The position numbers were made by a program, and so were the translations under genes. 64,000 nucleotides of DNA, taken from a candidate division WOR-3 bacterium (GTDB lineage Bacteria > Hydrothermota > Tepidihabitantia > B3-TA06). Under the pieces are notes generated by a model. That model was given only the letters and a program-made list of their open reading frames with translations. It ran no database searches and was not told the origin of the DNA. Within the stretch, counting starts at the first letter, position 1. Every line of letters starts with the position of its first letter. Positions 1-64,000 of the stretch are shown one piece after another. The stretch is from NCBI GenBank assembly GCA_965649265.1, contig CBFGKC010000006.1, forward strand, positions 114,975 through 178,974. Direction: 5' to 3'.

Positions 1-915
1 AAGCGACGGGTTCATGGAGTACCCGGCCGCGTTCGAAACGCGCGATGGGCTCGACCAGGTCTCGCCGCGGTCCAGTGAATACTCGGTGAATATCTCGAAG
101 TTATAGTCAAACCGCCTGTCCATCCACGCGAGATAGATCACCGAATCCTGGACCTCTATCGTCGGCATCCACGAGCTTGCCGGGTCGTCCGTGAGGCGTG
201 TATCCTCGCTCCAGGTCATGCCCGCATCCGCCGAGCGCTTGAAATAAATCTCCCTCGAGCCCGAGCGCGCGTCCGACCAGACCACGTAGACGTTGGAATC
301 CTTTACCGCCACGCAGGGGAAGCATGAATCCGAAGGAATCTGTACGAGCCGCACATCCGCGTCCCAGGTCTGACCGGCATCCACCGATCGCTTGTAGTAA
401 ACCTCGTCCGTGGCGTTGCGGTTGTCCTCCCACACGACGTGGACGAAGGTGCCCGAAGCCGCCATCGAGCCGAAGCGCGAGCGCGCGGGGTCCGTCGTAA
501 GGCGGACCTCATCATCCCATGTCTGGCCGTCGTCCGAAGACCGGCGGAAGTACATCTCCAGGTTGCCGTCGCGCCAGTCCTGCCACAGGACGTACACGAG
601 GGAATCCTCGACCGCGATTGAAGGATATGCCGACCCGCTTGGCGTGAGGCTGACCTTCATTGCGTCGTTCCAGGTCACACCCTTATCGGCGGACCTGATG
701 TAGTAGAGGTTGTTCGGGGCCTCGGCCTCACCCCAGATGACGTGAACGGTTGCGTCCCATACCGCCATGCAGCGGGAGTTGTTGTATCCCAGGTACGACC
801 ATGTCGGTGTCTCGGAGAGCTGTTGTAACGGTTCCCAAAGAACCTCCGCGTCGAGTGTTCCGGTTCCTGAGATCGCGATAAGCAGCGAAATCATGACTGA
901 AAAGAAAGTCTTCAT
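1..915 (-). CDS. BNR/Asp-box repeat secreted protein (sialidase-like beta-propeller), C-terminal part off-window
   Basis: Absent from the ORF track because it runs off the window edge. My translation from ATG 915 (AGGAGG 5 nt upstream) gives MKTFFSVMISLLIAISGTGTLDAEVLW... with S-x-D-x-G-x-T-W boxes SADKGVTW, SSDDGQTW, SVDAGQTW, SADAGMTW, SLDRGETW. The frame stays open to position 1. Paralog of 978..2417. Confidence 0.8.
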   Translation of the reverse strand, partial: MKTFFSVMISLLIAISGTGTLDAEVLWEPLQQLSETPTWSYLGYNNSRCMAVWDATVHVIWGEAEAPNNLYYIRSADKGVTWNDAMKVSLTPSGSAYPSIAVEDSLVYVLWQDWRDGNLEMYFRRSSDDGQTWDDEVRLTTDPARSRFGSMAASGTFVHVVWEDNRNATDEVYYKRSVDAGQTWDADVRLVQIPSDSCFPCVAVKDSNVYVVWSDARSGSREIYFKRSADAGMTWSEDTRLTDDPASSWMPTIEVQDSVIYLAWMDRRFDYNFEIFTEYSLDRGETWSSPSRVSNAAGYSMNPSL

Positions 916-977
916 CCATTCCTCCTGAATGTTATTTTAAATCGAATCTGTAGAGAGACCACGGCCGTTGAAGCCAG

Positions 978-2417
978 TCAGCGTAAAACAATCAACTTGC
1001 GCGAAAGAATCCTGTCTCCGGATTCAAGAATGCACAAGTAGACGCCTTCCGGAGCCATGCTTCCGGTGATGTCGGTTCCGTCCCACGAGACCGTATGGCT
1101 GCCTTCGGGCACTCGCTCGCACAAGAGCGTCTTCACGAGTCTTCCGGAAGCGTCAAGCAGCTTCAACCGCACGCTGCCTGCCGCCGGTATGTCAAAGTAC
1201 ACCAGCGCCACGCCTGAATTTATGAGCGATATCTTTAACGCCGGTCCATCTGCGTGGGGTTTCTCGCTTGTCCCCGGTTCAGGCTTATGGGGGATTAGCG
1301 CTTTTTTGTAGTATATCTCGTGGTTGCCGCTTTCGTTGTCCTGCAGGATCATATGCAGGACAGAATCCGAGAGTGCAAGAAAAGGGCTGTAAGAAGTAGC
1401 GGTGTTATTGCTGAGATTGGTATCGGCGCTCCAGGTCGCGCCGAGGTCGGTCGAGTACTTGAAATAAATTTCGGCGTTGCCGTCGCGGAAATCGTACCAG
1501 GCGAGGTAGACGGCCGAATCGGACGTTACCATATACGGGGTGCGGGAGTGACCGGCGGCATCCGTGAGTCTTTGGTCAGGGCTCCAGGTTGTACCCGCAT
1601 CCAGCGAATGCTTGTAGTATATCTCGTGGTTGTTCCACGGGTCGTTGCGGTCGTCAGTCCATGCAACGTGAATGTTTGAGCCGTTGACCGCAATGGCAGG
1701 ATGCTCCGAGTTCTTGGGATCGTCCTCGATGCTTGCATTTTTATCCCAGCTTTGGCCTTTGTTTCCGGAATGCTTGTAGTAAATCTGTGTGCCTTCTACC
1801 CATACGATATAGACGTCTGAACCCTGTGATCGAACGGCGGGGAACGAAGAGCGGAGAACGGTTCCTGAAAGATTCGTGTCCGCACTCCACGTGGTTCCGT
1901 TATCGGTCGAACGCTTGTAATATACCTCCATGTTGCCGTCGCGGAAGTCCTGCCAGACAAGATGGAGCACCGAATCCGAAACCGCTATCGATGGATACAG
2001 CGAGGAGTCGGCGTCGAATGTCAGCCGCTGCTCTTCCGTCCAGGTGCTTCCGGAGTCCTCGGAGCGCGTGTAGTATATCTCGTTCCACGCGTTCTGCCAT
2101 ACCACGTGAACGAGCGCTCCCTCTGTCGCGATTGCAGGGTAGTCGGCGGCGCCCGGCGCGTGAGAGAGCACCGTATCCCCGAGCCACGTTTGGCCTTCGT
2201 CGAGCGAGCGGGCGTAGCGGATGTTATATGGACCGTACGCCTCGCCCCACACCGCGTGAAGGACCTTGCCCGAACGGACGAGCGACTGCGTGTTGTTGTA
2301 GCTGAGGTATGACCATGAGGGCGTGTTCGATATCTTTTGGCCGGGCTGCCACTGCGGCTGCGCCGCGAGCGTTGCCGCGAACACTAAAGCGATGACTGCT
2401 GAAAGAAGGTATTTCAT
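978..2417 (-). CDS. BNR/Asp-box repeat protein with T9SS-type C-terminal sorting domain
   Basis: Asp-boxes SLDEGQTW, SEDSGSTW, STDNGTTW, SGNKGQSW, SLDAGTTW, STDLGATW. Signal peptide MKYLLSAVIALVFAATLAAQ from ATG 2417 after GGAGG (track ORF extends to 2459). C-terminus ...VRLKLLDASGRLV...GVYLCILESGDRILSRKLIVLR. Confidence 0.8.
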   Translation of the reverse strand: MKYLLSAVIALVFAATLAAQPQWQPGQKISNTPSWSYLSYNNTQSLVRSGKVLHAVWGEAYGPYNIRYARSLDEGQTWLGDTVLSHAPGAADYPAIATEGALVHVVWQNAWNEIYYTRSEDSGSTWTEEQRLTFDADSSLYPSIAVSDSVLHLVWQDFRDGNMEVYYKRSTDNGTTWSADTNLSGTVLRSSFPAVRSQGSDVYIVWVEGTQIYYKHSGNKGQSWDKNASIEDDPKNSEHPAIAVNGSNIHVAWTDDRNDPWNNHEIYYKHSLDAGTTWSPDQRLTDAAGHSRTPYMVTSDSAVYLAWYDFRDGNAEIYFKYSTDLGATWSADTNLSNNTATSYSPFLALSDSVLHMILQDNESGNHEIYYKKALIPHKPEPGTSEKPHADGPALKISLINSGVALVYFDIPAAGSVRLKLLDASGRLVKTLLCERVPEGSHTVSWDGTDITGSMAPEGVYLCILESGDRILSRKLIVLR

Positions 2418-2548
2418 CCGGACCTCCAGTTTTTTTCTCCGCCGTCCGGCGAAGTCCACAAAGATTGAGATAAGGATAATGTATGTCGAAAAGGCTCATT
2501 GTCAAGAGGGGGGAGGGGGCAGTGCCTGGAAGTTTGTTGCATCCGGTA

Positions 2549-2576
2549 TTGACAACGCTTGGTCTCGGCCTATATT
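2549..2576 (+). promoter_or_regulatory. sigma70-type promoter TTGACA-N16-TATATT
   Basis: TTGACA 2549-2554, TATATT 2571-2576. ATG-TAA start-stop pair at 2581-2586, 4 nt after the -10. About 70-nt leader to the 2652 gene. Confidence 0.5.
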
Positions 2577-2651
2577 AAAGATGTAAACTTTGACTCCCCA
2601 CGGGGTCCCCACGCAGACGCGAAGTGGATGCGCAGGGTATAACATTCGGAG

Positions 2652-4340
2652 GTGAACGTGAAACGGTTAGTGCTTTTAATAGTAATCCCAATGATAATCT
2701 TTGCAGGGGATGGATGGGTGAGGACATATGGTGGAGGTGGAGGATGTTGTGTACAATTGACTGATGATGGTGGCTATATTATTGTTGGGGTAAATAGTGA
2801 GCATCTCTCGATTCTTAAAACTGATGGAAACGGTGATACATTGTGGACGAGTTTTTTTCCTGAAGGAATTTGGAGTATCGGGAAGAGCATTACAGAAACA
2901 AGTGATGGATGTTATATTGTAACTGGGTTATTACATGGTTCGGGGATAAATGAAGTCGGTCTTTGGTTAATTAAGGTGGATTCCGTAGGCAAAACATTGT
3001 GGTCATATGTCTACGGAAGTGAGGAAGGAGCTGACGGTGAGTGTGTACAAAAAACAAACGATGGAAACTATATAATTACTGGTATTGTTAAAGGTGATCT
3101 TTGGTTGCTTAAAGCCAACCCTCAAGGTGATACCATTTGGACGAAAAGATATGGCAGAGAGGGTTACGAGGATATCGGTTTATTCCTCGAACAAACAAAG
3201 GACGGTGGTTTCGTAATTACAGGCTATAAAGATTATTCTGTTGCTCTGGGAAGCGAACCTAATTTGTGGTTATTAAGGACTAATTCTCAAGGTGATACCC
3301 TGTGGACAAAAAACTATGGTGGTTTGGGTATTTGTAAAGGGACCTGTGTTCGTCAAACCGAAGATGAGGGGTTCATAGTTACTGGTATAAACCGTTCACT
3401 CAATGACCTATGGTTAATCAAAACCAATAACGCAGGAAACATTGTTTGGTCTAAGATATATGACTGCGGTGTTAACTGGGATGCATCACCTTGTATTCAG
3501 AAAACTATTGACGGGGGGTATATTTTAATAACTATGACTCTTGCTTTTGGTGCAGGTTCCGTAGATTTCTGGTTAGCTAGAACGAATATTGACGGCGACA
3601 CTTTATGGACACGAACCTATGGAGGAACCGGTATAGATTGGCCGTATTATGTACAACAAACAAATGACGAAGGGTACATTCTCGTAGGTTCGGGGATGGG
3701 AGGGCTTATTGTGATTAAGACAGATTCTTTAGGAGATATCGCGGTGGCTGTTTCTCCCACCGATATCGGTCGACCAGACAACGGTGGCGATTATTACGGG
3801 GTTAGACCAGGTGCATATTTTACAAATTGGGGAACATTTGAAGAAGCAAAAGGCTTCTATTGTCATTGTGAAATTGCAGATATCAATGATTCAACTTTAT
3901 TCTACCATGACAGCGTTTTAATCGCTGCTCCCATTAAACCTTGGGAAACAAGATACGTATCATTTGTTCAGTGGATTGCACCTGCGATATCCAGTTTCAC
4001 GGCAACATTCTATACAACAAAAGCCAATAATCCACAGAGAAAGTCAGTTTCCTTTCGTTGGAGCGGTATCGCTGAACCCGTAACACCCGTAAGGTACCAG
4101 GCTTCTCCAGAAATGGAGATATCCTCATCAATCGGTTCGACCATCACCCTTCGCTACTCGAACTGCGCCGACGGTTTCCGGGCGTCCGTCTACGACGCGT
4201 CTGGAAGAGAAATTGACGAGATAGAATCGTCCTCAACCTCAGGCACACTAGAATGGGGGGAGTGTTACGGGCCTGGAATGTACTTTATACTTGCCGAGGG
4301 CTCGAATAGAAGCCCGACAAAGGTCGTGCTGGTCAGGTAG
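2652..4340 (+). CDS. Secreted repeat protein (about seven ~50-aa T-x-DGGYI-x-G...D-x-WL-x-K-x-D-x-GD-x-W repeats, probable beta-propeller) with T9SS-type C-terminal domain
   Basis: GTG start at 2652 or 2658 after GGAGG. Hydrophobic N-terminus KRLVLLIVIPMIIFAG. The repeat is seen 7 times. C-terminus ITLRYS...SVYDASGREI...GMYFILAEGSNRSPTKVVLVR. Confidence 0.7.
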   Translation: MNVKRLVLLIVIPMIIFAGDGWVRTYGGGGGCCVQLTDDGGYIIVGVNSEHLSILKTDGNGDTLWTSFFPEGIWSIGKSITETSDGCYIVTGLLHGSGINEVGLWLIKVDSVGKTLWSYVYGSEEGADGECVQKTNDGNYIITGIVKGDLWLLKANPQGDTIWTKRYGREGYEDIGLFLEQTKDGGFVITGYKDYSVALGSEPNLWLLRTNSQGDTLWTKNYGGLGICKGTCVRQTEDEGFIVTGINRSLNDLWLIKTNNAGNIVWSKIYDCGVNWDASPCIQKTIDGGYILITMTLAFGAGSVDFWLARTNIDGDTLWTRTYGGTGIDWPYYVQQTNDEGYILVGSGMGGLIVIKTDSLGDIAVAVSPTDIGRPDNGGDYYGVRPGAYFTNWGTFEEAKGFYCHCEIADINDSTLFYHDSVLIAAPIKPWETRYVSFVQWIAPAISSFTATFYTTKANNPQRKSVSFRWSGIAEPVTPVRYQASPEMEISSSIGSTITLRYSNCADGFRASVYDASGREIDEIESSSTSGTLEWGECYGPGMYFILAEGSNRSPTKVVLVR

Positions 4341-4677
4341 AACCGGATGTTCGCTCGCATTGAGTGGGGGAGAGGGCTTTTGTGAAGGCGAAGAAGGTGG
4401 TTCTAGTCAGTTAAACTTCACCGCCCCCTCCCCCTCCGGATACCGGTGGAATTTTTTGTGCCCGGGACGAATGAGGCGATTGCCTCGGCCCATGCGCCTC
4501 CCAGTCGCTGTTTGTCCCACTTCTGACCCACACTTTGACCGACTGCCGTAAGGGGCGGCTGACCCTCCTTCGGAGTGTTTGAAGTTTGCCTCGATTTCAT
4601 TTTTCAGTAGGCATACTTCCCCGCAATAATCGAAATTTCGCCCTGAATATGCCATGAAAAAAACCCAAAATTGGCCA

Positions 4678-4720
4678 TTTTGTCCATCTTTTGTCCCACT
4701 TTTGTCCAGCTTTTTTTACC
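4678..4720 (+). repeat. Phased 11-bp T-tract array (TTTTGTCCATC TTTTGTCCCAC TTTTGTCCAGC TTTTTTTACC)
   Basis: Direct reading. Near-identical copy at 49618-49661 and a variant at 49685-49728. Confidence 0.8.
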
Positions 4721-4885
4721 CCAAAATAGTCGCATTTTCCTCAAGAACGGACTACAATTTTGTGGGGATTCCCGTTTTTTCACCCCGGACGTCCACTTCG
4801 CCTCGCTCGTATCAAGCGGACTCCCCGTTTACCCAGTTATAAAATGAGATTCCACAAGATTAAGCCTGACTTGTGCTTATGAACG

Positions 4886-7153
4886 TTATCTCAAAATCAC
4901 GAGCTTGGTTTTGTAGCGGAACGAGCTGCCTTTTGCTTCAACGAAATACACGCCGCCGGGCATAGGACGGTTGAGGTTGTCCTTCGTGTCCCAGGTGTAA
5001 CTTACGTTATTCGAATAGATTACGGAAAGAGGAACCTGTCTTACCACTTGTCCTGCGATGTTGTAAATCGTCAGATTGACCGTTTGTCCCGGATCGGCTG
5101 AAAACAAAATCTCGGTTTGATTATTGGTAATATTCGGAATACATTCGAGCCCGTCGATTGTCGAGGTCACACCTGTTTTAAGTATCGGTACTGTAACGAC
5201 ATGCGAATCGTTGTTCGAATGAGGCAGAATGATAAAAATACGTTTTCCCCTGATCTCATAACTTTGCAGTTTAACCCCGTCCATCCATAAGTTACCATTA
5301 ATTTTGTACTTGTCTGGATCGAATTCGATGACCAGGGTTTCGTCCCTGCTGAGTTTCCCGTTAAAGGAAAAGACCAGACCTATATATTTTGAATATGAGT
5401 AACTTATGTTGTGTATGTCCCGAAGCTCATCCATGAAATCGCCGTATTCGTCAGGAAACAGGTAATCGAGATGGGGAAAATCGGTTTCCATAGCGGTGAA
5501 AACCTTATTGATTTTATCGTATGCCGTATCAGAACCACCATCGAACCATGCCCATGGATGTCCAGCAGTCAGCACATATTTTCCTTTCTGCAATAATATC
5601 TTGACGGAATCATAATTATCTGGTGTATCGCCCGACCACGTTGAGGAAAGGAGCCATAGTCGATTACTAGGTGAATAAACGGGGCACACAAAAGTATTCA
5701 CTTTGGATTTCGCTCTTACGAAGGAATAATCACTGACTTTAAAACCGTGGCGGAGCAGTGAAGAAGTAAGGGAAGCGCACGTTTTGAATCCGGGGGGACG
5801 AATGAAACGCAAGGATTTGTTCGTCAGACCTAAGGAGTCGTACATCTTTTCGATTCTTACGAAAGTGGATTCAGCACCTATCGAATCGTTGTGCTCAAAC
5901 TCCCAGCCTGGCCCCAGAGAATCCGGCGTCGGATAGTCAGGCTCGCTGTCACTTGGGGTGTGGTGCAGACCGTGGCTGCCCAAACGCGCCTGGTCTTCGT
6001 AGCCGTAAATCAAGTTTGCGTTTTCTATGTTGCGCAGCCAGGCCCTGTATTCTTCAGTTGAATGGTAGAGGACATTCCTGTACTTACCGTTTACTCGCCA
6101 CCACCGGGTTTCTTCAGGGTTTTCTACCCAGGAGCTGTCCCTGACATAATTAAGCAAGATCAGCCATCCCTGTTTCATGCGAGGATGATCTTCCAACAAT
6201 CTTACCATGCAATGACTTATTGGAGTTGTCGTATCCTGTCCGGATTTAGGCACGAACCATGTGGGCGGCGATCCTGGTTTTTTAGGAACCTCAAAGGGGA
6301 TGTTGTCAAACATCATCATTACGATTTGCTCGTTCCCGTTGGGGAACGGGGAGAAGTATGCGAGAGGGCATTCGAGTGCTGTTTGAATTTCTTCTGAGGC
6401 GTTGCCTAAGACAAGTTCATAACTGCATTCGAGAACATCACCAGGGCCAAGAATGGAGTAAGATGCCGGGCCGGTCCATGAATTTATTTTTCTCAACAAC
6501 TCACTTTTTAGAGTCCATTCCTTTGAGTGTGAAATGTGGTTAAGATTCCACAATCCCCAATAAGGGTTTCTTGAGATTACCCATAACGTGGAGTAAAGAT
6601 TTCGGAATTCTAGTATAGGGAAAACACTCAAGGGAGATTTTTTTAAAGTATCAGTGTCGGAAAAAGAGTAGACTTCGCCTGTATGATTATAAGTCTTGAA
6701 AGATTCGAAAGTCGGTATCTTCGATGTGAGATCAAGCCCTTCGGGAAATTTTACCGTGTCGAGTGCCTCGAAGCGGTATTTCAAGAACAGATGATTTTCC
6801 ACAAGCGTCATTTCAATTTCTGTGGAGAGGTTAAGCGGGGTAGCACTCGAATTGGTGAATTGCGGAGAAAATATTTTAATCTTATTTGTGTCCAGTATTA
6901 CGACTTCTCCCGATGAAGGAAAGTAGTCGCCCGCCCTGAGGGCAAAAAAATCATTTGTTCCGTCAACGATCTTTTTTTCTCCGGCGGTAAGATTCAGGAT
7001 AGAACCGACAGGGGTTTTCAATTTCGTAACACTCGTAGTGACTTCAAATGAAGATGATCTTATTGACCATGTGCCGTCGAGATTATTGATTACTGTTGCG
7101 AAACCAAATCCACGGATCAATAAAAACGAAATTAAAACAAGAAAACGTTTCAT
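4886..7153 (-). CDS. Large secreted protein of unknown function with T9SS-type C-terminal domain
   Basis: Signal peptide MKRFLVLISFLLIRGFGFA from ATG 7153 (track ORF extends to 7207). C-terminus VNLTIYNIAGQVV...GGVYFVEAKGSSFRYKTKLVILR. The central region is not recognisable to me. Confidence 0.65.
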   Translation of the reverse strand: MKRFLVLISFLLIRGFGFATVINNLDGTWSIRSSSFEVTTSVTKLKTPVGSILNLTAGEKKIVDGTNDFFALRAGDYFPSSGEVVILDTNKIKIFSPQFTNSSATPLNLSTEIEMTLVENHLFLKYRFEALDTVKFPEGLDLTSKIPTFESFKTYNHTGEVYSFSDTDTLKKSPLSVFPILEFRNLYSTLWVISRNPYWGLWNLNHISHSKEWTLKSELLRKINSWTGPASYSILGPGDVLECSYELVLGNASEEIQTALECPLAYFSPFPNGNEQIVMMMFDNIPFEVPKKPGSPPTWFVPKSGQDTTTPISHCMVRLLEDHPRMKQGWLILLNYVRDSSWVENPEETRWWRVNGKYRNVLYHSTEEYRAWLRNIENANLIYGYEDQARLGSHGLHHTPSDSEPDYPTPDSLGPGWEFEHNDSIGAESTFVRIEKMYDSLGLTNKSLRFIRPPGFKTCASLTSSLLRHGFKVSDYSFVRAKSKVNTFVCPVYSPSNRLWLLSSTWSGDTPDNYDSVKILLQKGKYVLTAGHPWAWFDGGSDTAYDKINKVFTAMETDFPHLDYLFPDEYGDFMDELRDIHNISYSYSKYIGLVFSFNGKLSRDETLVIEFDPDKYKINGNLWMDGVKLQSYEIRGKRIFIILPHSNNDSHVVTVPILKTGVTSTIDGLECIPNITNNQTEILFSADPGQTVNLTIYNIAGQVVRQVPLSVIYSNNVSYTWDTKDNLNRPMPGGVYFVEAKGSSFRYKTKLVILR

Positions 7154-7294
7154 AGACTGTGTTAAAGGGCTTTGTTCAGCCAGGCAAGGAAAATTCCCGC
7201 CCTTCATGATTTTTAAAAGTAACCCGCACGGTTGATGGTATAAATATCACCACTACTACCTCTGAACAATACCCTTACCTCCTTTCATAAACAA

Positions 7295-7322
7295 ATTATA
7301 ATATGAGGTGCGTGTTTGTCAA
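7295..7322 (-). promoter_or_regulatory. sigma70-type promoter TTGACA-N16-TATAAT (minus strand)
   Basis: Reverse complement reads TTGACA (7322-7317), aacacgcacctcatat, TATAAT (7300-7295). An ATG at 7288, 6 nt after the -10, opens a 10-codon mini-ORF MKGGKGIVQR. Confidence 0.55.
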
Positions 7323-7437
7323 GGACTTATCGGAAAGAAGCATTTGTACTTTATATAGATAAGTTTGTTGTCCTTCATTCATGTCTTTTGTATTTTCTCT
7401 TGAAGCGGCACATATGATTTTTTTTGCAATGTACGAA

Positions 7438-8856
7438 TTAGCGTGTGACGGTAGACAAGTCAAAACGGGAAAACCCGGCGTCAGTGGCAATCCAGAGATA
7501 ACGATCTTGCAGAGCTACTGCGGTGACATTATCCGAAAGCAAACCGTCCTTTGATGTGAGGGAAAGCTGGTAGTTGGTTTCCGGATTGTATATGGTAACT
7601 CCGCCCTTGCCGCCGATTATTATGAGGCTGTCCGTTCCGGTTACCGAACGCTGCGGAACCGGCATAAATCCTGGGGTTACGTAATATGACCAGCCTGACC
7701 GCGATTGCTTGACCACAAGGGAGCCGGTCCAGAAATAGCGAGCGTTTTTGCCCCTAACTATCGCAAGTACGTCGTTTCGAACGAGTTTCATGCGTTCATC
7801 CTCAAGTGGAGCAGGAGAGCCTTTTGGTATTATTGCAAGCGTTATCCCATCCTCAGACGCAACGAAAAGCGAGTCTTTGTGAAAATCGACATCGTAAATT
7901 GTTTTTTGGGTGGTAATTGTTGACAGGGTTCTCGCCCCGAGATTATAAACGTCAATTTTCAGAGGGGCAAGAAGAAAGAGGTTTCCTTCTATAAGTCGAG
8001 CCTTATCATAGGTTGTCAGGCGGAGGTTCCCGGCGATGCCGTCGCTCCAGGCGGGCTGAGGACTGGTCGTGGTTCCCCAACGTGAAAATGCCCGAAATAC
8101 AGTACTTCCGTTTCTCTGAACTAACTGATCTACTCCGTTCGTACCGAAGGCGTAAAGCGAGGTATCCGAACTGAAAAAAGAACTTACATCTACAGCTCCA
8201 GGGCTTTGGTATCGTAAGAGCTCGCGCCAGGAGAGCGCGTCAAATACCAGATATCCATACCCCGGTACTGATACGTAGGCCCTGTTCCTGAATTTGAAAA
8301 CCATGGTGTAGGAGCGCTGCATGAGGGCATCATCGGTAAAAAACCACGGATTTAAATAAGGGTAACTGCGTGGTTTACTCTCAGGGGTATTCGGCCCGAA
8401 CCAGTGAGTTGTCGAATCAGGTTCAACGTTTTTCTCCTGGCCGGAGAGCTTCTCGACAGGCTGTACAAACGAGCCGTGGTCCAGAAACAGGTATTCGTTC
8501 GAGAGTCCAATTTTTGAGACAGGTGAGACTTTTGAAAGAATTATAGAACTTGTAATTCCACTCTGCGGTTGGAAAGTGTAAAGCCTGCCTTCTGTCGTGA
8601 CGACCCAAAACCCGATAATGCTGCGGTCGTATATCGCCATTGATATGTTTTGAGGCAGCCCCCTCTCTGCTCCAAATGTCTCTCCGGGCAGGTTAGTGGA
8701 GGCGTCAAGTGTTAGTATTGACGTCCTGGTTACGGCGTATACGCTGCCGAAGACGTCATCGGCCGTGAAATTTCTTATTTCGTACAGCTTCGGATACTGC
8801 TGCCAGTCCGAGGGATTAAAGAAGTATGCCAGAATCGAGAGCAGGATTGCGTTCAT
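7438..8856 (-). CDS. Hypothetical beta-propeller-like protein (two-component-regulator-propeller-like C-terminal motif)
   Basis: 472-aa ORF. Its ATG overlaps the nnr stop (ATGA at 8853-8856), implying an operon. C-terminal LSDNVTAVALQDRYLWIATDAGFSRFD resembles Reg_prop repeats. Weak assignment. Confidence 0.5.
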   Translation of the reverse strand: MNAILLSILAYFFNPSDWQQYPKLYEIRNFTADDVFGSVYAVTRTSILTLDASTNLPGETFGAERGLPQNISMAIYDRSIIGFWVVTTEGRLYTFQPQSGITSSIILSKVSPVSKIGLSNEYLFLDHGSFVQPVEKLSGQEKNVEPDSTTHWFGPNTPESKPRSYPYLNPWFFTDDALMQRSYTMVFKFRNRAYVSVPGYGYLVFDALSWRELLRYQSPGAVDVSSFFSSDTSLYAFGTNGVDQLVQRNGSTVFRAFSRWGTTTSPQPAWSDGIAGNLRLTTYDKARLIEGNLFLLAPLKIDVYNLGARTLSTITTQKTIYDVDFHKDSLFVASEDGITLAIIPKGSPAPLEDERMKLVRNDVLAIVRGKNARYFWTGSLVVKQSRSGWSYYVTPGFMPVPQRSVTGTDSLIIIGGKGGVTIYNPETNYQLSLTSKDGLLSDNVTAVALQDRYLWIATDAGFSRFDLSTVTR

Positions 8857-10445
8857 TTTTCATCCTTACAATGGCATTCATCACACTCTTCTTCATTATC
8901 ATCCTCTTCCAGTGACGCGAAGGCCTGAGGAAGATAGCGAAGCAGGTCGCCGGCAAGCAAGGAGTGTTCGCCGATGTCCTCTATCGCTATATCAGCCGCT
9001 TTACCGTGAAGCCAGACGCCGAGCCGCGCGGCGGGGGAGAGGGGCATTTTTTGTGCAACAAGGCCGGCTATTATCCCTGTCAGAACGTCGCCGGTTCCTC
9101 CCGATGCGAGTCCCGAGTTTCCGGTCGAGTTAACCCAGGTTTCTGAGGGGCATCCGGTAACCGTCGGCGCGCCTTTGAGTGCAAGCACCGTTCCCCATTT
9201 TTTTGCATACTCCTCTGAAAGATCAAGTCTTTTCGAATCCACTTGCTTCGCATCCATGTCGGTCAGTCTTCCGAACTCTCCGGGATGCGGTGTCAGAATA
9301 AGTGGGGGCTTCTTTCCTTCGAGTAATCCAGGCTCCGAGGCAATGGCGTTGATTCCGTCAGCATCGATAATCAACGGTTTCTTCCACTGCTTGAAGAGTT
9401 TCTTGACAAGTTCCACCGTTTCAGGATGAGTGCCGAGTCCTGGACCAATTGCCAGAACGTTCACGTCCTCCACCATTGACATTATTTCCTCTAGCGCTTT
9501 CGATGAGATGTGGCCGTCGCCTGTATCTGCCAATGGTTTTTTGACGACCTCCAGGAGAGAGGAATCGAATACGCCGCTCATGGTTGCCGGGAATCCGAGG
9601 TAAACGATTCCGGCGCCGGACCTTCCTGCCGCCTCGCAGGCAAGCCGCGCGGCGCCGCTCATGCCCTGGGAACCTGCAACAACGAGAACCTTGCCGAAGG
9701 TCGCCTTGTTTCCCCAGGGGACGCGAGAAGGAACTAGGAGGGAGGCGTCTTCGGACGTCATAAGTCGCAAATGCCCCTCGCCATCAAAGATCGCGCCAGG
9801 TATACCGATATCTGCAACCCACACCTCGCCGCAGTATTCCATGGTTGGATAAAGCACATGGCAGGGTTTCAGGTAAGCCATTGTGACCGTTACATCCGCT
9901 TGAACCGCAGTCCCTGGTTTTTCAAGCATGCCGTCAGCCTCGATTCCTGACGGCAAGTCGACGCTCACGACGAAACCCTCAGACTCGTTTACGAGTTCTA
10001 TCGCCTTTTGAGCGAGTTCATCAGGCTTACCCTTGAATCCTGTGCCGAGAATCGCGTCCACGACCACGTCAAACGAATCGATATCGTCAATCCACGAAGC
10101 CAGGCCGTCCTCATCCAAGACCTCGTCTATGGGCAATCCCATCTTCTCGGCTATTCTCGCATTGGTAAGGGCATCGCCTTTCAGGTCGTCCACCCTGGCA
10201 AGCAGAATGATTTCGACGAACGCACCCCTGTTGGCCAGGTGGCGGGCCACGACGAATCCGTCGCCGCCGTTGTTACCTTTTCCGCAAACCATAAGAGCCC
10301 TTAAGCCGTCCGTGCCCAGGTACTCCTCGATGGTTTCGGCGACCGCACGGCCCGCGTTTTCCATGAGTAAAATTGTGGGTATCCCGAACTCGCTGGACGC
10401 GCGTTCATCTATTCCGCGCATCTCGTCGCGTCTCACAATACGCAT
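8853..10445 (-). CDS. nnr: Bifunctional NAD(P)H-hydrate repair enzyme (epimerase / ADP-dependent dehydratase)
   Basis: YjeF-N motif VCGKGNNGGDGFVVARHL near the N-terminus. C-terminal carbohydrate-kinase motif GGTGDVLTGIIAGLVAQ. 530 aa. Confidence 0.9.
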   Translation of the reverse strand: MRIVRRDEMRGIDERASSEFGIPTILLMENAGRAVAETIEEYLGTDGLRALMVCGKGNNGGDGFVVARHLANRGAFVEIILLARVDDLKGDALTNARIAEKMGLPIDEVLDEDGLASWIDDIDSFDVVVDAILGTGFKGKPDELAQKAIELVNESEGFVVSVDLPSGIEADGMLEKPGTAVQADVTVTMAYLKPCHVLYPTMEYCGEVWVADIGIPGAIFDGEGHLRLMTSEDASLLVPSRVPWGNKATFGKVLVVAGSQGMSGAARLACEAAGRSGAGIVYLGFPATMSGVFDSSLLEVVKKPLADTGDGHISSKALEEIMSMVEDVNVLAIGPGLGTHPETVELVKKLFKQWKKPLIIDADGINAIASEPGLLEGKKPPLILTPHPGEFGRLTDMDAKQVDSKRLDLSEEYAKKWGTVLALKGAPTVTGCPSETWVNSTGNSGLASGGTGDVLTGIIAGLVAQKMPLSPAARLGVWLHGKAADIAIEDIGEHSLLAGDLLRYLPQAFASLEEDDNEEECDECHCKDEK

Positions 10446-10522
10446 GTTACCTCTCCCTTTGTGTATCTATTTTTTCTTCTTGTCCTGAAAATTCTTGCCT
10501 GTGCCGGATAGTGCAGAAAGGC

Positions 10523-11587
10523 TCATCCGTAGAAGTACTGGTAAGAGAGCGAGCGTATTACGTCTCCGGAACGATCCTTGCTTATCTCCTCCAGAATATG
10601 TCCCTTGTCATCGTAGCGTAGATCGACGAATCCGTAAGGCTTGTTGCGCTCGTCGTGCCAGATTATCTTTATAGGCTCCTTTCCTTCTTTATCGTACTTG
10701 TACTCCCATGATTTCGTACGCCTTTTGTTGCTGTCGTGCCATTCCTTTTTAAGAAGGCGGCCTTTGCGGTCGTACTGGAATTCAATCGTATTTAAAATCT
10801 CGTTCTGGGAGTTACGGGTAATTTCCTTGGTAATCTTTCCGTCCTTGCTTACTTCCCTGTCGAAAACCTGCAGGGTGACACCCGAACGATCTATGTGTAT
10901 TTCCTGAACCAGGACCCCGTCCTTGTCGTAAATCATCTGTTGTGTGCGGACAGGCTGTCCTGCGGTGTCGAAGAAAACCATTCTCGTGAGACGATCCCCG
11001 TCGTACTCGTAGCGGCATATCTCGTTTACGCGATCGTTGAGAACCGTGCGGCGTTCGACCAGTCGGTTGCCCGATCCCTTTGGAGGAGGGGGAGGGGGTG
11101 CTGAAAAAGAAGCCTGGCCTTGAGGCTGGGGTTGTGGAGAAGCGGTTCTTGTGTCCTTTGCTTGCGTTTTGGCCTGCGGCTGCAGCTGAGGCTCCGGAGC
11201 GCGCTGTTTGGCGGCAATGGCGGGCGAAAGCGTCGGCATGGCATCCCTGCGCGGATGTTCGTCTCCCTGTTTGAGCGATAAGCGAAGTCTGGATTCCAGA
11301 TGTGTTTCAAGATGATCTATGAGCTTTACGGCCTTTTCGAGGTCGTTGGACTCGATAACGGCCAGCGTAATTTCGTTAAGTATCTCGACCTGGAATTCGT
11401 GAGCGGCAATCTTGATAAGCTCGGGAGAAATGGATTCGCGCGCGGCCGCAAGATGCACTTCCACCCTCTGGCTGAGCTTGCGGTTTTCCTCAAGAAGATC
11501 CGCAATGCGTTTGGCCAGTTCTTCCTGTTCTTTTGCCAGGTCCTGGTACTTTAAATAATCTTTTTCGGGATCGTACTTAGAAGCCAT
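10523..11587 (-). CDS. Hypothetical protein: N-terminal coiled coil, Pro/Gln-rich linker, C-terminal YD-like repeats
   Basis: ATG 11587 (MASKYDPEK...); the track uses an upstream GTG at 11599. Repeats seen: IYDKDGVLVQE, FQYDRKGRLLKKEW, YKYDKEGK, LRYDDKGHILEE. Confidence 0.55.
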   Translation of the reverse strand: MASKYDPEKDYLKYQDLAKEQEELAKRIADLLEENRKLSQRVEVHLAAARESISPELIKIAAHEFQVEILNEITLAVIESNDLEKAVKLIDHLETHLESRLRLSLKQGDEHPRRDAMPTLSPAIAAKQRAPEPQLQPQAKTQAKDTRTASPQPQPQGQASFSAPPPPPPKGSGNRLVERRTVLNDRVNEICRYEYDGDRLTRMVFFDTAGQPVRTQQMIYDKDGVLVQEIHIDRSGVTLQVFDREVSKDGKITKEITRNSQNEILNTIEFQYDRKGRLLKKEWHDSNKRRTKSWEYKYDKEGKEPIKIIWHDERNKPYGFVDLRYDDKGHILEEISKDRSGDVIRSLSYQYFYG

Positions 11588-11618
11588 GGATTGTCTCACT
11601 GGTTGTTGTCATACGCTA

Positions 11619-11647
11619 ACTATACCAAGCTTAAGTGCCCTTGTCAA
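11619..11647 (-). promoter_or_regulatory. sigma70-type promoter TTGACA-N17-TATAGT (minus strand)
   Basis: TTGACA 11647-11642, TATAGT 11624-11619. An ATG at 11612, 6 nt after the -10, opens an 11-codon mini-ORF MTTTSETIHGF that overlaps the main ATG out of frame. Confidence 0.55.
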
Positions 11648-11688
11648 GCTAAATAAAATGCCCCCTAAAAGTCGAATGACGACATTTA

Positions 11689-11727
11689 GGGATCCCGAGA
11701 AGTCAGTTTCGGACTTCTCGGGGTCCC
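11689..11727 (-). terminator. Long GC-rich hairpin 5 nt after the stop of 11732..13069 (possible terminator)
   Basis: GGGATCCCGAGAAGTC / loop agtttcg / GACTTCTCGGGGTCCC, 15 of 16 positions paired. No clean U-run follows, so it may not be a classical intrinsic terminator. Confidence 0.45.
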
Positions 11728-11731
11728 GGAT

Positions 11732-13069
11732 TCATTTCACAATTATAACCTTGCAGATTCGGCAAGGATCTACATCGGGGACTATGAAATACACGCCTGC
11801 CTCGTGTCCTTTACCCCATTTGAAAGTGCCTTGTGTTTGAGATGGTTTTATTTTGTCCACCTTGCGGCCGGATGCGTCGTATACATCGGCTTGAAAACCG
11901 CTGGGATGTCCCGAGTATTGCAGCACTATCTCCTTACCGATGGGGGAGAGGAGTTGCCAGGCTGTTATTTGCTCGACAGCAGGTTTTTCCGCGACTCCTA
12001 CGTTGCCAAGGGAATCGGTCTTAATAAGACAGATTTTGTAAATACCGCTTTCCGAGGTCATAACCTCTCCGGTAATAATAAAACCCTTATCCTGGGTTTC
12101 CTGGACACTGAATCCTCTGTTCCATGAGTTTTCGCCGAATTGTTTTGTCCACTGAAAGTTTCCATTTTTATCTAACTTAAGGAGGAGCAGAAAAGTTCCG
12201 TGATCGGTCCTGAAAATTCCGGTTGCGGCTAAACCGCCGTCATATGTCTCATCACAATCATAGGCCTGCAGAGAATCTCTTGCAAAAGACCAGACTGTAT
12301 CCCCCAGTTCATCGAGCTTGAGTATCCATAAAGCCTGCCCGCCGTTTTTCCAGCCTGCAACATAGTACCCACCTTCGGTCTGGTGTATGGAGTAGCCCTT
12401 TTCTCCTTCCGTGGACAAGCCATGGCTTTTTGCCCAAAGGAGATTGCCCTTATCATCGGTCTTGACAACGCCCAGATGAAAGGCTGAATCTCTGCCTGTT
12501 ACAATAAAACCGTTATCTTCAGTTTTTGCGATACACAAACCTTCCAGCCCATACTGGTGCGTCCAGACCGTATCGCCGTTCTTGTCGAACTTCATGATAG
12601 TCCAGGGGGTGCCTGTTGCAGCATATCCGTCTGCCGTTTCGATTACACATTCGCCATAAGAAAAACCACTATTATTGCCAATCGCCTGAGTCCATAAAGT
12701 GTCGCCATAAGGGTTCGTTTTTATCAACCACAAATGAACCGTCTGCCAGCCACCCGCACAACTACCCACGAGCGTATATCCTTCGTCAGTTGTTTGGATG
12801 ACAGAAAGGCCTTTACCGCCGTAAGCTTTTGAATCCTTGTATGTTTTAGACCATTGGATTTCGCCCAAAGGATCGGTTTTCAGGAGGCAGGTTCCGGCTA
12901 CTATATATCCTCCATCCTTTGTTTGCTTGACGGAGTATCCTGAATTGAAATCAGCGTCACCGTAAGTTTTCATCCAGCCGGCAACACTCGACAGAGGGAA
13001 TATCAGCAACCCAAGAACCGTCAAGACTATGTTTGTCAGAGGATTAAACACTAACCTCGATTTTTCCAT
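11732..13069 (-). CDS. Secreted repeat protein (same ~50-aa repeat family as 2652..4340) with T9SS-type C-terminal domain
   Basis: N-terminal hydrophobic segment LTNIVLTVLGLLIFPLSSVAG. Repeats such as VKQTKDGGYIVAG...KTDPLGEIQW and IQTTDEGYTLVG...WLIKTNPYGDTLW. C-terminus IVLQYS...DVYDASGRKV...GVYFIVPDVDPCRICKVIIVK. Confidence 0.7.
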   Translation of the reverse strand: MEKSRLVFNPLTNIVLTVLGLLIFPLSSVAGWMKTYGDADFNSGYSVKQTKDGGYIVAGTCLLKTDPLGEIQWSKTYKDSKAYGGKGLSVIQTTDEGYTLVGSCAGGWQTVHLWLIKTNPYGDTLWTQAIGNNSGFSYGECVIETADGYAATGTPWTIMKFDKNGDTVWTHQYGLEGLCIAKTEDNGFIVTGRDSAFHLGVVKTDDKGNLLWAKSHGLSTEGEKGYSIHQTEGGYYVAGWKNGGQALWILKLDELGDTVWSFARDSLQAYDCDETYDGGLAATGIFRTDHGTFLLLLKLDKNGNFQWTKQFGENSWNRGFSVQETQDKGFIITGEVMTSESGIYKICLIKTDSLGNVGVAEKPAVEQITAWQLLSPIGKEIVLQYSGHPSGFQADVYDASGRKVDKIKPSQTQGTFKWGKGHEAGVYFIVPDVDPCRICKVIIVK

Positions 13070-13157
13070 AAAACCTCCTCAAGGTTTTTTTGGCTTACGC
13101 CTCCTCATTAACGCCCAACAATTAAATTCTGGTCAAAAAACCTGCTTATCAAGCTCT

Positions 13158-14459
13158 CTAGCTCGCGTAAGGGAACAGGAACTTTAGCGATGCGCCGAAG
13201 CGGTAGAACTTTTCGGTATACAAATCTTCCTCCAGCCCGAACTTCTTGGACCAGGTCGCGTACTCGAAGGAACTGTTGAGGACAACATACGAAGAGATAG
13301 GTATGCCTATCCCTGCGGTTACACCTTTGAGATACTTTGGTGTGTGCTGGCCTGAGTCGGCCTGCGGGATCGCGTCAAAGTAGAAACCTCCGCGTACTAT
13401 CACAGGCGATACGAATTCGGCACCGAAGCGGAACGTGGAACCGTCGTTCACGCCGAGCCTTGAGCCTAAGGCCTCGACGGCAGTGAAGAAGCGAGTCTGG
13501 AATTCACCTGAAAGATTGAGGAAAGGCAAAATCTTCGACCGCAAACCGACGGTGAAGACGCCGGGCAACATGTAGGCTGTTGAGTCATCTACCTGGTGTT
13601 TTATCTGAATTCCATTAGTGTCCAATACAAGCGTTGAATCAAACCAAGTAATCTCCGTTCCGGAAAGGCTTTCCTCGCCCCATCTCCAGCCCCAGGCTAT
13701 AGGTGATCGATATGAGAAGCTTATACCCAACTGGGGAAAGGGTTCCGCAAACGCGCCTACAGTGAAAAAATTTCCTGTCGAGGAGAAGTTACCTTTGTAT
13801 CTTATTCGTGTTTCATCGTATATACCGGAGGTGTCCCCGTCTTCAATCTCAAGATCATCGTAAACGCTTACTTCGTAATAGCTGCTTTTGAGCTTCTCTA
13901 GTGCGCTGAAGCTGAAGGCCAGACCAATGGAGTAATTGTCCAGTATGCTCATTGCGATCGCCGGGGTTATTACCCTTAAACCGCCGGTTGCGGTATCGGT
14001 CATCTTATAACTTCCGTTTTCGAATTCCCAGTTAATCTCCCTGTTGACGGCATTATCAATATGTAGGTGATAGCCGAAAGCAGGATAGAGCACAGCGTAT
14101 TCCGCGATCTGGATGGGCAAAGCTAAAGAGACGTGTGTGAACTGGGGGATGGTGTTATATTTTGTGTAGTATTGCTCTTCTTGTATCTCTTCCTGGCCGA
14201 AACCCCAGTAAAGCCTTCCGCCGATCTCCATTTCAAGATAATCAGCGTCCAGCAAAAGAGCAGGATTGAAAAAGATGGCGTTCGAACCCTGAGCGCTGAC
14301 CGATCCGGTATTGCCCATGCCGCAGGAACGGACATCCACGACGGTGGGATTAATTGCGTCAACCATAAATGCATAAACGGTTGAATTTACGAAAAATAGC
14401 GGTAACAATACGACCAAAGTCTTAAAGGTCGCTTTTTTTTCAAATCCTGACATGCACAT
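13158..14459 (-). CDS. Putative outer-membrane beta-barrel protein (PorV/FadL-like N-terminal motif)
   Basis: ATG 14459 after GGAGGT (track ORF extends to 14567). Signal-like FKTLVVLLPLFFVNSTVYA. The motif GMGNTGSVSAQGSNAIFFNPALLL resembles the G-x-G-G...NPA motif of PorV/PorQ/FadL-like barrels. Sequence shows alternating amphipathic pattern. Weak family call. Confidence 0.45.
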   Translation of the reverse strand: MCMSGFEKKATFKTLVVLLPLFFVNSTVYAFMVDAINPTVVDVRSCGMGNTGSVSAQGSNAIFFNPALLLDADYLEMEIGGRLYWGFGQEEIQEEQYYTKYNTIPQFTHVSLALPIQIAEYAVLYPAFGYHLHIDNAVNREINWEFENGSYKMTDTATGGLRVITPAIAMSILDNYSIGLAFSFSALEKLKSSYYEVSVYDDLEIEDGDTSGIYDETRIRYKGNFSSTGNFFTVGAFAEPFPQLGISFSYRSPIAWGWRWGEESLSGTEITWFDSTLVLDTNGIQIKHQVDDSTAYMLPGVFTVGLRSKILPFLNLSGEFQTRFFTAVEALGSRLGVNDGSTFRFGAEFVSPVIVRGGFYFDAIPQADSGQHTPKYLKGVTAGIGIPISSYVVLNSSFEYATWSKKFGLEEDLYTEKFYRFGASLKFLFPYAS

Positions 14460-14492
14460 ACCTACCTCCAGGCTTGCCTTTTTTGTATCTAT

Positions 14493-14521
14493 AGTGTATA
14501 CCGAAACATGTGATTTGTCAA
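14493..14521 (-). promoter_or_regulatory. sigma70-type promoter TTGACA-N17-TACACT (minus strand)
   Basis: TTGACA 14521-14516, TACACT 14498-14493, about 30 nt upstream of ATG 14459. Confidence 0.4.
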
Positions 14522-14671
14522 GCCCTTCTGTGAGCTTCTGGTCATCTAAGTCAAGCCAAAAAAACATCTGTAACCGTCAGCCCTCTCAGTCATATCCCGG
14601 CATTGGTCTTACAGACTGAGTTAATTGGAATAATATCCAAATCACAAGCAGAGAAAGATGTGTTACTGAGT

Positions 14672-14968
14672 CCTCCTCAGAAACCTCCTCAGAGCTACCC
14701 CTCAGTCTTCCTTACATCCCCGGCGCTCCTCATTGGATCAGTAATAATGAAACAGCAGAAGCCGGAGGGTTCTGCCAATGCGCCTCCGGCGCTCCTCATT
14801 GGAGAGTAGAAGTAAAATGGCGGAAGCGGAGCTTGCGCCCAGCGCCTTCGAGGCGCTCGCTCTCCTCAGAAATACCCTGACACATGTCTGACACACTGAG
14901 CTAATCTTAGCGGTATGTTTCTATTTATGAGCTATGAGGGAGAAGGGGGGGCAGGAGCCCTCCTCAGA
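14672..14968. repeat. Composite repeat island: CCTCCTCAGA copies plus GC hairpins (GCGCC-TCC-GGCGC, GCGCA/G-GCT-TGCGC)
   Basis: CCTCCTCAGA at 14672 and 14684, with shorter CTCCTCAGA/CCTCAGA copies ending at 14870 and 14968. The segment 14790-14855 is about 85% identical to the 86-bp unit at 51946 and 52078. Confidence 0.75.
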
Positions 14969-15040
14969 GACCTCTCGGTGTCGATTTTACATAATTTTCT
15001 GAGCGGAGTATCTTTCTATTCACGACCAATGAGGGATGGT

Positions 15041-15096
15041 GTGTTACGGGGGGGGGACGGGTGTTACGGGTGGGTGTTACGGGTGGCGTTACGGGG
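15041..15096 (-). repeat. C-rich decamer array (CCCGTAACAC on the gene strand), 4 copies, overlapping the rSAM stop codon
   Basis: Plus strand reads GTGTTACGGG at 15041, 15061 and 15074, and GCGTTACGGGG at 15087. Same motif arrays occur at 48002-48082 and 58790-58832. Confidence 0.8.
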
Positions 15097-16111
15097 CAGA
15101 GAGAATCTGGGCGACGAATGGTTCGGTACCACCGCATTCATTTGCGGCGGCCCGGCACGATGCCCGGCATGTCTCGATATCCTTGCACCCTCTGCACATC
15201 TCCGGTATATCCTCAATGAACTCCTTCCTTTCGGCGGAATCCATCAGCTCCCAGAAACTTTTTTCCCTGATATTCCCGAGAACGAGCGGGGTGTGGTTGC
15301 ACGGACGCAGATTGCCTATGGAATCCACCACCGGGTAGCACTCCTCGGTTCCCGCCGAGCAGAAACCGAAGCCGAGATGCGGGTAGTTCTTAATATCCAC
15401 GAGGCAGCAGGGGATAGGTATCGATACGCTTATGGGGAACCTCTTTTCTACCGCGAACCGCTCGGCTGTGTCGAGCATGAAGAGCACATCCTGGGGGGAG
15501 GGGGAGAGTTCGTCGAGATTCTCGAGTCCCCTTCCGCCGGGATTGAAGCGGTTGAGCATCACGCCGTGCGTACCGAGGCTCCTTGCGAACTCCAGGGTTT
15601 CCCAGAGCCTTGCGAGGTTGATCTTTGTGACGATCAGGGCGACTACAATCTTCGCCTTTGTCGAAAGCACGGCCTCTATCCCTCGAACTGATTTCTCGAA
15701 GCTTCCACTGCATCCCTGCAGGTATTCGTGCTCGTCTGGCCTGTCCGATAGAAGCTGGATCTCGAAAAGAGAGATTCCAGCCCTCACAAGCGTCTTTGCG
15801 AGTTTCTTGTCGAGCGCCTGGCCGTTCGTGATGATGTTGAGCTGAGCGCCCGAGAGTGCGGCCTGAAGCGAGATGTCCACGAGATCGGGTCTCAGAGTCG
15901 GTTCTCCGCCGCTTATCGTGAAGAGTGACGGCTTCGTCTCTTTTAAGAGCTTTGCCAGCATCTCGCGGGTTTCCTTTGGGTTCAAGTCCTCATGTACAGT
16001 TTCCGGATGCTTATGCCAGATGTTGTAGCAGAAGCGGCATTTGAGATTACATCTTTGGGTTACTTCGAAGATGAGGATTTTCTGGCGGCGGTCCCTTAAC
16101 GAATCGTTCAT
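15089..16111 (-). CDS. Radical SAM enzyme with C-terminal SPASM-type auxiliary cluster domain
   Basis: CNLKCRFC (CX3CX2C) at residues 21-28. GGEPTL SAM-binding-like motif. C-terminal FCSAGTEEC...GNLRPC...LGNI...CRGCKDIETCRASC cysteine pattern. The ATG lies 1 nt after the stop of paralog P1 (TAG-C-ATG). Confidence 0.85.
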   Translation of the reverse strand: MNDSLRDRRQKILIFEVTQRCNLKCRFCYNIWHKHPETVHEDLNPKETREMLAKLLKETKPSLFTISGGEPTLRPDLVDISLQAALSGAQLNIITNGQALDKKLAKTLVRAGISLFEIQLLSDRPDEHEYLQGCSGSFEKSVRGIEAVLSTKAKIVVALIVTKINLARLWETLEFARSLGTHGVMLNRFNPGGRGLENLDELSPSPQDVLFMLDTAERFAVEKRFPISVSIPIPCCLVDIKNYPHLGFGFCSAGTEECYPVVDSIGNLRPCNHTPLVLGNIREKSFWELMDSAERKEFIEDIPEMCRGCKDIETCRASCRAAANECGGTEPFVAQILSAP

Positions 16112-16112
16112 G

Positions 16113-16688
16113 CTAATTATCTTCCTTTTTCTCAGTTCCTGACGTATCCGGTTTGCTGACTATTAGTTTTGCCAGGTGAGAGGTTTCAGAATTAAGCGAG
16201 GATATTTTCATGAAGACCCTGACGGTTTCAGGCGGAAGGCCTCGAACATCCAGCCTCGCTTCCAGAAGTTCCGCGGAGCTGTCGAATTTCCCGTCGACCG
16301 GGTCGAGCGATATAATATAAGGTTCAGCATCCGGTCGGCTAACCGCGGCCGTAGCACTGTATATTATGTCACCAGGTATTTCTGTTCTTCCAAGAACCTT
16401 TATAGTTACGGAATCCGCACCCCTGGTCGGGTTGGGATAGATCAAAAGCGAGTCGACAATCTCATCTGCAGGCGGAGAAAAATGAACATAGTAGCAAGTA
16501 ATCGCCGGTTCATAGTGACGGTGTGTCAGACATCCTATGAGCGAAAGTAAGCCTCCTAGAAGAACCAGTTTAAAATGTCTGGTTGTTCTTGAAAATCGGT
16601 TCTTGCTCTCTAAAACCGAAAGAAGATGGAATACTAAACCTCCCGCTCGGCTCAACAACCCTGAGAGCCTATTACGCAACTTGATCAC
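16113..16688 (-). CDS. Array paralog P1 of 12 (numbered by coordinate): anchored Ig-like protein, unknown family, lipobox variant
   Basis: GTG start. MIKLRNRLSGLLSRAGGLVFHLLSVLE. Lipobox-like LIGC. ITCYY. YPNPTRGADSVTIKV. DGKFDSSAE. Acidic tail KPDTSGTEKKEDN. Confidence 0.8.
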   Translation of the reverse strand: MIKLRNRLSGLLSRAGGLVFHLLSVLESKNRFSRTTRHFKLVLLGGLLSLIGCLTHRHYEPAITCYYVHFSPPADEIVDSLLIYPNPTRGADSVTIKVLGRTEIPGDIIYSATAAVSRPDAEPYIISLDPVDGKFDSSAELLEARLDVRGLPPETVRVFMKISSLNSETSHLAKLIVSKPDTSGTEKKEDN

Positions 16689-16717
16689 TGGTCAATATAC
16701 GGCTGATAGGGATGGTG

Positions 16718-17278
16718 TCAATCCTTTTCTTCCGTAGAGTCAGGGTCCGTCACGACAAGCATTAGTTGTTGCGTATACATGCCTGCCTGGGAGGTGTAGA
16801 AGGTCAGGTCCACCCATGTTGTTTCGGAGACAAGCCCTCCGATATAGAACCTCCCCTGAACGGCCTCAAGCGTGTCCGAAAAATCTCCGTCAACCGCATC
16901 GAGAGGCGTAAGAAGCGTGTCTGATGCCAGTTTTATCGTCGCGCCGGTAATGATGTTGCCTTCTATTCCCGGATCGTAAACCTTGGCCGTCGCCTTCACC
17001 GTTACCGTATCCGCGCCTTTTGTAGGATTCGGCGTAATAGCAGCCTCGGTGACTACCACGGGGTCAATTATGGCCATGTCGTAGCAGGTTGCTATGGGTG
17101 TCTCCGGCTGTGCCCTGAGCCAGCCTGCAACAGTCAGAACGAGACCTAAAACGAAGAGCTTGGTCCACCTCGCCGTCTTTTTAATAGTTCCCTCCTCCTC
17201 CCAGCTTGAAAGAACCGGAAGGAGTTTTGCTCCTATCCTCGTTATGAATGATGAAAGCGCGTTTCGAGTCTTAATCAT
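16718..17278 (-). CDS. Array paralog P2
   Basis: MIKTRNALSSFITRIGAKLLPVLSSWEEEG. ARWTKL plus hydrophobic helix ending WLRAQ. ATCYD. TPNPTKGADTVTVKATAKV. DGDFSDTLE. Tail DPDSTEEKD. Confidence 0.8.
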   Translation of the reverse strand: MIKTRNALSSFITRIGAKLLPVLSSWEEEGTIKKTARWTKLFVLGLVLTVAGWLRAQPETPIATCYDMAIIDPVVVTEAAITPNPTKGADTVTVKATAKVYDPGIEGNIITGATIKLASDTLLTPLDAVDGDFSDTLEAVQGRFYIGGLVSETTWVDLTFYTSQAGMYTQQLMLVVTDPDSTEEKD

Positions 17279-17307
17279 GTTTTACTGTACCTCACTTTTC
17301 CGGACTG

Positions 17308-17865
17308 TCAATCTTTTTCTGTCGAATCGGGTTCAGAAATCACAAGCTGCAGCCCTTCAACATTTATGCCTGCCTGCGGGGTGTAGAATGTGATGTAAAC
17401 CCGGGTGGTTTCGGGTCCAAGCCCGGTGACGCACAGACGGCCTTCAACTGTCTCGAGCGTGTCCGAAAACTTGCCGTCGACCGCACGGAGAGGGACAATA
17501 ACCGTATCGCCGCCAATTCTTGCATCCGCTCCGGAGATTATATTGCCTTCAAGTTTCGAATCGTAGACCCTTGCGGTCGCTCTCACCGTAACCGAGTCGG
17601 CGCCATTTGTGGGGTTAGGCGTAATAGCAGCCTCAGTGATTATTACCGGTTCAATGACGACCGGATCATAACAGGTCGCATACCCCCTGGTCTCTTGGGC
17701 CGAGAGCCAGCCTAGTAAGCCCAGGATGAAACCCAGAATGTAGATTTTTGCAAATCTCGCGAATCCCTTAAGAACCCCTTCCTCCTCCCACCTTGAGAGA
17801 AGCGGGAAGAGTTTTGCTCCAACATTGCTTACAAACGCCGCGAGCGAGCTGCGAGCTTTGGCCAT
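17308..17865 (-). CDS. Array paralog P3
   Basis: AAGGAGG RBS. MAKARSSLAAFVSNVGAKLFPLLSRWEEEG. ATCYDP. TPNPTNGADSVTVRATARV. DGKFSDTLE. Tail EPDSTEKD. Confidence 0.85.
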   Translation of the reverse strand: MAKARSSLAAFVSNVGAKLFPLLSRWEEEGVLKGFARFAKIYILGFILGLLGWLSAQETRGYATCYDPVVIEPVIITEAAITPNPTNGADSVTVRATARVYDSKLEGNIISGADARIGGDTVIVPLRAVDGKFSDTLETVEGRLCVTGLGPETTRVYITFYTPQAGINVEGLQLVISEPDSTEKD

Positions 17866-17929
17866 AAAATTCCTCCTTGACTGCGACTACTCCTGTTATA
17901 CAGTTGCAGGTGCAATAAATTCCCTTAAC

Positions 17930-18469
17930 CTATTCGGTTATCTCGATATCTGAGCTGTCTTCGATTACCTTGTTCTTGCTTGTAGATATTCTGACATGGA
18001 CTTTTGCGTTTGCGGTATCGATACCCCTGATGCTTAACTTCGCCGAGATTTCCTCGTATGAACCGTCAAAAGCACTATCCGCAGCCAGCATCTCCACCGT
18101 GTCGGAATTTGCACCTTTCCCGGTAATGAAACACTGTGCCGATTTTACATAATTGTCCTTGGAGCCTGGGATTATATTGGCTCTGGCTTTGACCATAACC
18201 GAGTCGGCTCCAGCCGTAGGATCAGGCAAAACCTCGATATTATGAATGGGGGGAGGTACAGGCTCGTAGCACGTGACCGGGCAGCAGGCGGTCGAGCCGG
18301 CCGCTCCGGAAAGACCTAATCCTGAAACGAGTGCACTCAGGAATGAAAGCTTCATCCACCTTGCAAGCTTGGGTAGTACCCTGCGTTCCTCGCATCTTGA
18401 GTAGAAGTCAAAAAGCGCAAAACCGGCTTTCCTGAGAATCTCGAAAACAATGTGTCTTGCCTGAGCCAT
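17930..18469 (-). CDS. Array paralog P4
   Basis: The track ORF extends to 18547. ATG 18469 (MAQARHIVFEILRKAGFALFDFYSRCEERRVLP) aligns with the other N-termini and removes the overlap with P5. VTCYEP. LPDPTAGADSVMVKA. Confidence 0.8.
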   Translation of the reverse strand: MAQARHIVFEILRKAGFALFDFYSRCEERRVLPKLARWMKLSFLSALVSGLGLSGAAGSTACCPVTCYEPVPPPIHNIEVLPDPTAGADSVMVKARANIIPGSKDNYVKSAQCFITGKGANSDTVEMLAADSAFDGSYEEISAKLSIRGIDTANAKVHVRISTSKNKVIEDSSDIEITE

Positions 18470-18476
18470 GATACTG

Positions 18477-19016
18477 CTATTCTGATTCCGTGATGTACAA
18501 ATCCACTGTCGTGTAATCTCGCTCCCCTTTATTGGAGGTGGCCTCAATGTTTACACTGCAGGTATCGCCTGCGGCAAGATTGCCTACGTATAATCGAGCT
18601 TCTACGTCTTTCATTCCGTATGGATCGGTTTTCGTGACAATCATCGTTATGGTGTCGTCATTAAGAACACATATCACCTTATCCACATAATCTTCTTCTA
18701 TGCTTACTCCATTGGGGACATTTGCGCTCGCTTCAACGGTTACTGAATCTGAGCCTGACGTCGGATTAGGGGTTATTGAGCAGGTTGCGATTTGAGGTTT
18801 CGGGTACTCCATCGGTGCGTAACACGTTATGCAGTTGAGCATGCTGGCCGCACTCAATGCGGTAATTCCTGTCACGAAGGCTCCGAGGAAGGTCGTTTTT
18901 ACCCACCTGGAAGCCCTTGGCAGTATCCCGCAATCCTCACAGTGGGAGAAGAAGTTGAAGAGTGATGTTCCCATTCTCCTCAAGGTTTCAAAGAAGAGGT
19001 AGCGGCTACTGGCCAT
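18477..19016 (-). CDS. Array paralog P5
   Basis: GGAGG RBS. MASSRYLFFETLRRMGTSLFNFFSHCEDCGILPRASRWVKTTFLGAFVTGITALSAASM. ITCYAP. TPNPTSGSDSVTVEA. Confidence 0.85.
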   Translation of the reverse strand: MASSRYLFFETLRRMGTSLFNFFSHCEDCGILPRASRWVKTTFLGAFVTGITALSAASMLNCITCYAPMEYPKPQIATCSITPNPTSGSDSVTVEASANVPNGVSIEEDYVDKVICVLNDDTITMIVTKTDPYGMKDVEARLYVGNLAAGDTCSVNIEATSNKGERDYTTVDLYITESE

Positions 19017-19031
19017 TGTGCCTCCGGTGAT

Positions 19032-19547
19032 TTATTCAGTTATCTCGAGGTCGATTGTTGTATCCGCTCGCTGGTCTTCATTGTCGTATTCTGTGATTTG
19101 TATGGTTACTGTATCGGGCTCGAGGTCTCCTATATACAACTTCGCGTTCACGGCATATTCATTCGTGTAGTCTCCAGGCTCTATCTTCATGACGGTGGTG
19201 TCATTCTCGAGGATACATATCACCTTTTTCAATTCAATCCCGTTATCGGCAATTGCCTTGGCGGAAACGCTAACAGTGTCGGCCCCTGCCGTAGGATTTG
19301 GTGCCACGGAGGCGTTTTCGATTCGAGGTGATTCAATTGGCAAGTAGCAGCCGGTGGGGATACAGTTGATCATGCTGGCCGCGCTCAACGCGGTAATTCC
19401 TGTCACGAAGGCTCCGAGGAAGGTCGTTTTTACCCACCTGGAAGCCCTTGGCAGTACCCCGCATTCCTCACAGCGAGAGAAGAAGTTAAAGAGTGAGGTG
19501 CCTATCCTCCTCAAGGATTCAAAGAAAAAAAACTTTGTTCTAGCCAT
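19032..19547 (-). CDS. Array paralog P6
   Basis: ATG 19547 after AAAGGAGG (track ORF extends to 19580). MARTKFFFFESLRRIGTSLFNFFSRCEECGVLPRASRWVKTTFLGAFVTGITALSAASM. TGCYLP. APNPTAGADTVSVSA. Confidence 0.85.
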   Translation of the reverse strand: MARTKFFFFESLRRIGTSLFNFFSRCEECGVLPRASRWVKTTFLGAFVTGITALSAASMINCIPTGCYLPIESPRIENASVAPNPTAGADTVSVSAKAIADNGIELKKVICILENDTTVMKIEPGDYTNEYAVNAKLYIGDLEPDTVTIQITEYDNEDQRADTTIDLEITE

Positions 19548-19569
19548 GGTTCCTCCTTTCACTGTATTA

Positions 19570-19597
19570 AATATAATCAACTTGCTCGGATTGTCAA
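19570..19597 (-). promoter_or_regulatory. Internal sigma70-type promoter TTGACA-N16-TATATT inside the array (upstream of P6)
   Basis: TTGACA 19597-19592, TATATT 19575-19570, in the 82-nt P7-P6 gap. Confidence 0.45.
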
Positions 19598-19629
19598 TCC
19601 ATGAAAATCACCTGAAATCCTGGCAGGTG

Positions 19630-20157
19630 TTATTTATCAGTAACGCGGAGAACGGTCGAGCCTATGCCCCAGCCTGAGGTTTTTGAATCGACTTTTACAA
19701 AGACCTGAGTGCTGTCCGTTTTGATTTTCTTCACGTATATGCGCCCGATGAGTTCCTCATTATTCTCGTCGAATGCGCCGTCCCTCGCTATCATCCGGAT
19801 GGTGTCTCCATCGACTATGCACTGGGCTGAGGCTATTATTTCGAGATCGCTTGCGTTTTCAAGTCTGGCTTTGGCGGTAACGGTCACCGAGTCGGCGCCT
19901 TTCGTCGGGTTAGGCTTGACTACTATCTCCGAAACCCTGGGATATACGGCCACAGGTTCGTAGCAGGTCACGAGCCCCTGATCCAGCGGAGGTTTTTTGG
20001 CGCATGCCGCAATGATGGTCAGCCACGCTCCAGCAAGCGCGAGCTTGAGCCAGCGTGATATCCTTGGCAGAGCGCTTCGTTCCTCACACCCGGTCAGAAT
20101 GGAGAACAGTGCCGAGCCTGTTCTCCTCAAAAACCTTGACAGTAACTCTCGCTTCAT
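19630..20157 (-). CDS. Array paralog P7, lipobox variant
   Basis: MKRELLSRFLRRTGSALFSILTGCEERSALPRISRWLKL. Lipobox-like IAAC. VTCYEP. KPNPTKGADSVTVTA. ATGA overlap with the P8 stop. Confidence 0.8.
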   Translation of the reverse strand: MKRELLSRFLRRTGSALFSILTGCEERSALPRISRWLKLALAGAWLTIIAACAKKPPLDQGLVTCYEPVAVYPRVSEIVVKPNPTKGADSVTVTAKARLENASDLEIIASAQCIVDGDTIRMIARDGAFDENNEELIGRIYVKKIKTDSTQVFVKVDSKTSGWGIGSTVLRVTDK

Positions 20158-20726
20158 AACGAGTCCTTTTCAGTGATAAATAGCGGTAATGAAACCAGTG
20201 CTTCTTCACCCTTGGAAGTGGCCGCGTGCACGTAGACGAAGGTGGTCCCGGGTTTAAGACCCGCGACGCTGATGCGTGCCTCAATCATCTCGACGGTATC
20301 CGAGAAGCGGCCGTCCACAGGGTACATCCGGATTTTCCTTGACGTATCAATGGCCATTACGAGCCAAGCATCCGACACGTAATTGTTCTCAAGGCCAGGT
20401 TCCAGCACCCTTGCGGTGCCCGTTATCTTGACAGTGTGCACGCCCCTTGTCGGGTTCGGGCTTGCCTGAACTACTGAGATTTCGGGATCCATCCTTCTCA
20501 TCATGTAACATGTGTGGACAGGACCGTCGCCGTCTCCTCCTGGTCCGGGTCTTGCCTTTTTCCCGCACGAGGCTATCAGGGCGACAACGAGCCCGAGTAG
20601 CGAAACCTTCAAAAAGCGCGCGGTCTTTGAAAATATTGGAGTATCCTGGCATCTCGATAGCGCATTAAACACCAGATTACCTGCATTTCTGAGAACTGCA
20701 ATCAAGCTCTTTCTCATCTTTGCCAT
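20154..20726 (-). CDS. Array paralog P8, lipobox variant
   Basis: MAKMRKSLIAVLRNAGNLVFNALSRCQD. Lipobox-like IASC, then Gly/Pro/Asp linker. HTCYM. SPNPTRGVHTVKITG. DGRFSDTVE. Confidence 0.8.
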   Translation of the reverse strand: MAKMRKSLIAVLRNAGNLVFNALSRCQDTPIFSKTARFLKVSLLGLVVALIASCGKKARPGPGGDGDGPVHTCYMMRRMDPEISVVQASPNPTRGVHTVKITGTARVLEPGLENNYVSDAWLVMAIDTSRKIRMYPVDGRFSDTVEMIEARISVAGLKPGTTFVYVHAATSKGEEALVSLPLFITEKDSL

Positions 20727-20745
20727 TCTGCCTCTCCTATCTCGT

Positions 20746-21288
20746 TTAATCTGGTTCAGTAATCACCAGTTCTAAAGATTCAATTTCAATTTGACCGGAA
20801 GAATTTTCTACCTCTAAGTATATCCATGTCGTTTCCGGCTCAAGGTCTCCAACGTAAAGTCGGCCGACTATTCTCTCCGAAGCGGCGTCGAATTTCCCGT
20901 CAATCGCCCGCATGGGGTAATATATTGTATCTCCATCCATTCTCATGCGGGCTGAGCTTATCGTGCTTTCGCCGCTGTAGTGATCGCTAATCTTTGCCGT
21001 GGCCTTGACGGTTACCGAATCGGCGCCCCTTGTAGGGTTAGGCCTTACGGAAAGTTTGGATAGTTCTATGAGGGGAGGGGGGGCGGGCTTGTAGCACATT
21101 ATGACGTCTTCCTTTGCTTCGAGCGAGAGAGCGCTCACGAGTGCCACGAAAAATCCGAGGAATGTGAGCTTCAACCATCTTGCCGCCCCGGGGAGGATGC
21201 GGCGTTCCTCGAATCCGGAAAACGTTCCGAAAAGCCTTCCGCCAATCCTTGCAAAAAAGTCTGCCAGGCGTTTTCTGAGTTCAGGCAT
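20746..21288 (-). CDS. Array paralog P9
   Basis: AAGGAGGA RBS embedded in the P10 tail codons. MPELRKRLADFFARIGGRLFGTFSGFEERRILPGAARWLKL. IMCYKP. RPNPTRGADSVTVKATAKI. DGKFDAASE. Confidence 0.85.
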   Translation of the reverse strand: MPELRKRLADFFARIGGRLFGTFSGFEERRILPGAARWLKLTFLGFFVALVSALSLEAKEDVIMCYKPAPPPLIELSKLSVRPNPTRGADSVTVKATAKISDHYSGESTISSARMRMDGDTIYYPMRAIDGKFDAASERIVGRLYVGDLEPETTWIYLEVENSSGQIEIESLELVITEPD

Positions 21289-21289
21289 A

Positions 21290-21859
21290 TCAATCCTCCT
21301 TATTCTCGTTGCTGTCCGCTTCCGGTGCGGTGATGATTAATTGCCTCCAGGTGCTTTCCGCGTTGCCTGAGTTTGTCCTCACCACTATGTAAATCCAGGT
21401 GGTCTCCGGCTTGTGATCCCCGACGTAGAGACGGCCTTCGACTGTTTCAAGGGTATCGCCGAACTTACCGTCAACCGCTTTCATCGGATATAAAAGGGTA
21501 TCTCCGGTAAGCTGCATAATTGCTTCGGAAACAGCGGTGTCACCTGAGCAATAATATGCAGATTCCAATTTTGCGGTTGCCTTGACTGTAACGGTGTCTT
21601 TTCCTGCAGTGGGGTTCGGTGTTGCCGAGACATCGAAGATACTTAAGTGAGGTTCCTCAATAGGCACGTAGCACATGATGATATCGTCGTCCGCCTTGAG
21701 CGCTGGCGCGCCCAGCAGGGTTACCAGCAATCCCAGAACCGAAAGCTTTAGCCATCTTGCCGGTCTGCGTAGGATACCGCGTTCCTCCAATCCGGACAGT
21801 ATCCCGAATAAGGAGCCGCCTATCCGTGAAGAGATGCGGGCCAGTAAGCCTTTTGTCAT
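21290..21859 (-). CDS. Array paralog P10
   Basis: The ATG directly follows the P11 stop (TAGATG). MTKGLLARISSRIGGSLFGILSGLEERGILRRPARWLKL. IMCYVP. TPNPTAGKDTVTVKATAKL. DGKFGDTLE. Tail EADSNENKED. Confidence 0.85.
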   Translation of the reverse strand: MTKGLLARISSRIGGSLFGILSGLEERGILRRPARWLKLSVLGLLVTLLGAPALKADDDIIMCYVPIEEPHLSIFDVSATPNPTAGKDTVTVKATAKLESAYYCSGDTAVSEAIMQLTGDTLLYPMKAVDGKFGDTLETVEGRLYVGDHKPETTWIYIVVRTNSGNAESTWRQLIITAPEADSNENKED

Positions 21860-22435
21860 CTACTCCTCCCTGGCAGCGCTCGAATCAGCTGCGAGCGAAT
21901 CAATCCTTGTTACGGTGTAGGACTGCCAAAGAATCTCTTCATCTTCTCTGGAACTCGTCACGTCTATAAAGAACCAGTGGGTGCCGGTATCCAGGTCGCC
22001 TGTGTAAAACATGGCCTCAAGAACCTCAAGAGTGTCGTTAAGCTTGCCGTCCACGGCCTTCATGGGAATCCTCAGGGTGTCACGCTGCCTGGAAAGCCAG
22101 GCGTTTCGGATGTAATTGTTCTCAAGGGTCGGGTCCAGAACTTTTGCAGTTACCTTTACTTTTACCGAGTCCGCTCCTCGAGTCGGATTTGGTGTGATGG
22201 ACACATCCGAAATCTTTACCTCCGGCATCCTCATGGCTACGTAACAGGTCTTAATTGTTTCTACCTCGGCGGAAAGTGCTCCGATGGCTGCGGTAAGAAA
22301 TCCAAGCAGTGAGAGCTTTAACCAGCGCGAAGCGCTGGGCACAATCCCGCGCTCTTCGAATCGCGACAGGAGTGAAAAGAGACCTCCTCCCAGCACTTCA
22401 AGAATCCTTACGACGAACCCTTTCGTTCTCGCCAC
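21860..22435 (-). CDS. Array paralog P11
   Basis: The track ORF extends to 22654. GTG 22435 (AAAGGTGGAG RBS, 1 nt after the P12 stop) gives MARTKGFVVRILEVLGGGLFSLLSRFEERGIVPSASRWLKL, matching the family. KTCYV. TPNPTRGADSVKVKV. Confidence 0.75.
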   Translation of the reverse strand: MARTKGFVVRILEVLGGGLFSLLSRFEERGIVPSASRWLKLSLLGFLTAAIGALSAEVETIKTCYVAMRMPEVKISDVSITPNPTRGADSVKVKVTAKVLDPTLENNYIRNAWLSRQRDTLRIPMKAVDGKLNDTLEVLEAMFYTGDLDTGTHWFFIDVTSSREDEEILWQSYTVTRIDSLAADSSAAREE

Positions 22436-22436
22436 G

Positions 22437-23009
22437 TCACTCCACCTTTGTCGAATCAGTCCTGATAGAATCAGGCTCCGAGACTTCAAAATAAAACCAG
22501 CTCGCTTCCAGTGCATCCTGGGATGTCTGGACGAGCATTGAGATCGAGTACTGGCCCGGTTCAAGATTTCCAACGTAAACCGTACCCTCGAGCACCTCGA
22601 GCGTGTCGTCCATCTTGCCGTCAAGTGCTTTGACCTTGAACCTCGTCGTATCACCGTCCCAGGAGAGCCAGGCGTCCTTTATGAAGTTATCCTTGATATT
22701 CGAGTACATCACCTTGGCCTGGGCCTTCACTTTCACCGAATCCGCTCCCTTCGTGGTATCAGGGGTTACGGACTTCTCTGTTATGATGACGTCGGGAATC
22801 CTCGCGACGATGTAGCAGGTGACTTCCGGATCCCTGGCTTGAAGTGAGAGTGTCGCGACTAGCGAGGCTATGATTCCCAGGGTCGAGATCTTTATCCATC
22901 TCGCGGCACGCGGCATGACGCCTTTTTCTTCTATCATTGTCAGAAAATGGAAAATTGCATCTCCCAGTTTCCCTAACAGCCTGGATAAGAGGTTGCGTGT
23001 CTTGGCCAT
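22437..23009 (-). CDS. Array paralog P12 (first gene of the operon)
   Basis: ATG 23009 after AAAGGAG (track ORF extends to 23087). MAKTRNLLSRLLGKLGDAIFHFLTMIEEKGVMPRAARWIKI. VTCYI. TPDTTKGADSVKVKA. DGKMDDTLE. Confidence 0.8.
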   Translation of the reverse strand: MAKTRNLLSRLLGKLGDAIFHFLTMIEEKGVMPRAARWIKISTLGIIASLVATLSLQARDPEVTCYIVARIPDVIITEKSVTPDTTKGADSVKVKAQAKVMYSNIKDNFIKDAWLSWDGDTTRFKVKALDGKMDDTLEVLEGTVYVGNLEPGQYSISMLVQTSQDALEASWFYFEVSEPDSIRTDSTKVE

Positions 23010-23058
23010 CGTCGCTCCTTTAATTCTCAATACAAGAAAACATCTCAAATATTCCCCA

Positions 23059-23086
23059 CAATATAAGCCCCAAAAGACAGGTGTCA
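23059..23086 (-). promoter_or_regulatory. sigma70-type promoter TTGACA-N16-TATATT driving the paralog array
   Basis: Reverse complement reads TTGACA (23086-23081), cctgtcttttggggct, TATATT (23064-23059). About 45 nt upstream of ATG 23009. Confidence 0.55.
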
Positions 23087-23111
23087 AGCATATCTTACGG
23101 GCGGATACTCA

Positions 23112-23140
23112 TTGACAAAGATGCAGCATTTCTCTATAAT
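23112..23140 (+). promoter_or_regulatory. Perfect-consensus sigma70 promoter TTGACA-N17-TATAAT, divergent from the array promoter
   Basis: TTGACA 23112-23117, 17-nt spacer, TATAAT 23135-23140. Confidence 0.6.
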
Positions 23141-23145
23141 AAAAC

Positions 23146-23223
23146 ATGGGAAAGAACAGGGAGTTTCCAATGAAAAAAAAAAGGTTTGTGATAGTTCCGA
23201 GTCATTTTACAGGGAGAGATTGA
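23146..23223 (+). CDS. Candidate leaderless 25-aa upstream ORF (MGKNREFPMKKKRFVIVPSHFTGRD)
   Basis: ATG 5 nt after the TATAAT. Its stop TGA (23221-23223) lies 1 nt before ATG 23225 of the next gene. No homology evidence. Confidence 0.3.
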   Translation: MGKNREFPMKKKRFVIVPSHFTGRD

Positions 23224-23224
23224 G

Positions 23225-24547
23225 ATGCATCCATTTCTGGTTTTCTGTTGTTGTTTGATTTCATCTTTGACTTGGAATAGACATTATGATTTTCGGTTTA
23301 GTGACCACTGTAGCGCGCTTGTGCCGGTAGAGGACGGTTACGTGATTACGGGTAACACTATGCGGTATCTATTCGTGCAGAAGGTCGATACTCTGGGAAA
23401 TCAAGTCGGTTACAAAGAGTGGTATAAGGCCGAAGGTTATGACATAGAGAGAATGTCTGATGGTTATATTATTCTTGCGTACAAAGACGAATCTCCCAGG
23501 CACGGGATTTGGTTGGTAAGAACAGATAGCGATTTTGACACACTTTGGAGTAGAAGCTATGGATATAATAATGGAATTATGGCAAAATCTCACTCATTTG
23601 ATTTAACAGATGACAGTGGTTTAGTGATGGTCGGTGAGTGCGGCACGGGTCTTATTGTCTTTAAAACCGATAGTCTTGGTGATAGCTCCTGGGTAAAAAA
23701 ATATTTTCAGTCTGTCTCGATGCGCGCTGGGAATTTTATTGAAGAAACATCTGATCAAGGTTTTATTGTTACGGGAGTTTGTGAGGAACGTTTTTTTGCA
23801 CTGAAATTGGATGAGAATGGGGATTCCTTATGGTGTAAGAAATATTTTGAGGAAAAAACAGGTGAAGGTCTTTGTATAAGAGAAACCTCCGACAAAGGCT
23901 TTATAGTATTGGCTAGGATAAGGTATGGTAGTTCGGATTCCTTGCTTCTCATCAAGACGGATTCTTTTGGAAACGCTTTGTGGGTGAGAAAATTCAATTC
24001 GATGTCTCATTGGACTAGAACATGTTATATTGAGGTTCTGGATGATGGTTATGTTATGATTTCAGGGTCACAAGAAGGTCCATTAGTCAGGAAATTTGAC
24101 GAGTCTGGGAATGTCCTTTGGACAAAGACCTACAATCGTAATTTCGGTTATTTTTCCGGATTTGAAGGCACATGTATTCATTACACATCGGATAAAGGTT
24201 TTATTATTGGCACCGCTTTGGATATATCTCCATACGGATCAGACCTCTGGCTGGTGAAAACCGACAGCCTAGGAAACACGGTTCCTCTTGAATCCGTGAT
24301 AGAGCCAACGGAGACTGCCGTTAGCGAAGTTCATCTGAGTGTTTTGAATTCAGCTGTTGCATATTCCTTACCTGCTGGCGAGCGTTGTTTGTTGAAAATC
24401 TATGATGTTAGTGGAGTATTGAAAAAAGGAGAAATTGTTTGTGGCCGCGGAGAGATGCGACTAAAAGAATTCCCTGTAGGGGTTTATTTCGCTGAGTTAC
24501 AGTTCATGCGAAGTGCTGAAATCAAAAAGGTATTAGTTTTTCCCTAG
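23225..24547 (+). CDS. Secreted repeat protein (same ~50-aa repeat family as 2652 and 11732) with T9SS-type C-terminal domain
   Basis: Repeats such as IEETSDQGFIVTG...LKLDENGDSLW and IRETSDKGFIVLA...LLIKTDSFGNALW. C-terminus LLKIYDVSGVL...GVYFAELQFMRSAEIKKVLVFP. Confidence 0.7.
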   Translation: MHPFLVFCCCLISSLTWNRHYDFRFSDHCSALVPVEDGYVITGNTMRYLFVQKVDTLGNQVGYKEWYKAEGYDIERMSDGYIILAYKDESPRHGIWLVRTDSDFDTLWSRSYGYNNGIMAKSHSFDLTDDSGLVMVGECGTGLIVFKTDSLGDSSWVKKYFQSVSMRAGNFIEETSDQGFIVTGVCEERFFALKLDENGDSLWCKKYFEEKTGEGLCIRETSDKGFIVLARIRYGSSDSLLLIKTDSFGNALWVRKFNSMSHWTRTCYIEVLDDGYVMISGSQEGPLVRKFDESGNVLWTKTYNRNFGYFSGFEGTCIHYTSDKGFIIGTALDISPYGSDLWLVKTDSLGNTVPLESVIEPTETAVSEVHLSVLNSAVAYSLPAGERCLLKIYDVSGVLKKGEIVCGRGEMRLKEFPVGVYFAELQFMRSAEIKKVLVFP

Positions 24548-24576
24548 TCGAAAATAGTTTTCGTTGACTAACTCTT

Positions 24577-25017
24577 TTGTTCAAGTACAATCCCCGCGTG
24601 AAGCAGCTCTTATCGGACTGGCGGGTGCTTTCGGCGATCGCGATACTCGGATGGGGGACCTGGGGCATACTCTCAAAGATTGCCCTGAAACAGGTTGACT
24701 GGCGGGTCATGATGCTGATTACGTCCGTAGCCGCCCTTCCTCTGGCTTTCATACTCGGGATTCCGAATTTCGACTGGAAGTTTAACCGCTACATCCTTCT
24801 CGCTTTTTTTGCAGGAATCGGAGCCGAGGTCGCGACGCTCTCCTTCAACCGCGCGATTCAAAAGGGCGGACCCGCGAACGTCGTGGTCCCACTCACCTCA
24901 CAGTACGTGCTCGTCATAGTGCTTTTTTCGACCATTTTCCTAAAAGAGCCTATAACGTGGCAGAGAATCGTCGGCATCGTTGCCGCGCTCATAGCAATTG
25001 TGATGCTTTCGCTGTGA
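24577..25017 (+). CDS. Small DMT/EamA-like membrane transporter (single EamA-type domain)
   Basis: 146 aa with 4-5 hydrophobic helices. FFAGIGAEVATLSFNRAIQKGGPANVVVPLTSQYVLVIVLFSTIFLKEPITWQRIVG resembles an EamA domain. TTG start, or the downstream GTG. Confidence 0.55.
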   Translation: MFKYNPRVKQLLSDWRVLSAIAILGWGTWGILSKIALKQVDWRVMMLITSVAALPLAFILGIPNFDWKFNRYILLAFFAGIGAEVATLSFNRAIQKGGPANVVVPLTSQYVLVIVLFSTIFLKEPITWQRIVGIVAALIAIVMLSL

Positions 25018-25322
25018 TATTTTTCCTTATCGAATGAGTGCAAATCGAACCACCTCTTTCGTACTCTCCTTCTTACCCCCGGGATAGTATTGAGGGCGTC
25101 ATTGCGTTGTTCACAGGATTACTGATATGGTTTTGCATGCAGAATTGCAAAGAATACTATATTTAAGAAAACACCCGATTTTCAGGCGAAGTTAAAGATA
25201 CAAATCGAAAATCATTACGGCGGCGACAATCATTGCGAATCAACGCTATAATCCCTAATGCACAATTGATGAATTTCCTGTGACTTGATACGGTGGCCTT
25301 CGGCAAAAGCCGAAATCTACTG

Positions 25323-25538
25323 TTATTTCCTTGAAGCTTTGTTCAGTTCTTGCAGAACTTTTTCAGGCTCGGCAATATTGTAGCGGTCCATAAGCTCACC
25401 AACGGTTCCCCAGGCTGGTTCGCCGCAAACAAAGCAAGGCATACCAAACGCTATGAAAACCTCGACCGTTTCAGGATATTTCGAAATCACCTCTTCGATG
25501 ACGGATTCCCTCGAAATCTCAAAGTCTCCTTTATTCAT
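25323..25538 (-). CDS. DUF1858-like small redox/disulfide protein
   Basis: 71 aa. ...VISKYPETVEVFIAFGMPCFVCGEPAWGTVGE... shows the C-x-x-C pattern typical of DUF1858 (hybrid-cluster-protein-associated) domains. Confidence 0.55.
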   Translation of the reverse strand: MNKGDFEISRESVIEEVISKYPETVEVFIAFGMPCFVCGEPAWGTVGELMDRYNIAEPEKVLQELNKASRK

Positions 25539-25578
25539 TATAATCTCCTTAAGTTATGTTAGTTATAATAACAAATAC

Positions 25579-25607
25579 TTGACAATTCGGTGATTCTTTA
25601 GCATAAT
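25579..25607 (+). promoter_or_regulatory. sigma70-type promoter TTGACA-N17-CATAAT
   Basis: TTGACA 25579-25584, CATAAT 25602-25607. GGAGG RBS before GTG 25631. Confidence 0.45.
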
Positions 25608-25630
25608 TATACGGACTATAGGAGGATGCA

Positions 25631-26005
25631 GTGAATTTATCTCGTGCCGAGCGAATACAAGAATTACTCAACGATATCCGCAGGATTGATCCTGATATAG
25701 AAGGTACAGCCGTTGCGACAAATGAAGGCCTTGTCATTGCTTCTTCCCTTAACGAGAATCTTGACGAAGAAAGACTTTCGGCCGTATGTGCAGCAGTAAA
25801 CGAGGCCATTCGCAGGACGGCGGAGGAACTGGATAAAGGCAGGCCAACAGAGGTTCTCATTCATGCCCCGCAAGGCTACATTTTCATCATGAAGGCAGGA
25901 GCGGCTTCGCTTCTTGTTGCCGTCACACGGCGTACGGCGAATGTCGGACTCATCCTGTTGGACATGCGTAAGATAGCACGCGAAGTAACACCTATCCTCG
26001 ACTAA
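25631..26005 (+). CDS. Roadblock/LC7 (MglB-like) domain protein
   Basis: IEGTAVATNEGLVIASSL...ERLSAVCAAV...VLIHAPQGYIFIMKAG...LLVAVT pattern. 124 aa. Confidence 0.6.
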   Translation: MNLSRAERIQELLNDIRRIDPDIEGTAVATNEGLVIASSLNENLDEERLSAVCAAVNEAIRRTAEELDKGRPTEVLIHAPQGYIFIMKAGAASLLVAVTRRTANVGLILLDMRKIAREVTPILD

Positions 26006-26006
26006 A

Positions 26007-26630
26007 TCAATTTCCGCTCGTTCGGAAGTACACCTTGAAATCGCTCCAGTCCTTGGGTGTCTGGAGAGGAGGAAATGTGTCAATTTCTTTTGTATCTGTA
26101 CTGTCAACAGGTAAGTGGGGGAGAAAGATTGTTTCGGCCGCCACGTCTTTCCAATTTGATATATACCAGTAGTTGCCCCGTTTTATAATCTCGAGCTTCA
26201 TTCCACCTGCAAGGGTTTCGTAGCCGTCGATGGCTGTAAGAATCAGGTAGTTTGCGTCAAGGTAGGCCATGGTATCGTTTGCGGAGAAAGAAGTAGTGTC
26301 CATTTGAAGCAGAAGGGGGGGGATCTGTCTGGACGTGGCGAGCTGGTTGAACATCTTCTGGGTGAGCCTTGATTCGGCCGAGTCCTCCCACGGGGTATAC
26401 GCGGTTCCTCTTGTGGAATCCTCGGGGTTGAACTTGAAGCTGAAGGTATCCAGACACAGAAAGAATTTTTCGAAATCAAGCGTGTTGTAGGAATCCACAA
26501 GATTGTGAATGACGGCCATGGAATCAATGGGAGTCAATTCCCTTGCATAGTCGCGGGGGTCAAAAAACTCGCAGCCAGCCGCCAGAAGTACTAAAATAAA
26601 ACCCAAAATCACGCAAAAGAACTTTTTCAC
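26007..26630 (-). CDS. Lipoprotein of unknown function
   Basis: MKKFFCVILGFILVLLAAGC lipobox signal. 207 aa. Confidence 0.6.
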   Translation of the reverse strand: MKKFFCVILGFILVLLAAGCEFFDPRDYARELTPIDSMAVIHNLVDSYNTLDFEKFFLCLDTFSFKFNPEDSTRGTAYTPWEDSAESRLTQKMFNQLATSRQIPPLLLQMDTTSFSANDTMAYLDANYLILTAIDGYETLAGGMKLEIIKRGNYWYISNWKDVAAETIFLPHLPVDSTDTKEIDTFPPLQTPKDWSDFKVYFRTSGN

Positions 26631-26684
26631 GGTAACTCCTTGTTATTCAAATTTCGATTCGTCTGCGGTTCATACGAGGTGAGT

Positions 26685-28460
26685 CTAAAAAGAACCGTAG
26701 ATCGACAAAGAAGCTTCGAGTGGTGCCTCATAGTCGCTTCTGATAAACTTGAAACCGCCGCTTATGGTCAGATACGGCCACGGGTAGTAGTTTGCCTCAA
26801 TGCCTGCAAAATGGCTGGACTGTGTCAGCGCTTGCCCGTCGGAAGGGAATAGCTTTTGTTTGAGTCCCACGAAACCGGTGATTGTCAACCACTGTCTGGA
26901 CCACCAACCGGGTTGATACCATTTTGGAGCCTCCTCTTTTCTCAGGGATATGTAAGAGAGGCTGTAGCGCTGCTCAATCTCGTCGCGAATAGCGCTTTGT
27001 TTGAGGTCGCCGGAAATCATGCGCCAGTTTTCGTATCTCTTCCAACTCACTCTTGCATCAGGTCTCAAGCACTCTTTCGGAAAAAGAGTCAATTCAAAAA
27101 TATCGGACCAGGTTCTATCGGCGCGGTTGTTGGAAGAGTCTGTATAATATTCGGTCCAGTCAAAAGAAAGACTGGCAGAATTCGCAATGGACGAAAAACT
27201 CAGTATATTAAGATCGCAGTCCCATGCAGCCTGGCTTGAACGGCGAAGGTTTGAACTTGCAGCATAGGCCGGTCTTACATAGTGCGTGCGAGTAACAGAA
27301 TGGTTGAGCTTGAAGTTTGTCGTAAAGTCGGTCCAGAGGTTGAGGGAGGTGGAGAGGTTTGCCTTTTCCGTGAACTTGTCATGGTCCAGATTGTTGAGGG
27401 TATCGGGCGTGTCAAAGCGTTCCAAAGAAATGGTGTGGGAGAAATACATGGATCCGGGAGATAGGGGGCGGGCCTCGCTGCCTGTGCTTCTGGCGTAGGA
27501 AGGTCTTCTCGTGAAATTGTGGTTTATTGTGCTGGTGAATGTGTTAAGTGTTTTGTTGTAATCGTAGTAACTTTCACTTTGGTCGTGCAAGGTGTTGTCA
27601 GTAGAGAAAAGAAGGCGCAGGGAAGTATACCGCAAAACCTGGTAAAGCATGGTTGCGTCAAGATTGCGTTCGGTTTCCTTGTAGCTGGAACTCATGAAGG
27701 AATTGTTCACGAGCGTATCGATTGAATAGTTCGCGGAAAAATCAAGTTTAATACGCGGAGATAATGAAAGGGTATCTCTGATCCAGGCAAGAGCGCCCAG
27801 CTCGTCATAATCCGAAAAACCCCTTGCTTCGCGCTTGCCGAATGATGCTCCCGAAAGGAAGCCGCTTTTAAAAAACGGCAGCGATGACAAGGAAATTTCA
27901 AAGGTGTCTCCCTTATCGCTCCAGTTTGAATGAATTTCTCTATTGTGATAAAAACTCAAGGTGCAAGGTGCGGTACGAACCATAAAAAGCGCATAGTCCT
28001 GCATAGTCGTATCGAAAGACCATCCGGCACCCGGTCCGTAAAGAGCGACTCTTTCATTTCCGTAACTGGCTTTGAAGTGTGTATAGAGGAGGTCCTTTGT
28101 GGTTACCGTATTTAAATAAGCGTAGGATGCGTGGCGTTCGTATCCTTCCGTACCGTCGGACTCGGTGGTAAGGGTTTTGGAACCATTAATTCCTGTGGTC
28201 AGGGAAAACCAGTCAACGGGACGATATGTGAGATCGACGACGCCGTAGTTAATCCTGTTAAGATTCTTGGAAAGCGAGTCCCAGTTGGAGGAACTCCACT
28301 GGCTCAGGGATACTCCTAACTGGCTGGAAAGCATGCGCTCAAAGTATGCACTTTCCCAAAACCCTCTGGTCAAGACGGTATTGTATCCGGAACTTTGAAC
28401 TATTACCGTGTCTGCGTTGAAGGCGCTAGGCAATAATATCAATAAGCTTAACATAATCAC
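26685..28460 (-). CDS. Putative outer-membrane beta-barrel protein
   Basis: 591 aa with N-terminal signal-like MLSLLILLPSAFNA. Rich in Tyr/Ser/Thr/Asn with alternating pattern. Terminal ...SLSIYGSF (C-terminal Phe). The start overlaps rsmA by about 30 nt. Confidence 0.5.
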   Translation of the reverse strand: MIMLSLLILLPSAFNADTVIVQSSGYNTVLTRGFWESAYFERMLSSQLGVSLSQWSSSNWDSLSKNLNRINYGVVDLTYRPVDWFSLTTGINGSKTLTTESDGTEGYERHASYAYLNTVTTKDLLYTHFKASYGNERVALYGPGAGWSFDTTMQDYALFMVRTAPCTLSFYHNREIHSNWSDKGDTFEISLSSLPFFKSGFLSGASFGKREARGFSDYDELGALAWIRDTLSLSPRIKLDFSANYSIDTLVNNSFMSSSYKETERNLDATMLYQVLRYTSLRLLFSTDNTLHDQSESYYDYNKTLNTFTSTINHNFTRRPSYARSTGSEARPLSPGSMYFSHTISLERFDTPDTLNNLDHDKFTEKANLSTSLNLWTDFTTNFKLNHSVTRTHYVRPAYAASSNLRRSSQAAWDCDLNILSFSSIANSASLSFDWTEYYTDSSNNRADRTWSDIFELTLFPKECLRPDARVSWKRYENWRMISGDLKQSAIRDEIEQRYSLSYISLRKEEAPKWYQPGWWSRQWLTITGFVGLKQKLFPSDGQALTQSSHFAGIEANYYPWPYLTISGGFKFIRSDYEAPLEASLSIYGSF

Positions 28461-29301
28461 CTGGAGAAAGTTCTTGCGGTCTTACATTTGACAAATGTCC
28501 GGTATTTTCGATAACCATTGCCGGGGAGGGTACACCGATCATTTTCAGGTTATTGGCGAGGGTTTTTCGCCTGTGAGCGAAACACTGCCTGACAAGCCTA
28601 GAGAAGGTTGCGGGGTCGTCGGGCCACAAGGGCTTTTCCAGCGGTTCGACTTTTATCGTTATCGAACGAACCTTGGGCACGGGCGCAAACGCGCGCGGGT
28701 CAATCTCAAAGAGTTTCTGGGTTTTCAGGAAAGCCTGCGCGACCACGGAAAGAGCCGAATAGTCATGAGAACCAAGCTGGGCCGTCAACCGCTCGGCAAA
28801 CTCCGCCTGAACCGTAAGCACGGCTTTCTTCCAGAATTTCCTCCTGTCGAGCAGCCAGAAGAGTATCTCCGCCGACAGGTGATACGGAAGATTTCCCAGT
28901 ACCCCGTCCACACATCCATAGCGATCAATATCAAGTTCTCTGACATCCGAAAGGAAAAGCTCGAGATTCTTGTGGAGGTCGGCAAGAACCCGGAGAGTCG
29001 GGAAGCATGTCTCGTCCACTTCCACCGCTACTATTCTCGATACCCTGTCGACAATCAAGCGGGTCAGCTCGCCGGTTCCCGCACCTATCTCGATTACCGT
29101 ATCTTCTTTTTTTGCGCCAAGACTGTCAACGATTCTTTCACCCACCTCTTTCCATCGCAAGAAGTGCTGACCCAGGCGCTTCTTGGGGTGAACATGGATA
29201 ATACCCCCATCTAATTTACTGCGTAAATTAGATGGGGACCCGCTATCCACGGGCACGGTTCTGGTACTTGAATCTCCGTGCAAGGTTTTCCTCTTACCCA
29301 A
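28426..29301 (-). CDS. rsmA: 16S rRNA (adenine1518/1519-N6)-dimethyltransferase
   Basis: KKRLGQHFL, VIEIGAGTGELT (SAM-binding motif), NLPYH. The N-terminal ~40 aa may be over-extended. Confidence 0.85.
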   Translation of the reverse strand: MGKRKTLHGDSSTRTVPVDSGSPSNLRSKLDGGIIHVHPKKRLGQHFLRWKEVGERIVDSLGAKKEDTVIEIGAGTGELTRLIVDRVSRIVAVEVDETCFPTLRVLADLHKNLELFLSDVRELDIDRYGCVDGVLGNLPYHLSAEILFWLLDRRKFWKKAVLTVQAEFAERLTAQLGSHDYSALSVVAQAFLKTQKLFEIDPRAFAPVPKVRSITIKVEPLEKPLWPDDPATFSRLVRQCFAHRRKTLANNLKMIGVPSPAMVIENTGHLSNVRPQELSPGDYVKLIDIIA

Positions 29302-30046
29302 GGAACAGCTCCTTGCCGTTGCGTTCGGTAAGTGCCGCTATATCCTCAGCAGGTTTGACTAGAATTTCGGCCGCCTTCTCCACAACATATCGGACATATG
29401 CGGGTTCGTTACGTTCCCGGCGATGGGGTTCGGGCGTCAGGTAGGGACAATCGGTCTCCACTAGAAGCCGCTCGAGTGGTGCATTGCCTAGCCAGCGTCG
29501 GGTTCTCAGAGCGTCATAAGTTATGGTTCCGTTCAGACCGAGGTAGAAGCCGAGTTCGACTATTCTGTCCACCTGATTCGAATCGGCGGACACCGAATGG
29601 AACACACCCCAGTAGTAGCCGATTTCCTCTACCGTTCGTATGGTATCGTCCATCGCCTCCCTGGTGTGAATAACTATCGGTAGCTTAACGGACTCGGCGA
29701 GTTCTATCTGCTCGGCAAACACCCGGCGCTGGACGTCGCGCGGGGAGAGGTCCCTGTAGAAATCTAACCCTATTTCTCCAATGGCCTTGACCTTCTCGTG
29801 TCTTGTCAATTCCTCAAGTCTGATTAAATAGTCAGGAGGTGTGTTACGGGAGTCGTGAGGATGATAACCCACGGCAACCCATACCCCGTCGTGTCTTTCC
29901 GCGAAGCCAATGGCATCCTCGCACGATCGCAGGTCCCAGCCCACCTCAAGCATGAGCGTGACACCCTCCCCCCTGGCCCGTTCTAAGACTCTCTCCCTGT
30001 CATTAGCGAAACGTTTGTGGCATATATGGGTGTGGGTATCGAACAT
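29294..30046 (-). CDS. TatD-family metal-dependent hydrolase/DNase
   Basis: MFDTHTHI..., ...IGEIGLDFYR..., ...VIHTREA..., ...FHSVS..., ...ETDCPYL motifs. 250 aa. Confidence 0.85.
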   Translation of the reverse strand: MFDTHTHICHKRFANDRERVLERARGEGVTLMLEVGWDLRSCEDAIGFAERHDGVWVAVGYHPHDSRNTPPDYLIRLEELTRHEKVKAIGEIGLDFYRDLSPRDVQRRVFAEQIELAESVKLPIVIHTREAMDDTIRTVEEIGYYWGVFHSVSADSNQVDRIVELGFYLGLNGTITYDALRTRRWLGNAPLERLLVETDCPYLTPEPHRRERNEPAYVRYVVEKAAEILVKPAEDIAALTERNGKELFLG

Positions 30047-30062
30047 CTTCCCCCTTCATTCC

Positions 30063-30386
30063 TTAAGTCAGTCTTGAACCCGGTTCCGCTTCCTTGTCCA
30101 TCGTTGCAAGGATAATCTTTCCCTCGCTTGTCGCTGCAAGAAGCATTCCCTGCGACTCTATTCCTCTGATTACCGCAGGTTCAAGATTGGCGACCACTAT
30201 AATTTGTTTGTCAAGGAGTTCCTCAGGCGCATAATGCTGGGCTATACCCGCTACAAGCTGACGTTCTTCGATGCCCACGGTGATTTTCAACTTCAGGAGC
30301 TTGTCAGCGCCTTCAACTCGTTCCGCCGCGAGTACTTTTGCGACTCTCAGATCTACCTTCCTGAAATCATCAATGGAGATGGCCAA
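30063..30386 (-). CDS. tRNA-binding domain protein (CsaA/EMAP-like)
   Basis: FRKVDLRVAKVLAAERVEGADKLLKLKITVG...VAGIAQHY...VVANLEPAVIRGIESQGMLLAA. TTG start after AAGGAGGAG. Confidence 0.8.
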   Translation of the reverse strand: MAISIDDFRKVDLRVAKVLAAERVEGADKLLKLKITVGIEERQLVAGIAQHYAPEELLDKQIIVVANLEPAVIRGIESQGMLLAATSEGKIILATMDKEAEPGSRLT

Positions 30387-30414
30387 TTCTCCTCCTTGAA
30401 TTAATTTTTAGTGT

Positions 30415-30442
30415 AGGATACTCATGAGACTCGTTCTGTCAA
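30415..30442 (-). promoter_or_regulatory. sigma70-type promoter TTGACA-N16-TATCCT (minus strand)
   Basis: TTGACA 30442-30437, TATCCT 30420-30415. Confidence 0.4.
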
Positions 30443-30489
30443 CGATATGAATTTTTTCGCGTAAAGAAATTGGCAATAATTGGCCGGTT

Positions 30490-32526
30490 TTAATTAACCA
30501 GGATAATCTTTCTTATGGATATTTCGTCGGTAGTTAATGTTCTTAAGAAGTATACGCCGGTTGAAAGGTTTTGAGGCCAGTGTATTTCCATTTCACCGTT
30601 AATTACTTGCAGTGGAAGGATTTCTTCTATCCTTCTGCCGCCAATATCGTAGAGTTCCATTCTGGCGAGCGTCCGGTAGGGCAGATTGAGTTTGAACGGC
30701 ACGCGGCTGTCCATTACCACGGGAAGGCTAAGGAGCCTGGAAACGGCACTGTCACGGGGCAGTATTTGTTCCTCGATGCTCAGTCTCAAGACCGGTTTGG
30801 CAGCAACAGGCTTGCACCTGCGGAACATTGCATCGATGGTGTTGCTGTCTGCAGCGTAAGATAAAAGAGTAATCTCATCGACGATTCCCTCTACAGAGTG
30901 GAGCTTATTGTTCTGACTGCCGACAAAGAAAGGCCAGTCTTGGTTTTGGTCTTTACCGGGGCGGCCGACCCAGATAGAATCCTGCAATACTGAATTTCGG
31001 TAGAAACGAATTATTTCCCCGTCATATGTAGCCGCCAGAAACATCCAATGATCAAGATTCTCCTGCGGATCCCCGGTCAAACGAAAGAAAGACTTCGATC
31101 GCGATTCGGTTGTGGTCCAGAGCGTGTCGTGCAAGAACGCAAGGTCCTCCGGCAGCAAGGGCTCGGAACAGAACGAAACGAATCCGGCTCTGTAATCTTC
31201 GAAAGCCGCGGCTTTTTCGAGATCGAATTTGATGAGACTTGCGTTGCCCGATTCCCAGACGTACTTACCGTCAAAATCCAGACCCTGAGAAGAGCCGGCG
31301 TTTCTGTATCGTCCTAAAATCTTCGGCTGGCCGGTGGCAAGAGAGGTCTTTTCGTCAACGATGTATGTGTAATGATTGACTCCCCAGGTGGAAATAAGAA
31401 GGCGTGACGTATCACCAAACGGAGCAAAACAGCATGCGGATAAGCTGTCTTGGTTGATAGAGAACGTACCGATGATGTTCGCGGAATGCGTTTCGTATGA
31501 TTTATGATAATCGATCGCGTAAATCATATTGGATTTGAAATCCGAGGCCCACAAGATATCGGATACCGAATCGTATGCCAGTCCTGACGTATGTTTGGCC
31601 TCGGGCGGCATATCGAACCAGCCGGTGCGTGACAGGTCGGCAGGATTGATCCTCCATACTTGAGAGGGTTGATTCGGATCGAGGTCAACGGCAAGAAAAA
31701 GCTCTTCCCCGACCGATGTAAGCCCCTGGGGAATAAATTTTTCTGAAACAAGGGGGCTTCCTACCCTTTCCCAGCCGAATGGAGGCATCATGCACGTAGA
31801 GGTTGTTGCCGCGTGGGATACCGAAAAGCAGAGATTCCCGCTTTGGAGCCAAATTTTGAAAAAATCGCTCACTTCGGCAATGATTCGCTGCGAAGCGGAG
31901 TATGCAAGGTTGCTCGAAGTGTCAAGCTTGAGCCATAAGGCGACTGTAAATGAATCCCTCAACGAATTCACGGGAATATCTGCCATTGCATAAGTACCTT
32001 TAGAAAAACACAAAGCCGAGCCCGATGAAAATGTCAAATCTTCCCTGTTTTGCCATCCTCCGCCGTCCCCTTCCTTCCAGGATGTTCCGTTAAGAGTAAG
32101 ACAACCGTTATGTTCCTCATAGTATGTCGAGTTCCCCAGGCCTTCGTCGCAGTGGAAAACCCAGCCTTGACCCGGGTCGACGGATATTTTTGTAAATACC
32201 GAATCGAAGTTTGGCCCAGTGTTTTCTTCATTTGCATAATATAAATCAAGGAAATCTTCGCCGGGTAAGAGAGTATCCATCTTGAGCCAGATGCTGGTTG
32301 AATTGGTTTGAATAGTATCCTCAATCCAGTACGGGATAAGATTATTATGGTGATAAAAGCGCAGCGAGTACGCCTCCGGATCGAGCTTTCCCTGGTCAAT
32401 TAGGTCGCGGGTATCCAGATTTAAATGAACCTGAACGTCTACAGCCGGGGTATCCGCAGGATTGCTTACTGTAATCTTGCGCTCGTATATATTCGACGCG
32501 AAGAGGTATAAAATCAAAAGCCCCAC
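30490..32526 (-). CDS. Secreted DUF2341/LamG-like protein with T9SS-type C-terminal domain
   Basis: N-terminal ...VQVHLNLDTRDLIDQGKLDPEAYSLRFYHHNNLIPYWIED...TSIWLKMD resembles DUF2341. C-terminus RMELYDIGGRRI...GVYFLRTLTTDEISIRKIILVN. Confidence 0.6.
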   Translation of the reverse strand: MGLLILYLFASNIYERKITVSNPADTPAVDVQVHLNLDTRDLIDQGKLDPEAYSLRFYHHNNLIPYWIEDTIQTNSTSIWLKMDTLLPGEDFLDLYYANEENTGPNFDSVFTKISVDPGQGWVFHCDEGLGNSTYYEEHNGCLTLNGTSWKEGDGGGWQNREDLTFSSGSALCFSKGTYAMADIPVNSLRDSFTVALWLKLDTSSNLAYSASQRIIAEVSDFFKIWLQSGNLCFSVSHAATTSTCMMPPFGWERVGSPLVSEKFIPQGLTSVGEELFLAVDLDPNQPSQVWRINPADLSRTGWFDMPPEAKHTSGLAYDSVSDILWASDFKSNMIYAIDYHKSYETHSANIIGTFSINQDSLSACCFAPFGDTSRLLISTWGVNHYTYIVDEKTSLATGQPKILGRYRNAGSSQGLDFDGKYVWESGNASLIKFDLEKAAAFEDYRAGFVSFCSEPLLPEDLAFLHDTLWTTTESRSKSFFRLTGDPQENLDHWMFLAATYDGEIIRFYRNSVLQDSIWVGRPGKDQNQDWPFFVGSQNNKLHSVEGIVDEITLLSYAADSNTIDAMFRRCKPVAAKPVLRLSIEEQILPRDSAVSRLLSLPVVMDSRVPFKLNLPYRTLARMELYDIGGRRIEEILPLQVINGEMEIHWPQNLSTGVYFLRTLTTDEISIRKIILVN

Positions 32527-32566
32527 GCGCTCCTGCCTTTCTTAGAGTGAGTGGGGCTTTCGAATA

Positions 32567-32929
32567 TCATGAACTCATGAAGTTTTGATAGATAATCCCG
32601 TAGCGCGTCCTGACCGGTTCGTTGGAGCCCATTCTTGCGACCCAGCCGTTCTGAACGACTTGCCAGGTGCCGGGCTTGACGCCCTTTGATTCCACGAACG
32701 CGTTCACGGCCTCGGGGCCCATGATGCTATTCTTGCCCATCAGCGCCGTTATCTCGGCGTACTTATCCAGGGTGATGCCCTCGATAGGCGCCCACATGGG
32801 GTCATTGAAGTCCACCGGCTGCGAAGCCTTCTGCTGATCTTCCGCGGCCTTTGCCTGCATATCCTGGGATTTTTTTATCGCATCGTTGGCGTTCTTCATC
32901 ATGTTGTCGAAATCCTTAAACATGCCCAT
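32567..32929 (-). CDS. Hypothetical protein (120 aa)
   Basis: ORF with AAAGGAGG RBS. No recognisable motif. Confidence 0.5.
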   Translation of the reverse strand: MGMFKDFDNMMKNANDAIKKSQDMQAKAAEDQQKASQPVDFNDPMWAPIEGITLDKYAEITALMGKNSIMGPEAVNAFVESKGVKPGTWQVVQNGWVARMGSNEPVRTRYGIIYQNFMSS

Positions 32930-32960
32930 GGTTCCTCCTTTGGTTTTGGCATACGTTGGC

Positions 32961-32988
32961 AGTATAGACAGCCGGTTAAAGTTGTCAA
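32961..32988 (-). promoter_or_regulatory. sigma70-type promoter TTGACA-N16-TATACT (minus strand)
   Basis: TTGACA 32988-32983, TATACT 32966-32961. An ATG at 32952, 8 nt after the -10, opens a 17-codon ORF overlapping the main start out of frame. Confidence 0.5.
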
Positions 32989-33373
32989 TACGGAATTTTC
33001 CGGGTGTACTTAGGTAGAATAGAGGATGTCCTCCTTATCGAGAGGGGGTACTACCCCTCTTCGTTCTTGGATGAGGCTGCGCTTCAAGGAAGCGCCGGGT
33101 GAGGGTTCCTCACTAACTGGAAGGGGGGAGGGGGAATCACTTTCTTCCTACCTTGGTGGAGGGGGCGGGGCGACCTCGTAGGGGCTTACGTGGATGCTTC
33201 TGCATCCGCTTCGCGTTAGGTGAGCCCGCAAAAAAACGGGCTGACCTGAAGGTCGGCTCCTGCACTTTGCGAGGCTGCGCCCGTTAAAGAATTTGATATT
33301 GCAGAGTAAACCTAATTGCTTTGATAATCCTCGATTATCTTCCCATGATCGAAACAAATGTCACCCCAAGTAA

Positions 33374-33793
33374 TTACTTCGTAATTTCTTGGGGACCCCG
33401 ATTGATGTAATCACGGATGATTGTTGAGTGATCAAACGTAATCTGTTCCGGTAATGTATCCAGCTTAAAGACGCGGGCGAGCTTCGCGTCGTCGCCTTCG
33501 CGTAACACACCCTTGCCGTCGGCGGTGAAGACGACGGATACGGTATGGAAGCGGGGATCGCGCGAGGGTTCGGAGTAGACGTGGAACTGCTCGAGATTGT
33601 CCAAATCGAGTCCGGTCTCCTCCTTCATCTCCCTGCGCACGGCCTGCTCGACCGTCTCGCCTATCTCGACGAACCCGCCCGGCAGCGCCCACCCCGGGGG
33701 AGGGTAGCGTCTCTCGACAAGGATAATCCCGCCTTCGTACCGGATGATGCAGTCAACGGTCAGGTATGGGGTTTTGGGCGGCGACCAGGTCAT
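33374..33793 (-). CDS. NUDIX hydrolase
   Basis: Nudix box GGFVEIGETVEQAVRREMKEETGL (G-x5-E-x7-REUXEEXGU). Confidence 0.85.
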   Translation of the reverse strand: MTWSPPKTPYLTVDCIIRYEGGIILVERRYPPPGWALPGGFVEIGETVEQAVRREMKEETGLDLDNLEQFHVYSEPSRDPRFHTVSVVFTADGKGVLREGDDAKLARVFKLDTLPEQITFDHSTIIRDYINRGPQEITK

Positions 33794-33820
33794 ACGCTGT
33801 CAGTAATGCAACAATCGTTT

Positions 33821-33966
33821 TGTTGCCGCAATGACACGGTCATTGCACTCCACACGGACTTGTTGCCGCAATGACACGGTCATCGCACTCCACACGGACT
33901 TGTTGCCGCAATGACGCGGTTATCGCACTCCACACAGACTTTGTTGCCGCAATGGCGCGGTCATAA
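33821..33966. repeat. 40-bp tandem direct repeat, about 3.6 copies, each with an 8-bp-stem hairpin
   Basis: Unit TGTTGCCGCAATGACACGGTCATTGCACTCCACACGGACT at 33821, 33861 and 33901, with a partial copy at 33942. GCAATGAC-ACG-GTCATTGC hairpin in each unit. No spacers. Confidence 0.9.
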
Positions 33967-33998
33967 TCGATCTGCGTAGTTCTTGAATCAAATAATCC

Positions 33999-36530
33999 CT
34001 AATGCGCTTCGCCCCAGTTATCGCCCGAACCTATCTCGACCTCCAGGGGCACCGAGAGCTTCCACGCCGATTCCATGTCGCGCTTGACTATCTCCATCGC
34101 GCGGTCTACCTTTTTTTCAGGAACCTCGAACAGAAGCTCGTCGTGTATCTGCAGGAGCATTCCTGGCTCTATGCCTTCGTCCGTAAGACTCTTTTCGACC
34201 TTTATCATCGCGGCCTTGATGATGTCGGCTGCGGAGCCTTGCACGGGCGCGTTGATGATCGCGCGCTCGGCGACGTCGGCGCGATTGGGAACCTGCGGCA
34301 CGCGGCGCACACGTCCCGCAATCGTGGAGACGTAGCCTTTCTCCACCGCCTCCTGCACAATGCGCTCCCGCCAGGCCGATACGCCCGGGAACGACGCGAG
34401 GTAGTGATCGATGAAGTGCGCGGCCTCCTCGGTCGAGACGCCCATGCGGCGGGCGAAGCCGTAGGGACCCATGCCGTAGATGATTCCGTAGTTGATGGCC
34501 TTCGACATGCGGCGGTGGTCCGCCGTGATCTCCGATTCTTTTACCCCGAACACGCGCATGGCGGTCTCGGTGTGCACGTCGCGGTGGGCGTGGAAGATTT
34601 CTGTAAGCGCATCGTCGGCTGCGATATCGGCAAGCACGCGAAGCTCTATCTGGGAGTAGTCCGCCGACAAAAGCTTGTTGCCTGCAGCGGCCACGAAGCC
34701 CTTGCGCATCGCCGGCCCGCGCTCGCCCCTTATCGGAATATTTTGCAGGTTAGGGTTGGCGGTCGAAAGCCTGCCGGTCGAAGCGCCGGTCTGGTCGAAG
34801 GTGGTGTGAATCCTCGAATCGGAATCCACGAGCGTGACGAGCGGCCTCAGATACGTTGAAAGCAACTTGGAGAACTCCCGCCACTCGAGAATCTTCGGGA
34901 TGACCGGGTGCGCGTCCACCATCTCCTCAAGCACGTCCGCCGAGGTCGAATAGCCCGTCTTCGTGCGCCTGCGCGGCCTGATGCCTAAATCCTTGAAGAG
35001 AATTTGCTGCAGCTGCTTAGGCGAGCCTATGGTGAACTTCGTTCCGGCAAGCTCGTAAATATCGGTCTCGAGTTTTGCGAGTTCGTCCTCCCACTCGTCC
35101 GTCAACTTACCGAAATACTCAGTATCGAGCCTGACTCCGCGCTCTTCCATCTTCGCAAGAACAGGGATGAGGGGCACCTCCATCTCTTCGTAGACCTTGA
35201 GTGCGCTCACTTCCTTTAGCTCCATCTCGTAATGCTCGCCCGCATCGTGCATGAGGCTTACGGCGTCGGCCGGCGATGCCAGCGGCCTTCCTGCCGCGTG
35301 CACGAGAACGCGCTCGAGCGTTCTCAGGGAGAGATCGGAGTTTTCCACGAACGCCATAAGATGCAAATCCCAAAGCTTGCCTTTGATCTCAAACCCCAGC
35401 TTGATCAGCGGTTTGGCGTCCCAGAGAATCTTGGGAAAAGCTTTGTTCGAAAGCAACTCCCGAACTTGTTCCTCCTTGACCTCGGCAATCGTGAATCCGT
35501 CGGATGCTAGAACCCTTTCGTAGCATCCTCCGATGCAGCCTTTCTCGTCGGAAAACATGTCGGCCTGACCCGTTTTCTCCTCGAACAGGAAGGAAAGGGG
35601 GTCACCCTTCTTCGGCGCAAACTCAGCCTTCGAAATCTCGAGCGTTCCCTTCTTCTTGTCCTTCGGTTTCATGTGCGAAAGGCGCGAGGTGAAGCCGAGC
35701 TCGTTGTAGACGGCCTGCAGCGCCCCTTCGTCCTCGCTTCCGCAACGCAGGTCCTCATCCTTGATCTTCAAGGGTACGTCCTTGTGAAGCTGAACGAGTT
35801 CGTAAGAGAGCGTTGCTATCTGTCTGTGTTCTGCCAGCTTCTCGTCCTTTTCGAGCGCGGTCGCGAGGTTACCGTACTTCTCGATAAGAGCGAGCGCACG
35901 TTTTGGACCGATGCCGGGAACGCCCGGTATGCCGTCCGACGAGTCGCCCATGAGTGCGAGGAGGTCCGTTACCTTTTCGGGCGTCACTCCCATCTTCGTC
36001 TTCACTCCCTTTGAGTCGAACTCCTCGTCCTTGTAGGTGTCGTAAACGACTACATTATCTCCCACCAGTTGCGTCAAATCCTTGTCGCCCGAGACAATCA
36101 CGATCTTCGTGAACTTTTCCCTGAAACGCTCCGTTATCGTGGCCATGATATCGTCGGCCTCGTAACCCTCGAGTAAAAAGACGGGCAGGCCCTGCATCTT
36201 GGCGATTTCAGCGATCATGGGAACCTGCCAGATAAGCTCGTCTGGCGTCTCGGGTCTGTCCTTCTTGTAGTCTCGGAACTTTTCGTGCCTGAATACTTCT
36301 CTTCCTGCGTCGAACGTGATGACAATGGAATCCGTCGGGTAGCGTTCCCTTATCTTGTCCATGGCCTGAAGGAACCCGTAAATCGCCGAGGTGTTGCGAC
36401 CTTTTGTGTCTCTCAGGGGGTTGCGGATAAGGGCGAAGTACGAGCGGTAGGCTATGGAGTGGCCATCAATCAGGACAAGTATCACGCCCCCCTCCCAGCC
36501 TTCCTCGCCCTCCTCGCCCTCCTCAGGCAC
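33999..36530 (-). CDS. polA: DNA polymerase I
   Basis: 5'-nuclease N-terminus LVLIDGHSIAYRSYFA. Polymerase motifs RRMSKAINYGIIYGMG and LQIHDELLFEV. The true start may be GTG 36485 (MILVLIDG...); the first 15 codons (MPEEGEEGEEGWEGG) are encoded by a C-rich repeat. Confidence 0.9.
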   Translation of the reverse strand: MPEEGEEGEEGWEGGVILVLIDGHSIAYRSYFALIRNPLRDTKGRNTSAIYGFLQAMDKIRERYPTDSIVITFDAGREVFRHEKFRDYKKDRPETPDELIWQVPMIAEIAKMQGLPVFLLEGYEADDIMATITERFREKFTKIVIVSGDKDLTQLVGDNVVVYDTYKDEEFDSKGVKTKMGVTPEKVTDLLALMGDSSDGIPGVPGIGPKRALALIEKYGNLATALEKDEKLAEHRQIATLSYELVQLHKDVPLKIKDEDLRCGSEDEGALQAVYNELGFTSRLSHMKPKDKKKGTLEISKAEFAPKKGDPLSFLFEEKTGQADMFSDEKGCIGGCYERVLASDGFTIAEVKEEQVRELLSNKAFPKILWDAKPLIKLGFEIKGKLWDLHLMAFVENSDLSLRTLERVLVHAAGRPLASPADAVSLMHDAGEHYEMELKEVSALKVYEEMEVPLIPVLAKMEERGVRLDTEYFGKLTDEWEDELAKLETDIYELAGTKFTIGSPKQLQQILFKDLGIRPRRRTKTGYSTSADVLEEMVDAHPVIPKILEWREFSKLLSTYLRPLVTLVDSDSRIHTTFDQTGASTGRLSTANPNLQNIPIRGERGPAMRKGFVAAAGNKLLSADYSQIELRVLADIAADDALTEIFHAHRDVHTETAMRVFGVKESEITADHRRMSKAINYGIIYGMGPYGFARRMGVSTEEAAHFIDHYLASFPGVSAWRERIVQEAVEKGYVSTIAGRVRRVPQVPNRADVAERAIINAPVQGSAADIIKAAMIKVEKSLTDEGIEPGMLLQIHDELLFEVPEKKVDRAMEIVKRDMESAWKLSVPLEVEIGSGDNWGEAH

Positions 36531-36591
36531 ACCCTTCTCAGCCTCATCTGTCTGATTAAAGGACGTTTCAATCGAGGGAGTCTTGCTCGAT

Positions 36592-37350
36592 TCATGGTGT
36601 ACTCTGCCGCTTTTCTTTTGCTTGTTGAAGAGACTTTTTCACCAGCTCAGTTGCTCTGTACAGCGATTCGAAGGTGCCCGCATCCGTCCACCAGCCCGAA
36701 AGCTTTGCCCAGCGCATCTGGCCCCAGGAGATATAGGTGTTGTTCACGTCCGTTATCTCGAGTTCATTTCTTCCTGATGGCGAGAGCCCTTTAACGATCT
36801 CGAACACACGTTTGTCGTACATGTAGATTCCGGTCACAGCCAGGTTGGATTCCGGTTTCTTCGGCTTCTCCACAATCCTGGCGACGTGTGCACCTTCCAC
36901 GGTCGCAACGCCGAAGCGCTGGGCGTCCTTCACTTCCTTCAGAAGAATCATCGCGCCGGTTCCGGCGGCCTCGAACTTCTTGATGTAGGGGAGGAGGGGG
37001 GCGGAAAAAATGTTGTCTCCGAGAATCACCACAACCGGCTGGCCCTCCGAGAAATCCTCGGCGAGCGATAGCGCTTCCGCGATGCCGCCGTGACCGTCCT
37101 GGTAGGTGTAGTGCAGACCCTTGATGCCGAACTTCCTTCCGTTTCCCAAAAGCCTCAAAAAGTCACCCGCGAATTCGCCGCCCGTGACCAAAAGTATCTC
37201 CTCGATTCCGGCCTCGACTAATTTCTCAATAGGATAAAGCACCATCGGTTTGTCGTAGACAGGCAAAAGGTGTTTGTTGGTCACCTCAGTCAGCGGCGCG
37301 AGCCTGGTGCCCATGCCGCCCGCAAGTATCACGCCTTTCTTCAATTTCAT
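36592..37350 (-). CDS. Sugar-1-phosphate nucleotidyltransferase (glucose-1-phosphate thymidylyl/uridylyltransferase-like)
   Basis: KGVILAGGMGTRLAPLTEVTNKHLLPVYDKPMVLYPIEKL. 252 aa. Confidence 0.8.
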   Translation of the reverse strand: MKLKKGVILAGGMGTRLAPLTEVTNKHLLPVYDKPMVLYPIEKLVEAGIEEILLVTGGEFAGDFLRLLGNGRKFGIKGLHYTYQDGHGGIAEALSLAEDFSEGQPVVVILGDNIFSAPLLPYIKKFEAAGTGAMILLKEVKDAQRFGVATVEGAHVARIVEKPKKPESNLAVTGIYMYDKRVFEIVKGLSPSGRNELEITDVNNTYISWGQMRWAKLSGWWTDAGTFESLYRATELVKKSLQQAKEKRQSTP

Positions 37351-37355
37351 TCGCT

Positions 37356-37384
37356 ATCTTACAGCAGGAGAGGGGAGGAGTCAA
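37356..37384 (-). promoter_or_regulatory. sigma70-type promoter TTGACT-N17-TAAGAT abutting the start codon (leaderless)
   Basis: TTGACT 37384-37379, TAAGAT 37361-37356. ATG 37350 is 5 nt after the -10. Confidence 0.5.
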
Positions 37385-37409
37385 GGGAGTAAATGATTAC
37401 ACGCAAAGT

Positions 37410-37438
37410 TTGACACTATAAGACGGTTTTCTTATAAT
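37410..37438 (+). promoter_or_regulatory. Perfect-consensus sigma70 promoter TTGACA-N17-TATAAT
   Basis: TTGACA 37410-37415, TATAAT 37433-37438. AAAGGAGG RBS before ATG 37472. Confidence 0.6.
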
Positions 37439-37471
37439 GCAAACAGAGGATACAAGCCAAAGGAGGAAAAG

Positions 37472-38683
37472 ATGAAGCGTTGCTTTCTCGCAGTTGTGTT
37501 CGCAGTGCTTTTGTTCGTTTATTGCTCTCTGCCGAAGTATCACGGCGAGCCTCTCTGGACTTTTGAGGCCAAAGGGAGGATATGTTCCTCGGCTCTCGGC
37601 CAGGATGGAACTATTTATTTTACCATGAATTACAAAGATACCGCAAGTCTTTATGCGCTGAACCCCGACGGCGACATTAAATGGAAGTACACGTCAATTA
37701 GCACAAAGGATACTTTGAGGAGCTTTGATTTCCTGTCGATAAGAAGCGACGGGACAATCTATGTCGGCGGCGAGAGTGTTCTTTTCGCGCTGAATCCGGA
37801 CGGAAGTCTCTTATGGAGTTATGAAGATGTTTGTCAGGTCGGCGGAATGCTAATCGGGACTGAAGGGGCGTTGTACATTCTCGACAGCGGTATTCTCATC
37901 GCATTAAACGAGAGTGGAGAAAAGCTATGGGAATCTGATTTGGACATTATTCTTCTGGGATGCATTTCAGCCGATGGATCGGTATATGTTTATGAGAGCA
38001 GCCTTAGTTCTCCGATTGAAAATGCTGTTTCCTTGTATCCAGACGGCACTTTAAAGTGGCGGCGTGATTGCACAATTGGATTTCCTTGTCCCTATCCTAG
38101 TCCAGCTGTTGGCGAGGACGGAACAATCTACGATGCACAGATGTATCTCATGGCCATTTCGGACAATGGGGATTGCTTATGGAATTACAAGGATTGTTTT
38201 AATCCGTCAATAGGCTCAGATGAAAGCATATATGCCGTTGGGTATTACAACAATGCCAAAAAGAACAAAGTTATAGCGTTTGACGATTCGGGTAAAGTGG
38301 CATGGGAATACAAGATTCCGGGGGAAAAAAGAACAGTGGGTTATATTTCGCCTGTGGTTGGTGCAGACGGGACGATCTATGTGGGTGAATGTTTTTACTT
38401 CTTTTGGGGTTGGACTCCTGAAGAAGACTACTATCTTTACGCGCTGGATAATACCGGCAGGCTTTTGTGGACATATAGTATTGACGGGTTTCTCTCGAAT
38501 CCTCCTCTGCTTGCCCAGGACGGGACGCTCTACTTATGCACGAATTCTTCACTCGAAAGCGACGGTGCTAATTCAAAAGTAAAAATAACCGCCCTTCAAA
38601 CCGAGTCAATGGGTCTTGCCTCCTCCTCCTGGCCGCGGGCCGGGCACGACAACCAGAACACGGGCCGCGCGAGTGGGCATTAG
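37472..38683 (+). CDS. PQQ-like beta-propeller repeat protein (BamB-like fold), probable lipoprotein
   Basis: Repeats DGTIYF...LYALNPDGDIKWKY, DGTIYVGG...LFALNPDGSLLWSY and similar. N-terminal MKRCFLAVVFAVLLFVYC. C-terminal SSSWPRAGHDNQNTGRA. Confidence 0.7.
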   Translation: MKRCFLAVVFAVLLFVYCSLPKYHGEPLWTFEAKGRICSSALGQDGTIYFTMNYKDTASLYALNPDGDIKWKYTSISTKDTLRSFDFLSIRSDGTIYVGGESVLFALNPDGSLLWSYEDVCQVGGMLIGTEGALYILDSGILIALNESGEKLWESDLDIILLGCISADGSVYVYESSLSSPIENAVSLYPDGTLKWRRDCTIGFPCPYPSPAVGEDGTIYDAQMYLMAISDNGDCLWNYKDCFNPSIGSDESIYAVGYYNNAKKNKVIAFDDSGKVAWEYKIPGEKRTVGYISPVVGADGTIYVGECFYFFWGWTPEEDYYLYALDNTGRLLWTYSIDGFLSNPPLLAQDGTLYLCTNSSLESDGANSKVKITALQTESMGLASSSWPRAGHDNQNTGRASGH

Positions 38684-38766
38684 GAAAGTACTTGACAGTG
38701 TAGAATTTCCTTTTATTATTTATATGTGGTCAAACCCTGCGAGGCGGGAAAATCTAGGAGGATAAC

Positions 38767-39960
38767 ATGAAGCGTGTGTACGTTATCTCCATAGCCGCGG
38801 CAGTCGTCCTTACAACCTGTTCCTTTCCTGAATACAAAGGTGAAGCACTCTGGACTTACGAGGTCTCAGGACACCTGGGTTCCACAGCGCTGGGCAACGA
38901 CGGTACAATCTATTTTACCGTCGACTACGTCTCCGATACTTTTAATGTTGACAGCGCCAGCCTTGTTGCCTTGAATCCTGACGGCTCACTGAAGTGGAGT
39001 CGTACCGAGAAATACGATGCCGGAACCTACAACGGAATGGGGGCCTTATCCATCGGTTCGGACGGCACCCTTTACATCGCAGGCAAGTTACTTTATGCGT
39101 TATCTCCCGAGGACAGCGTTCTATGGATGTATGAGCCGGAACAATACATATACCAGATTCTTGTCGGTGCGGATGGCACCCTTTATATCCTTGTCAATCG
39201 CACCCTCTGTGCTGTAACCGGCGAGGGGCAGCTTTTGTGGAAATCTCCCTTGAACCTGTGGAGACTCTACGGCGTGACTTCCGACGGAACCGTCTACGCC
39301 GCGGAAATAGATAATACTTTCTCCAATATTGCGGTGAACGCGGACGGGTCTCTCAAGTGGCGCTACGACCGGGGAACGTCGAGCAACTGTCAGTATGCGG
39401 CAATCGGCGAAGACGGCTCAACCTACTGCAGCGGTTTTGCGCTTAAGCCTGACGGAAGCCTGAAGTGGAAGTACGCCGGAATGTACGAGCCTTCTTTAGG
39501 AACGGATGACAACGTCTGCTCAGGCTCCTACATAGAAGAAAATAAGAGAGGGATCATTACCCTTGATACGAGCGGAAATCTTCTCTGGGAATACGAGATT
39601 CCGGGAAAGAGCTATGTTTCGGGGTTGAACCCGCCTGCTATCGGCGCCGACGGAACAATCTACATCGGTGAGTATTACATATCTATGGGCATAGGAAGCG
39701 ACCCCGGCGTGGTCCCTCACGATTATTACCTCTACGCGGTTGACAAGACCGGAAAATCGCTGTGGAAGTATAATACCGACGGCCAGGCTGCAGGCTCTCC
39801 GCTTATCGCACCCGACGGGACGCTTTACCTCTGGTCCGAAACGTATTTGTCTGAGCTCGGCTACAAACTTCACGCGATAAAGACGGAGTCCATGGGGCTT
39901 GCCGCCTCTTCATGGCCCCGCCCTGGTCACGACAACCGGAATACGGGCTGCGTGCAATAA
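38767..39960 (+). CDS. PQQ-like beta-propeller repeat protein, paralog of 37472..38683
   Basis: Same repeat pattern (DGTIYF, LVALNPDGSLKWS, DGTLYIAG...LYALSPEDSVLWMY). N-terminal MKRVYVISIAAAVVLTTC. C-terminal SSWPRPGHDNRNTGCVQ. Confidence 0.7.
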   Translation: MKRVYVISIAAAVVLTTCSFPEYKGEALWTYEVSGHLGSTALGNDGTIYFTVDYVSDTFNVDSASLVALNPDGSLKWSRTEKYDAGTYNGMGALSIGSDGTLYIAGKLLYALSPEDSVLWMYEPEQYIYQILVGADGTLYILVNRTLCAVTGEGQLLWKSPLNLWRLYGVTSDGTVYAAEIDNTFSNIAVNADGSLKWRYDRGTSSNCQYAAIGEDGSTYCSGFALKPDGSLKWKYAGMYEPSLGTDDNVCSGSYIEENKRGIITLDTSGNLLWEYEIPGKSYVSGLNPPAIGADGTIYIGEYYISMGIGSDPGVVPHDYYLYAVDKTGKSLWKYNTDGQAAGSPLIAPDGTLYLWSETYLSELGYKLHAIKTESMGLAASSWPRPGHDNRNTGCVQ

Positions 39961-40018
39961 TCTTTTCCGGTCCACTTGGAGGTTTAATACGGTCGCGCGG
40001 CAGTACCCGGTATTTTAG

Positions 40019-40047
40019 TTGACAGATCGCGAAGCGCACCTTATAAT
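40019..40047 (+). promoter_or_regulatory. Perfect-consensus sigma70 promoter TTGACA-N17-TATAAT abutting the start codon (leaderless)
   Basis: TTGACA 40019-40024, TATAAT 40042-40047. ATG 40053 is 5 nt after the -10. No room for an SD. Confidence 0.6.
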
Positions 40048-40052
40048 GAAGG

Positions 40053-41186
40053 ATGAAGCGTTTGCTTATCCTTCTGGTCGCGGCGGCGTTGCTTGCAGGT
40101 TGCGCGTCCCAGTCGGTAAAAAAAGGTAAAACCGGGCTCGAACTGCTCTATATCGCGGACGTACCGGCCGACGATGCCGGGTGTTCGGCGCTCTACTCTA
40201 CAATCAAGGGGTTCGAAAATCCCCTCGTCGTAGTTGATGATCCAACGTTCTCCACTATCTCCGATCTTGCCTGGTGGGAGGGGCAAAGGGAGCTTTTTCT
40301 CCTCGACTCTCTGGGTGTGGGACTTTTTTTCCTTCCTTCCTCCTGGATGCTTCTCGGTGCGGACAAGCTCAAGGAACTCTCGAACGAGGCCGATTTCTTC
40401 ATGCCAGCGATGAATCTTGCCGACAACTCGCTGCGCTACATTTTGCCTCGCTACATGATACGCAGGCAGGGTTCGTATCGTCTGGCCTTCTCTGCGGCGG
40501 TCAGACCGGAGAAACAAGCGTTTCTCATTAAAGGAGAGAATCTTCTTAATGTGGATTCGCTTCTGCCCGTGACCGCTACTTACCTGGCCATGCAGTCCGA
40601 TTTCTTCTTCTTTTTCAATGATGATTCGACCGGAAAGGTTTCATCGGGGATCAACTCCATTCCGCGTGGTGCCGGTTCTCGTCAGCTTTCCTTAAGCTTC
40701 CGCAGCACGACGGAATTCAAGCTTAACCAGAAGCCCTTGAGACTTGCGGCCGCGTCTGCGACCAATCCATGCGCGCTGTGGCAGCAGAAGGCTGATTCCA
40801 TCGACTTGGAGCTTCTGGGCGCGAGTTCTGAAGGCGTTTCCACGGACTCGCTGCGGCAGCTGGCAGCGAAGGCTCTTGGCTCAAGCGAGAGCGTAATGGT
40901 TTATCTCGGCGATGGGTTCATAAAAGATTCGCTGCCCGCCGGTCAAATAACATTCGGCAAGATGCGCAGAGTTCTCGCCCCCGAGATTTTCGTCGCAGTT
41001 CCAAGACAGGATTTCGTCAACGCTTTCCCGCGAGAGGGGGAGGGGGTATCTCAAAAAATAAAGGAAGTGATTTTACCTTCATCTCTTTTCATCGCCGATG
41101 AGGCTTTAGGAAGCACTCACGCGAAGCCGACAGGATTGACTTCGGCTTCGCTGGTTCGTAAGATGTTTTCAAAGGAGGAGAAGTGA
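40053..41186 (+). CDS. Lipoprotein of unknown function
   Basis: MKRLLILLVAAALLAGC lipobox. 377 aa. Confidence 0.6.
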   Translation: MKRLLILLVAAALLAGCASQSVKKGKTGLELLYIADVPADDAGCSALYSTIKGFENPLVVVDDPTFSTISDLAWWEGQRELFLLDSLGVGLFFLPSSWMLLGADKLKELSNEADFFMPAMNLADNSLRYILPRYMIRRQGSYRLAFSAAVRPEKQAFLIKGENLLNVDSLLPVTATYLAMQSDFFFFFNDDSTGKVSSGINSIPRGAGSRQLSLSFRSTTEFKLNQKPLRLAAASATNPCALWQQKADSIDLELLGASSEGVSTDSLRQLAAKALGSSESVMVYLGDGFIKDSLPAGQITFGKMRRVLAPEIFVAVPRQDFVNAFPREGEGVSQKIKEVILPSSLFIADEALGSTHAKPTGLTSASLVRKMFSKEEK

Positions 41187-41866
41187 CAGCTCAAGAAGCA
41201 ACCATCAAAAAGGAACAAAAAACACGTGGTATTCGCTGGGGCAGGCTTATCTGGACGCTGTTCGTCGTCCTCTACCTCATAAACTTCGCAAAGAACCTCT
41301 TCGGCGACGTCGCTCAGAATGAAGCCGCAATACCCATAATCTACTTCATCGTATGGCTTTGCTGGCTCGGAGTGGAGTTTTACCTTGGGGCGCTCTTTTT
41401 CCAGTCGAGCCTTGTGATGAACTTTAATCCATGGCTCAAGGCCGGTTTTGCCCTTTTCTTTTACGCCATGCAGGGGCTTGCTCCATGGGACGCATTCGCA
41501 AGCACACATATCCGCTTCGCATACCCCGTGTTCAACATCCTCGGGCTTCTCCTGTTCGGTCTCGGGATTTTTATACGCATCTGGTCGCTTATAGTCTTTA
41601 AACGCGCTAAAAACCCGAGGGACGTTCTGAAAACGAGGCCGTGGCTGATGTCGAGGCACCCGCGTTACATCGGCATGCTTCTCGTGATGTTTGCAATACC
41701 TCTCGTGTTCTTTTCGCCGTGGGCCATGCTTGCGACCGTCGTAATCGGGCTGCCCTTGTGGTATCTTGAAACGAGATTCGAGGAGAAAAAACTTGCGGAA
41801 GAATGGGGCGAAACTTACAGGGATTATTGCGCACGCACTCCCCTGGCTCCTCGTCTTAAGCCTTAG
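41183..41866 (+). CDS. Isoprenylcysteine carboxyl methyltransferase (ICMT)/phospholipid methyltransferase-family membrane protein
   Basis: Multi-pass. ...TRPWLMSRHPRYIGMLLVMFAIPL...ETRFEEKKLAEEWGETYRDYCARTP matches the ICMT/PEMT family pattern (RHPxY...EE..L...G..Y..Y). ATGA-type overlap with the upstream gene. Confidence 0.7.
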   Translation: MTAQEATIKKEQKTRGIRWGRLIWTLFVVLYLINFAKNLFGDVAQNEAAIPIIYFIVWLCWLGVEFYLGALFFQSSLVMNFNPWLKAGFALFFYAMQGLAPWDAFASTHIRFAYPVFNILGLLLFGLGIFIRIWSLIVFKRAKNPRDVLKTRPWLMSRHPRYIGMLLVMFAIPLVFFSPWAMLATVVIGLPLWYLETRFEEKKLAEEWGETYRDYCARTPLAPRLKP

Positions 41867-42650
41867 TTCCTGTTCGCCGGCCGGGCATAAAGAAAAGGTC
41901 GTGGGCACACCTCGGAAAGTGGTGTCGCTCGTTCCCAGCATCACCGAGATAGTATACGCGCTTGGGGAGGATTCTAAACTTGTCGGCGTGACTACGTTCT
42001 GTGATTATCCGCCGCAGGTCAAGGAGAAATCTGTAGTCGGCGATTTTCTTCATCCCGATCCCGAGAAACTCAAGTCGCTGAAACCGGATATCGTTCTTCT
42101 GACAACCCCGACACAGGCTCAGCTGGCATCCGACCTGCGCGCCTCTGGATACAGGGTGGCCGTATTCGAGGACCCGGCGACGCTCGAGGGCGTATTCGCG
42201 CAAATCCAGGCACTCGCCGACACGCTCGGAGTCGGTTCCAAAGGCCGCAAACTCGCCGACAGCCTTCGTGCGAGCGTTACCGCCATCGGCGCAAGGGAAA
42301 GCCTTTCCTGCTACGTTGAAATCTCGGACGCTCCGCTGGTTGCGGCAGGCGCGTCCTACCTATCGGACGCGCTCGCGCACATAGGGCTTTTTAATATCTT
42401 TTCCGACCGCAGAGGATATCCTGCAATAGACCCGGAGGAAGTCGCCAAACGCCAGCCGCAGGTGGTTCTGCTGCTTTATCCCAATGCGTCCGGGGCAAAG
42501 GTCTCCTCGCGCATCGGCTGGGCAAAAGTTCCTGCCGTCCAGAACCGTATGGTTTTTTCGAATCTTCCTCTTGACGAACTCATGCGTCCCGGGCCGAGGC
42601 TCATCCACGCTCTCATCGAAACCGATTCCGTAATACGTGATGCGCGCTAG
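41793..42650 (+). CDS. ABC transporter periplasmic substrate-binding lipoprotein (BtuF/FecB-type, iron-chelate or cobalamin)
   Basis: TTG 41793 after AGGAG gives MRKNGAKLTGIIAHALPWLLVLSLSSC (lipobox); the track starts at 41766. RKVVSLVPSITEIVYALGEDSKLVGVTTFCDYP...LKPDIVLL is typical of the PBP type 2 family. Overlaps the ICMT gene by about 74 nt. Confidence 0.75.
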   Translation: MRKNGAKLTGIIAHALPWLLVLSLSSCSPAGHKEKVVGTPRKVVSLVPSITEIVYALGEDSKLVGVTTFCDYPPQVKEKSVVGDFLHPDPEKLKSLKPDIVLLTTPTQAQLASDLRASGYRVAVFEDPATLEGVFAQIQALADTLGVGSKGRKLADSLRASVTAIGARESLSCYVEISDAPLVAAGASYLSDALAHIGLFNIFSDRRGYPAIDPEEVAKRQPQVVLLLYPNASGAKVSSRIGWAKVPAVQNRMVFSNLPLDELMRPGPRLIHALIETDSVIRDAR

Positions 42651-43584
42651 ACTGGGTTGGGCCCTCCTCCTCATCCTGCTTCTCATACTCGTTTCTCTCT
42701 CCCTCCTTATCGGTCCGGCGGGGCTTTCCTTCGGCCTGATTCTGTCTCGCCTGCCGAGAACCTTTCTCACACTCTTTGCAGGCGGCATCCTCGCTCTCGT
42801 CGGCGCGGCGCTTCAGGGGCTTTTGGAGAATCCGCTCGTCGATCCCTACATCATAGGCTCCTCATCAGGCGCAGGTGTCGGTGTTGCCCTTGCCTTGCTC
42901 ACCGGCTGGACATCGGTGTACGGCAGACCCTTGTTCGCATTCGCAGGCGCAATGGGTGCGCTTCTTCTCGTATACTTCTTTGCCCGCATGAAGGGCCGTA
43001 TCTCACGTCTCTCCCTTATCCTATCCGGGGTCGCGGTCGGCTTCGTGGGTTCGAGTCTCGTAATGATTCTTATGGTGCTTTCCCGCTCCGAACTCTCCCA
43101 GATCATCTACCTCCTTATGGGTTCCACCAACATCATCTTCACCCCTCAGGAGTTCTGGACCTTTGTTATCTCCGCATTTCTCTCCATAGTCCTTTGCACC
43201 TGGCTTATCACGCGCTGGCGCTCACTCGACATACTTTCCGCAAACATCGAGTCCGCCGAATCGCTCGGGGTCAACACCCAGCGACTGACGACCGAGGTTT
43301 TCATCATTTCAGCCGTGCTCGTGGGCGTTGTGGTCGCGTTTGCGGGCGCCGTCAGCTTCGTGGGTCTGATAGTTCCCCACATCGCCAGATTCATATTCGG
43401 TCCAAGGCATTTGCGCGTGCTGCCTGCAAGCTTTCTTGCCGGCGCGTCCTTGTTACTTCTTTCAGACATCATCCTCAGGCTTTTTGCCATGCTCACGAAC
43501 GTCTACCTGCCTTTGTCCGTCATCACCACTCTCGCAGGCGTGCCGTTCTTTCTTTTCATCATGAGAAGGAAGTCGAATGTTTGA
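42637..43584 (+). CDS. FecCD/BtuC-family ABC transporter permease
   Basis: 315 aa, about 9-10 TM. ...NPLVDPYIIGSSSGAGVG... and ...ESAESLGVN... motifs of FecCD permeases. Confidence 0.85.
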   Translation: MMRARLGWALLLILLLILVSLSLLIGPAGLSFGLILSRLPRTFLTLFAGGILALVGAALQGLLENPLVDPYIIGSSSGAGVGVALALLTGWTSVYGRPLFAFAGAMGALLLVYFFARMKGRISRLSLILSGVAVGFVGSSLVMILMVLSRSELSQIIYLLMGSTNIIFTPQEFWTFVISAFLSIVLCTWLITRWRSLDILSANIESAESLGVNTQRLTTEVFIISAVLVGVVVAFAGAVSFVGLIVPHIARFIFGPRHLRVLPASFLAGASLLLLSDIILRLFAMLTNVYLPLSVITTLAGVPFFLFIMRRKSNV

Positions 43585-44344
43585 GGTTCGTTCTCTTTCC
43601 TTTTCCTATCCCAGACGCCCGCTGTTCGAGAACCTTTCCGTCGGCATCGAAAAAAACGAGTTCGTCTCGGTCGTCGGTCCTAATGGGGCGGGCAAGAGCA
43701 CGTTCGTCAAGCTTCTGGCTAGGCTTCTTTATCCCTCATCCGGCAAGATACTGTTCGAGAAGCGATCCCTCGCCTCTTATCCCCGCCGCGAACTCGCAAG
43801 GCGAGTGGCGTACGTTCCGCAGGAGAGCCATTTTTCCCTCGACTTCACCGTTCTCGAGACCGTGCTTCAGGGACGCCATCCCTATCTGGGCGCGCTCGAA
43901 TTGTATCGCTCTTCCGACTACGCGCTCGCGCGCTCGTCGCTCGAAAGGCTCGGGATACTCCATCTCGCCGGGAAGAACATCAACAATATCTCCTCTGGTG
44001 AGCGCCAGCTTGCCGTCATATGCCGCTCGCTCGTGCAGGAGCCGTCGATCATCCTTCTTGACGAGCCCCTCAATCACCTCGACCTGCACCACCAGCTAGA
44101 AGTCCTTGTCCTTCTCAGGTCCCTTAACCGGGAGGGGATAGGTATCGTTCTCGTCGCCCATGACCTCAATCACGCAGCGCTCTGCTCGAACCGCATGCTC
44201 ATCTTCGCCCAGGGCCGTCTTGCGGAGGATAATTCTCCAGACGTTCTTCTCAATCCGGATATCATCGAACGCTACTGGGGCATCAGACCTCTCGAAGGCC
44301 GCCACCCTGAAACCGGCAAGCGCCAGATATTCCTGCCACTGTAG
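43577..44344 (+). CDS. ABC transporter ATP-binding protein (iron-chelate/cobalamin type)
   Basis: Walker A GPNGAGKST, signature-like ISSGERQ, Walker B IILLDEP. Confidence 0.85.
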   Translation: MFEVRSLSFSYPRRPLFENLSVGIEKNEFVSVVGPNGAGKSTFVKLLARLLYPSSGKILFEKRSLASYPRRELARRVAYVPQESHFSLDFTVLETVLQGRHPYLGALELYRSSDYALARSSLERLGILHLAGKNINNISSGERQLAVICRSLVQEPSIILLDEPLNHLDLHHQLEVLVLLRSLNREGIGIVLVAHDLNHAALCSNRMLIFAQGRLAEDNSPDVLLNPDIIERYWGIRPLEGRHPETGKRQIFLPL

Positions 44345-44416
44345 ATTACCCCAAAATAATACTCCGTATTCTTTTGGGGACCCCGTAAGACACGAAAGCG
44401 CGAATCCCACACAAGC

Positions 44417-44496
44417 CCCTTCAGATTTTCCTCAGCCCTCCTCAGCCCCCCTCACTCTCCCCTCAACTCGCCTCAGTTCCCCTCAGCCTTCCTCGG
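44417..44496 (+). repeat. 10-bp periodic C-rich array (CCTCAG/CCTCAC/CCTCAA/CCTCGG, 7 copies)
   Basis: CCTCAG at 44430, 44440, 44471 and 44481; variants at 44450, 44461 and 44491. About 85 nt after the ABC ATPase stop. Confidence 0.8.
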
Positions 44497-44724
44497 TTCT
44501 TTACGTATTGGCATCGCGCGTGATTTGTAAATTTGTCGTCGATCGCGAACAATCAATCTCTTAATTATTTCTAACCCTTTTATTTGTCGCGGCTGATTAT
44601 TTTTATGAGGATGTGAATCGCAGGCGTAGTTGTGGAAGAAGGGGTACCCCGCAAAGATGCCGGGTCTCTTTGCGGGGTATTTAAAGGGCGGCTTTCGCCG
44701 CCCCACAGTCTGTCCCTGAACGAC

Positions 44725-46359
44725 TTACTTTACGATAGTTACCTTTGCGGTCCTGGTACCCGCGCCGTTGTCGAGCCTGACGAAATAGACTCCTGTTGGA
44801 ACATGACGTCCCACATCGTCCGTGCGATTCCAGGAGAGCGTGTGATTGCCAGCGCTCGCCTCGGTGCTCGCAAGCATCCGCACCAGCCTGCCCGACGCGT
44901 CGAATACGGAAAGTGTCATGCTTCCGGCCTTCGGCAATTGGTAGTTGATGCGGACGCTGCCCGATGCCGACATATCGTTCACCGAAAGACTCAGCTCGCG
45001 AACCATCTCCATTGTTTGCGATTGCGGGGTCTCAACCTCGTTGCTTGAGGGGGGGAGGGGTATTGTCGAAAGTCCGAGAAGCTTCTGTGAGGTCTCGAGC
45101 TTCCGTATCTTTTCCGTGACCGCCTTGTAATCGGTCTTCTGCTCCCTGCCCTTTACACGCGCGATGGCCATCCAGCTGAAGGTCGCGTTGAGGTCGCCTA
45201 CCTCGGATACCGCGGTGAATCCTCTTGTCGTCACGTCCTTCACGTATATGCCCGAGTAGGATCCCTCGGGTGTCACTATCACTTTGATCGGTATCTGACT
45301 CGATATCACCTGCGGGTACGGTTCCTCGAACTCTATCCTTGCAATGCCGTTGGAAAGCTTCGTGCGTCCCGATATGGTGTATTCGGGATACGGTGCTTCG
45401 GTGGCCGACATGGTCACCCAGGTGCCGTCGTCCATCTTGATCACGTTGTCCTTGTCGCCCGTTACGTAAAGGTCACCCTGTATAAGGACGTCTCCTAAAA
45501 AGTTGCCTGCATAGGGGGTGCCGACGATTTCGATTCCGGCATTCGCGGTTCCGATATATACGTAGTTCGATCCAAGTCCTTTGATGTATGCGCCCCAGTT
45601 GCTGCCTGCAAGGGCTGCTTCGGAGCCGTTTACGTGAAGGAATTGTCCCGCCAGAGAGCTTGTAGATGCCGCGTAAGCGTACAACCCCCTGGTCGAACTG
45701 CCCAGGTATGCGTTGTTGCCGTTATTATTTCGACCGAACACTCCGTAACTTGCGGAACCTATATATCCGTAGTTGCCCGATGAGCTTCTGCCGTATACCC
45801 CGTAGGAAGAATGACCCAGTATCCCGTAATTCGAATTTGAATTCGCTCCGTATGCGCCGTAAGTCGAGGAGCCAAGATAGGCGTAATTCCCGTTGCCGTT
45901 CGCGGCATAGGCAGCGTAGTCATTCGAACCTATATATCCATAGTTGTTGCTCGAGGAATCCTTGCCATAGACCCCGTAGTCGGTGGAAGCCAGATAACCG
46001 TAGTTGCCCAGGTTATGACTGCCGTATGCCCCATAGCTGAAGGAACCCAGATATCCGAGATTCCCTGATGAGTACTTGCCGTATGCGCCGTAGCCGATTG
46101 AAGCGATGTGCCCCTGGTTTCCCGAATAGTGCTCGCCGTACACGCCGAACAAGGTGTATCCCAGATAACCCAGGTTTCCGTTCGCGTTCTCTCCATACGC
46201 GCCGAAGTAGAAGTGACCCAGATATCCAACAGTCGAGGACAGTGTAGAGGTTCCTTTTACTCCCCAGTAATCACCTGAACCTTCCACCTGTACGGCGAAA
46301 AGGTTTATGCAGGCGAGCATTACACTCGCGATGACGACGAGTTTTTTTATTGTGGACAT
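44725..46359 (-). CDS. Secreted protein with about nine 19-aa Gly/Tyr/Ser/Asn repeats and a T9SS-type C-terminal domain
   Basis: Signal MSTIKKLVVIASVMLACINLFA. Repeats GYLGSFSYGAYGSHNLGNY / GYIGSNDYAAYAANGNGNY / AYLGSSTYGAYGANSNSNY and others. C-terminus MTLSVFDASGRLV...GVYFVRLDNGAGTRTAKVTIVK. Confidence 0.75.
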   Translation of the reverse strand: MSTIKKLVVIASVMLACINLFAVQVEGSGDYWGVKGTSTLSSTVGYLGHFYFGAYGENANGNLGYLGYTLFGVYGEHYSGNQGHIASIGYGAYGKYSSGNLGYLGSFSYGAYGSHNLGNYGYLASTDYGVYGKDSSSNNYGYIGSNDYAAYAANGNGNYAYLGSSTYGAYGANSNSNYGILGHSSYGVYGRSSSGNYGYIGSASYGVFGRNNNGNNAYLGSSTRGLYAYAASTSSLAGQFLHVNGSEAALAGSNWGAYIKGLGSNYVYIGTANAGIEIVGTPYAGNFLGDVLIQGDLYVTGDKDNVIKMDDGTWVTMSATEAPYPEYTISGRTKLSNGIARIEFEEPYPQVISSQIPIKVIVTPEGSYSGIYVKDVTTRGFTAVSEVGDLNATFSWMAIARVKGREQKTDYKAVTEKIRKLETSQKLLGLSTIPLPPSSNEVETPQSQTMEMVRELSLSVNDMSASGSVRINYQLPKAGSMTLSVFDASGRLVRMLASTEASAGNHTLSWNRTDDVGRHVPTGVYFVRLDNGAGTRTAKVTIVK

Positions 46360-46702
46360 TGTTGCCTCCTATGGTCGTTTTTTATGGAGACAGGGAAACA
46401 CCGACATTGTGCCCCGGAAAATCACGTTGTGTTTTTCCGCTCGTCCCGCCCATACTGCTTGACTCGATGCCAGCAATGGGACCTCCTGCTATCCACAAAT
46501 CCTCCTGCGGTCGAACGAAAGCGGCGCACGACGCTGGTTCGACCCGGCGCCATCCGGGCGCGTCCTAAAAATAACGGAAGTAACACTTCCGCCAGGCGCC
46601 TTCCGGGCGCAAGCCCTCCTTGCTGTCTCGCAAGTTTATGGTATACCTGCAATACAGCCGCCGCAGGATTTTATTCCATTTAATTAGACCGGGCCGCACA
46701 AG

Positions 46703-46730
46703 TTGACCTCGTTTCCAAAGCCCGTATAAT
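46703..46730 (+). promoter_or_regulatory. sigma70-type promoter TTGACC-N16-TATAAT close to the start codon (near-leaderless)
   Basis: TTGACC 46703-46708, TATAAT 46725-46730. ATG 46739 is 8 nt after the -10. Confidence 0.5.
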
Positions 46731-46738
46731 CGAGCGTT

Positions 46739-47998
46739 ATGGAGCACATCCCACTCCTTGCGAAGCTCGGAATTATCTTCGGCGTCATCATCGTCGTCAT
46801 GGTATTCAGGCTGCCCACGTTCGTGCCAATCCTTTTGGGCGCTGTCGTCACCGGCGTCCTCTTCACCATGCCCGCGCTCGATATCGGAAGAACATTCCTC
46901 GACAGCGTAATAGACTTCTACACCATTGACACCATCCTCATCGTCTGCTTCATCGAGATTCTCGGCAAGATGATGAAGGAGCGCGGCATCCTCTCGCGAT
47001 TCGCCGGCGGCGCCGACTACCTTCTGCGGGGCTCTCGCGTGAGCGTGGTCACGATCCCCATGTTCGTCGGCCTCCTGCCAATGCCGGGCGGCGCCTACTT
47101 CACCGCACCCATGACCGAGGAGCAGATAAAACCCTACGGAATAAAGCCCGGGCTCGCGGTCTACATCAACTACTGGTTCCGGCACGTGTGGGAGTACTTC
47201 TGGCCGCTTTACCCCGGCCTCATCGTGGGCTTCGCCATCCTCAAGGACGTCACCGTCGGCTCCGTCATCATCCACCAGTCGTTCGTGACACTGCTCGCGA
47301 TTGCGGCGGGCGCCGTCATCATCTTTGCCTTCGTCAAGCGCAGGGTGGTGCGGCCGGAGCGTCTTGCGGGCAAGGGTCGTTCTTCCACAAAAGACGTGCT
47401 CTACGGCGCGTTCCCTCTACTCATCATCGTCGTCCTCATCGTGGTCACGCAGGCGCTTGGCTCCATAGTCAAGATTCCCGTTTCCTCCGTCATGCTGATC
47501 GTGCTGGTCTCTTCGTGGATATTCTACAAGGTTCCATTGAAAGGTTCAGGCAAGCTCATTCTTTCCGCGCTCGACTGGCGCGTGATCTCGCTCATGGCGT
47601 CGGTCATGTTCTTCAAGTACATGCTCGACCGTTCGTCCGCGCTGACCGGGCTCGGCCCGATGCTTGCAGGGGCCCCCTCCTCCCTCATCATCGCCATGAT
47701 AATGTTTCTTCCCTTCGTGGTCGGACTCCTCGTGGGACTCAACCAGGCGTACGTTGCCACGACGTTTCCCCTGCTCGCGCCCTTCATCGGCCATGACCCC
47801 GGACTCGTCATGCTCGCGTACGCGTTCGGGTTCTTCGGCGTGATGCTCTCGCCCTCGCACCTCTGCCTTGCCTTATCGCGCGAGTACTTCAAGGCGAGCT
47901 GGGGCTCGGTGTACAAGTGGTTGGTGCCCTCAGTGATCGCGGTCGCCGTCGTGACGTTCGCCGTGTGGTTCTTCCTGTTCCCGCATCCTAAACTATAG
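46739..47998 (+). CDS. Multi-pass integral membrane protein (permease-like, possibly DUF401-type)
   Basis: 419 aa with about 11-12 hydrophobic helices. The family call is a weak recollection only. Confidence 0.6.
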   Translation: MEHIPLLAKLGIIFGVIIVVMVFRLPTFVPILLGAVVTGVLFTMPALDIGRTFLDSVIDFYTIDTILIVCFIEILGKMMKERGILSRFAGGADYLLRGSRVSVVTIPMFVGLLPMPGGAYFTAPMTEEQIKPYGIKPGLAVYINYWFRHVWEYFWPLYPGLIVGFAILKDVTVGSVIIHQSFVTLLAIAAGAVIIFAFVKRRVVRPERLAGKGRSSTKDVLYGAFPLLIIVVLIVVTQALGSIVKIPVSSVMLIVLVSSWIFYKVPLKGSGKLILSALDWRVISLMASVMFFKYMLDRSSALTGLGPMLAGAPSSLIIAMIMFLPFVVGLLVGLNQAYVATTFPLLAPFIGHDPGLVMLAYAFGFFGVMLSPSHLCLALSREYFKASWGSVYKWLVPSVIAVAVVTFAVWFFLFPHPKL

Positions 47999-48001
47999 AT
48001 A

Positions 48002-48082
48002 CCCCCCGTAACACCCCCCCCCGTAACACCCCTCCCGTAACACACCCCCGTAACACACCCCGTAACATGCTCCGTAACACGC
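48002..48082 (+). repeat. C-rich decamer array, 6 copies of CCGTAACAC at 12-15 bp spacing
   Basis: Copies at 48006, 48021, 48035, 48048, 48060 (CCGTAACAT) and 48072. The array starts 8 nt after the stop codon at 47996-47998. Confidence 0.9.
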
Positions 48083-48294
48083 CAACGTCATCCTGAGAAC
48101 CGCAGATGCGGGGCGAAAGGATCGCCTTCAGAAGGCAGTTTCTTTGAACACATGGGATCATTTATGTCTAAGGCGATGGCTTTGCTTGCTCGAAGCAGCC
48201 GTGCAAAGACACCCTCGTCCCACTTTCCCAGAGGGCAGGGGGTGTCCCACTTCGATAGGGGGGAGGGGGGGATTAATGTTTTGAGGGGGTCAGG

Positions 48295-48996
48295 CTAGTG
48301 AATCACCACTAACTTTGAGGTGTAGTCAATGTAGAACGAGCTGTCGGGAACGATGAATCTCGTAAAATAGATGCCAGCAGGCAAGGTCGAGAAGTCTTTC
48401 TGTATTGAGTGTGAACCTGCGCAGTAATTACCACTTAGTATTGTCTCGATTAACGCTCCCCGGAAATCGTAGAGAGCCAGGTGAACTACCATGGGTTTCG
48501 GTATCGCGTAGTTCAAACCGGCAGTTCCTGAGACTATTGAAGGGAAGTGCGGCGGTCTTTCTAACCGCAACTTTCGCGATGCGGTGTCGTTTCTTGCAAC
48601 GGTATCGTATGGATTCGAGACCCGCGCGAAAATCATGAAGGAATCAACGTCTTGAGAAGAGAAAGGCTTGTGAGAGTAGACGACCGTCTTTCCGGGCGCA
48701 AGCGCGTTTACGTACAACGTGTCTGTGTAAACCACCTGGTTTGTGGTAAGAGATGTTATCGTGAAGTAAAAATCGGCATAGGTGTGATGCGAGCTGAAAC
48801 TCTCTACGGTGCATCCGATCTTGATCTTACTATCAGGATACAAGTCATAGGCATAAAGACTACCAGCATAATTGATACTTGTTATCCAGAGGTCAAGGCT
48901 GTCGCCTGCCTGCAAACCTCTCTCAGGCGTGTTCGCTGCATTCATCGCGCTTGCTGAGACAAGAAGAAGTGTCGCTGTCAGAATTTTATTTCCCAT
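48295..48996 (-). CDS. Small secreted protein with T9SS-type C-terminal domain
   Basis: Signal MGNKILTATLLLVSASAMNA. C-terminus VVHLALYDFRGALI...GIYFTRFIVPDSSFYIDYTSKLVVIH. Confidence 0.65.
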   Translation of the reverse strand: MGNKILTATLLLVSASAMNAANTPERGLQAGDSLDLWITSINYAGSLYAYDLYPDSKIKIGCTVESFSSHHTYADFYFTITSLTTNQVVYTDTLYVNALAPGKTVVYSHKPFSSQDVDSFMIFARVSNPYDTVARNDTASRKLRLERPPHFPSIVSGTAGLNYAIPKPMVVHLALYDFRGALIETILSGNYCAGSHSIQKDFSTLPAGIYFTRFIVPDSSFYIDYTSKLVVIH

Positions 48997-49617
48997 TCGG
49001 TTTCATATCCTCTCCATTTTGAAGCCGCGGGTATTCCCACTCTGGATAATCAGCATATTCAATAACGCCGTTCAGTCAACCTTGCAGGCTCGACGTTAAC
49101 GCCTCAAGCGTTTGCGTGAGTCAGGTCAGCCCGAATGGTGCGGGCCGACCTAAAGGTCGGCCCCTACGTTGTGTTAGTCATAAGGTGCATTTGTACCCTT
49201 CGTTCGCCCTTCGGTGGCTTCGTAGCCACTCGGGGTTGCATGTGCGGAACTACGTTCCACGAAGACTATTTCCAATTAAGGAGTATCGCCAGGGGTGATT
49301 TCGTCATCTTCGATTGCGGAAGGAACTTCCGCCCATGCGGATTCCATCCGCTCGCTCGCCAACGACAATCTAATGAATCCCCCTTGCCTTTCGGGCGTTC
49401 CCCCTTAATAAGGGGGATGTTACGGCCCCCCTTCGATAAGGGGGGAGCGGGGGGATTCTCCCGGTCTTCGTCTCTCGTTTAATGGGAGGGAAAGTCAACC
49501 CCTCCTCTTAATCCTCTTCGCAAGGGGGAGGAGGTTTTACTTTCAGTCGGTAAATTTCCATAATTTTCCTCCCGAGACCGTCCGTTTTTTGCCCCCAAAA
49601 TGCCCTCAAAACCCCGG

Positions 49618-49728
49618 TTTTGTCCATCTTTTGTCCCACTTTTGACCAGCTTTTTTTTCACGAAAATTGCCCCAAAATGCCCGATTTGTCCATCTTTTGA
49701 CCATCTTTTGTCCCACTTTTTTTATGCC
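49618..49728 (+). repeat. Two phased 11-bp T-tract arrays (TTTTGTCCATC TTTTGTCCCAC TTTTGACCAGC ...)
   Basis: 49618-49661 is near-identical to 4678-4720. Second array at 49685-49728 (ATTTGTCCATC TTTTGACCATC TTTTGTCCCAC TTTTTTTATGC). Confidence 0.85.
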
Positions 49729-49824
49729 CCACAAAATTGCTGCGCAATTTTGCGGGGACCCCATTAGAGAGATATGAATTCTAAAACATAAGTGATTGTA
49801 AAAGAATATCTTAAACAAATTCAA

Positions 49825-50016
49825 GTCGCCTTATTGGCGTCTGAGGGATGAAATCCCTGGGCTTAAGTTATTCTATAACTTCAAGATTGAAATAACTTAA
49901 ACAAGAGGTGTCACTTATTGTGACTTATGAAACAGAGTTTCATCGGCTTAAGTTGTTACATAACTTTATAATTTGAATAACTTAAGCAAATCGCCGCCAC
50001 TTATTGTGGCGGCGAT
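49825..50016. other. Tandem pair of AT-rich structured modules (three TTATT-loop hairpins separated by two CTTAAGTT...AACTTAAG long hairpins)
   Basis: GTCGCC-TTATT-GGCGTC (49825), GTCAC-TTATT-GTGAC (49910), TCGCCGCCAC-TTATT-GTGGCGGCGA (49991). Long inverted repeats at 49862-49903 and 49947-49987. Confidence 0.6.
49991..50015 (-). terminator. 10-bp GC stem hairpin downstream of 50099..51097 (probable terminator)
   Basis: TCGCCGCCAC / TTATT / GTGGCGGCGA. On the minus strand it is followed by TTTGCTTAAGTTATT. Lies 83 nt after the stop codon. Confidence 0.5.
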
Positions 50017-50098
50017 AGCTCGCATATACGCGGAGTCTTTGTGCTCATTGGGCCATCCGCGGGGGCCGACTCCATAACCCCTTGTCGGATGGTAAGTT

Positions 50099-51097
50099 CT
50101 ATTCGTTGTATCGGATGTCGTAATCCCTCGATGGCTTCGTCTCCTGCTCTGGGAACAGGTCGGTATGCACCAAAATTCCGTCCGCAAGCAGCGCCGAACC
50201 CTGCGAGTCGTGACCGTCGACTTCGTATAAGTCGCCTGATCCCGGAGTATACGCGTCATCGAGGTCGGCCTTGGTGTACACCGCTAAGAGTTCCTTGGCC
50301 TTCTGCCACGAAACGGAGCCGTGCTCCTCGCCCTGCATTGCTTCAACTATATAGGATTCCAATAACTTATGCCAATAACTCTTCATCATCGTGTGGGAGC
50401 TGAAGAGGTCGATGCCCACAACCTGGTCGCCCACGCAAACGATTACGCCTTTCATGTTTGTATTGTTTGCCGCAAGGCCTTCGAGCTTTTTCCAGTATTT
50501 GTCGCGGTCACCTTTGTAGGAACTGGAAGTGTAAATATCGTTAAATGCGCCGGTTGATGAAGTCTCGCCCATCACTTTTTCCTGGTTTTCCGCGACCTTG
50601 TTCCAGACTTCGGACTGGCTCTTGTTCGCGCGCGCGTTGGCCCTGACAGACGGAGAAACGTTGATGTCGGCCTTCGCGAACTCCTTTGAGGAACCCGACC
50701 AGCGTCCGTGCTCGGTGCAGTACACGGAAACCTCCAGCCAGCCTGAACTTGGAGGAAGGATCAGGTCGTTTTCAATCATCCGGTCCTGCTTTGCGCCGAG
50801 TATTACCTCGCCCGCCATCGCGAACACCGGGTTAGAACTTTTGTTCTTTACGAGGACGGTGTTAACCTCGCCCTCGTTTTTTTCCTTGACGACCACAAGA
50901 CCCTTATCAAGCGCGTCCTTGAGGATCATAAAGCTTTCCGCGTCGCCGGTGTAAGAGAGGGGGTAGATACGTAAGTTCTCGGCTTCAGCATAGTTAAGAA
51001 TCGTGACCTTGCCAGGAATGGCGTTTACCACAGACTCGTCTCCTGAGGTGGACCCCAGGAGAGCGAGCGCTAAAGGTATGAGAAATTTCATTTCCAA
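50099..51097 (-). CDS. Secreted hypothetical protein
   Basis: Signal MEMKFLIPLALALLGS. 332 aa. No motif I can assign with confidence. Confidence 0.55.
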   Translation of the reverse strand: MEMKFLIPLALALLGSTSGDESVVNAIPGKVTILNYAEAENLRIYPLSYTGDAESFMILKDALDKGLVVVKEKNEGEVNTVLVKNKSSNPVFAMAGEVILGAKQDRMIENDLILPPSSGWLEVSVYCTEHGRWSGSSKEFAKADINVSPSVRANARANKSQSEVWNKVAENQEKVMGETSSTGAFNDIYTSSSYKGDRDKYWKKLEGLAANNTNMKGVIVCVGDQVVGIDLFSSHTMMKSYWHKLLESYIVEAMQGEEHGSVSWQKAKELLAVYTKADLDDAYTPGSGDLYEVDGHDSQGSALLADGILVHTDLFPEQETKPSRDYDIRYNE

Positions 51098-51102
51098 CCT
51101 CC

Positions 51103-51828
51103 TTAGTTATCGGTAAGTTTGAAATTTACGGGAACCGAAATCTTGACGGCCAGCGGTTTTTCGCCCTGCATTGCCGGTGTAAAGCGCGCGTTGCGAACGG
51201 CTTCCTCCGCGGCGTTATCAAGCTCTTCATATCCGGAACTCTTCAATATTTGTGTGTCGAAGACAAGCCCTTGTTCGTCCAGTGCCGCACCGACTATGAC
51301 CAATCCCTCAACTTCCAATTTACGCATCCGTTCAGGATACTTGATATCCATTCCCCCGATAAGTTGCGGTTTTTTTGCACTTGCAGGTAAAAAGGGGACA
51401 TCGTTGATGGTTCTGATGATTCTGTCGCCGCCGATGATTCCGGGGTCAATCAAATTTGTATTTCCAGGGAGAATGGAATCAGCGGTCTGGCCAGGTGCAG
51501 CTTTCTCAATCTGGACCACTTTGTTGTCGATGGGAGGAGGAGTGTTGGGGTAGTTCTCGACGGTGATTCCGCCCCAGTCGATGATATCGCTGCCTGAAAC
51601 CGGTTTAACGTTCAGGGGTTTGATCGTAAAGCTTCCAAGGAACGCGAAAATTAGTATAGACGCTCCCAGCGCTCCAATCACTCCCACTTGCAGTCTTTCG
51701 GTTGCATGTTCGCGGATGGTGGCAATTTTTGCTTGCATTTCATCCTCCTTTGCATTGTTATACATCTTGTCCCAAGGTTTATTCCGCTCTCCATGATTTG
51801 TAATCGTGAATCGCATAAGCTTATGCAA
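51103..51828 (-). CDS. TonB-family protein (C-terminal TonB domain)
   Basis: One TM (VGVIGALGASILIFAFLGSF). C-terminal ...YPERMRKLEVEGLVIVGAALDEQGLV...NAAEEAVRNARFTPAMQGEKPLAVKISVPVNFKL. The true start may be an internal Met. Confidence 0.7.
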   Translation of the reverse strand: MHKLMRFTITNHGERNKPWDKMYNNAKEDEMQAKIATIREHATERLQVGVIGALGASILIFAFLGSFTIKPLNVKPVSGSDIIDWGGITVENYPNTPPPIDNKVVQIEKAAPGQTADSILPGNTNLIDPGIIGGDRIIRTINDVPFLPASAKKPQLIGGMDIKYPERMRKLEVEGLVIVGAALDEQGLVFDTQILKSSGYEELDNAAEEAVRNARFTPAMQGEKPLAVKISVPVNFKLTDN

Positions 51829-51845
51829 ATGCGCCCCCGGCGCTA

Positions 51846-52170
51846 GCCCTCCTCAGACCCCCTCAGACCCTCCTCAGACCCTCCTCAGACTATCCTCAGA
51901 CTATCCTCAGACTATTGGGGGCTCAACACCTTGCAGAATTCTATTCTGCGCATGCGCCTCCGGCGCTAGCCCTTTGGATAAGTAGAAATGAAATGGCGGA
52001 AGCGCAGCTTGCGCCCAGCGCCTCCGGCGCTCCTCCTTAGATCGGTAATAGTGAAATCGCAGAAACCCCATGGGCTTCTGCGCATGCGCCTCCGGCGCTA
52101 GCCCTTTGGATAAGTAGAAATGAAATGGCGGAAGCGCAGCTTGCGCCCAGCGCCTCCGGCGCTAGCCCTG
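51846..52170. repeat. Composite repeat island: 6 copies of CCTCAGA (10-11 bp period) followed by an 86-bp GC-hairpin unit duplicated at 132-bp spacing
   Basis: CCTCAGA at 51851, 51861, 51872, 51883, 51894 and 51905. An identical 86-mer occurs at 51946-52031 and 52078-52163. Related to 14790-14855. Confidence 0.9.
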
Positions 52171-52260
52171 ACTCAACACACAGTCGAAACAATCTGAATA
52201 GCATCTTCCTAAGTCATCTATAATATGCGGAGCTTTTTTTGTAAGTATTTATGCCGCATA

Positions 52261-52288
52261 TTGACAAATTACCCTTACATCGTATCAT
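52261..52288 (+). promoter_or_regulatory. sigma70-type promoter TTGACA-N16-TATCAT
   Basis: TTGACA 52261-52266, TATCAT 52283-52288. GAAGGAGGAG RBS before ATG 52314. Confidence 0.5.
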
Positions 52289-52313
52289 TTTGCAAACGAG
52301 AAGGAGGAGTATT

Positions 52314-53723
52314 ATGAAACCTATGTGTTTTCTTTCAATAACGTTTTCGTGTATATTTTTTTTCCTCTCCACGGTCGTACGCGCCGAGGATGTTCCCGTT
52401 AACGTCTGGAACAAGGTCTATGATTCAGGCAAGAACGACGTACCTTACGCTATTGCGGTGGATGATTCGGGCTACGTTTACGTCGCGGGACTTTATTACA
52501 ATGGTGAGAACAGCGATTTCAGAACCATAAAATTCGACCCGGACGGGGAGATTGCATGGAACAAAACATTCGGGCCTGCAACCGAAGATATTGCCTGGGC
52601 GGTTGCGGTCAGCAGTACGGGTTCGGTATACGTTGCAGGTGAATCCAAGGATGCCTACGAACTGGTCAAATATGACTCGAAAGGAACCGAACTCTGGAAC
52701 AAATCATACGAATCCCAGTATAAATATTCGGACGCGGCGTACGGGATAGCCCTGGATGAGGATAACGGTTTTTGTTACCTTACCGGCAAGGTTCACAACA
52801 CGGCTACCGGAAACAACGATTACAGGACAATAAAATGCGATACATCCGGCAACAAGAAATGGGACAACAAATACGATTCGGGCGCAGATGACTGCGCATA
52901 CGGGGTGACAGTAGACAAAGACGGTAACGCTTACGTGACAGGCGGCATCAACTCCGACACGAGTGTGATGACCGTCAAGTATGGTCCTACCGGAAATACC
53001 GTCTGGAAAAAAACATACTCCGGAGGCGATAAAAATGTTGGATATTCCATAATAACAGATAATGGCGGTTCTTTTTATGTCGCCGGAATGTCGAAAAGCA
53101 GTGCCGGGAATATGGATTATCGCACCGTCAAATACGATCTTGCCGGAAATATGAAATGGGAGAAGCTATATGGATCGAGTAACAATGAGTTTGCCTGTGA
53201 TGTTGCGCTTGATGACAAGGGTTTCTTGTACGTAACAGGTTCATATTACGAGGGGTCATATCCTTTCTCCAGAACCATGAAGTACGATTCTCTTGGAAAC
53301 ATCCAGTGGGAGTTTGCTTATGATCAAGGCTCGAGGGAAGAAAGCGAGGGCGTAGCCGTGGATGCTGACGGGAACATCTACATCATCTGTAAATCTTACA
53401 ACGGCAAGGATAACGATTTCAGGCTTTTAAAATATCGGCAGTCTTCAGGGATAGCGGAAACGTTTTTTAAACCTGAAGATATGAATCTGGAACTTGAAAA
53501 TAAAGGATCCTTTTGGACTGTAGCCTACTCTCTTGTGGATTCCGGCCCAATAGAGCTGTCGATTTTTGATGTCAGAGGTACGAGGGTTGCAACGTTAGAT
53601 CACGGTTTTCGAAGCTCAGGCACACACTCTCTTGTCTGGATTCCGGAGGTAAATGGGGTATATTTCCTTAAGCTTTCGAAAGGGGCGAGCGTCGAAAACA
53701 GGAAAGTAGTGGTAATTCGCTAG
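52314..53723 (+). CDS. SBBP-like beta-propeller repeat protein with T9SS-type C-terminal domain
   Basis: ATG 52314 (MKPMCFLSITFSCIFFFLSTVVRA); the track starts at 52251. Repeats YAIAVDDSGYVYVAG...DFRTIKFDPDGEIAW and YGVTVDKDGNAYVTG...TVKYGPTGNTVW. C-terminus IELSIFDVRGTRV...GVYFLKLSKGASVENRKVVVIR. Confidence 0.75.
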   Translation: MKPMCFLSITFSCIFFFLSTVVRAEDVPVNVWNKVYDSGKNDVPYAIAVDDSGYVYVAGLYYNGENSDFRTIKFDPDGEIAWNKTFGPATEDIAWAVAVSSTGSVYVAGESKDAYELVKYDSKGTELWNKSYESQYKYSDAAYGIALDEDNGFCYLTGKVHNTATGNNDYRTIKCDTSGNKKWDNKYDSGADDCAYGVTVDKDGNAYVTGGINSDTSVMTVKYGPTGNTVWKKTYSGGDKNVGYSIITDNGGSFYVAGMSKSSAGNMDYRTVKYDLAGNMKWEKLYGSSNNEFACDVALDDKGFLYVTGSYYEGSYPFSRTMKYDSLGNIQWEFAYDQGSREESEGVAVDADGNIYIICKSYNGKDNDFRLLKYRQSSGIAETFFKPEDMNLELENKGSFWTVAYSLVDSGPIELSIFDVRGTRVATLDHGFRSSGTHSLVWIPEVNGVYFLKLSKGASVENRKVVVIR

Positions 53724-53753
53724 TTTCCAAACAGGGGCTTTATAATAACTATT

Positions 53754-53781
53754 AATCGGTGCGAAGCTAAGCCGATTTTTT
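53754..53781 (+). terminator. Rho-independent terminator candidate
   Basis: AATCGG / 12-nt loop / CCGATT followed by TTTTT. Lies 31 nt after the stop codon. Confidence 0.5.
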
Positions 53782-53794
53782 AGTCACGGAGGCC

Positions 53795-53822
53795 TTGACT
53801 AAATGCTGAATGTTGGTATATT
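53795..53822 (+). promoter_or_regulatory. sigma70-type promoter TTGACT-N16-TATATT
   Basis: TTGACT 53795-53800, TATATT 53817-53822. GGAGG RBS before ATG 53888. Confidence 0.5.
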
Positions 53823-53887
53823 TTCAAGAGTAATCTAGTCGTGTTGGGAATAAGAGGGCCAGAAAACAATAAAACTTTGGAGGTTAT

Positions 53888-55546
53888 ATGTCAAAAAACA
53901 AGTTTTTGTTACTGTGCATAGTTACCCTCGTGACAATGAGTTCCGGGTATGCTGTTTTGCCTCCGGAGGAGGTTTGGAACGTACCATACAGCTCAGGGGA
54001 CTTCGTGAGAGGTTATGATCTCGCAGTTGATGCACAGGGAAATGTATTCGTCGCAGGCGAGTACGATAACGGCATGGATAATGATTTTCTTATCATCAAA
54101 TATGACCCTTCAGGTACGGTATTGTGGTACAGGATTTTCGACTCCGGTGGAAATGATGAACCGCAGTCGATAATCCTTGACGCCGGCGGTAACGTTTACG
54201 TCTGCGGCTCTTTCGTGGATACTCTCGTACCCGGAACCGTTCACGCAAGACTTCTTAAGTACAATTCCGCCGGGGACAGCCTTTTAAACGCATCGTACGG
54301 TTTTTCGGCTTTCACCAGGCTGTACGCCGTAACCATTGATAAATCGGGCGGCCTTTATCTGGCCGGCTACACGACGAATCCATCGAACTCGGATTTTCTA
54401 TTCATGCAATGCGATACGATTACCGGCGACACTCTCTGGACAAAAGTTTATGATTCAGGAAGGGAAGAGAGTGTCTACGGTATTGCGGTCGATACGCTCG
54501 GTAACATTTTCGTGACCGGGACTGCAGGAGCAGATGCCGATACCACGGACGTAAGGACCATTAAATACGGTCCTACTCGCACTATTTTGTGGAACGAGCT
54601 CTACAACTCCGGCAGCTACGATGACGCCGGGGATCTTTCGCTTGACGGACAGGGCAACGTTTACGTCGGCCTTTCGAGCTACAACTCGTCAGGGAATGCC
54701 GACTATAGATTAATCAAGTACGACTCCGGCGGTGGTATTGTCTGGAACAAATATTATGACGCCGGCTCCGAGGACTGGCTGAATGACGTGATTTGCGATG
54801 AATCGGGTAACGCCTACATAACCGGTATGTCACTAAGCGGGCCGACCAACAGTGACATAAGAACCATGAAATATACACCTGACGGGGATATCGAATGGTA
54901 TAAGGTCTACGACTCTGGAACCCGTTTCAACGCCTTGTTAGGAGATGGTGCCAGTGGCATTGTTCTTGACGGACTCGGCTATGTTTATGTTACTGGTTAC
55001 TACGCGACACCAGGCAGCGTGAGTATCCGCACAATAAAGTACAGGCAGTTTTTTACCATAGCCGGTAAAACAAGTCAGCCCTATGCTACCTTGAATCTTG
55101 ATGGAGCCGTTACTGCCCAGACAATGTCCGATTCGAACGGCTACTACCAGTTTCTCGATCTTTCTTGCGGAAAGGATTACACGGTTACACCCAGTCTTGA
55201 TGGTTATACCTTTGAACCGTCATACAGGAAATATTCTCCTCTTATAAGCCACATGTTTCTTGAGGATTACACTGCTACACCGACTGGAATTGAAGACCTT
55301 TCGCAAATACGAGCAATTTCGCTCGAGGTATCCGCAAATAATGTAAGATACACTATCGATGAGCCCGGATTCGTAAAGCTTAGCGTTTACGATGCATGCG
55401 GCCGCAATGTTGCGTCCCTTTTCGAAGGCATCCTTTCACCGGGAGAGTTCAATGCCGACTGGAAACCACAGGCTGCCGGGGTCTACTTCGTCAAGTTGGA
55501 CGTGTCGAACAAATCGGTAACAAAAAAGATAACTTTCATAAAGTAA
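53888..55546 (+). CDS. SBBP-like beta-propeller repeat protein with carboxypeptidase-regulatory-like module and T9SS-type C-terminal domain
   Basis: Repeats YDLAVDAQGNVFVAG...DFLIIKYDPSGTVLW and YGIAVDTLGNIFVTG...RTIKYGPTRTILW. ...GKTSQPYATLNLDG...TMSDSNGYYQFLDL... C-terminus VKLSVYDACGRNV...GVYFVKLDVSNKSVTKKITFIK. Confidence 0.75.
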   Translation: MSKNKFLLLCIVTLVTMSSGYAVLPPEEVWNVPYSSGDFVRGYDLAVDAQGNVFVAGEYDNGMDNDFLIIKYDPSGTVLWYRIFDSGGNDEPQSIILDAGGNVYVCGSFVDTLVPGTVHARLLKYNSAGDSLLNASYGFSAFTRLYAVTIDKSGGLYLAGYTTNPSNSDFLFMQCDTITGDTLWTKVYDSGREESVYGIAVDTLGNIFVTGTAGADADTTDVRTIKYGPTRTILWNELYNSGSYDDAGDLSLDGQGNVYVGLSSYNSSGNADYRLIKYDSGGGIVWNKYYDAGSEDWLNDVICDESGNAYITGMSLSGPTNSDIRTMKYTPDGDIEWYKVYDSGTRFNALLGDGASGIVLDGLGYVYVTGYYATPGSVSIRTIKYRQFFTIAGKTSQPYATLNLDGAVTAQTMSDSNGYYQFLDLSCGKDYTVTPSLDGYTFEPSYRKYSPLISHMFLEDYTATPTGIEDLSQIRAISLEVSANNVRYTIDEPGFVKLSVYDACGRNVASLFEGILSPGEFNADWKPQAAGVYFVKLDVSNKSVTKKITFIK

Positions 55547-55574
55547 CTGTTTTTTCTAAACACAAGGATTTGAG

Positions 55575-55609
55575 CAGGGGCGTTCATGAACCGCCCCTGT
55601 CTCTTTTTG
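55575..55609 (+). terminator. Rho-independent terminator
   Basis: CAGGGGCG / ttcatgaac / CGCCCCTG followed by TCTCTTTTTGT. Lies 29 nt after the stop codon. Confidence 0.7.
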
Positions 55610-55684
55610 TACTGAAACGGTATCTTCTTGGAATTTCTGCACGACCAGGGACGTAAGGCGCATTTCGTTTTTTAATAGATTCTG

Positions 55685-55712
55685 TTGACACTGCGTATGC
55701 AATACATATAAT
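55685..55712 (+). promoter_or_regulatory. Consensus sigma70 promoter TTGACA-N16-TATAAT for the V-ATPase genes (near-leaderless)
   Basis: TTGACA 55685-55690, TATAAT 55707-55712. ATG 55722 is 9 nt after the -10. No SD. Confidence 0.6.
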
Positions 55713-55721
55713 CTTTTTAAG

Positions 55722-56708
55722 ATGGTCGGCTATACCCCCTCTGAAGACCCGCGTTACGCATTTGTCATCGGTCGCGTAAGATCGCGGGAAGCTCGTATGT
55801 TGAATCGCCAGCAGTTCGACAGGCTGCTCGAGGCTCGTACCGAGAGTCAGATGCTTTCAAATCTAGCGGATACACCCTACTCGGAAACTCGCGCCGAAGA
55901 CATTGAAACCATGCTTATGCGTGCCGCGTCAGAGGAGGAGGCGTTCTTCTACCGGTATCTTGAAAATGAAAGGATACTTGACTTTTTTAAGGCACCTGAT
56001 AGAGCCTCTAATCTTAAATTTGCGTTGAGACGCAAGTACCGGGGGGAGGTGGAGGATTCACTTTTTATTTCTGACGCTCCTTCCTCAATGGAGGTGTTAG
56101 CCAGGTATCTTGAAGGAGAGTCCGTTATAGTCCCTGACTGGATGCGCGCTGCGGCCGGGAAAGTGGTCGCGGCGAATATCGAAAAAATCGATCCATCGAG
56201 CATAGATGTGATTGTGGATTCGGCTCTGATTATGCATCAACATACCCTTTCAGAGGGGTCTTCTTTTCTTGAGAAGCTGCTGTCGTTAAGGGTCGATTTT
56301 GCCAACCTTCTTGCTTTTTTACGAATAAAGGTTTCAGGGGAGGAGGGGGATGAATTCTCGAAAACGTTTCTTCCTTACGGTACGATTTCAATCGCTCGTT
56401 TCAACTCATGGTCGCAGCTGGGTTGGGATTCCTTGCCGCGGGAGGTAAAAAAAACAGAGATTTTCAAAAAACTAGAAGAAGGATTAAAGGAACTGCCGGA
56501 TAGTTTTCTTTTACTCGAACGTGAAATCAAGGAGGAGGAACTCTCATACCTTTTGTCGACAAGACGATTGGTTTTTGGATATGAACCCCTGGTGGGTTAC
56601 AGTCTTCTCAAGAGAGAAGAGCGCCGCAACATTCAAAGGGTAGCTACAGGTTTGCGGTACGGTCTTGAAAAAGAAACAATAAGGAAGTCCATTGCCTGGT
56701 TTGACTGA
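55722..56708 (+). CDS. atpC: V/A-type ATP synthase subunit C (V0 d-like)
   Basis: N-terminal ...RYAFVIGRVRSREARMLNRQQFDRLLEA... is typical of A/V-type subunit C. 328 aa. Operon context. Confidence 0.75.
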   Translation: MVGYTPSEDPRYAFVIGRVRSREARMLNRQQFDRLLEARTESQMLSNLADTPYSETRAEDIETMLMRAASEEEAFFYRYLENERILDFFKAPDRASNLKFALRRKYRGEVEDSLFISDAPSSMEVLARYLEGESVIVPDWMRAAAGKVVAANIEKIDPSSIDVIVDSALIMHQHTLSEGSSFLEKLLSLRVDFANLLAFLRIKVSGEEGDEFSKTFLPYGTISIARFNSWSQLGWDSLPREVKKTEIFKKLEEGLKELPDSFLLLEREIKEEELSYLLSTRRLVFGYEPLVGYSLLKREERRNIQRVATGLRYGLEKETIRKSIAWFD

Positions 56709-57018
56709 AATTTGTGTCCTTGGCCCGGAGGAGCTTCTGGAACCATTCAGGGCCGTCGGGCTTGCCGGTTCGGTTGCGGACAAGAGCAGCGCCCTCGAAC
56801 GGGCAAGAACGCTCGCACAGAGTGAGTACAAGATAGTTTTTTATGACGAGGAATTCTATCCGCTCCTCAAGGATTTTCTCCTTAAGCGACCTGGCGGGGT
56901 TTTCCCAACCTACATCCCCGTTCCCTCTCTTTCCGGAGGAGAACGATACGCCATGGAGCGGCTGAGAGAGTTAATAAAAAAGGCCATAGGAGTTGACGTC
57001 TACTTGGAGGCCAAGTGA
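56692..57018 (+). CDS. atpF: V/A-type ATP synthase subunit F
   Basis: About 105 aa. [19 protein letters not shown]...IVFYDEEFY... pattern. The start is TTG 56692 or 56701, overlapping the atpC stop. Confidence 0.7.
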
Positions 57019-58787
57019 GAAAAGAAGAAACTGGTCGAATAGTAAAGGTATCGGGCCCGCTGGTCATTGCCGAGGGTATGAGTACCTCAAAGATGTACGA
57101 CGTGGTTAAAGTGTCGGACAAGCGTCTTGTTGGTGAAATTATTGGATTGTCAGGCACTCGTGCCTCGATACAGGTTTACGAGGAGACAGGCGGTATCGGC
57201 CCCGGTGAACCCGTATATCCGACATACGAACCCCTTTCCGTGGAGCTTGGTCCGGGTCTTATTGAGGCCATTTACGACGGGATTCAGCGTCCCCTGTCAG
57301 ATATAGCGGATAAAACGGGAGCCTTCATATCCCGAGGTGTTGAAGTGCCTGCGCTGCCGCGCGACAAGAAATGGGATTTCGTCCCCTCCCTCAAGAAGGG
57401 CGACAAGGTTGGGCCTGGCGATGTGCTCGGAACGGTCAAGGAAACGATACTCATCGAGCACCGTATACTGGTTCCACCGGGTGTATCCGGCGAAATCGTA
57501 GAAATATCAAAAGGCTCGTTTAACGTGGAGTCGACCGTTGCCGTCATCAAATCACCCGAAGGTAAAAGCATCGAAGTCGCAATGATGCAGCGCTGGCCGG
57601 TCAGAAAACCCCGTCCGTATATGCGCAAATATTCGCCATTTGAGATTCTATCCACGGGGCAGCGCGTTGTGGACACGTTCTTCCCGCTCGGAAAGGGTGG
57701 AACCGCATGCGTTCCAGGGCCGTTCGGATCGGGCAAGACCGTCATCCAGCATCAGCTGGCCAAGTGGGCGGATGCCGAAGTGATCGTCTACGTGGGCTGC
57801 GGCGAGCGCGGAAACGAGATGACCGATGTGCTCATAGAGTTCCCGGAACTCAAGGACCCCAAATCGGGCGAGCCCCTTATGAAACGCACGGTGCTCATCG
57901 CCAACACATCGAACATGCCGGTTGCCGCACGGGAAGCGTCGGTCTACACCGGTATTACGATAGCCGAGTACTTCCGTGACATGGGGTATTCGGTTGCCCT
58001 CATGGCCGACTCAACCTCGCGCTGGGCCGAGGCCATGCGAGAGATTTCCGGACGCCTCGAGGAGATGCCCGGTGAAGAAGGTTATCCTGCATATCTTTCC
58101 GCTCGCATCGCCGAGTTCTACGAACGCGCTGGACTTGTCGAATGTCTGGGCTCGACCTCGAAAAGAGGGGCCCTGTCCGTTATCGGCGCCGTGTCCCCTC
58201 CGGGCGGCGACCTTTCGGACCCGGTCGTTCAAGCCACCTTGCGCGTCGTAAAGGTTTTCTGGTCGCTAGAGGACAAACTGGCCTACGCCCGCCATTTTCC
58301 TGCAATTTCCTGGTTGCGCTCTTACTCCTTATATGTCGATTCGATCTCGGCAAAGCTGCGTGAAGAGATAGGAACTAACTTCCTTGAGGATACGAAGGAA
58401 GCCATGAGACTCTTGCAGGAGGAGGCCGATCTGACCGAGATAGTCCGACTCATCGGCATTGACGCACTTTCACCTAACGAACGCCTCATTATGGAAGCGG
58501 CGCGTTCGATTCGCGAGGACTTTCTGCACCAGAACGCGTTCCACGAGATTGACACGTACGCCAGCCTTGATAAACAGGCACGTATGCTTTCCCTTGTTCT
58601 CTGCTACTACAAAGAAACCAAGAAGGCACTCGAACAGGGAGCACTTCTTGAAGATCTCGTCAGCCTCCAGGTTCGTGAAAAGATTGCCCGAGCTCGCTAC
58701 CTGCCTGAGAGCGAGCGCGAAACCATCACTAAAACCGAGGAGGAGGTTATCGCTGAAATCGCTTCCTTAAAGAAGGAGGTCTCCTGA
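57015..58787 (+). CDS. atpA: V/A-type ATP synthase catalytic subunit A
   Basis: Walker [10 protein letters not shown]. ...[11 protein letters not shown]..., ...[13 protein letters not shown]... 590 aa. GTG start after GGAGG, overlapping the atpF stop. Confidence 0.9.
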
Positions 58788-60295
58788 TGCCCCGTAACAC
58801 CCGTAACACACCCAATCCCTCCCATAACACCTCCCAAACTCTTGAGGAAACCTCTGGTTTAAAGCCTACTGTGGAAGATAAACCCAAGGGTATAATCGAT
58901 TACCAGACGATTACCTCTGTTTCTGGTCCACTCCTTCTCGTTGAGGGAGTCGAAGGAGTCAAGTATGAGGAGCTTGTTGAGATATTCCTTCCCTCAGGCG
59001 AACGCCGCAGGGGAAGGGTGCTTGAGGTTAACCAGGACAAGGCGCTCATACAGATATTTGAGGGTTCCTCGGGAATCGAGATAGGCCAGACAAGGGTACG
59101 CTTTCTTGGCAAGGGCATAACCTTGGGGGTCTCCGAGGAACTTCTCGGCCGCGTATTCGACGGCCTGGGCCGCCCGCGCGACAGCTCACCCGAGCTTATC
59201 CCTGAAGAATTTCGCGACATCAACGGTCTTCCAATCAATCCCTTCGCTCGCAGCTACCCCAACGAGTTTATCGAGACAGGCATCTCCGCTATAGACGGAT
59301 TGAACACGCTAGTACGTGGGCAGAAGCTTCCTATCTTCTCCGGTTCCGGTTTGCCGCACAACCGCATGGCGGCTCAGATAGCGCGTCAGGCAAAAGTACT
59401 CGGCGCAGCGGAGGAGTTTGCGGTGGTGTTCGGCGCAATGGGCATCACGTTCGAGGAAGCCCAGTTCTTTATCGATGATTTCCGCCGTACAGGGGCCCTT
59501 GAGCGCGCGGTACTCTTTCTTAACCTTGCGGACGACCCTGCAATCGAGCGAATCGCGACACCGCGTGTTGCGTTCACCGCAGCGGAGTATCTCGCCTTTA
59601 CGAAGAATTATCACGTCCTCGTTATCCTCACAGACCTGACCAATTACTGCGAGGCCCTTCGTGAGATATCCGCCGCCCGAAAGGAGATTCCCGGTCGGCG
59701 CGGTTACCCCGGCTATCTATACACCGATCTTGCCACCATCTACGAGCGATCAGGCCGCATCAAGGATTCGACCGGTTCCATAACCCTCGTTCCCATTCTC
59801 ACCATGCCCGAGGACGACAAGACCCACCCTATTCCAGACCTTACCGGGTATATCACCGAGGGGCAGATCATCCTTTCCCGCGTACTCAATAACAAGAACG
59901 TCGCTCCGCCGGTAGACGTACTCCCCTCCCTCTCCCGTCTCAAGGACAAGGGTATAGGCAAGGGAAAAACTCGCGAGGATCACGCGGATTCGTTTAACCA
60001 GCTTTACGCCGCGTATGCACGAGGCAAGGAAGCCCAGGAACTGGCCGTGATTCTCGGTGAGGCGGCGTTGACCGATATCGACAAGCTTTACATGAAATTT
60101 GCCGAGGCGTTCGAGCGCCGCTACATTTCCCAGGGCGAGTACGAGGCTCGCAGCATCGAGGAGACACTTGATTTGGGTTGGGAGCTTTTGACCAGTCTTC
60201 CGCGTTCGGAGATGAAGCGCGTTCGGGACGAAAACCTTGCAAAGTATTACGATACCGCGTTCGCAAAATTCCAGAAGACCGGGGAGAAATCATAA
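58787..60295 (+). CDS. atpB: V/A-type ATP synthase subunit B (with about 28-35 aa repeat-encoded N-terminal extension, or alternative GTG start at 58871)
   Basis: ...[28 protein letters not shown]... core and ...[19 protein letters not shown]... The ATG overlaps the atpA TGA (TGATG) with AAGGAGG 7 nt upstream. Confidence 0.9.
58790..58832 (+). repeat. C-rich decamer array (CCGTAACAC x2 plus CCCATAACAC) immediately after the atpA stop, inside the annotated atpB 5' end
   Basis: CCGTAACAC at 58792 and 58801; CCCATAACAC at 58821. Confidence 0.85.
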
Positions 60296-60374
60296 TCGCC
60301 ATCGATTTCTGTAGTGCTTTGAGGGCGCCTGTCAACCTCGCATATGATTACAGAAAACAACTCGGAGGTAAGCG

Positions 60375-60992
60375 ATGAGGCTTAACGTGAATGCGACCAG
60401 AATGGAGCTTCTTAAGCTTCGTCGCAGGCTTGTCATAGCAGAGCGTGGATACAAGTTGCTGAAGGACAAGCTTGAAGAACTCATGCGTAATGTTTATTCG
60501 CTTGTGGACGAGATTCAAGCACTCAGAAAAGAAGTAGAGGAATCCCTTCGCAAGGCAGTTGCCCGTTACGCACTTGCAAAGAATCAGAGAGTACCGAACT
60601 CGACAAGGATAGCCACTTCGCTGCCTTCGGTCAAGCTTTCAGTTGAATCAGGAACAAAACGAATCCTTAACGTGAAGACTCCTACTTTCAAACCCAAGCT
60701 CGAGGGGCGCATTCGTTGTTATGGGTTTCTTGAAACCTCTGGAGAACTTGACCTTTCACTTGCTTCTCTCTATAAGGTTCTCGAAAAGATGGTGCTGCTG
60801 GCCGAAAAGGAAAACACCCTTGAACTCGTCGCTCAAGAAATAGAACGTACTCGCCGCAGGGTCAACGCCCTCGAGTACGTCGTCATTCCGAACATCAAAG
60901 AGACCATTTCTTACATAAACCTGAAGCTGGCCGAAATGGAGAGGGGTAATCTTACACGTCTCATGCGGATTAAGGAAATCATCAGGGGTTAA
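60375..60992 (+). CDS. atpD: V/A-type ATP synthase subunit D
   Basis: MRLNVNATRMELLKLRRRLVIAERGYKLLKDKLEELM... and ...RRRVNALEYVVIP... are typical of subunit D. 205 aa. Confidence 0.85.
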   Translation: MRLNVNATRMELLKLRRRLVIAERGYKLLKDKLEELMRNVYSLVDEIQALRKEVEESLRKAVARYALAKNQRVPNSTRIATSLPSVKLSVESGTKRILNVKTPTFKPKLEGRIRCYGFLETSGELDLSLASLYKVLEKMVLLAEKENTLELVAQEIERTRRRVNALEYVVIPNIKETISYINLKLAEMERGNLTRLMRIKEIIRG

Positions 60993-60993
60993 G

Positions 60994-61326
60994 TTGAAGC
61001 GACAACACGTATATCTGATAGTTTGGGGAGTGTTTCTTATCAGTCTTTCGCTGATTCCGGGAAGGATATCGATTGTCAATAAGTTTCCCATGGACAAGGT
61101 GCTTCACTTTTTCGCCTTCAGTTATCTGGGTTTTCTTTCAGGACGTTCTTTGGGTTGGTGGGGTGTTTTAGTCGTTCTGGTTTTCGGTGTGGGAAATGAA
61201 TTTTTGCAGTATTTGACTCCGGGGAGGAATGTGGCTTTTTTTGATATAGCGTCAAACGAACTCGGTATAATTGTCGGGTTTATTATCGGATACGCCAGAA
61301 GGAAACGTGCGGTTTCAGAGAGTTAA
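60994..61326 (+). CDS. VanZ-like membrane protein
   Basis: 110 aa, 3-4 TM. ...DKVLHFFAFSYLGFL...GNEFLQYLTPGRNVAFFDIASNELGIIVG matches the VanZ-like pattern. TTG start. Confidence 0.6.
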   Translation: MKRQHVYLIVWGVFLISLSLIPGRISIVNKFPMDKVLHFFAFSYLGFLSGRSLGWWGVLVVLVFGVGNEFLQYLTPGRNVAFFDIASNELGIIVGFIIGYARRKRAVSES

Positions 61327-62596
61327 GGGCACGCGCGACGTGCTCCCACTGGAGATGATGGCTCGCAAAGAGCTTGAGGAAATCGCTTTCGCGCATTTTT
61401 CGAAAGCGGGTATCCTGCCTGTTCTTACTCCCACATTTGAAGCCTACGAGATGTATGAACGCTCAACGGGCGAATCCTCCGATATAGTTATAAAAGAGAT
61501 GTACAAGTTCAGGGATATGGGTGACCGTGAATTGGCCCTGCGACCAGAGGGAACACCATCCATCATCCGCGCGGTCCTCGAGAATAATATCAAATTGCCG
61601 GCGCGTCTCTGGTATATGATGCCCATGTTCAGGCAGGATAAGCCGCAAAAAGGCCGCTATCGTGAGCATACCCAGATCGGCGTCGAAATAATCGGAGAAG
61701 CCGAGCCTGAGACCGATGTCGAACTCATAAAACTCGGTTTCGATCTTTTCACCAATATCGGTATGGATGGTCTCTATCTCGAACTCAACTCGATCGGCTG
61801 CAGGGAATGCAGAACTTTGTATATGAAAGAATTGAACTCCTTCCTTTCCCTGCATCGCGATAAACTTTGCTCGGATTGTAAGGTTCGCATGGAACGTAAC
61901 GCCCTGAGGGTTTTCGACTGCAAGGTGCCGAATTGTCAGGAGATTTTAAAAGATGCGCCTTCTCAATCGTCGTATCTTTGCCCGGAATGCTCCGTCCATT
62001 TCTCCAGGGTCAAGGAAGGACTTGTATACTTCAATATCCCATTCAAGGAGAACCCGAGGCTGGTGCGTGGACTTGACTACTATTCACGAACGGTCATTGA
62101 ATTCAAATCCTCGTCCCTTGGCGCACAGGATACGGTGTGCGGAGGAGGTCGTTATGATTACCTCATGGAAGAGATGGGCGGCCCGCCAACTCCCGGTGTA
62201 GGATTCGCATTCGGAGTCGAGCGTGCTCTTCTTGCCTCAAAAGGGGAGGAGGTGCTTGAATATTCAGGAGCATCAATTCCGCTTGTTCTGCTTCCTCTCG
62301 GAGAGAAAGCACGGTCTGCCTCTTGCGGGTACGTTTTTAAACTCAGGGAATCAGGTATAACGTCTCTCGTCGAGTACCGGTCAGGGAACCTTTCAAAACA
62401 GCTCAAGCGAGCTTCCTCTCGGAATGCCTTAAGGGTTCTCATTATCGGCGATGACGAGTTGGCCTCGGGCAAACTAATTTTGAGAGACATGAAAACGGGA
62501 GAGCAAAGGGAAGTAACCTTGGAGGAGCTTTGCATGATACAAGAACTTAAGACACCCGCTTTTTTGTTGACAAGCGGTGATAATTCAATAACATAA
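61307..62596 (+). CDS. hisS: Histidine--tRNA ligase
   Basis: GTG 61307 gives MRFQRVKGTRDVLP... (track starts at 61271). ...ALRPEGTPSIIRAV..., ...YMMPMFRQDKPQKGRYREHTQ..., ...GGGRYD... class II motifs. Confidence 0.9.
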   Translation: MRFQRVKGTRDVLPLEMMARKELEEIAFAHFSKAGILPVLTPTFEAYEMYERSTGESSDIVIKEMYKFRDMGDRELALRPEGTPSIIRAVLENNIKLPARLWYMMPMFRQDKPQKGRYREHTQIGVEIIGEAEPETDVELIKLGFDLFTNIGMDGLYLELNSIGCRECRTLYMKELNSFLSLHRDKLCSDCKVRMERNALRVFDCKVPNCQEILKDAPSQSSYLCPECSVHFSRVKEGLVYFNIPFKENPRLVRGLDYYSRTVIEFKSSSLGAQDTVCGGGRYDYLMEEMGGPPTPGVGFAFGVERALLASKGEEVLEYSGASIPLVLLPLGEKARSASCGYVFKLRESGITSLVEYRSGNLSKQLKRASSRNALRVLIIGDDELASGKLILRDMKTGEQREVTLEELCMIQELKTPAFLLTSGDNSIT

Positions 62597-62599
62597 AGA

Positions 62600-63355
62600 A
62601 TGCGAAGGATTGCCATAGTCAATCAAAAGGGCGGAGTCGGTAAGACTACCACGGCAATAAACCTTTCGGCGGCCCTGGCAGTAGCGGAGAAGCGGGTATT
62701 GCTTATTGATGTTGATGCCCAGGCGAACGCCACTTCGGGACTCGGTCTTGAAAATCGCGAATCCAACCACTCCACATACGAGATTTTCATTAATCCTTCC
62801 AACATCAAGGAGACTATCCGCGCGACCTCCGTTAAATATCTGGATGCGGTGCCTGCATCCCTGGATCTTGCAGGTCTTGAGATTGAACTCATCGATACGG
62901 AGGGCAGGGAGTCTAGACTTCGACAGGCAATGTCTTACATTGATTCGTACGATTACGTTATAATGGACGCCCCCCCCTCCCTCGGTCTCCTGACGCTTAA
63001 CGCTCTTGTTGCCGCAGACAGTGTTCTCATTCCGGTTCAGTGCGAATACTATTCCCTTGAGGGCATAAGCAAGCTCACTGATACTCTTAACAGGGTAAGG
63101 AGCTTTCTTAATCCGTCCCTCGAAATTTTCGGAGTCCTCCTGACCATGTATGACCCAAGAACGAATCTGGCCGATCAGGTTGCGGAGGAGATTAGAAAAC
63201 ATTTCCCTGAAAAAGTTTTCAGGGCGATGATTCCGCGAAACGTGCGTCTTGCCGAAGCGCCCAGTTTCGGCCAGACCATTCTTCATTACGACATCAATTC
63301 CCGCGGCGCCCAGGCTTACCTTGAGCTTGCGAGCGAGGTGATGGCTCGTGGCTAG
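62600..63355 (+). CDS. parA: Chromosome partitioning ATPase ParA/Soj
   Basis: MRRIAIVNQKGGVGKTTTAINLSAALA (deviant Walker A). ...YVIMDAPPSLG... 251 aa. Confidence 0.9.
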   Translation: MRRIAIVNQKGGVGKTTTAINLSAALAVAEKRVLLIDVDAQANATSGLGLENRESNHSTYEIFINPSNIKETIRATSVKYLDAVPASLDLAGLEIELIDTEGRESRLRQAMSYIDSYDYVIMDAPPSLGLLTLNALVAADSVLIPVQCEYYSLEGISKLTDTLNRVRSFLNPSLEIFGVLLTMYDPRTNLADQVAEEIRKHFPEKVFRAMIPRNVRLAEAPSFGQTILHYDINSRGAQAYLELASEVMARG

Positions 63356-64000
63356 GAAAGCGCTGGGCAAAGGTATCGACGCGCTTATTCCGGCGTCAAC
63401 GGTCGAGGATAAAGGTTCCTTCATTACCATACCTGTGACCTTGATAGCCGAGAATCCATATCAGCCGCGAAAGGTCACAGGCCAGGAGGTTCAGGATCTT
63501 GCTTCCTCTATAAAGGAACACGGATTGCTGCAGCCTATAGTGGTCCGTCGACACGGCGCAGGCTACCAGCTTGTCGCAGGTTCGCGTCGTCTCAAGGCTT
63601 CCCAGCTGGCAGGCCTTAAGGAAGTGCCTGTAATCATTCGCGAGGCGGATGATCGCCAGATGTTAGCCCTGGCACTCGTTGAGAATCTCCAGCGTGAGAA
63701 TCTTAATCCGATAGAATCTGCACTTGCATACAAAGAACTCAGCGAGGCGTTCGGGATGACCCAGGAAGATATATCAAGGGTCGTTGGAAAGGATCGTTCT
63801 ACGATCGCCAACACGCTGCGCCTTCTCTCCCTGCCTCGCAAAGCCAGGCTTTATCTTGAGGAAGAAAAGATATCCGAGGGCCATGCAAGGGCACTGCTCC
63901 AGATAGCCTCACTTTCACTCGTTGAAAAGATATGCGACAGGATATTAAACGAGGGACTTACTGTACGTGCCGTCGAAAAAATGGCCCAGGCATCTAAGAA
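63348..64000 (+). CDS. parB: Chromosome partitioning protein ParB/Spo0J, C-terminal part off-window
   Basis: Not in the track (truncated by the window edge). My translation from GTG 63348 gives MARKALGKGIDALIP...NPYQPRK...HGLLQPIVVR...YQLVAGSRRLKAS...ALVENLQRENLNPIE...TQEDISRVVGKDRSTIANTLRLL. Overlaps the parA stop by 8 nt. Confidence 0.85.
   Translation, partial: MARKALGKGIDALIPASTVEDKGSFITIPVTLIAENPYQPRKVTGQEVQDLASSIKEHGLLQPIVVRRHGAGYQLVAGSRRLKASQLAGLKEVPVIIREADDRQMLALALVENLQRENLNPIESALAYKELSEAFGMTQEDISRVVGKDRSTIANTLRLLSLPRKARLYLEEEKISEGHARALLQIASLSLVEKICDRILNEGLTVRAVEKMAQASK

What the first reader, a model, noticed from the sequence alone, without database searches (positions are those of the whole stretch)
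16113..20726. Same family split between lipobox-type and signal-peptidase-I-type N-termini
Seen: P1 (LIGC), P7 (IAAC) and P8 (IASC) end their hydrophobic helix with a lipobox-like L/I-x-[GAS]-C. The other nine end in A-x-A-like sites (WLRAQ, WLSAQ, ALSAE, ALKAD, SLQAR and similar). Inference: members of one array may be lipid-anchored, released or helix-anchored. That would place the same ectodomain type in different envelope locations.
Basis: partly seen in the sequence, partly recalled or inferred. Interest (0 to 1): 0.35.

Follow-up and report, generated by a model that had tools for sequence, protein, structure and literature searches.

The report
Radical-SAM-linked secreted proteins with mixed anchors
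Twelve tandem genes encode small secreted Ig-like proteins with unusually long export signals (three or more lipoprotein-type, the rest ordinary cleavage-type), and all carry an invariant Cys-Tyr motif that is probably modified by the adjacent, undescribed radical-SAM enzyme before export.

Summary
P1 (LIGC53), P7 (IAAC52) and P8 (IASC54) end a short hydrophobic segment with a canonical lipobox. P2, P3 and P9-P12 end in x-A|polar sites. P4-P6 are ambiguous because they have both an LSA|A site and Cys residues downstream (P4: STAC62).

The split is not chance (shuffle P=0.002). It is kept in orthologous arrays of three other genomes despite synonymous changes, and it maps onto at least three ectodomain clades.

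The hydrophobic segment is preceded by a conserved, basic, amphipathic extension of about 38-40 aa, so no member is a textbook signal peptide. No predictor could be run.

The larger point is different. In 7 of 7 TA06/WOR-3 loci the array (1-17 copies) is directly followed by one radical SAM/SPASM gene. Relatives of that enzyme at 41-44% identity in Chloroflexi, Planctomycetota and Myxococcota sit downstream of unrelated exported proteins that share only the motif T-C-Y-x-P, which is invariant in the window family.

Most likely this is an undescribed rSAM maturase that acts on exported proteins before export, loosely like anSME with sulfatases. Anchoring type is a secondary, lineage-stable variable. 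The chemistry is unknown.

The parts
22437..23009 (-). P12, first gene of the array. AXA-type: h-region ISTLGIIASLVATLSLQA|RD. CY at residues 65-66.
21860..22435 (-). P11 (GTG start). AXA-type: ...AAIGALSA|EVE. CY at 64-65.
21290..21859 (-). P10. AXA-type: ...LLGAPALKA|DDD.
20746..21288 (-). P9. AXA-type: ...VSALSLEA|KED. This member was modelled with AlphaFold2 (pLDDT 84): helix 2-28, helix 33-56, coil 57-73 containing C65-Y66, then a beta-sandwich from 74 to 176.
20154..20726 (-). P8. Lipobox-type: RFLK-VSLLGLVVALIAS-C54-GKKARPGPGGDGDG. Its stop codon overlaps the P7 start (ATGA).
19630..20157 (-). P7. Lipobox-type: RWLK-LALAGAWLTIIAA-C52-AKKPP. It also has a second, probably spurious LTGC24 inside the N-terminal helix.
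19032..19547 (-). P6. Ambiguous: ALSA|ASMINC-IPTG-CY. Both a signal-peptidase-I-like site and Cys residues just before CY.
18477..19016 (-). P5. Ambiguous: ALSA|ASMLNC-IT-CY. This is the same type as the single-copy genes of loci L001, L005 and L013.
17930..18469 (-). P4. Ambiguous: LSGA|AGSTAC62-C-PVT-CY.
17308..17865 (-). P3. AXA-type: ...LLGWLSA|QET.
16718..17278 (-). P2. AXA-type: ...TVAGWLRA|QPE.
16113..16688 (-). P1 (GTG start), last gene of the array. Lipobox-type: RHFK-LVLLGGLLSLIG-C53-LTHRH. Its stop codon lies 1 nt before the rSAM ATG.
15089..16111 (-). Radical SAM/SPASM enzyme, 340 aa. It has CX3CX2C plus a Cys-rich SPASM domain and no RRE/PqqD domain. It is the proposed maturase acting on the T-C-Y-x-P motif.
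23058..23087 (-). Promoter-like site upstream of P12: TTGACA-16-TATATT (23087-23060), with an overlapping TTGACA-18-TATTGT match (23087-23058).
   Evidence: consensus match only
19570..19597 (-). Promoter-like TTGACA-16-TATATT upstream of P6.
   Evidence: consensus match only
16694..16721 (-). Promoter-like TTGACA-16-TATATT upstream of P1 and the rSAM gene.
   Evidence: consensus match only

Best explanation
The array encodes 12 diverged copies of a small exported protein with four parts:
- a conserved, basic, amphipathic N-terminal extension (residues 1-40, ending in the R37-[WF]-x-K40 motif, in which K40 is invariant and R37 nearly so);
- a short hydrophobic segment of 12-16 residues;
- a flexible linker with an invariant Thr-Cys-Tyr-x-Pro-type motif, 23-26 residues after K40 in 11 of 12 copies;
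- one Ig-like beta-sandwich domain.

Shown: the array is always followed by one particular radical SAM/SPASM gene. That enzyme clade is specifically associated, across phyla, with exported proteins that share nothing but the TCYxP motif.

Inferred, step 1: the cytoplasmic rSAM enzyme modifies the invariant Cys, or the Cys-Tyr pair, on the precursor before export. By analogy the chemistry is either a thioether cross-link or Cys C-beta oxidation of the formylglycine type.

Inferred, step 2: the N-terminal extension acts before cleavage. It would work as a leader or hold-back element that recruits the enzyme or delays Sec export. This is the role the Tat signal could play in the Chloroflexi partner family.

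Inferred, step 3: the extended signal is then removed. Lgt/Lsp would act at the lipobox in P1, P7 and P8 (possibly also P4-P6), giving lipid-anchored proteins. Signal peptidase I would act at x-A| in P2, P3 and P9-P12, giving soluble periplasmic or secreted proteins.

The same modified ectodomain type would therefore be delivered both tethered and untethered.
For: 1. The array-then-rSAM order holds in 7 of 7 loci that extend far enough. Copy numbers are 12 (window), 1 (L001), 9 (L002), 1 (L005), 12 (L007, one of them N-terminally truncated), 17 (L010) and 1 (L013). P1 and the rSAM gene are separated by 1 nt.

2. The rSAM forms a tight orthogroup (66-100% identity) in TA06/WOR-3, followed by a large clade at about 41-44% identity. 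I examined seven loci of that clade, of which L015 and L016 carry the same gene set, so six are independent (L015/L016, L017, L018, L098, L099, L100, L101). In every one the upstream gene or genes encode exported, non-homologous proteins with 1-3 copies of [VPAI]-T-C-Y-[EDA]-[PM].

3. In 13 such partner proteins, 22 of 38 Cys are followed by Tyr, against 0.66 expected.

4. An independent Chloroflexi partner family has the motif in 120 of 120 members and a Tat-like RR signal in 117 of 120.

5. As a control, 52 loci with rSAM/SPASM genes at 22-31% identity have no such motif in 52.8 k upstream residues. Within the window the motif occurs only in the array.

6. C65 and Y66 are invariant in all 26 aligned members and lie in a coil outside the Ig domain. 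Relatives of the Ig domain in giant repeat proteins match mostly from about residue 70 onward, so they lack the motif.

7. The N-extension is more conserved than the ectodomain among paralogs. This also holds in lipobox members, where it would be cleaved off (0.38 against 0.32 identity). It carries a net charge of +3 to +8 and is amphipathic. The K40-to-CY spacing is fixed.

8. The lipobox is conserved through synonymous change and forms clades. Canonical lipoproteins occur elsewhere in the window. The AXA members have hydrophobic segments of 14-16 residues and Ala at -1 in all orthologs.
Against: - There is no biochemical evidence of any modification, cleavage or lipidation.
- The enzyme has no recognisable leader-binding (RRE) domain, so a leader role for the N-extension is only an inference.
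- The lipobox Cys at residues 52-54 violates the position rule of standard lipoprotein definitions. Extended n-regions of about 40 aa are rare, so Lgt/Lsp or signal peptidase I processing might not occur.
- Among the few CY-lacking or Cys-lacking relatives, some keep or lose these features: P0040 keeps a lipobox but has TYY in place of TCY, while P0042, P0069 and P0030 resemble lipobox types that lost the Cys or have Phe at -1.
- Gene adjacency plus motif sharing is strong but still correlative.
- SignalP and LipoP were not available.
Confidence: 0.55

Rival explanations
1. All members are uncleaved N-in/C-out (type II) membrane proteins. The conserved N-terminal helix would be a permanent cytoplasmic domain, and the lipobox-like and AXA-like endings would have no processing role.
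For: - The N-extension is conserved and basic, which suits a cytoplasmic domain.
- AlphaFold draws helix 33-56 as one continuous helix.
- The long n-region is atypical for cleaved signals.
- P4-P6 have 20-28 uncharged residues after K40.
Against: - Hydrophobic segments of 12-16 residues in nine members are short for a stable anchor.
- The lipobox I-[AS]-[AS]-C-[AG]-[KR]-[KR] is kept by purifying selection in three orthogroups and several genomes.
- Ala at -1 is universal in the non-lipobox class.
- A permanent cytoplasmic domain would not need a fixed spacing to an extracytoplasmic CY.
Confidence: 0.17
2. The rSAM/SPASM gene is only a neighbour, for example a cofactor-biosynthesis enzyme. The invariant Cys-Tyr would be structural (a disulfide, metal ligand or oligomerisation contact) rather than an enzyme target.
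For: - The best NCBIfam scores are to heme and PQQ-type rSAM enzymes, all far below their cut-offs.
- There is no RRE domain.
- No direct evidence of modification exists.
Against: - The pairing holds in 7 of 7 family loci, and in all six independent distant loci examined the partners are non-homologous and share only TCYxP.
- 120 of 120 members of a further partner family carry the motif.
- 52 control loci carry none.
- Several partners have no Cys outside their CY motifs (for example L100_2712 and L015_3801, both of whose Cys are in CY motifs), and the AXA-class members have no second conserved Cys, so a conserved intramolecular disulfide is unlikely.
Confidence: 0.1
3. The paralogs are subunits of a surface fibre or coat. 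Lipidated members would serve as membrane anchors and non-lipidated members would polymerise, with the rSAM-modified Cys forming the inter-subunit link. This loosely resembles type V pili, whose subunits I recall being made as lipoproteins.
For: - Arrays hold 9-17 diverged Ig-like subunits of mixed anchor types.
- The invariant Cys lies in a flexible N-terminal linker.
- A FadL/PorV-like outer-membrane protein sits downstream in close relatives.
- Whole-model fold hits include archaellins, which also combine an N-terminal helix with a beta domain.
Against: - Single-copy loci exist (L001, L005, L013), so polymer heterogeneity is not required.
- The outer-membrane protein is not conserved across the family.
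- There is no prepilin-type cleavage motif: no Gly at -1 and no Glu at +5.
- The fold hits are generic Ig-like matches with TM-scores of 0.3-0.4.
Confidence: 0.06
4. The lipobox strings are chance by-products of a Cys-prone, small-residue-rich region and have no functional meaning.
For: - The region between the hydrophobic segment and CY is Cys-rich in many members (NCITCY, ACCPVTCY, SCCY).
- P7 also has a presumably meaningless LTGC24.
Against: - The shuffle test gives P=0.002, and the background rate is 1 match in 14,302 residues.
- Cys at column 54 is present in 81% of the lipobox class and is not among the common residues at that column in the others. It is coupled to K/R at +2 and +3.
- The pattern is conserved despite synonymous codon changes in four genomes.
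- It is clade-coherent.
Confidence: 0.04

Closest known systems
Anaerobic sulfatase-maturating enzyme (anSME) with Sec/Tat-exported sulfatases
   Same: A radical SAM/SPASM enzyme without a leader-binding RRE domain modifies a Cys in a short linear motif near the N-terminus of full-size exported proteins, some of them lipoproteins, in the cytoplasm before export (established knowledge). anSME is the best solved-structure match for the SPASM region of the window enzyme (4k37, E=8e-10).
   Different: The target motif here is T-C-Y-x-P, not C/S-x-P/A-x-R. The substrates are Ig-like or helical proteins, not sulfatases. The enzyme is far from any anSME model: the match is to the SPASM region only, and no anSME model appears among the 25 best NCBIfam matches listed, all of which are far below cut-off. 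The product chemistry is unknown.
TIGR04133 (rSAM_w_lipo) radical SAM/SPASM family; I recall it as paired with a lipoprotein family (TIGR04134)
   Same: The concept matches: a radical SAM/SPASM enzyme genetically paired with a putative lipoprotein substrate.
   Different: The window rSAM scores 83 bits against a cut-off of 425. The three array members scanned (P2, P8, P9) match no NCBIfam model at all. This is not the same family.
QhpD/QhpC (rSAM thioether cross-linking of the quinohemoprotein amine dehydrogenase gamma subunit) and sactipeptide or ranthipeptide synthases
   Same: These are SPASM enzymes that use a Cys thiol as cross-link donor on a ribosomal substrate that is later exported (established knowledge). 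StsB and PapB models give weak hits.
   Different: All scores are far below cut-off. There is no conserved acceptor residue besides the adjacent Tyr. The substrates are folded-domain proteins in arrays, and there is no dedicated protease or ABC exporter nearby.
Extended signal peptides (ESPR of autotransporters; Tat signals with chaperone proofreading)
   Same: A conserved N-terminal extension in front of an otherwise ordinary n-h-c signal, thought to slow or gate export (established knowledge for ESPR and Tat). The Chloroflexi partner family of the same rSAM clade uses Tat signals in 117 of 120 members.
   Different: There is no Pfam ESPR hit. The window family has no twin arginine, since R37 is single. 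The extension here is a 28-residue amphipathic helix followed by a G-x-L-P turn.
Bacterial lipoprotein signal peptides (Lgt/Lsp substrates; PROSITE PS51257)
   Same: P1, P7 and P8 have a basic residue, 12-14 uncharged residues and [LI]-[IA]-[GAS]-C. Their lipoboxes look like those of canonical lipoproteins in the same window.
   Different: The Cys lies at residues 52-54 rather than 15-35, because of the conserved extension.

Membership tests
Lipoprotein signal peptide (SPase II; PROSITE PS51257-type rule as I recall it) | Lipobox [LVI][ASTVI][GAS]C directly after an uncharged h-region. | tested here: met
   P1 LIGC53, P7 IAAC52 and P8 IASC54. P4 STAC62 meets the looser PS51257-style pattern only.
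Lipoprotein signal peptide (SPase II; PROSITE PS51257-type rule as I recall it) | Cys within about residues 15-35, with a short basic n-region. | tested here: not met
   The Cys is at 52-54 and the n-region is 38-40 aa. The rule would be met only if counting started near R37.
Lipoprotein signal peptide (SPase II; PROSITE PS51257-type rule as I recall it) | Actual diacylglyceryl modification and Lsp cleavage (globomycin-sensitive). | not testable with these tools
   Needs experiment. LipoP and SignalP 6 were not available.
Sec signal peptide cleaved by signal peptidase I | h-region of about 7-15 residues, followed by small or aliphatic -3 and small -1 residues, with no Pro at -3 to +1. | tested here: met
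   P2, P3 and P9-P12 have h-regions of 14-16 residues with L/S at -3 and A at -1. This is conserved in orthologs.
Sec signal peptide cleaved by signal peptidase I | Short n-region (a few residues). | tested here: not met
   The n-region is 38-40 aa, conserved and amphipathic.
Tat signal peptide | Twin-arginine motif (S/T)-R-R-x-F-L-K. | tested here: not met
   The window family has A/S-R37-[WF]-x-K40 with a single Arg. In contrast, 117 of 120 Chloroflexi partner proteins have RR.
Type IV pilin / archaellin class III signal | Short basic leader ending in Gly (or Ala), cleaved before a hydrophobic helix of about 20 residues, usually with Glu at +5. | tested here: not met
   There is no such motif. 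The only conserved Gly (G45) lies inside the h-region. The archaellin fold hits are weak.
anSME / sulfatase maturation | Target motif C/S-x-P/A-x-R in a sulfatase domain. | tested here: not met
   The motif here is T-C-Y-x-P and there is no sulfatase domain; the array proteins have no Pfam hit.
anSME / sulfatase maturation | rSAM core CX3CX2C plus a SPASM domain with auxiliary cluster cysteines and no RRE domain. | tested here: met
   Pfam Radical_SAM covers residues 16-176 and SPASM covers 260-310. The Cys pattern is invariant in alignment A3. Nothing precedes residue 16.
TIGR04133 (rSAM_w_lipo) radical SAM/SPASM family | The enzyme reaches the TIGR04133 cut-off, and the partner matches a lipoprotein model. 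| tested here: not met
   83 bits against a cut-off of 425. The three array members scanned (P2, P8, P9) have no NCBIfam hits.
RiPP precursor/maturase pair | Short precursor peptide with a leader bound by an RRE/PqqD domain. | tested here: not met
   The substrates are 171-191 aa with a folded Ig-like domain. No RRE or PqqD domain was detected. A leader-like role for the N-extension remains an inference.
ESPR extended signal peptide (PF13018) | Match to the ESPR profile. | tested here: not met
   No Pfam family at E<0.1 for the three array members scanned (P2, P8, P9).

The most novel reading that the evidence does not exclude
A previously undescribed radical SAM/SPASM protein-maturation system spans several phyla (TA06/WOR-3, Chloroflexi, Planctomycetota, Myxococcota). 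It installs a modification on the Cys, or the Cys-Tyr pair, of a T-C-Y-x-P motif in proteins destined for export. In TA06/WOR-3 it acts on expanding arrays of Ig-like proteins. Their 40-aa N-terminal extension would be a leader that couples modification to export. A lipobox-or-AXA switch would then send the modified domain either to a membrane or into solution.
Probability: 0.45. Interest if true: 0.8.

Novelty: new variant of a known kind. Interest (0 to 1): 0.6.

Why it matters
A single invariant dipeptide links hundreds of otherwise unrelated exported proteins in at least four phyla to one uncharacterised radical SAM/SPASM clade. If the link holds, this would be a new post-translational modification of secreted proteins, with a simple and directly testable substrate motif (T-C-Y-x-P).

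It also gives a natural experiment on sorting. Within one operon the same modified domain is produced with lipoprotein-type and ordinary cleavage-type signals, each behind an unusually long conserved leader. Standard predictors and PROSITE-style rules are likely to misclassify such signals.

For annotation, it defines a new protein family, a new rSAM subfamily and their functional coupling in poorly known candidate phyla.

Tried and rejected
- **Pfam and NCBIfam on array members** gave no hit at all. For the rSAM they gave only sub-threshold hits to many SPASM families: AhbD 112 bits against a cut-off of 500, GeoRSP 102 against 400, TIGR04133 83 against 425. No known system applies.
- **Tat signal** was rejected, because there is a single Arg.
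- **Type IV pilin or archaellin-like class III signal** was rejected for lack of the motif. The fold hits are generic Ig-like, with TM-scores of 0.3-0.4.
- **The CY Cys as the real lipidation site** was rejected. The -1 residue is T, M, D, R, H, N or L across the family, and charged residues separate it from the h-region in the AXA class.
- **An internal start codon giving a short canonical signal** was rejected. The N-extension is conserved at protein level, and the ribosome-binding sites sit before the long forms.
- **The FadL/PorV/BamG-like outer-membrane protein (13158-14567) as a core component** was rejected. It is present only in L002 and L007, and absent after the rSAM in L001, L005 and L013.
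- **Homology between the N-extension and the N-termini of the Planctomycetota and Myxococcota partners** (RGPRWKRRL between two hydrophobic helices) was tested with a profile of residues 1-70. Only the TCY motif and part of the h-region align, so homology is not established.
- **The metagenome scan with the rSAM alignment** returned mostly distant SPASM enzymes at 22-31% identity. I reused them as a negative control.
- **Literature searches** for the motif, and for SPASM with lipoprotein, Tat or Cys-Tyr terms, found nothing relevant.
- **SignalP and LipoP** are not installed, so only rule-based checks were possible.

Full report
**What is there**

Between 16113 and 23009 the minus strand carries twelve intact, tightly packed paralogous genes, P12 to P1. 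Their products are 171-191 aa after trimming the starts, and most genes have an AGGAGG-type ribosome-binding site. The finding's coordinates (16113-20726) cover only P1-P8.

All twelve proteins share one architecture:
- a conserved N-terminal segment of 38-40 residues (consensus MAKTR..L...L.R.G..LF.FLSRCEERG.LPRAARW.K);
- a hydrophobic segment starting right after the invariant K40;
- a short linker containing an invariant Cys-Tyr (C65-Y66 in P9 numbering);
- a domain of about 110 residues beginning ...PNPT.GADSVTV.

An AlphaFold2 model of P9 (mean pLDDT 84) gives helix 2-28, a turn at G-x-L-P, helix 33-56, a coil from 57 to 73 that contains CY, and a six-strand beta-sandwich. Structure searches return only generic Ig-like folds.

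**Checking the observation**

P1 (LLSLIGC53), P7 (LTIIAAC52) and P8 (VALIASC54) do end a stretch of 12-14 uncharged residues with [LI]-x-[GAS]-C. The quoted AXA-like strings are also present, in P2, P3, P10, P11 and P12, and P9 has SLEA|K.

Two corrections apply.
- P4, P5 and P6 are ambiguous. After an LSGA|A or ALSA|A site the chain stays uncharged and contains further Cys residues immediately before CY. P4 has STAC62-C-PVT-CY, which matches the PS51257-style lipobox pattern. P5 has MLNC-IT-CY and P6 has MINC-IPTG-CY.
- Because of the N-terminal extension, the lipobox Cys sits at residues 52-54. As I recall it, the PROSITE PS51257 rule expects residues 15-35.

The split is not chance.
- Shuffling residues 41 to CY within each protein yields three or more strict lipoboxes in 0.2% of 2000 trials.
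- The lipobox pattern occurs once in 14,302 internal residues of other long ORFs in the window.
- The organism uses ordinary short lipoprotein signals elsewhere in the window, ending LAAGC, LLAGC and LSSC.

**Relatives**

The family is rare. A profile search of 5.8 billion proteins found 19 clusters, from candidate divisions TA06 and WOR-3 (Stahlbacteria) and unnamed MAGs. An exhaustive HMM search found about 45 full-length representatives at the 50% clustering level. It also found many giant surface proteins in which only the Ig-like domain (from about residue 70 onward) recurs as tandem repeats, next to Big, PKD and Y_Y_Y domains. The N-terminal module with the CY motif is therefore a separate unit fused to a generic adhesin-type domain.

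Syntenic arrays occur in other genomes, with 9 copies (L002), 12 (L007, one N-terminally truncated) and 17 (L010). TA06 B3 (L001) and two WOR-3 MAGs (L005/L011 and L013) have a single copy.

The lipobox state is inherited.
- W_P8, L002_4282 and L007_2226 all keep I-A-[AS]-C-[GA]-K-[KR].
- W_P7, L002_4851 and L007_2819 keep the same pattern.
- W_P1, L007_6331 and P0045 keep L-I-[GA]-C.
- L010 has six clear lipobox members.
- The codons differ synonymously (ATA/ATC/ATT, GCC/GCT/GCG/GCA, TGC/TGT), which indicates purifying selection.

In a neighbour-joining tree of ectodomains alone, the lipobox members form at least three coherent clades. Of 82 members collected, 18 are clear lipobox types, 10 have a lipobox-like Cys abutting CY, and 54 are AXA-type. 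The single-copy loci are all of the P5 type (ALSAASMLNC-IT-CY), which suggests that this is the ancestral state.

In the non-lipobox class Ala at -1 is universal. The h-region is 14-16 residues, which is short for a stable anchor and typical of cleaved signals.

**The N-terminal extension**

The extension carries a net charge of +3 to +8 and forms a strongly amphipathic helix (muH 0.47-0.70). Both properties are consistent with a cytoplasmic location before export.

Among paralog-level pairs it is more conserved than the ectodomain: 0.42 against 0.35 identity. This also holds for pairs involving lipobox members (0.38 against 0.32), where it would be removed by Lsp. That argues that it works before cleavage.

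The distance from K40 to CY is almost constant. It is 23-26 residues in 11 of 12 members, regardless of class.

**The partner enzyme**

A 340-aa radical SAM/SPASM gene (15089-16111) starts 1 nt after the P1 stop codon. It has CX3CX2C, a full Cys-rich SPASM domain and no RRE domain. It reaches no NCBIfam equivalog cut-off. Its best solved relative is anSME, and that match is to the SPASM region only.

In all seven family loci that extend far enough, the array is directly followed by this gene.

Its homologs fall into a tight TA06/WOR-3 group at 66-100% identity, followed by a large clade at 41-44% identity in Anaerolineae/Chloroflexi, Planctomycetota, Myxococcota and others. I inspected seven loci of that clade. 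L015 and L016 carry the same gene set, so six are independent. In every one, the gene or genes immediately upstream encode exported proteins unrelated to the window family. They are helical proteins with Tat signals, proteins with two N-terminal hydrophobic helices, or Pro/Thr-rich repeat proteins. They carry one to three copies of the same motif, for example APITCYEPM, LPVTCYAPL, PGPTCYDMP and PPPTCYAPA.

The numbers are as follows.
- In 13 such proteins, 22 of 38 Cys are followed by Tyr, against 0.66 expected. The consensus [VPAI]-T-C-Y-[EDA]-[PM]-[MA] equals the window family's [IV]-T-C-Y-x-P-[VAI].
- A search with one Chloroflexi partner returned 243 clusters. All 120 sequences examined carry TCYE[PA]-type motifs (129 CY observed against 9 expected), and 117 have a twin-arginine signal.
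- As a control, 52 loci with more distant SPASM enzymes (22-31% identity) have no such motif in 52,821 residues of upstream ORFs.
- In the 64-kb window the motif occurs only in the array.
- Neither the enzyme clade nor any partner family has a Pfam or NCBIfam model. Four literature searches found nothing.

**Interpretation**

Shown:
- a discrete, conserved split between lipobox and AXA endings;
- a conserved long N-extension;
- an invariant CY at fixed spacing;
- obligatory synteny with one rSAM/SPASM clade, whose other neighbours share only the TCYxP motif.

Inferred:
- The cytoplasmic enzyme modifies the Cys, or the Cys-Tyr pair, before export, as anSME does for sulfatases.
- The N-extension is a leader or export-delay element. 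The Tat signals of the Chloroflexi partners point to the same need for post-translational export.
- The precursors are then processed by Lsp or signal peptidase I according to the ending, yielding tethered and untethered forms of a modified Ig-like protein.

The chemistry is unknown. A thioether cross-link and formylglycine-type oxidation are the closest precedents.

The 'helix-anchored' class has no positive support.

**Comparison with known systems**

The system works most like anSME with sulfatases, and conceptually like the TIGR04133 rSAM family that I recall as lipoprotein-paired, or like QhpD with QhpC. It fails the defining features of each (motif, family cut-offs, substrate type).

The signals resemble lipoprotein and Sec signals locally but fail the n-region length criteria. 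They are not Tat, ESPR or prepilin signals.

I classify the whole as a new variant of a known kind, namely an rSAM/SPASM protein maturase with cognate exported substrates. The split in N-terminal type is a real but secondary feature.

Noticed in passing
window 23058-23087, 19570-19597, 16694-16721, 17284-17311 (minus strand): Near-consensus sigma-70-like sites recur inside the array, upstream of P12, P6, P1 and P2. Three are TTGACA-16-TATATT and one is TTGACA-16-TACAGT. Subsets of the array, and P1 together with the rSAM gene, may be transcribed separately.
   Followed up: no
window 18829-18995 vs 19360-19526: The 5' 167 nt of P5 and P6 (N-extension plus h-region) are 92% identical, while the rest of the two genes has diverged. 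This looks like gene conversion, or a recent duplication followed by ectodomain diversification.
   Followed up: partly
window 19630-20157 (P7), residues 1-24: P7 has a second lipobox-like string, SILTGC24, inside the N-terminal amphipathic helix, at the position standard rules expect. It could mislead LipoP or PROSITE-type predictors. Relatives have S-R-C or S-G-C at this column.
   Followed up: partly
window 13158-14567 (minus strand): A FadL-like outer-membrane beta-barrel with weak BamG, PorV and FilD similarity lies downstream of the rSAM gene. It is conserved only in the closest relatives (L002, L007) and not across the family.
   Followed up: partly
L015:993-5844, L100:2712-4004, L101:1674-3985: The Planctomycetota and Myxococcota partner proteins of the rSAM clade start with a hydrophobic helix, then a basic loop RGPRWKRRL, then a second hydrophobic helix, sometimes ending LGLPAC. 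The RW.K/R element resembles R37-W-x-K40 of the window family, but homology could not be shown.
   Followed up: partly
L099:4430-4996: This partner protein has three tandem PTCY[AE][PA] motifs embedded in a Pro/Thr-rich low-complexity linker. The motif therefore works as a portable module.
   Followed up: no
P0020, P0044, P0046 and other giant proteins: The Ig-like ectodomain (residues about 70-178) recurs up to 10 times in proteins of 1000-4000 aa, together with Big_7, Big_13, PKD, Y_Y_Y and DUF2271 domains. No Pfam model covers the domain itself.
   Followed up: partly
P0040, P0042, P0069, P0030 (family representatives): Natural variants exist. P0040 keeps a lipobox (LITAC) but has TYY in place of TCY. 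P0042 (ISVFAKK) and P0069 (ISGYGKK) look like lipobox types that lost the Cys. P0030 has ITAFC, with Phe at -1.
   Followed up: no
window 978-2459, 4886-7207, 44725-46359: Several large proteins end in FlgD_ig or Por_Secre_tail-type C-terminal domains, which mark type IX secretion cargo. The host is therefore a diderm of the FCB group with a T9SS. PolA (33999-36530) and a V/A-type ATPase subunit (57015-58787) show that this is chromosomal DNA.
   Followed up: no
window 14915-15691 (plus strand): A 258-aa ORF lies antisense to the rSAM gene. It is most likely a spurious product of GC-rich coding sequence. No support for it was sought.
   Followed up: no
L001, L002, L005, L007 upstream of the arrays: A divergently oriented half-size EamA-family membrane protein (139-148 aa) precedes the array in four other loci. 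It is absent at that position in the window, where a 440-aa beta-propeller-like gene (23225-24547) sits instead.
   Followed up: no

Follow-up and report, generated by a model that had tools for sequence, protein, structure and literature searches.

Probable gene conversion between old tandem paralogs in an array of predicted secreted proteins beside a radical SAM/SPASM gene

Two neighboring genes of a 12-gene tandem array, P5 and P6, share a short stretch of nearly identical DNA that is not the product of a recent duplication. We are confident that this patch reflects a short event of ectopic (interlocus) gene conversion, with two long-diverged tandem paralogs as partners. Specifically, P5-type sequence of at least 95 and at most approximately 135 nt very likely replaced the matching part of a P6-lineage gene. 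As gene conversion, the patch is of an ordinary, textbook type and leaves concepts unchanged; four related genomes resolve it unusually well. The N-terminal (export) module and the mature domain have separate histories, so whole-gene trees or ortholog calls within the array will mislead. The context carries greater weight than the patch itself: an uncurated radical SAM/SPASM family occurs beside T-C-Y-x-P proteins in many phyla.

The window, meaning the whole 64,000-nt stretch of DNA that was analyzed, contains the array at 16113–23009 on the minus strand. The 12 paralogs, P1 to P12, are co-directional and separated by gaps of −4 to 82 nt. Inspection of starts and ribosome-binding sites revealed that all 12 are complete genes with both elements of their own. 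Based on the open reading frame list and this inspection, P5 (18477–19016, minus strand) encodes 179 residues and P6 (19032–19547, minus strand), the presumed recipient of the converted tract, encodes 171 residues from the ATG of MARTKFF. A sigma-70-like promoter sequence, TTGACA-16-TATATT, is located at 19570–19597 (minus strand) within the 82-nt gap that precedes P6, and a similar one is located at 23060–23087 upstream of P12; both are consensus matches only. None of the 12 paralogs matched a Pfam or NCBIfam model. In a search of 5.8 billion proteins, the family amounted to only 28 protein clusters.

A patch of near-identity between P5 and P6

The original prediction, made from the letters of the window, was that 18841–18915 and 19372–19446 (offset 531 nt) differ at about three positions and share an identical run of more than 50 nt that covers synonymous sites. 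The similarity is real and slightly closer than described: 2 of the 75 nt are mismatched, and the longest uninterrupted match spans 67 nt (18859–18925 and 19390–19456). For the other 65 of the 66 paralog pairs, the longest exact run was 17 nt or less. P5 and P6 both encode LPRASRWVKTTFLGAFVTGITALSAASM. The predicted loss of identity toward the start codons and in the 3′ halves was also observed, identity being 72% in gene nt 1–57 and 53% beyond nt 186. Synonymous divergence, proposed as a check, proved unequal along the gene: the Nei-Gojobori pS for P5/P6 was 0.27 in the N-terminal module and 0.74–0.76 (saturated) in the rest.

The best-scoring segment of the P5/P6 pair had p < 5 × 10−4 in a permutation test using polymorphic sites and p < 5 × 10−5 when the test was restricted to third codon positions. 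The remaining pairs in the window all fell well short of P5/P6; a 16-site match between P8 and P11 was lost after correction for 66 pairs. Nor is the N-terminal module generally conserved at the nucleotide level, as other paralog pairs in the window have 36–63% identity there. The prediction of a weaker mosaic in P2/P3 around the PNPT block was not supported, and its register was off by 7 nt. At the offset used, 580, 8 of 40 nt match, and at the true offset, 587, 32 of 40 match. The pair diverges uniformly (61–67% identity; pS of 0.59 in the N-terminal module and 0.58 in the rest), and the PNPT block is the family's conserved motif, common to 10 copies.

The part of the patch that is unambiguously attributable to the tract corresponds to gene nt 92–186 (codons 31–62), located at 18831–18925 in P5 and 19362–19456 in P6, both on the minus strand. 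In P5, it codes for a segment ending in LPRASRWVK followed by a hydrophobic segment. The first 67 of its 95 nt are exact, and the four differences between P5 and P6 are A/G, T/C, C/A, and C/T. A repeat search returned a longer unit of 167 nt with 92% identity (18829–18995 and 19360–19526, minus strand). Gene nt 22–91 are conserved across the P4–P6-type genes of all genomes, so this 5′ part of the extended repeat is not assignable to conversion. Indeed, over nt 58–91, P5 and P6 have five differences, the same number as P5 and A7 or P6 and A7, where A7 is a copy in a related genome.

Orthologs, paralogs and the origin of the patch

The same array was found in four related genomes; A6 and A7, C8x, and D6–D9 denote gene copies in genomes A, C, and D, respectively. 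Informative sites changed allegiance along the gene. In nt 1–57, six sites supported orthology and none supported within-genome grouping; in nt 58–186, the counts were zero and six; from nt 187 to the end, they were 42 and three, with two sites supporting other groupings. Beyond the tract, each gene clusters with its ortholog, A7 in the case of P5 and A6 in the case of P6. The 3′ boundary of the tract is sharp (nt 186–189); on the 5′ side, the six informative sites lie in nt 1–57, and nt 52–91 are uninformative. Over the 95 nt of the tract, the number of differences was 4 for P5–P6, 8 for both P5–C8x and P6–C8x, and 24 for P5–A7, versus 41 for P6–A6, 37 for P6–D7, 44 for A6–A7, and 12 for A6–D7. 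At tract sites where A7 and A6 differ, P6 matched A7 at 26 and A6 at 8. Similarly, in codons 32–62, codons for the same amino acid were identical in 25 of 28 cases for P5–P6, 11 of 26 for P5–A7, and 4 of 15 for P6–A6. Of the two origins that the original prediction had offered, these data support gene conversion of the N-terminal module: synonymous sites were homogenized inside the tract only, where P6 is P5-like and unlike A6 and D7.

The other origin, a recent tandem duplication after which the mature or ectodomain half diverged very rapidly and adaptively with the N-terminal half unchanged, agrees with P5 and P6 being adjacent and mutually the closest paralogs within the window (57% amino acid identity). 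It is nevertheless extremely improbable. The mature parts have a dN/dS of approximately 0.18, not above 1, and because their synonymous divergence is saturated, it is old, not fast. The mature-domain lineages, P5 with A7 and P6 with A6, C8x, and D7, are older than the split of the four genomes: the mature part of P5 has 86% nucleotide identity with its ortholog A7, and both P5-type and P6-type genes coexist in genomes A (A6 and A7) and D (D6–D9) with the tract unconverted, as in the 44 of 95 differences between A6 and A7. Finally, the first 57 nt of P5 and P6 are less alike than each is to its own ortholog; P6 has 9 differences to A6, 12 to C8x, and 16 to P5 in this part. The mature part of P6 has 54–56% nucleotide identity to copies in other genomes, and thus lacks a close counterpart there.

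Conservation could also keep the tract identical in the absence of recombination, through selection on the protein or on the nucleotides, such as an RNA element or strict signal-peptide needs. The 5′ 91 nt of P4–P6-type genes are unusually conserved, synonymous sites included, even between genomes A and D, and A7 and D7 have identical codons in 23 of 26 cases. However, nt 92–186 differ at 24–44 of 95 sites among orthologs and paralogs of other genomes, other window pairs have the 36–63% identity given above in this region, and an Rfam scan of 13000–25500 yielded zero matches. Selection also leaves unexplained that P6 matches P5 and A7 instead of A6 and D7, and we judge this explanation highly unlikely.

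An assembly error in the metagenome-derived contig, with a repeat that is chimeric or collapsed, would be another source of such a pattern. The P5 and P6 proteins were each found on one contig of one assembly only in the search of 5.8 billion proteins, and an exact repeat of 67 nt can introduce a branch into a de Bruijn graph. On the other hand, both copies are intact, in frame, in tandem, and told apart by flanking mismatches, and a misjoin at the repeat is expected to delete or rearrange genes, not to make a mosaic. Moreover, genome C, the closest, was assembled independently from at least seven samples, and its P6-like gene also has this P5-type tract. The probability of an artefact is accordingly minimal.

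Two other forms of recombination are unlikely: a single unequal crossover yielding a hybrid gene, or homologous recombination that brought in a P5-type segment of a different strain. The array is indeed a recombination mosaic between genomes. P8 combines an A4-like N-terminal module with a C6-like mature part, the mature part of P9 is A3-like and missing from genome C, and P1 and C10 have a pS of 0.09 in the N-terminal module versus 0.59 in the mature part. Genes flanking the array have a pS of 0.20–0.49 between the window and genome C and 0.64–0.80 between the window and genome A. Several window–A segments are less diverged than these flanking genes, which suggests exchange between strains at the locus. 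Nevertheless, the tract appears to have two boundaries within one gene, a pattern not expected of a single crossover, and the resident P5 is the closest known sequence to the tract of P6, with 4 of 95 differences versus at least 8 of 95 for copies in other genomes. A conversion scan also flagged 5′ tracts in A6–A7, D6–D8, and D7–D8. These were not accepted as conversion because the 5′ 91 nt are as alike between genomes as within them (7 differences for A7–D7 versus 11 for A6–A7).

With conversion between P5 and P6 as the favored origin, we infer that the first event postdates the separation of lineage A and predates, or roughly coincides with, that of the window lineage and genome C. The smaller number of differences for P5–P6 than for P6–C8x (4 versus 8) hints at later re-homogenization, although the difference is not significant; codon counts gave 3 of 28 versus 6 of 27 non-identical codons. 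The timing is uncertain: the data fit a single old event, a pair of events, or events that arose independently in the window lineage and in genome C. The donor could have been a P5 allele of another strain instead of the resident copy. We further infer that RecA-type recombination would have started in the 5′ ~90 nt, where P4–P6-type genes have approximately 85–90% DNA identity, run on into the signal-peptide core, and halted where the mature-domain sequences diverge too far (~50% identity). The swap would have been tolerated because export modules are interchangeable.

Ectopic gene conversion and concerted evolution are known in bacterial tandem families such as tuf and the surface-protein families Neisseria opa and Helicobacter hop/bab. 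As in interlocus conversion systems, the P5/P6 patch is short and non-reciprocal, with homogenized synonymous sites; paralogs of one genome cluster in the tract and orthologs outside it; and the tract is located in the better-conserved 5′ portion, whose identity suffices to start recombination. Unlike in tuf, opa, and hop/bab, the stretch affected here is a probable signal-peptide module, not a functional or antigenic region, and the array family is uncharacterized and from an uncultured TA06/WOR-3-type lineage. The array shares clustered related sequences, a conserved 5′ and variable 3′ part, and the involvement of recombination with Neisseria pilE/pilS, Borrelia vlsE, and diversity-generating retroelements. 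Silent-cassette variation of the pilE/pilS or vlsE type and a diversity-generating retroelement were both rejected, since all 12 copies are complete genes, the conserved, not the variable, part was converted, and the four tract mismatches are not adenine-specific.

Putative export module, mature domain and family evolution

The AlphaFold2 model of P5 (pLDDT 87.6) comprises an N-terminal helix (residues 2–29), a hydrophobic helix (residues 33–61), a linker bearing Cys65-Tyr66, and a β-sandwich domain with strands in residues 75–174. The tract looks like the positively charged n-region and hydrophobic core of an extended signal peptide. By inspection, the putative n-region and h-region consist of ARWxK and 14–18 hydrophobic residues, preceded by a 30-residue N-terminal extension. 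Putative lipoboxes of the pattern [LVI][ASTVI][GAS]C were noted by inspection in P1 (LIGC), P7 (IAAC), and P8 (IASC) and are kept in their orthologs; putative cleavage-site triplets in other copies are LSA, LKA, LQA, or LEA. By this inspection, a signal peptide that is extended and cleaved off is a more likely reading of the converted module than a membrane anchor carrying an ectodomain. The array genes are predicted to encode lineage-specific secreted or lipoprotein β-sandwich proteins. Foldseek searches of the PDB returned only generic Ig-like sandwiches (the sulfite oxidase dimerization domain, NPC2, and SoxYZ). An archaellin match was dismissed as due to the combination of helix and sandwich, with an rmsd of approximately 7 Å, and the protein was not taken for a pilin or archaellin because its charged helix comes first and its hydrophobic helix second.

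Pairwise Nei-Gojobori dN/dS values were below 1 for all 25 ortholog and paralog pairs and, calculated per domain, were 0.04–0.27 in the mature parts. Positive selection was rejected, as none of these values, which are pairwise only, exceeded 1. The number of copies was one in TA06 B3, one in a WOR-3 MAG, 9 in genome A, 10 in genome C, approximately 11 in genome D (one frameshifted), and 12 in the window. Modules were shuffled between genomes, the N-terminal module and mature part being discordant. The suggestion of a diversifying surface family therefore holds with respect to variable copy number and module shuffling, but not with respect to dN/dS.

The adjacent radical SAM/SPASM enzyme and the Cys-Tyr motif

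A radical SAM/SPASM enzyme is encoded at 15089–16111 on the minus strand, starting 1 nt past the stop codon of P1 (Pfam Radical_SAM, 1.5 × 10−20; SPASM, 4 × 10−7). In 6 of 6 genomes examined, the array or a single family gene is directly upstream of such a gene. The enzyme scored below the cutoff of every NCBIfam family, the best being AhbD (112 bits versus a cutoff of 500), followed by GeoRSP (102 versus 400), PqqE (82 versus 381), and MftC (76 versus 265). Among the known radical SAM/SPASM families tested (AhbD, NirJ, GeoRSP, PqqE, MftC, anSME, and the sactipeptide and ranthipeptide maturases), no cutoff was reached, and distant homologs of the enzyme were likewise below curated family cutoffs. 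Neither the enzyme nor its presumed substrates have a covering model in Pfam or NCBIfam. The best PDB sequence match of the SPASM part was anSME.

A Cys and a Tyr are invariant in 34 family members. Their codons are at 18819–18824 in P5 (ITCYAPME; minus strand), 7 nt beyond the 3′ limit of the tract, and at 19344–19349 in P6 (minus strand); the converted module thus ends a few codons ahead of the invariant pair. Homologs of the enzyme occur in many phyla. At 35 of 39 homologous loci, the upstream open reading frame contains CY, and these secreted neighbors are otherwise unrelated. Among 55 CY sites, T was at position −1 in 41 and P or M was at position +3 in 48. In control open reading frames, CY was present in 18 of 208 and [TS]CY in 1 of 208. 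The T-C-Y-x-[P/M] motif also occurs at Bacteroidales loci.

Judging from the sequences, the adjacent enzyme probably modifies the invariant T-C-Y-x-P motif, its predicted target. We lean, somewhat cautiously, toward a joint reading in which the 12 genes encode an enlarged set of substrates for a radical SAM/SPASM protein-modification system that is widespread and so far uncurated. Its motif, T-C-Y-x-[P/M], would lie just past the export signal in secreted proteins that are unrelated in other respects, and the proposed system would span Planctomycetota, Chloroflexota, Armatimonadota, Acidobacteriota, Bacteroidales, and TA06/WOR-3. In TA06/WOR-3, the substrate gene would have expanded from 1 to 12 tandem copies that evolve by swaps of export module and mature domain within and between strains, the P5/P6 patch being one trace of these. 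A literature search on the enzyme-motif system found nothing relevant, which is no proof of its being undescribed. The locus offers a candidate enzyme and substrate for study, with two defined residues to examine and 12 presumed substrates naturally arranged in one operon.

Radical SAM/SPASM maturases that act before export include anSME on sulfatases, QhpD on QhpC, and PqqE and MftC on Tyr-containing peptides. Like these systems, the one proposed here has a short invariant motif in a flexible linker and substrates that bear export signals, so modification would come before export. Bufferins are RiPP precursors that bear signal peptides (PMC12452194) and are likewise comparable. As in the systems compared, the radical SAM/SPASM gene of the array directly adjoins its presumed substrate genes. 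The motif T-C-Y-x-[P/M] differs from the sulfatase motif C/S-x-P/A-x-R. Unlike those of the systems compared, the presumed substrates are folded proteins of 100–570 residues, here in 12 tandem copies.

Near-identity of P5 and P6 within the paralog array

The window contains an array of 12 co-directional paralogs, P1-P12 (16113-23009, minus strand), of 171-191 aa each, all with separate start codons and most with an RBS. Two neighbors, P5 (18477-19016, minus) and P6 (19032-19547, minus), had been predicted to share a near-identical 5' tract. Indeed, 18841-18915 and 19372-19446 differ at only 2 of 75 positions. The longest exact run of this pair is 67 nt (18859-18925); the best among the other 65 paralog pairs is 17 nt. 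An independent repeat search recovered 18829-18995 and 19360-19526 at 92% identity over 167 nt. Along the gene, P5-P6 identity was 72% for nt 1-57, 93% for nt 58-186, and 53% beyond nt 186. The best-segment permutation test was significant for this pair using polymorphic sites (p<5e-4) or third codon positions only (p<5e-5), and no other pair in the window came near it.

Nei-Gojobori synonymous divergence, pS, between P5 and P6 was 0.27 in the N-terminal part of the genes (N module) and 0.76, or saturated, in the remainder (mature part). The P5/P6 mosaic thus stands by the dS comparison proposed in the original prediction, as the two gene parts are unequal. DNA-level conservation of the N module is not a general trait of the family: its identity in the other paralog pairs is 36-63%. 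The weaker parallel proposed for P2/P3 was not borne out: the two genes align at an offset of 587 (32/40 matches) rather than 580 (8/40), and divergence is uniform, with pS values of 0.59 and 0.58 in the two parts. The PNPT block is a plain family motif (repeat family D1).

Replacement of the P6 tract by P5-type sequence

The orthologous locus was delimited in related genomes by an EamA gene on one flank and a radical SAM (rSAM)/SPASM gene on the other. It holds 9 copies in genome A (GCA_012517375.1; locus L001), 10 in genome C (Logan SRR16002674 and others; L004), including the uncalled gene C8x at L004 9415-9942, and ~11, one of them frameshifted, in genome D (Logan SRR29900444; L007). The TA06 bacterium B3_TA06 and a WOR-3 MAG (both NCBI) have one copy each, such that the family copy number over the genomes is 1, 1, 9, 10, ~11, and 12. 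C8x is intact, the gene caller having called a 77-aa piece alone; the frameshift in genome D (L007 5147-5682) splits the copy into 53 + 125 aa. Nucleotide identity of the rSAM gene to that of the window was 90% for C, 79% for A, 74% for D, and 64% for TA06 B3. The pS values of flanking genes were 0.20-0.49 between the window and C and 0.64-0.80 between the window and A.

P5 is orthologous to A7 of genome A, with 86% identity across the mature part. P4 corresponds to A8, and P6 groups with A6, C8x, and D7 of genome D by its first 57 nt and both ends of the mature domain. Over the 95 nt of gene nt 92-186, there were 4 differences between P5 and P6, 8 between C8x and either, 24 for P5-A7, 41 for P6-A6, 37 for P6-D7, 44 for A6-A7, and 12 for A6-D7. 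Informative sites in the quartet were classed as orthology (P5A7/P6A6), within-genome (P5P6/A7A6), or other (P5A6/P6A7): the respective counts were 6, 0, and 0 in nt 1-57; 0, 6, and 0 in nt 58-186; and 42, 3, and 2 from nt 187 to the end. At sites in the tract region at which A7 and A6 disagree, P6 sided with A7 at 26 and with A6 at 8. Therefore, P5-type sequence took over the tract of a P6-lineage gene. Identical synonymous codons numbered 25/28 for P5-P6 and 21/27 for P6-C8x.

The original prediction had offered two explanations, gene conversion and recent duplication followed by fast divergence. The contrasts in pS and in tract distance support the former. The latter is refuted by the saturated dS of the mature part, a dN/dS of ~0.18, and the presence in genomes A and D of both gene types with the tract unconverted. 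Nucleotide or protein constraint cannot explain the identity, as other genomes differ at 24-44 of the 95 tract sites and there is no match to an Rfam family. A hybrid formed by a single crossover is disfavored by the orthology signal kept in nt 1-57, which comes from six sites only. Import of a P5-type segment from another strain is possible, but the closest known sequence is the resident P5. An assembly artefact is unlikely: P5 and P6 are both intact, and independent assemblies of genome C carry the same tract type.

The replacement postdates the split from lineage A and, since C8x has the same tract type, most simply predates the window/C split. The greater closeness of P5-P6 than of P6-C8x (4 vs 8 differences) is not significant and hints at renewed homogenization in the window lineage. 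The patch adds one more instance of an ordinary phenomenon, interlocus gene conversion within a family of tandem genes. Recombination between tandem paralogs would require a near-identical stretch for initiation; in the P4-P6 subfamily, such identity is confined to the 5' ~90 nt, which may have served. Heteroduplex would then have spread through the signal-peptide core and stopped where mature-domain identity drops to ~50%. Swapping one export signal for another is probably neutral, which would explain survival of the patch.

Nucleotides 52-91 are about equally conserved in all P4-P6-type genes of every genome, and the event is not assignable there. Synonymous-site conservation of the first ~90 nt holds even between genomes A and D (gene nt 1-91: window 18926-19016 and 19457-19547; L001 5494-5584 and 6031-6121; L007 3539-4700). 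Between A7 and D7, 23/26 codons are identical in nt 1-91 and nt 58-91 have 0 differences; the rSAM genes of these genomes are only 73% identical (pS 0.68). Within-genome conversion does not account for this conservation.

The array as a recombination mosaic

Overall, the array is a recombination mosaic. Comparison of P1, P8, and P9 with C10, C6, and C4 of L004 and A4 and A3 of L001 revealed that the closest relatives of the N module and mature part differ for these genes. P1 had pS values to C10 of 0.09 in the N module and 0.59 in the mature part. The N module of P8 is A4-like (pS 0.31, vs 0.71 to C6) and its mature part C6-like (0.42, vs 0.66 to A4). The mature part of P9 is A3-like (0.33), the closer genome C lacking a near counterpart (0.86). 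That of P6 has no near relative in any compared genome (54-56% nt identity; pS 0.85 even to genome C), and the domain may have been replaced or be decaying. The P6 mature domain (19032-19360) lacks the DGxF loop typical of most members. Several window-A segments diverge less than the flanking genes, which makes inter-lineage exchange or the persistence of old alleles likely. Pairwise dN/dS never exceeded 1 (0.04-0.27 in mature parts); array diversity stems from module gain, loss, and shuffling rather than from point mutations under detectable positive selection.

Putative export signals and a candidate rSAM/SPASM target motif

The AlphaFold2 model of P5 (pLDDT 87.6) contains helices at residues 2-29 and 33-61, a low-confidence linker at 61-70 (pLDDT 59) with an invariant Cys65-Tyr66, and a confident beta-sandwich of 7-8 strands at 75-174 whose fold matches are generic Ig-like sandwiches. 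On inspection, residues ~34-62 resemble a signal peptide, with ARWxK as the basic n-region, followed by a hydrophobic stretch of 14-18 residues and then a lipobox or small-x-small site 8-10 residues ahead of Cys-Tyr. A conserved amphipathic 30-residue extension, with G16, F20, and E27 almost invariant, precedes the n-region. Canonical lipoboxes occur in P1 (16113-16688; LIGC), P7 (19630-20157; IAAC), P8 (20154-20726; IASC), and also the corresponding orthologs from genomes A, C, and D; the remaining paralogs have small-x-small sites (LSA, LKA, LQA, LEA). The family thus seems to combine lipoproteins and signal-peptidase-I substrates behind a common 30-aa N-terminal extension. From these features, we infer that the "N-terminal module" is an extended signal for export, with the "ectodomain" representing the mature protein. 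The conversion tract spans the putative n- and h-regions, ending 7 nt short of the Cys-Tyr codons (18819-18824).

The putative enzyme-substrate surroundings are a more interesting lead than the conversion patch itself. The rSAM/SPASM gene (15089-16111; Pfam Radical_SAM 1.5e-20, SPASM 4e-7) starts 1 nt past the P1 stop. Close orthologs of its product (≥66%) are confined to the TA06/WOR-3 group, with hundreds of 40-44% homologs elsewhere. In a GTDB survey of 39 loci with rSAM homologs of ≥34% identity (Planctomycetota, Chloroflexota, Armatimonadota, Acidobacteriota, Vulcanimicrobiota, and others), the directly upstream ORF contained Cys-Tyr at 35. Among 55 CY sites, Thr occupied -1 in 41, and Pro or Met +3 in 36 and 12, respectively; in control ORFs (≥150 aa, same loci), CY occurred in 18/208 and [TS]CY in 1/208. 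Surveyed examples are TCYAPMEFMP, TCYEPMIVDY, and TCYDMAFMPP; window counterparts are TCYAPMEYP (P5), TCYEPVAV (P7), and TCYDMAII (P2). The motif-bearing neighbors are secreted proteins that bear no relation to the window family; those of Chloroflexota have Tat signals (RRDFMK), and those of Planctomycetota a membrane helix at the N terminus. The first motif often lies directly behind the signal. The motif also lies beside rSAM homologs of 31-32% identity in Bacteroidales, and is absent next to more distant rSAM genes.

Based on this co-occurrence, the Cys-Tyr motif is probably the enzyme's target. Among PDB entries, the SPASM part is closest in sequence to the anaerobic sulfatase-maturating enzyme, but T-C-Y-x-[P/M] differs from the sulfatase motif. 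The enzymes and neighbors fall below every NCBIfam (June 2026) and Pfam cutoff, a literature search found no description of such an rSAM/SPASM-motif system, and together they are probably an undescribed protein-modification system. P1-P12, which match no Pfam or NCBIfam model, are by sequence a 12-fold expanded array of candidate substrates of a T-C-Y-x-P-defined rSAM/SPASM family with no model in the curated libraries checked. A profile of the paralogs matched just 28 clusters among 5.8 billion proteins, all from uncultured TA06/WOR-3-type bacteria.

The rSAM gene is followed by an outer-membrane barrel gene (13158-14567) with weak BamG, PorV, and FadL-like similarity; the WOR-3 single-copy locus (L010) is without this barrel. 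Envelope proteins abound around the array (13158-14567, 11732-13069, 23225-24547, 4886-7207, and 7438-8856), several weakly matching the type IX secretion C-terminal sorting domain. Four sigma-70-like promoter matches graded strong (TTGACA-16-TATATT or similar, minus strand) lie upstream of P12 (23060-23087), P6 (19570-19597), P2 (17284-17311), and P1 (16694-16721); these predictions suggest that the array is split into several transcription units.

Follow-up and report, generated by a model that had tools for sequence, protein, structure and literature searches.

The juxtaposition of a promoter -10 box and a start codon is the accepted signature of a leaderless gene (PMC3160421; PMC6028130; PMC12340547). 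In M. tuberculosis the -10 box is located 6-8 nt from the start codon (PMC6028130), and in D. radiodurans an experimentally validated distance of 6-7 bp separates the two elements (PMC12340547). This layout is well known in the Actinobacteria and in Deinococcus-Thermus ('group C'), where TANNNT is found a few nucleotides before AUG or GUG in the absence of a Shine-Dalgarno (SD) sequence, and where it is limited to the first genes of transcription units and coexists with SD-led internal genes. Genes of this kind were termed 'TA-led' by Zheng et al. in 2011. The layout is new only for the WOR-3/TA06-like lineage, and a search of the accessible literature library returned no paper that mentions leaderless together with WOR-3.

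The DNA analysed here, referred to as the window, is a 64,000-nt stretch from a candidate division WOR-3 bacterium. It contains eight genes whose start codon lies directly behind a putative promoter. These genes and one leadered control are the following:

40053-41186, plus strand: gene of a 377-aa lipoprotein; promoter at 40019, TTGACA-N17-TATAAT, ending at 40047; gap gaagg; ATG at 40053.
36592-37350, minus strand: glucose-1-phosphate thymidylyltransferase-like gene; promoter at 37384, TTGACT-N17-TAAGAT, ending at 37356; gap agcga; ATG at 37350.
46739-47998, plus strand: DUF401/TIGR00529 membrane protein gene; promoter at 46703, TTGACC-N16-TATAAT, ending at 46730; 8-nt gap; ATG at 46739.
55722-56708, plus strand: V-ATPase subunit C gene, the first of the V-ATPase operon; promoter at 55685, TTGACA-N16-TATAAT, ending at 55712; 9-nt gap; ATG at 55722.
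62600-63355, plus strand: ParA gene; region 62567..62602 with TTGACA-N16-TAACAT, 5-nt gap and ATG at 62600.
24598-25017, plus strand: EamA-family gene; region 24564..24600 with TTGACT-N16-TACAAT, 6-nt gap and GTG at 24598.
17276..17311, minus strand: start region of a 186-aa paralog in a tandem paralog array, with TTGACA-N16-TACAGT, 5-nt gap and ATG at 17278.
16686..16721, minus strand: start region of a 191-aa paralog, with TTGACA-N16-TATATT, 5-nt gap and GTG at 16688.
37410..37474, plus strand: leadered control with a perfect TTGACA-N17-TATAAT, a 33-nt leader and AGGAGG 5 nt before the ATG at 37472.

The distances between the -10 box (TANNNT) and the start codon at the eight genes are 5, 5, 5, 5, 5, 6, 8 and 9 nt. 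The first four sites had been pointed out in a preliminary description, and their sequences are exactly as claimed there; the ParA, EamA and two paralog starts come in addition to them. The unit of paralog 16688 is a duplicate of the unit at 17311 and hence not an independent case. The leadered control is an SD-led gene with a promoter of the identical type, located 60 bp from one of the candidate leaderless genes.

The arrangement in the window resembles that of the Actinobacteria and Deinococcus-Thermus in the TANNNT box placed a few nucleotides before AUG or GUG without an SD sequence, as well as in its restriction to the first genes of transcription units. The candidate leaderless genes account for between about one quarter and one third of operon heads (roughly one third of the transcription-unit heads with a recognisable promoter), which is within the 25-50% reported for 'group C'-type systems. 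However, a full, near-perfect TTGACA -35 box is also present here, whereas the leaderless promoters of Deinococcus and mycobacteria are essentially -10-only. The gaps cluster at 5-6 and 8-9 nt and not at 6-8 nt as in the known systems, and the genome has a GC content of about 50%, whereas the organisms of the comparison are high-GC. The lineage is reportedly affiliated with the FCB neighbourhood and, like the Bacteroidota, has T9SS-type cargo proteins. Unlike the Bacteroidota, which use the sigma-ABfr promoter (-33 TTTG / -7 TAnnTTTG) and non-SD 'group B' initiation, it displays canonical TTGACA/TATAAT boxes and strong AGGAGG sites. Perfect TTGACA-N16-18-TATAAT promoters occur five times in the window versus none in 100 shuffled sequences (about 0.02 expected), and the Bacteroidota-type motif TTTG-N19-21-TAnnTTTG has no match in it versus 0.32 expected. 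The earlier assignment of these promoters to the canonical sigma-70 type is thus borne out. The organism itself falls in the WOR-3/TA06 neighbourhood and outside the Bacteroidota.

Abutment of promoter and start codon was scored where a promoter match of at least 10/12 ends at a distance of 5-9 nt from the first start codon of an ORF with 90 aa or more. Six of the 30 strong matches in the window abut such an ORF, while 0.15 would be expected (Poisson P = 1.6e-8). Behind strong promoters, 5 and 8 nt are the preferred ATG positions, while no ATG is found at 10-15 nt. Among relatives 27 of 87 strong promoters abut a long ORF, in contrast to 3 of 136 in control genomes from other phyla (Fisher P = 7e-10), which makes abutment about 14-fold commoner per promoter match in the relatives; the orthologous loci stem from two syntenic regions and do not represent independent genome samples. 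A scan of the genome collection with the NTP_transferase protein as query gave 80 hits, all 58-68% identical and spread over many phyla; lacking a taxonomic or synteny signal, they served as control sequence only. The first metagenome scan, with V-ATPase subunit C, recovered no relatives, exact look-ups of the window's lipoprotein and of P0005 found no record, and scanning the window for Rfam families and tRNAs gave no hit and hence no 16S anti-SD sequence.

In the relatives, whose proteins are 41-84% identical to those of the window, the -35 and -10 boxes and their spacing from the ATG are preserved against a background of diverging spacer, gap and upstream sequences. For six of the genes, the promoter-ATG geometry is conserved in two to seven lineages per gene. 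The lipoprotein promoter has identical hexamers and a gap of 5-6 nt in five lineages (L081, L082, L083, L094), with divergent spacers and gaps. The NTP_transferase gene is preceded by TTGACT-N16/17-TAnnAT-N5-ATG in six lineages. V-ATPase subunit C retains perfect hexamers and a gap of 8-9 nt in six distinct lineages whose spacers and upstream DNA have diverged. The arrangement at the DUF401 gene is identical in L087 (two lineages, gap 8); in L083 and L094 this gene is operon-internal and without a promoter. The EamA ortholog of L098 carries TTGACG-N17-TAGAAT-N5-ATG (two lineages, gap 5-6), and its N-terminus reads MKQFFSDWR versus VKQLLSDWR in the window. Seven loci share the ParA motif together with the gap of 5 nt; in L090/L092 the -10 box lies outside hisS, and in L094 the gap sequence differs. 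This pattern of divergence around fixed elements supports the view that the -35/-10 boxes are promoters whose geometry is under selection.

The start codons themselves also appear to be genuine. Each of the four originally noted ATGs is the first possible start of its ORF, with an in-frame stop 1-11 codons upstream (the TGA at 40047-49 in the lipoprotein ORF), and at all eight genes the promoter-abutted codon is the first or sole plausible start. Pfam and NCBIfam profile matches begin at residues 1-16 of the encoded proteins: in the thymidylyltransferase-like protein, position 1 of Pfam NTP_transferase falls on residue 5 and position 1 of NCBIfam PRK15480 on residue 1, and in ParA position 1 of the AAA_31 profile falls on residue 1. 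All nine tandem paralogs, SD-led and promoter-abutted alike, can be aligned from M1, and the N-terminus of paralog 17278 matches those of seven SD-led paralogs in register from M1. The N-termini of the orthologs coincide with the promoter-abutted starts, and nearly all V-ATPase subunit C homologs are 327-328 aa long. The promoter-abutted codons are therefore supported by these sequence comparisons as the likely true N-termini; that of the lipoprotein is MKRLLILLVAAALLAGC. No fitting SD sequence was found before any of the eight starts: paralog 16688 has none, and the start of paralog 17278 is preceded at 10 nt by a weak GAGGT.

Clear use of SD sequences elsewhere in the window had been reported before, and it was found again at about 20 starts with GGAGG or AGGAG 4-7 nt upstream. 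Among the 53 window genes, TANNNT is located 4-9 nt upstream of 9 of the 20 SD-less starts versus 1 of the 33 SD-bearing starts (P = 3e-4), so that an SD site and a TANNNT box close to the start hardly ever occur together. These genes show the 'group C' organisation of GeneMarkS-2, in which Pribnow box and SD signals are both present. About eight of the 53 (some 15%, or one in seven) are promoter-abutted and thus candidates for leaderless expression. Folding of the 5' ends revealed no difference in energy between the leaderless and the SD-led class, and the probability of an unpaired start codon was 0.72 vs 0.73. For candidate 2652, with TANNNT only and a poor -35 box, the better explanation is GGAGGTGA with GTG 2658 behind it. 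Candidate 7207 likewise has TANNNT only and a poor -35 box.

Leaderless or near-leaderless mRNAs with 0-3 nt before the start codon are the best explanation of these data, and a probable one. We infer both the position of the transcription start and the ribosomal mechanism from the DNA sequence. A housekeeping RNA polymerase of the sigma-70 type would use full-consensus -35/-10 boxes, with 5-9 nt between the -10 box and the start codon, and since the promoter ends at this distance, the mRNA is probably leaderless. At gaps of 5-6 nt, transcription would begin at the A of the ATG; at gaps of 8-9 nt it would begin 1-3 nt before the ATG and give a short leader, which is not strictly leaderless. 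On such an mRNA without an SD sequence, ribosomes would initiate at the 5'-terminal AUG or GUG, in the manner of the leaderless pathway of Actinobacteria, Deinococcus-Thermus and archaea. Operon-internal genes and many first genes would rely on a strong AGGAGG instead, and the genome would run both modes. The preliminary description had proposed that leaderless initiation is in regular use alongside SD-led initiation, and all in-silico checks (starts, conservation and the roughly 14-fold enrichment) agree with this proposal. A point against it concerns the commonest gap. Transcription commonly starts at position 7 after the -10 box, and position 6 is within the known range. The 5-nt gap places the A of the ATG at position 6, one base nearer than the usual mode, and a polymerase starting at position 7-8 would cut off the AUG in this class.

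For ParA 62600 and paralogs 17278 and 16688 only, expression may come mainly from polycistronic read-through with coupling of termination and reinitiation, the motifs being secondary or incidental. All three lie only 3-30 nt behind a gene of the same strand, and translation from a polycistronic read-through mRNA could add to a leaderless mode or take its place. The ParA promoter sits within the 3' end of hisS, whose stop codon (62594-96) lies 3 nt before the ParA ATG, and the ParA -10 box TAACAT matches only four of the six consensus positions. The upstream paralogs stop inside the -35 hexamers (a TGA in the case of 17278), about 30 nt before the next start, and the weak GAGGT of paralog 17278 could be counted in favour of the same view. 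However, the ParA motif and its gap persist in the seven loci, including those of L090/L092 and L094 with their differing surroundings. Furthermore, the seven other paralogs all have AGGAGG, while paralogs 17278 and 16688 have none but match the promoter consensus at 10-11 of 12 positions. We regard read-through as an unlikely, though serious, account of these three genes.

It is much less probable that the TATAAT-like box acts on leadered mRNAs, transcribed from farther upstream, as an AT-rich ribosome-binding site or enhancer of non-SD type, similar to the 'group B' situation of the Bacteroidota. The lineage reportedly lies within the FCB neighbourhood, where 89.9% of the surveyed genomes belong to group B (PMC6028130), and at ParA and the paralogs the upstream gene could supply read-through transcripts. 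Yet each box has a conserved TTGACA-like -35 partner 16-17 nt away, an element that is diagnostic of sigma-70 and meaningless to a ribosome. The identical promoter type drives leadered, SD-bearing genes such as 37410 -> 37472, the use of SD sequences is strong within the window, and the Bacteroidota-type promoter motif is missing from it. In D. radiodurans the same question was resolved in favour of promoter function (PMC12340547).

That the true starts are internal downstream codons served by SD sequences, with the promoters merely providing short leaders, is hardly credible. The preliminary description had named such starts as a finding that would overturn it; a candidate is present in only one of the eight genes and is not conserved in the orthologs. 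In this gene, that of the lipoprotein, GAAGGA (40048-53) precedes the in-frame TTG codon 4 by 7-8 nt, and a public gene call for the closest ortholog uses this TTG. In L082, L083 and L094, however, where the gap reads gcctt, tgcgc or cggaag, codon 4 could not serve as a start, while both the ATG and its spacing from the -10 box are retained; initiation at the TTG would also strip the lipoprotein signal peptide of its Lys-Arg n-region. None of the other seven genes shows an SD-like site ahead of an in-frame start within 40 codons, except for GGAG before ParA codon 34, the use of which would delete the Walker A motif. In general, initiation farther downstream would cut into the N-termini that the profiles match. 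That the juxtapositions are accidental hits to a loose consensus is a practically negligible explanation: a loose scan (at least 9/12) does give 28 sites versus 16.4 +/- 4.1 in shuffled sequences, many of these weak matches being noise, but the probabilities of the juxtapositions lie between about 1e-8 and 1e-10, and the orthologs conserve them.

Some strong promoters of the window that do not abut a long ORF are also followed closely by an ATG. At 8 of 25 such promoters an ATG is located 4-9 nt after the -10 box (P = 0.002); one of these is an in-frame internal ATG of the ARPP-1 gene, and each of the remaining seven begins an ORF of 1-25 codons. Among these short ORFs, two (23146-23223 and 38724-38765) stop 1 nt before the main ATG, across its SD sequence. 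Leaderless short ORFs are reportedly found at the 5' ends of leadered transcripts in mycobacteria (Shell et al. 2015). The window resembles this case in the ATG near the transcription start, but differs in that the pattern is not seen in the relatives, where an ATG near the -10 box occurs at 5 of 60 non-abutting strong promoters, which is background, and is not conserved at the two promoters, orthologous or of the nearest homolog, that could be compared. A homolog search with the 23225 protein led to a large family of T9SS-cargo paralogs with only one 43% relative (L096), and in this relative the ATG lies 10-14 nt, not 5 nt, after the -10 box. The TA06 ortholog (L083) of the 38767 gene has the promoter and no ATG near the transcription start. 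The idea of leaderless short ORFs is thus unproven. If it is true, ORFs 23146-23223 and 38724-38765 would couple or gate the translation of the downstream secreted proteins. The joint proposition of a position-6 start with two tuned distance classes, and/or of leaderless short ORFs on leadered mRNAs, is distinctly doubtful. If it holds, the polymerase of this lineage would habitually start at position 6, one base nearer to the -10 box than is usual in E. coli, and the promoter-ATG distance would be tuned per gene, with a strictly leaderless 5-6-nt class and an 8-9-nt class with a leader of 1-3 nt; the two classes would perhaps differ in translation efficiency. Within the ARPP-1 gene, a promoter-like site on the minus strand (50375-50346) has an in-frame ATG 7 nt downstream and is kept in L087; coding constraint explains it equally well, and it was not counted.

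The result leaves the understanding of translation initiation unchanged, and would extend regular leaderless initiation to a candidate phylum whose FCB neighbours, reportedly mostly Bacteroidota, generally lack SD sequences and canonical promoters. Since a WOR-3 isolate exists (PMC12285271), the leaderless prediction is directly testable. The window can also serve synthetic biology as a source of well-defined promoters that are near-consensus and fixed in their geometry. Gene prediction that relies on a ribosome-binding site puts starts in the wrong place in this lineage; one ParA call, for instance, takes the TTG within the -35 box as its start. Leaderless-aware models are advised for WOR-3/TA06-type genomes.

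The preliminary description placed the start codons of four long genes immediately behind near-consensus promoters. The sequence at 40053, 37350, 46739 and 55722 agrees exactly with this description, and a promoter scan also recovers all four sites. Further junctions of the same kind were found by a separate scan, in which at least 10 of the 12 hexamer positions had to match TTGACA and TATAAT. The junctions are the following:

-35 from 40019, plus strand: lipoprotein gene, TTGACA-N17-TATAAT, -10 end 40047, gap gaagg (5 nt), ATG 40053
-35 from 37384, minus strand: NTP_transferase gene, TTGACT-N17-TAAGAT, -10 end 37356, gap agcga (5 nt), ATG 37350
-35 from 46703, plus strand: DUF401 gene, TTGACC-N16-TATAAT, -10 end 46730, gap 8 nt, ATG 46739
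-35 from 55685, plus strand: V-ATPase C gene, TTGACA-N16-TATAAT, -10 end 55712, gap 9 nt, ATG 55722
ATG 62600, plus strand: ParA gene, TTGACA-N16-TAACAT, gap aaaga (scan)
GTG 24598, plus strand: EamA-family gene, TTGACT-N16-TACAAT, gap ccccgc (scan)
ATG 17278, minus strand: tandem paralog, TTGACA-N16-TACAGT, gap aaaac (scan)
GTG 16688, minus strand: tandem paralog, TTGACA-N16-TATATT, gap gacca (scan)

This arrangement is far more frequent in the window than expected. Perfect TTGACA-N16-18-TATAAT promoters occur five times in the 64 kb and never in 100 dinucleotide-preserving shuffles (about 0.02 expected). Of the 30 distinct matches at 10/12 or better, six stop 5-9 nt short of the first start codon in an ORF of 90 aa or longer, against 0.15 expected (Poisson P = 1.6e-8). 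The distances from strong promoter matches to ATG codons peak at 5 and 8 nt and fall to zero at 10-15 nt. Among the 53 curated gene starts of the window, a TANNNT box lies 4-9 nt upstream of 9 of the 20 starts without an SD-like motif versus 1 of the 33 with one (Fisher P = 3e-4). GGAGG or AGGAG is found 4-7 nt upstream of about 20 starts. Thus two signal types coexist in the window, as had been stated for the genes with clear GGAGG sites.

The start codons themselves are well supported. Each of the four originally described ATGs is the first start codon past an in-frame stop, which makes an upstream extension of the ORF impossible; in three of the four cases this stop lies inside or beside the promoter. 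Profile alignments begin close to the proposed starts in the NTP_transferase gene (Pfam NTP_transferase, profile position 1 at residue 5; NCBIfam PRK15480, 1 at residue 1), the DUF401 gene (DUF401/TIGR00529, 4 at residue 9), V-ATPase C (AC39, 2 at residue 16) and ParA (AAA_31, 1 at residue 1). The product of the gene at 40053 begins with MKRLLILLVAAALLAGC, a standard lipoprotein signal with lipobox. The alignment of nine tandem paralogs (16113-21859, minus strand) starts at an invariant M1, which is preceded by AGGAGG in seven of them and by an abutting promoter in two. The array can be regarded as a natural control for the start positions and for both predicted initiation modes.

It had been considered that the true starts might be internal ones, downstream and provided with SD sites. 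In each of the eight genes, codons 1-40 were searched for an in-frame start preceded by an SD-like motif, and the two candidates obtained were not upheld. The candidate in the lipoprotein gene, a TTG at codon 4 that follows AAGGA at a distance of 8 nt, is not kept in the orthologs, which have a non-start codon 4 and the gaps gcctt, tgcgc or cggaag. Initiation at the TTG at codon 34 of ParA would remove the Walker A motif. The public gene call of P0001, the closest lipoprotein ortholog (L081, 243-252), starts at an internal TTG. In the related locus L094 (15960-15995), the called ParA start is the TTG that opens the gene's -35 hexamer, 33 nt 5' of the conserved ATG. Public gene calls appear to misplace the starts of these putatively leaderless genes.

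Syntenic loci of relatives were collected from lipoprotein homologs (L081-L083), from V-ATPase C homologs (L084-L095) and by a metagenome scan with DNA polymerase I (L097, L098, L100 and L114; 72-74% identity). Only four homologs of the lipoprotein were obtained, with 72, 54, 41 and 39% identity, the third being from candidate division TA06 bacterium B3_TA06. Among the homologs of V-ATPase C are a 100% match on an NCBI contig and a 61% match from a candidate division WOR-3 bacterium; NCBI taxonomy currently lists WOR-3 as Caldifarciminota. The promoter geometry is kept across loci from all three sources:

V-ATPase C: TTGACA-N16-TATAAT-N8/9-ATG, 6 distinct lineages
Lipoprotein: TTGACA-N16/17-TATAAT-N5/6-ATG, 5 lineages
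NTP_transferase: TTGACT-N16/17-TA[AT][GTC]AT-N5-ATG, 6 lineages
ParA: TTGACA-N16-TAACAT-N5-ATG, 7 loci
DUF401: 8-nt gap and promoter identical (L087), 2 lineages
EamA: TTGACG-N17-TAGAAT-N5-ATG in L098, with the same N-terminus, 2 lineages

The spacer, the gap and all sequence upstream of the -35 have diverged among orthologous loci. For ParA, the -10 is located past the hisS stop in L090 and L092, and the gap sequence is different in L094. The DUF401 gene is operon-internal and without a promoter in L083 and L094. Further families in the relatives have the abutting layout, namely an 88-aa protein (9-nt gap, 4 loci) and a 383/385-aa protein (5-6-nt gap). The distance between -10 and start is gene-specific and falls into two classes, 5-6 and 8-9 nt, which are kept across lineages. 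In the window the gap is 5 nt at 40053, 37350, 62600, 17278 and 16688 and 8-9 nt at 46739 and 55722; the relatives show the same classes. In the short-gap class the distance from -35 to ATG is constant at 33-34 nt though the spacer varies between 16 and 17 nt. This conserved geometry amid diverged sequence is a phylogenetic footprint of the promoter, and its distance to the start codon is under selection.

For the comparison with controls, one pipeline was used on every set to count the matches at 10/12 or better that abut the ATG of an ORF of 80 aa or longer. Such matches make up 5 of 30 in the window, 27 of 87 in the relatives (199 kb) and 3 of 136 in 80 loci from other phyla (1.38 Mb). The difference between the last two sets (Fisher P = 7e-10) shows lineage-wide conservation and not a genome-wide rate, since orthologous loci are non-independent samples of genomes. 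In 59 more distant metagenome loci (L101-L160, DNA polymerase I at most 51% identical) the count is 25 of 269, as compared with 3 of 136 in the loci from other phyla. Leaderless genes may therefore also be in use in further uncultured lineages of the same environments.

We propose that a sigma-70-type holoenzyme reads the -35 and the -10, and that transcription begins a few bases past the -10, which sets the position of the start. For gaps of 5-6 nt, the only start preserving the AUG would be its A, at position 6-7 after the hexamer. For gaps of 8-9 nt, a leader of 1-3 nt would result from a start at a purine in position 7. Of the six distinct V-ATPase promoters, four have A there, L084 has G and L094 has C. 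Between -10 and start no SD is present in either gap class and there is no room for one, so that translation would have to follow the leaderless route. On this route the ribosome and initiator tRNA bind a 5'-terminal AUG or GUG. For the genes described here it is a candidate step taken from established knowledge. The original observation is confirmed and extended, and sequence analysis, as far as it reaches, supports its leaderless interpretation. The existence of a WOR-3 isolate (PMC12285271) makes transcription start and N-terminal data obtainable now.

The layout agrees with published signatures of leaderless genes in bacteria. TA-like boxes precede the start by about 10-12 bp (PMC3160421), and in M. 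tuberculosis the -10 (Pribnow) box stands 6-8 nt ahead of it (PMC6028130). ORFs of D. radiodurans are preceded at 6-7 bp by a -10 box, which experiments showed to be a promoter that needs correct spacing (PMC12340547). "Group C" genomes have 25-50% of their operons leaderless, and 89.9% of FCB-group genomes belong to the non-SD "group B" (PMC6028130). TA-led genes were reported in 1 of 37 Bacteroidetes/Chlorobi genomes (PMC3160421). In our literature search no paper joining "leaderless" with "WOR-3" was found. Unlike the known cases, the window promoters have a near-perfect -35 and not a -10 alone, and their gaps form the two conserved classes; the commonest gap, 5 nt, is one base below the usual mode. 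The lineage, the -35 and the gap classes make this a new lineage that shows a well-known layout in mildly varied form. The promoters had also been described as canonical rather than of the Bacteroidota type despite T9SS-type cargo. This holds for the window: a search for TTTG-N19-21-TAnnTTTG gave no match, while cargo with FlgD_ig and Por_Secre_tail matches is encoded, and its homologs are named T9SS sorting-domain proteins.

An ATG lies 4-9 nt past the -10 at 13 of the 30 strong promoter matches in the window, versus a background of 8% (P = 2e-7). ORFs of 80 codons or more begin at five of these ATGs, and the remaining eight occur at the 25 promoters not abutting such an ORF (P = 0.002). Of the eight, one is the in-frame internal ATG of the ARPP-1 gene, with 79 codons remaining, and seven begin ORFs of 1-25 codons at leadered promoters. 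Short ORFs with the ATG 4-8 nt after a strong -10 of a leadered gene include:

23146-23223, stop 1 nt before the main start and overlapping its SD (TGA-g-ATG 23225)
38724-38765, stop 1 nt before the main start and overlapping its SD (TAA-c-ATG 38767)
7288-7256, minus strand
2581-2586
32953-32900, minus strand
11613-11578, minus strand

In the relatives such ATGs are found at 5 of 60 promoters, the background level only. In TA06, the ortholog of the 38767 gene has a promoter and no such ATG, and in the nearest homolog of the 23225 gene the ATG lies 10-14 nt from the -10. The background frequency and the missing conservation at these two comparable promoters count against a general role, and leaderless-type short ORFs at leadered promoters are a low-probability lead. 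In the ARPP-1 (PF20208) gene, the internal promoter-like TTGGCA-N18-TATAGT (50375-50336, minus strand), with the in-frame ATG 7 nt downstream, is base-for-base identical in L087 (8473). It could drive a C-terminal product of 79-80 aa from within the gene, or reflect mere coding conservation. The T9SS-cargo-like gene 23225-24547 has a run of ten A's in its 5' leader (23173-23182), within the 25-codon short ORF, which could be a slippage-prone tract.

The tandem array on the minus strand (15089-21859) comprises nine or ten paralogs of about 175-205 aa, which have no Pfam or NCBIfam match and share an invariant Cys-Tyr, a PNPT-G motif and an N-terminal hydrophobic segment. It is directly followed by a radical SAM/SPASM gene (15089-16111) resembling peptide and cofactor maturases; the paralogs may be multiple substrates of one maturase. 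In the divergent intergenic region between a TonB_C-like gene and the first SBBP gene there are two tandem-repeat arrays (51847-51912 and 51954-52169), one with an 11-nt unit (CCCTCCTCAGA) in 6.1 copies and the other with a 64-nt unit in 3.3 copies.
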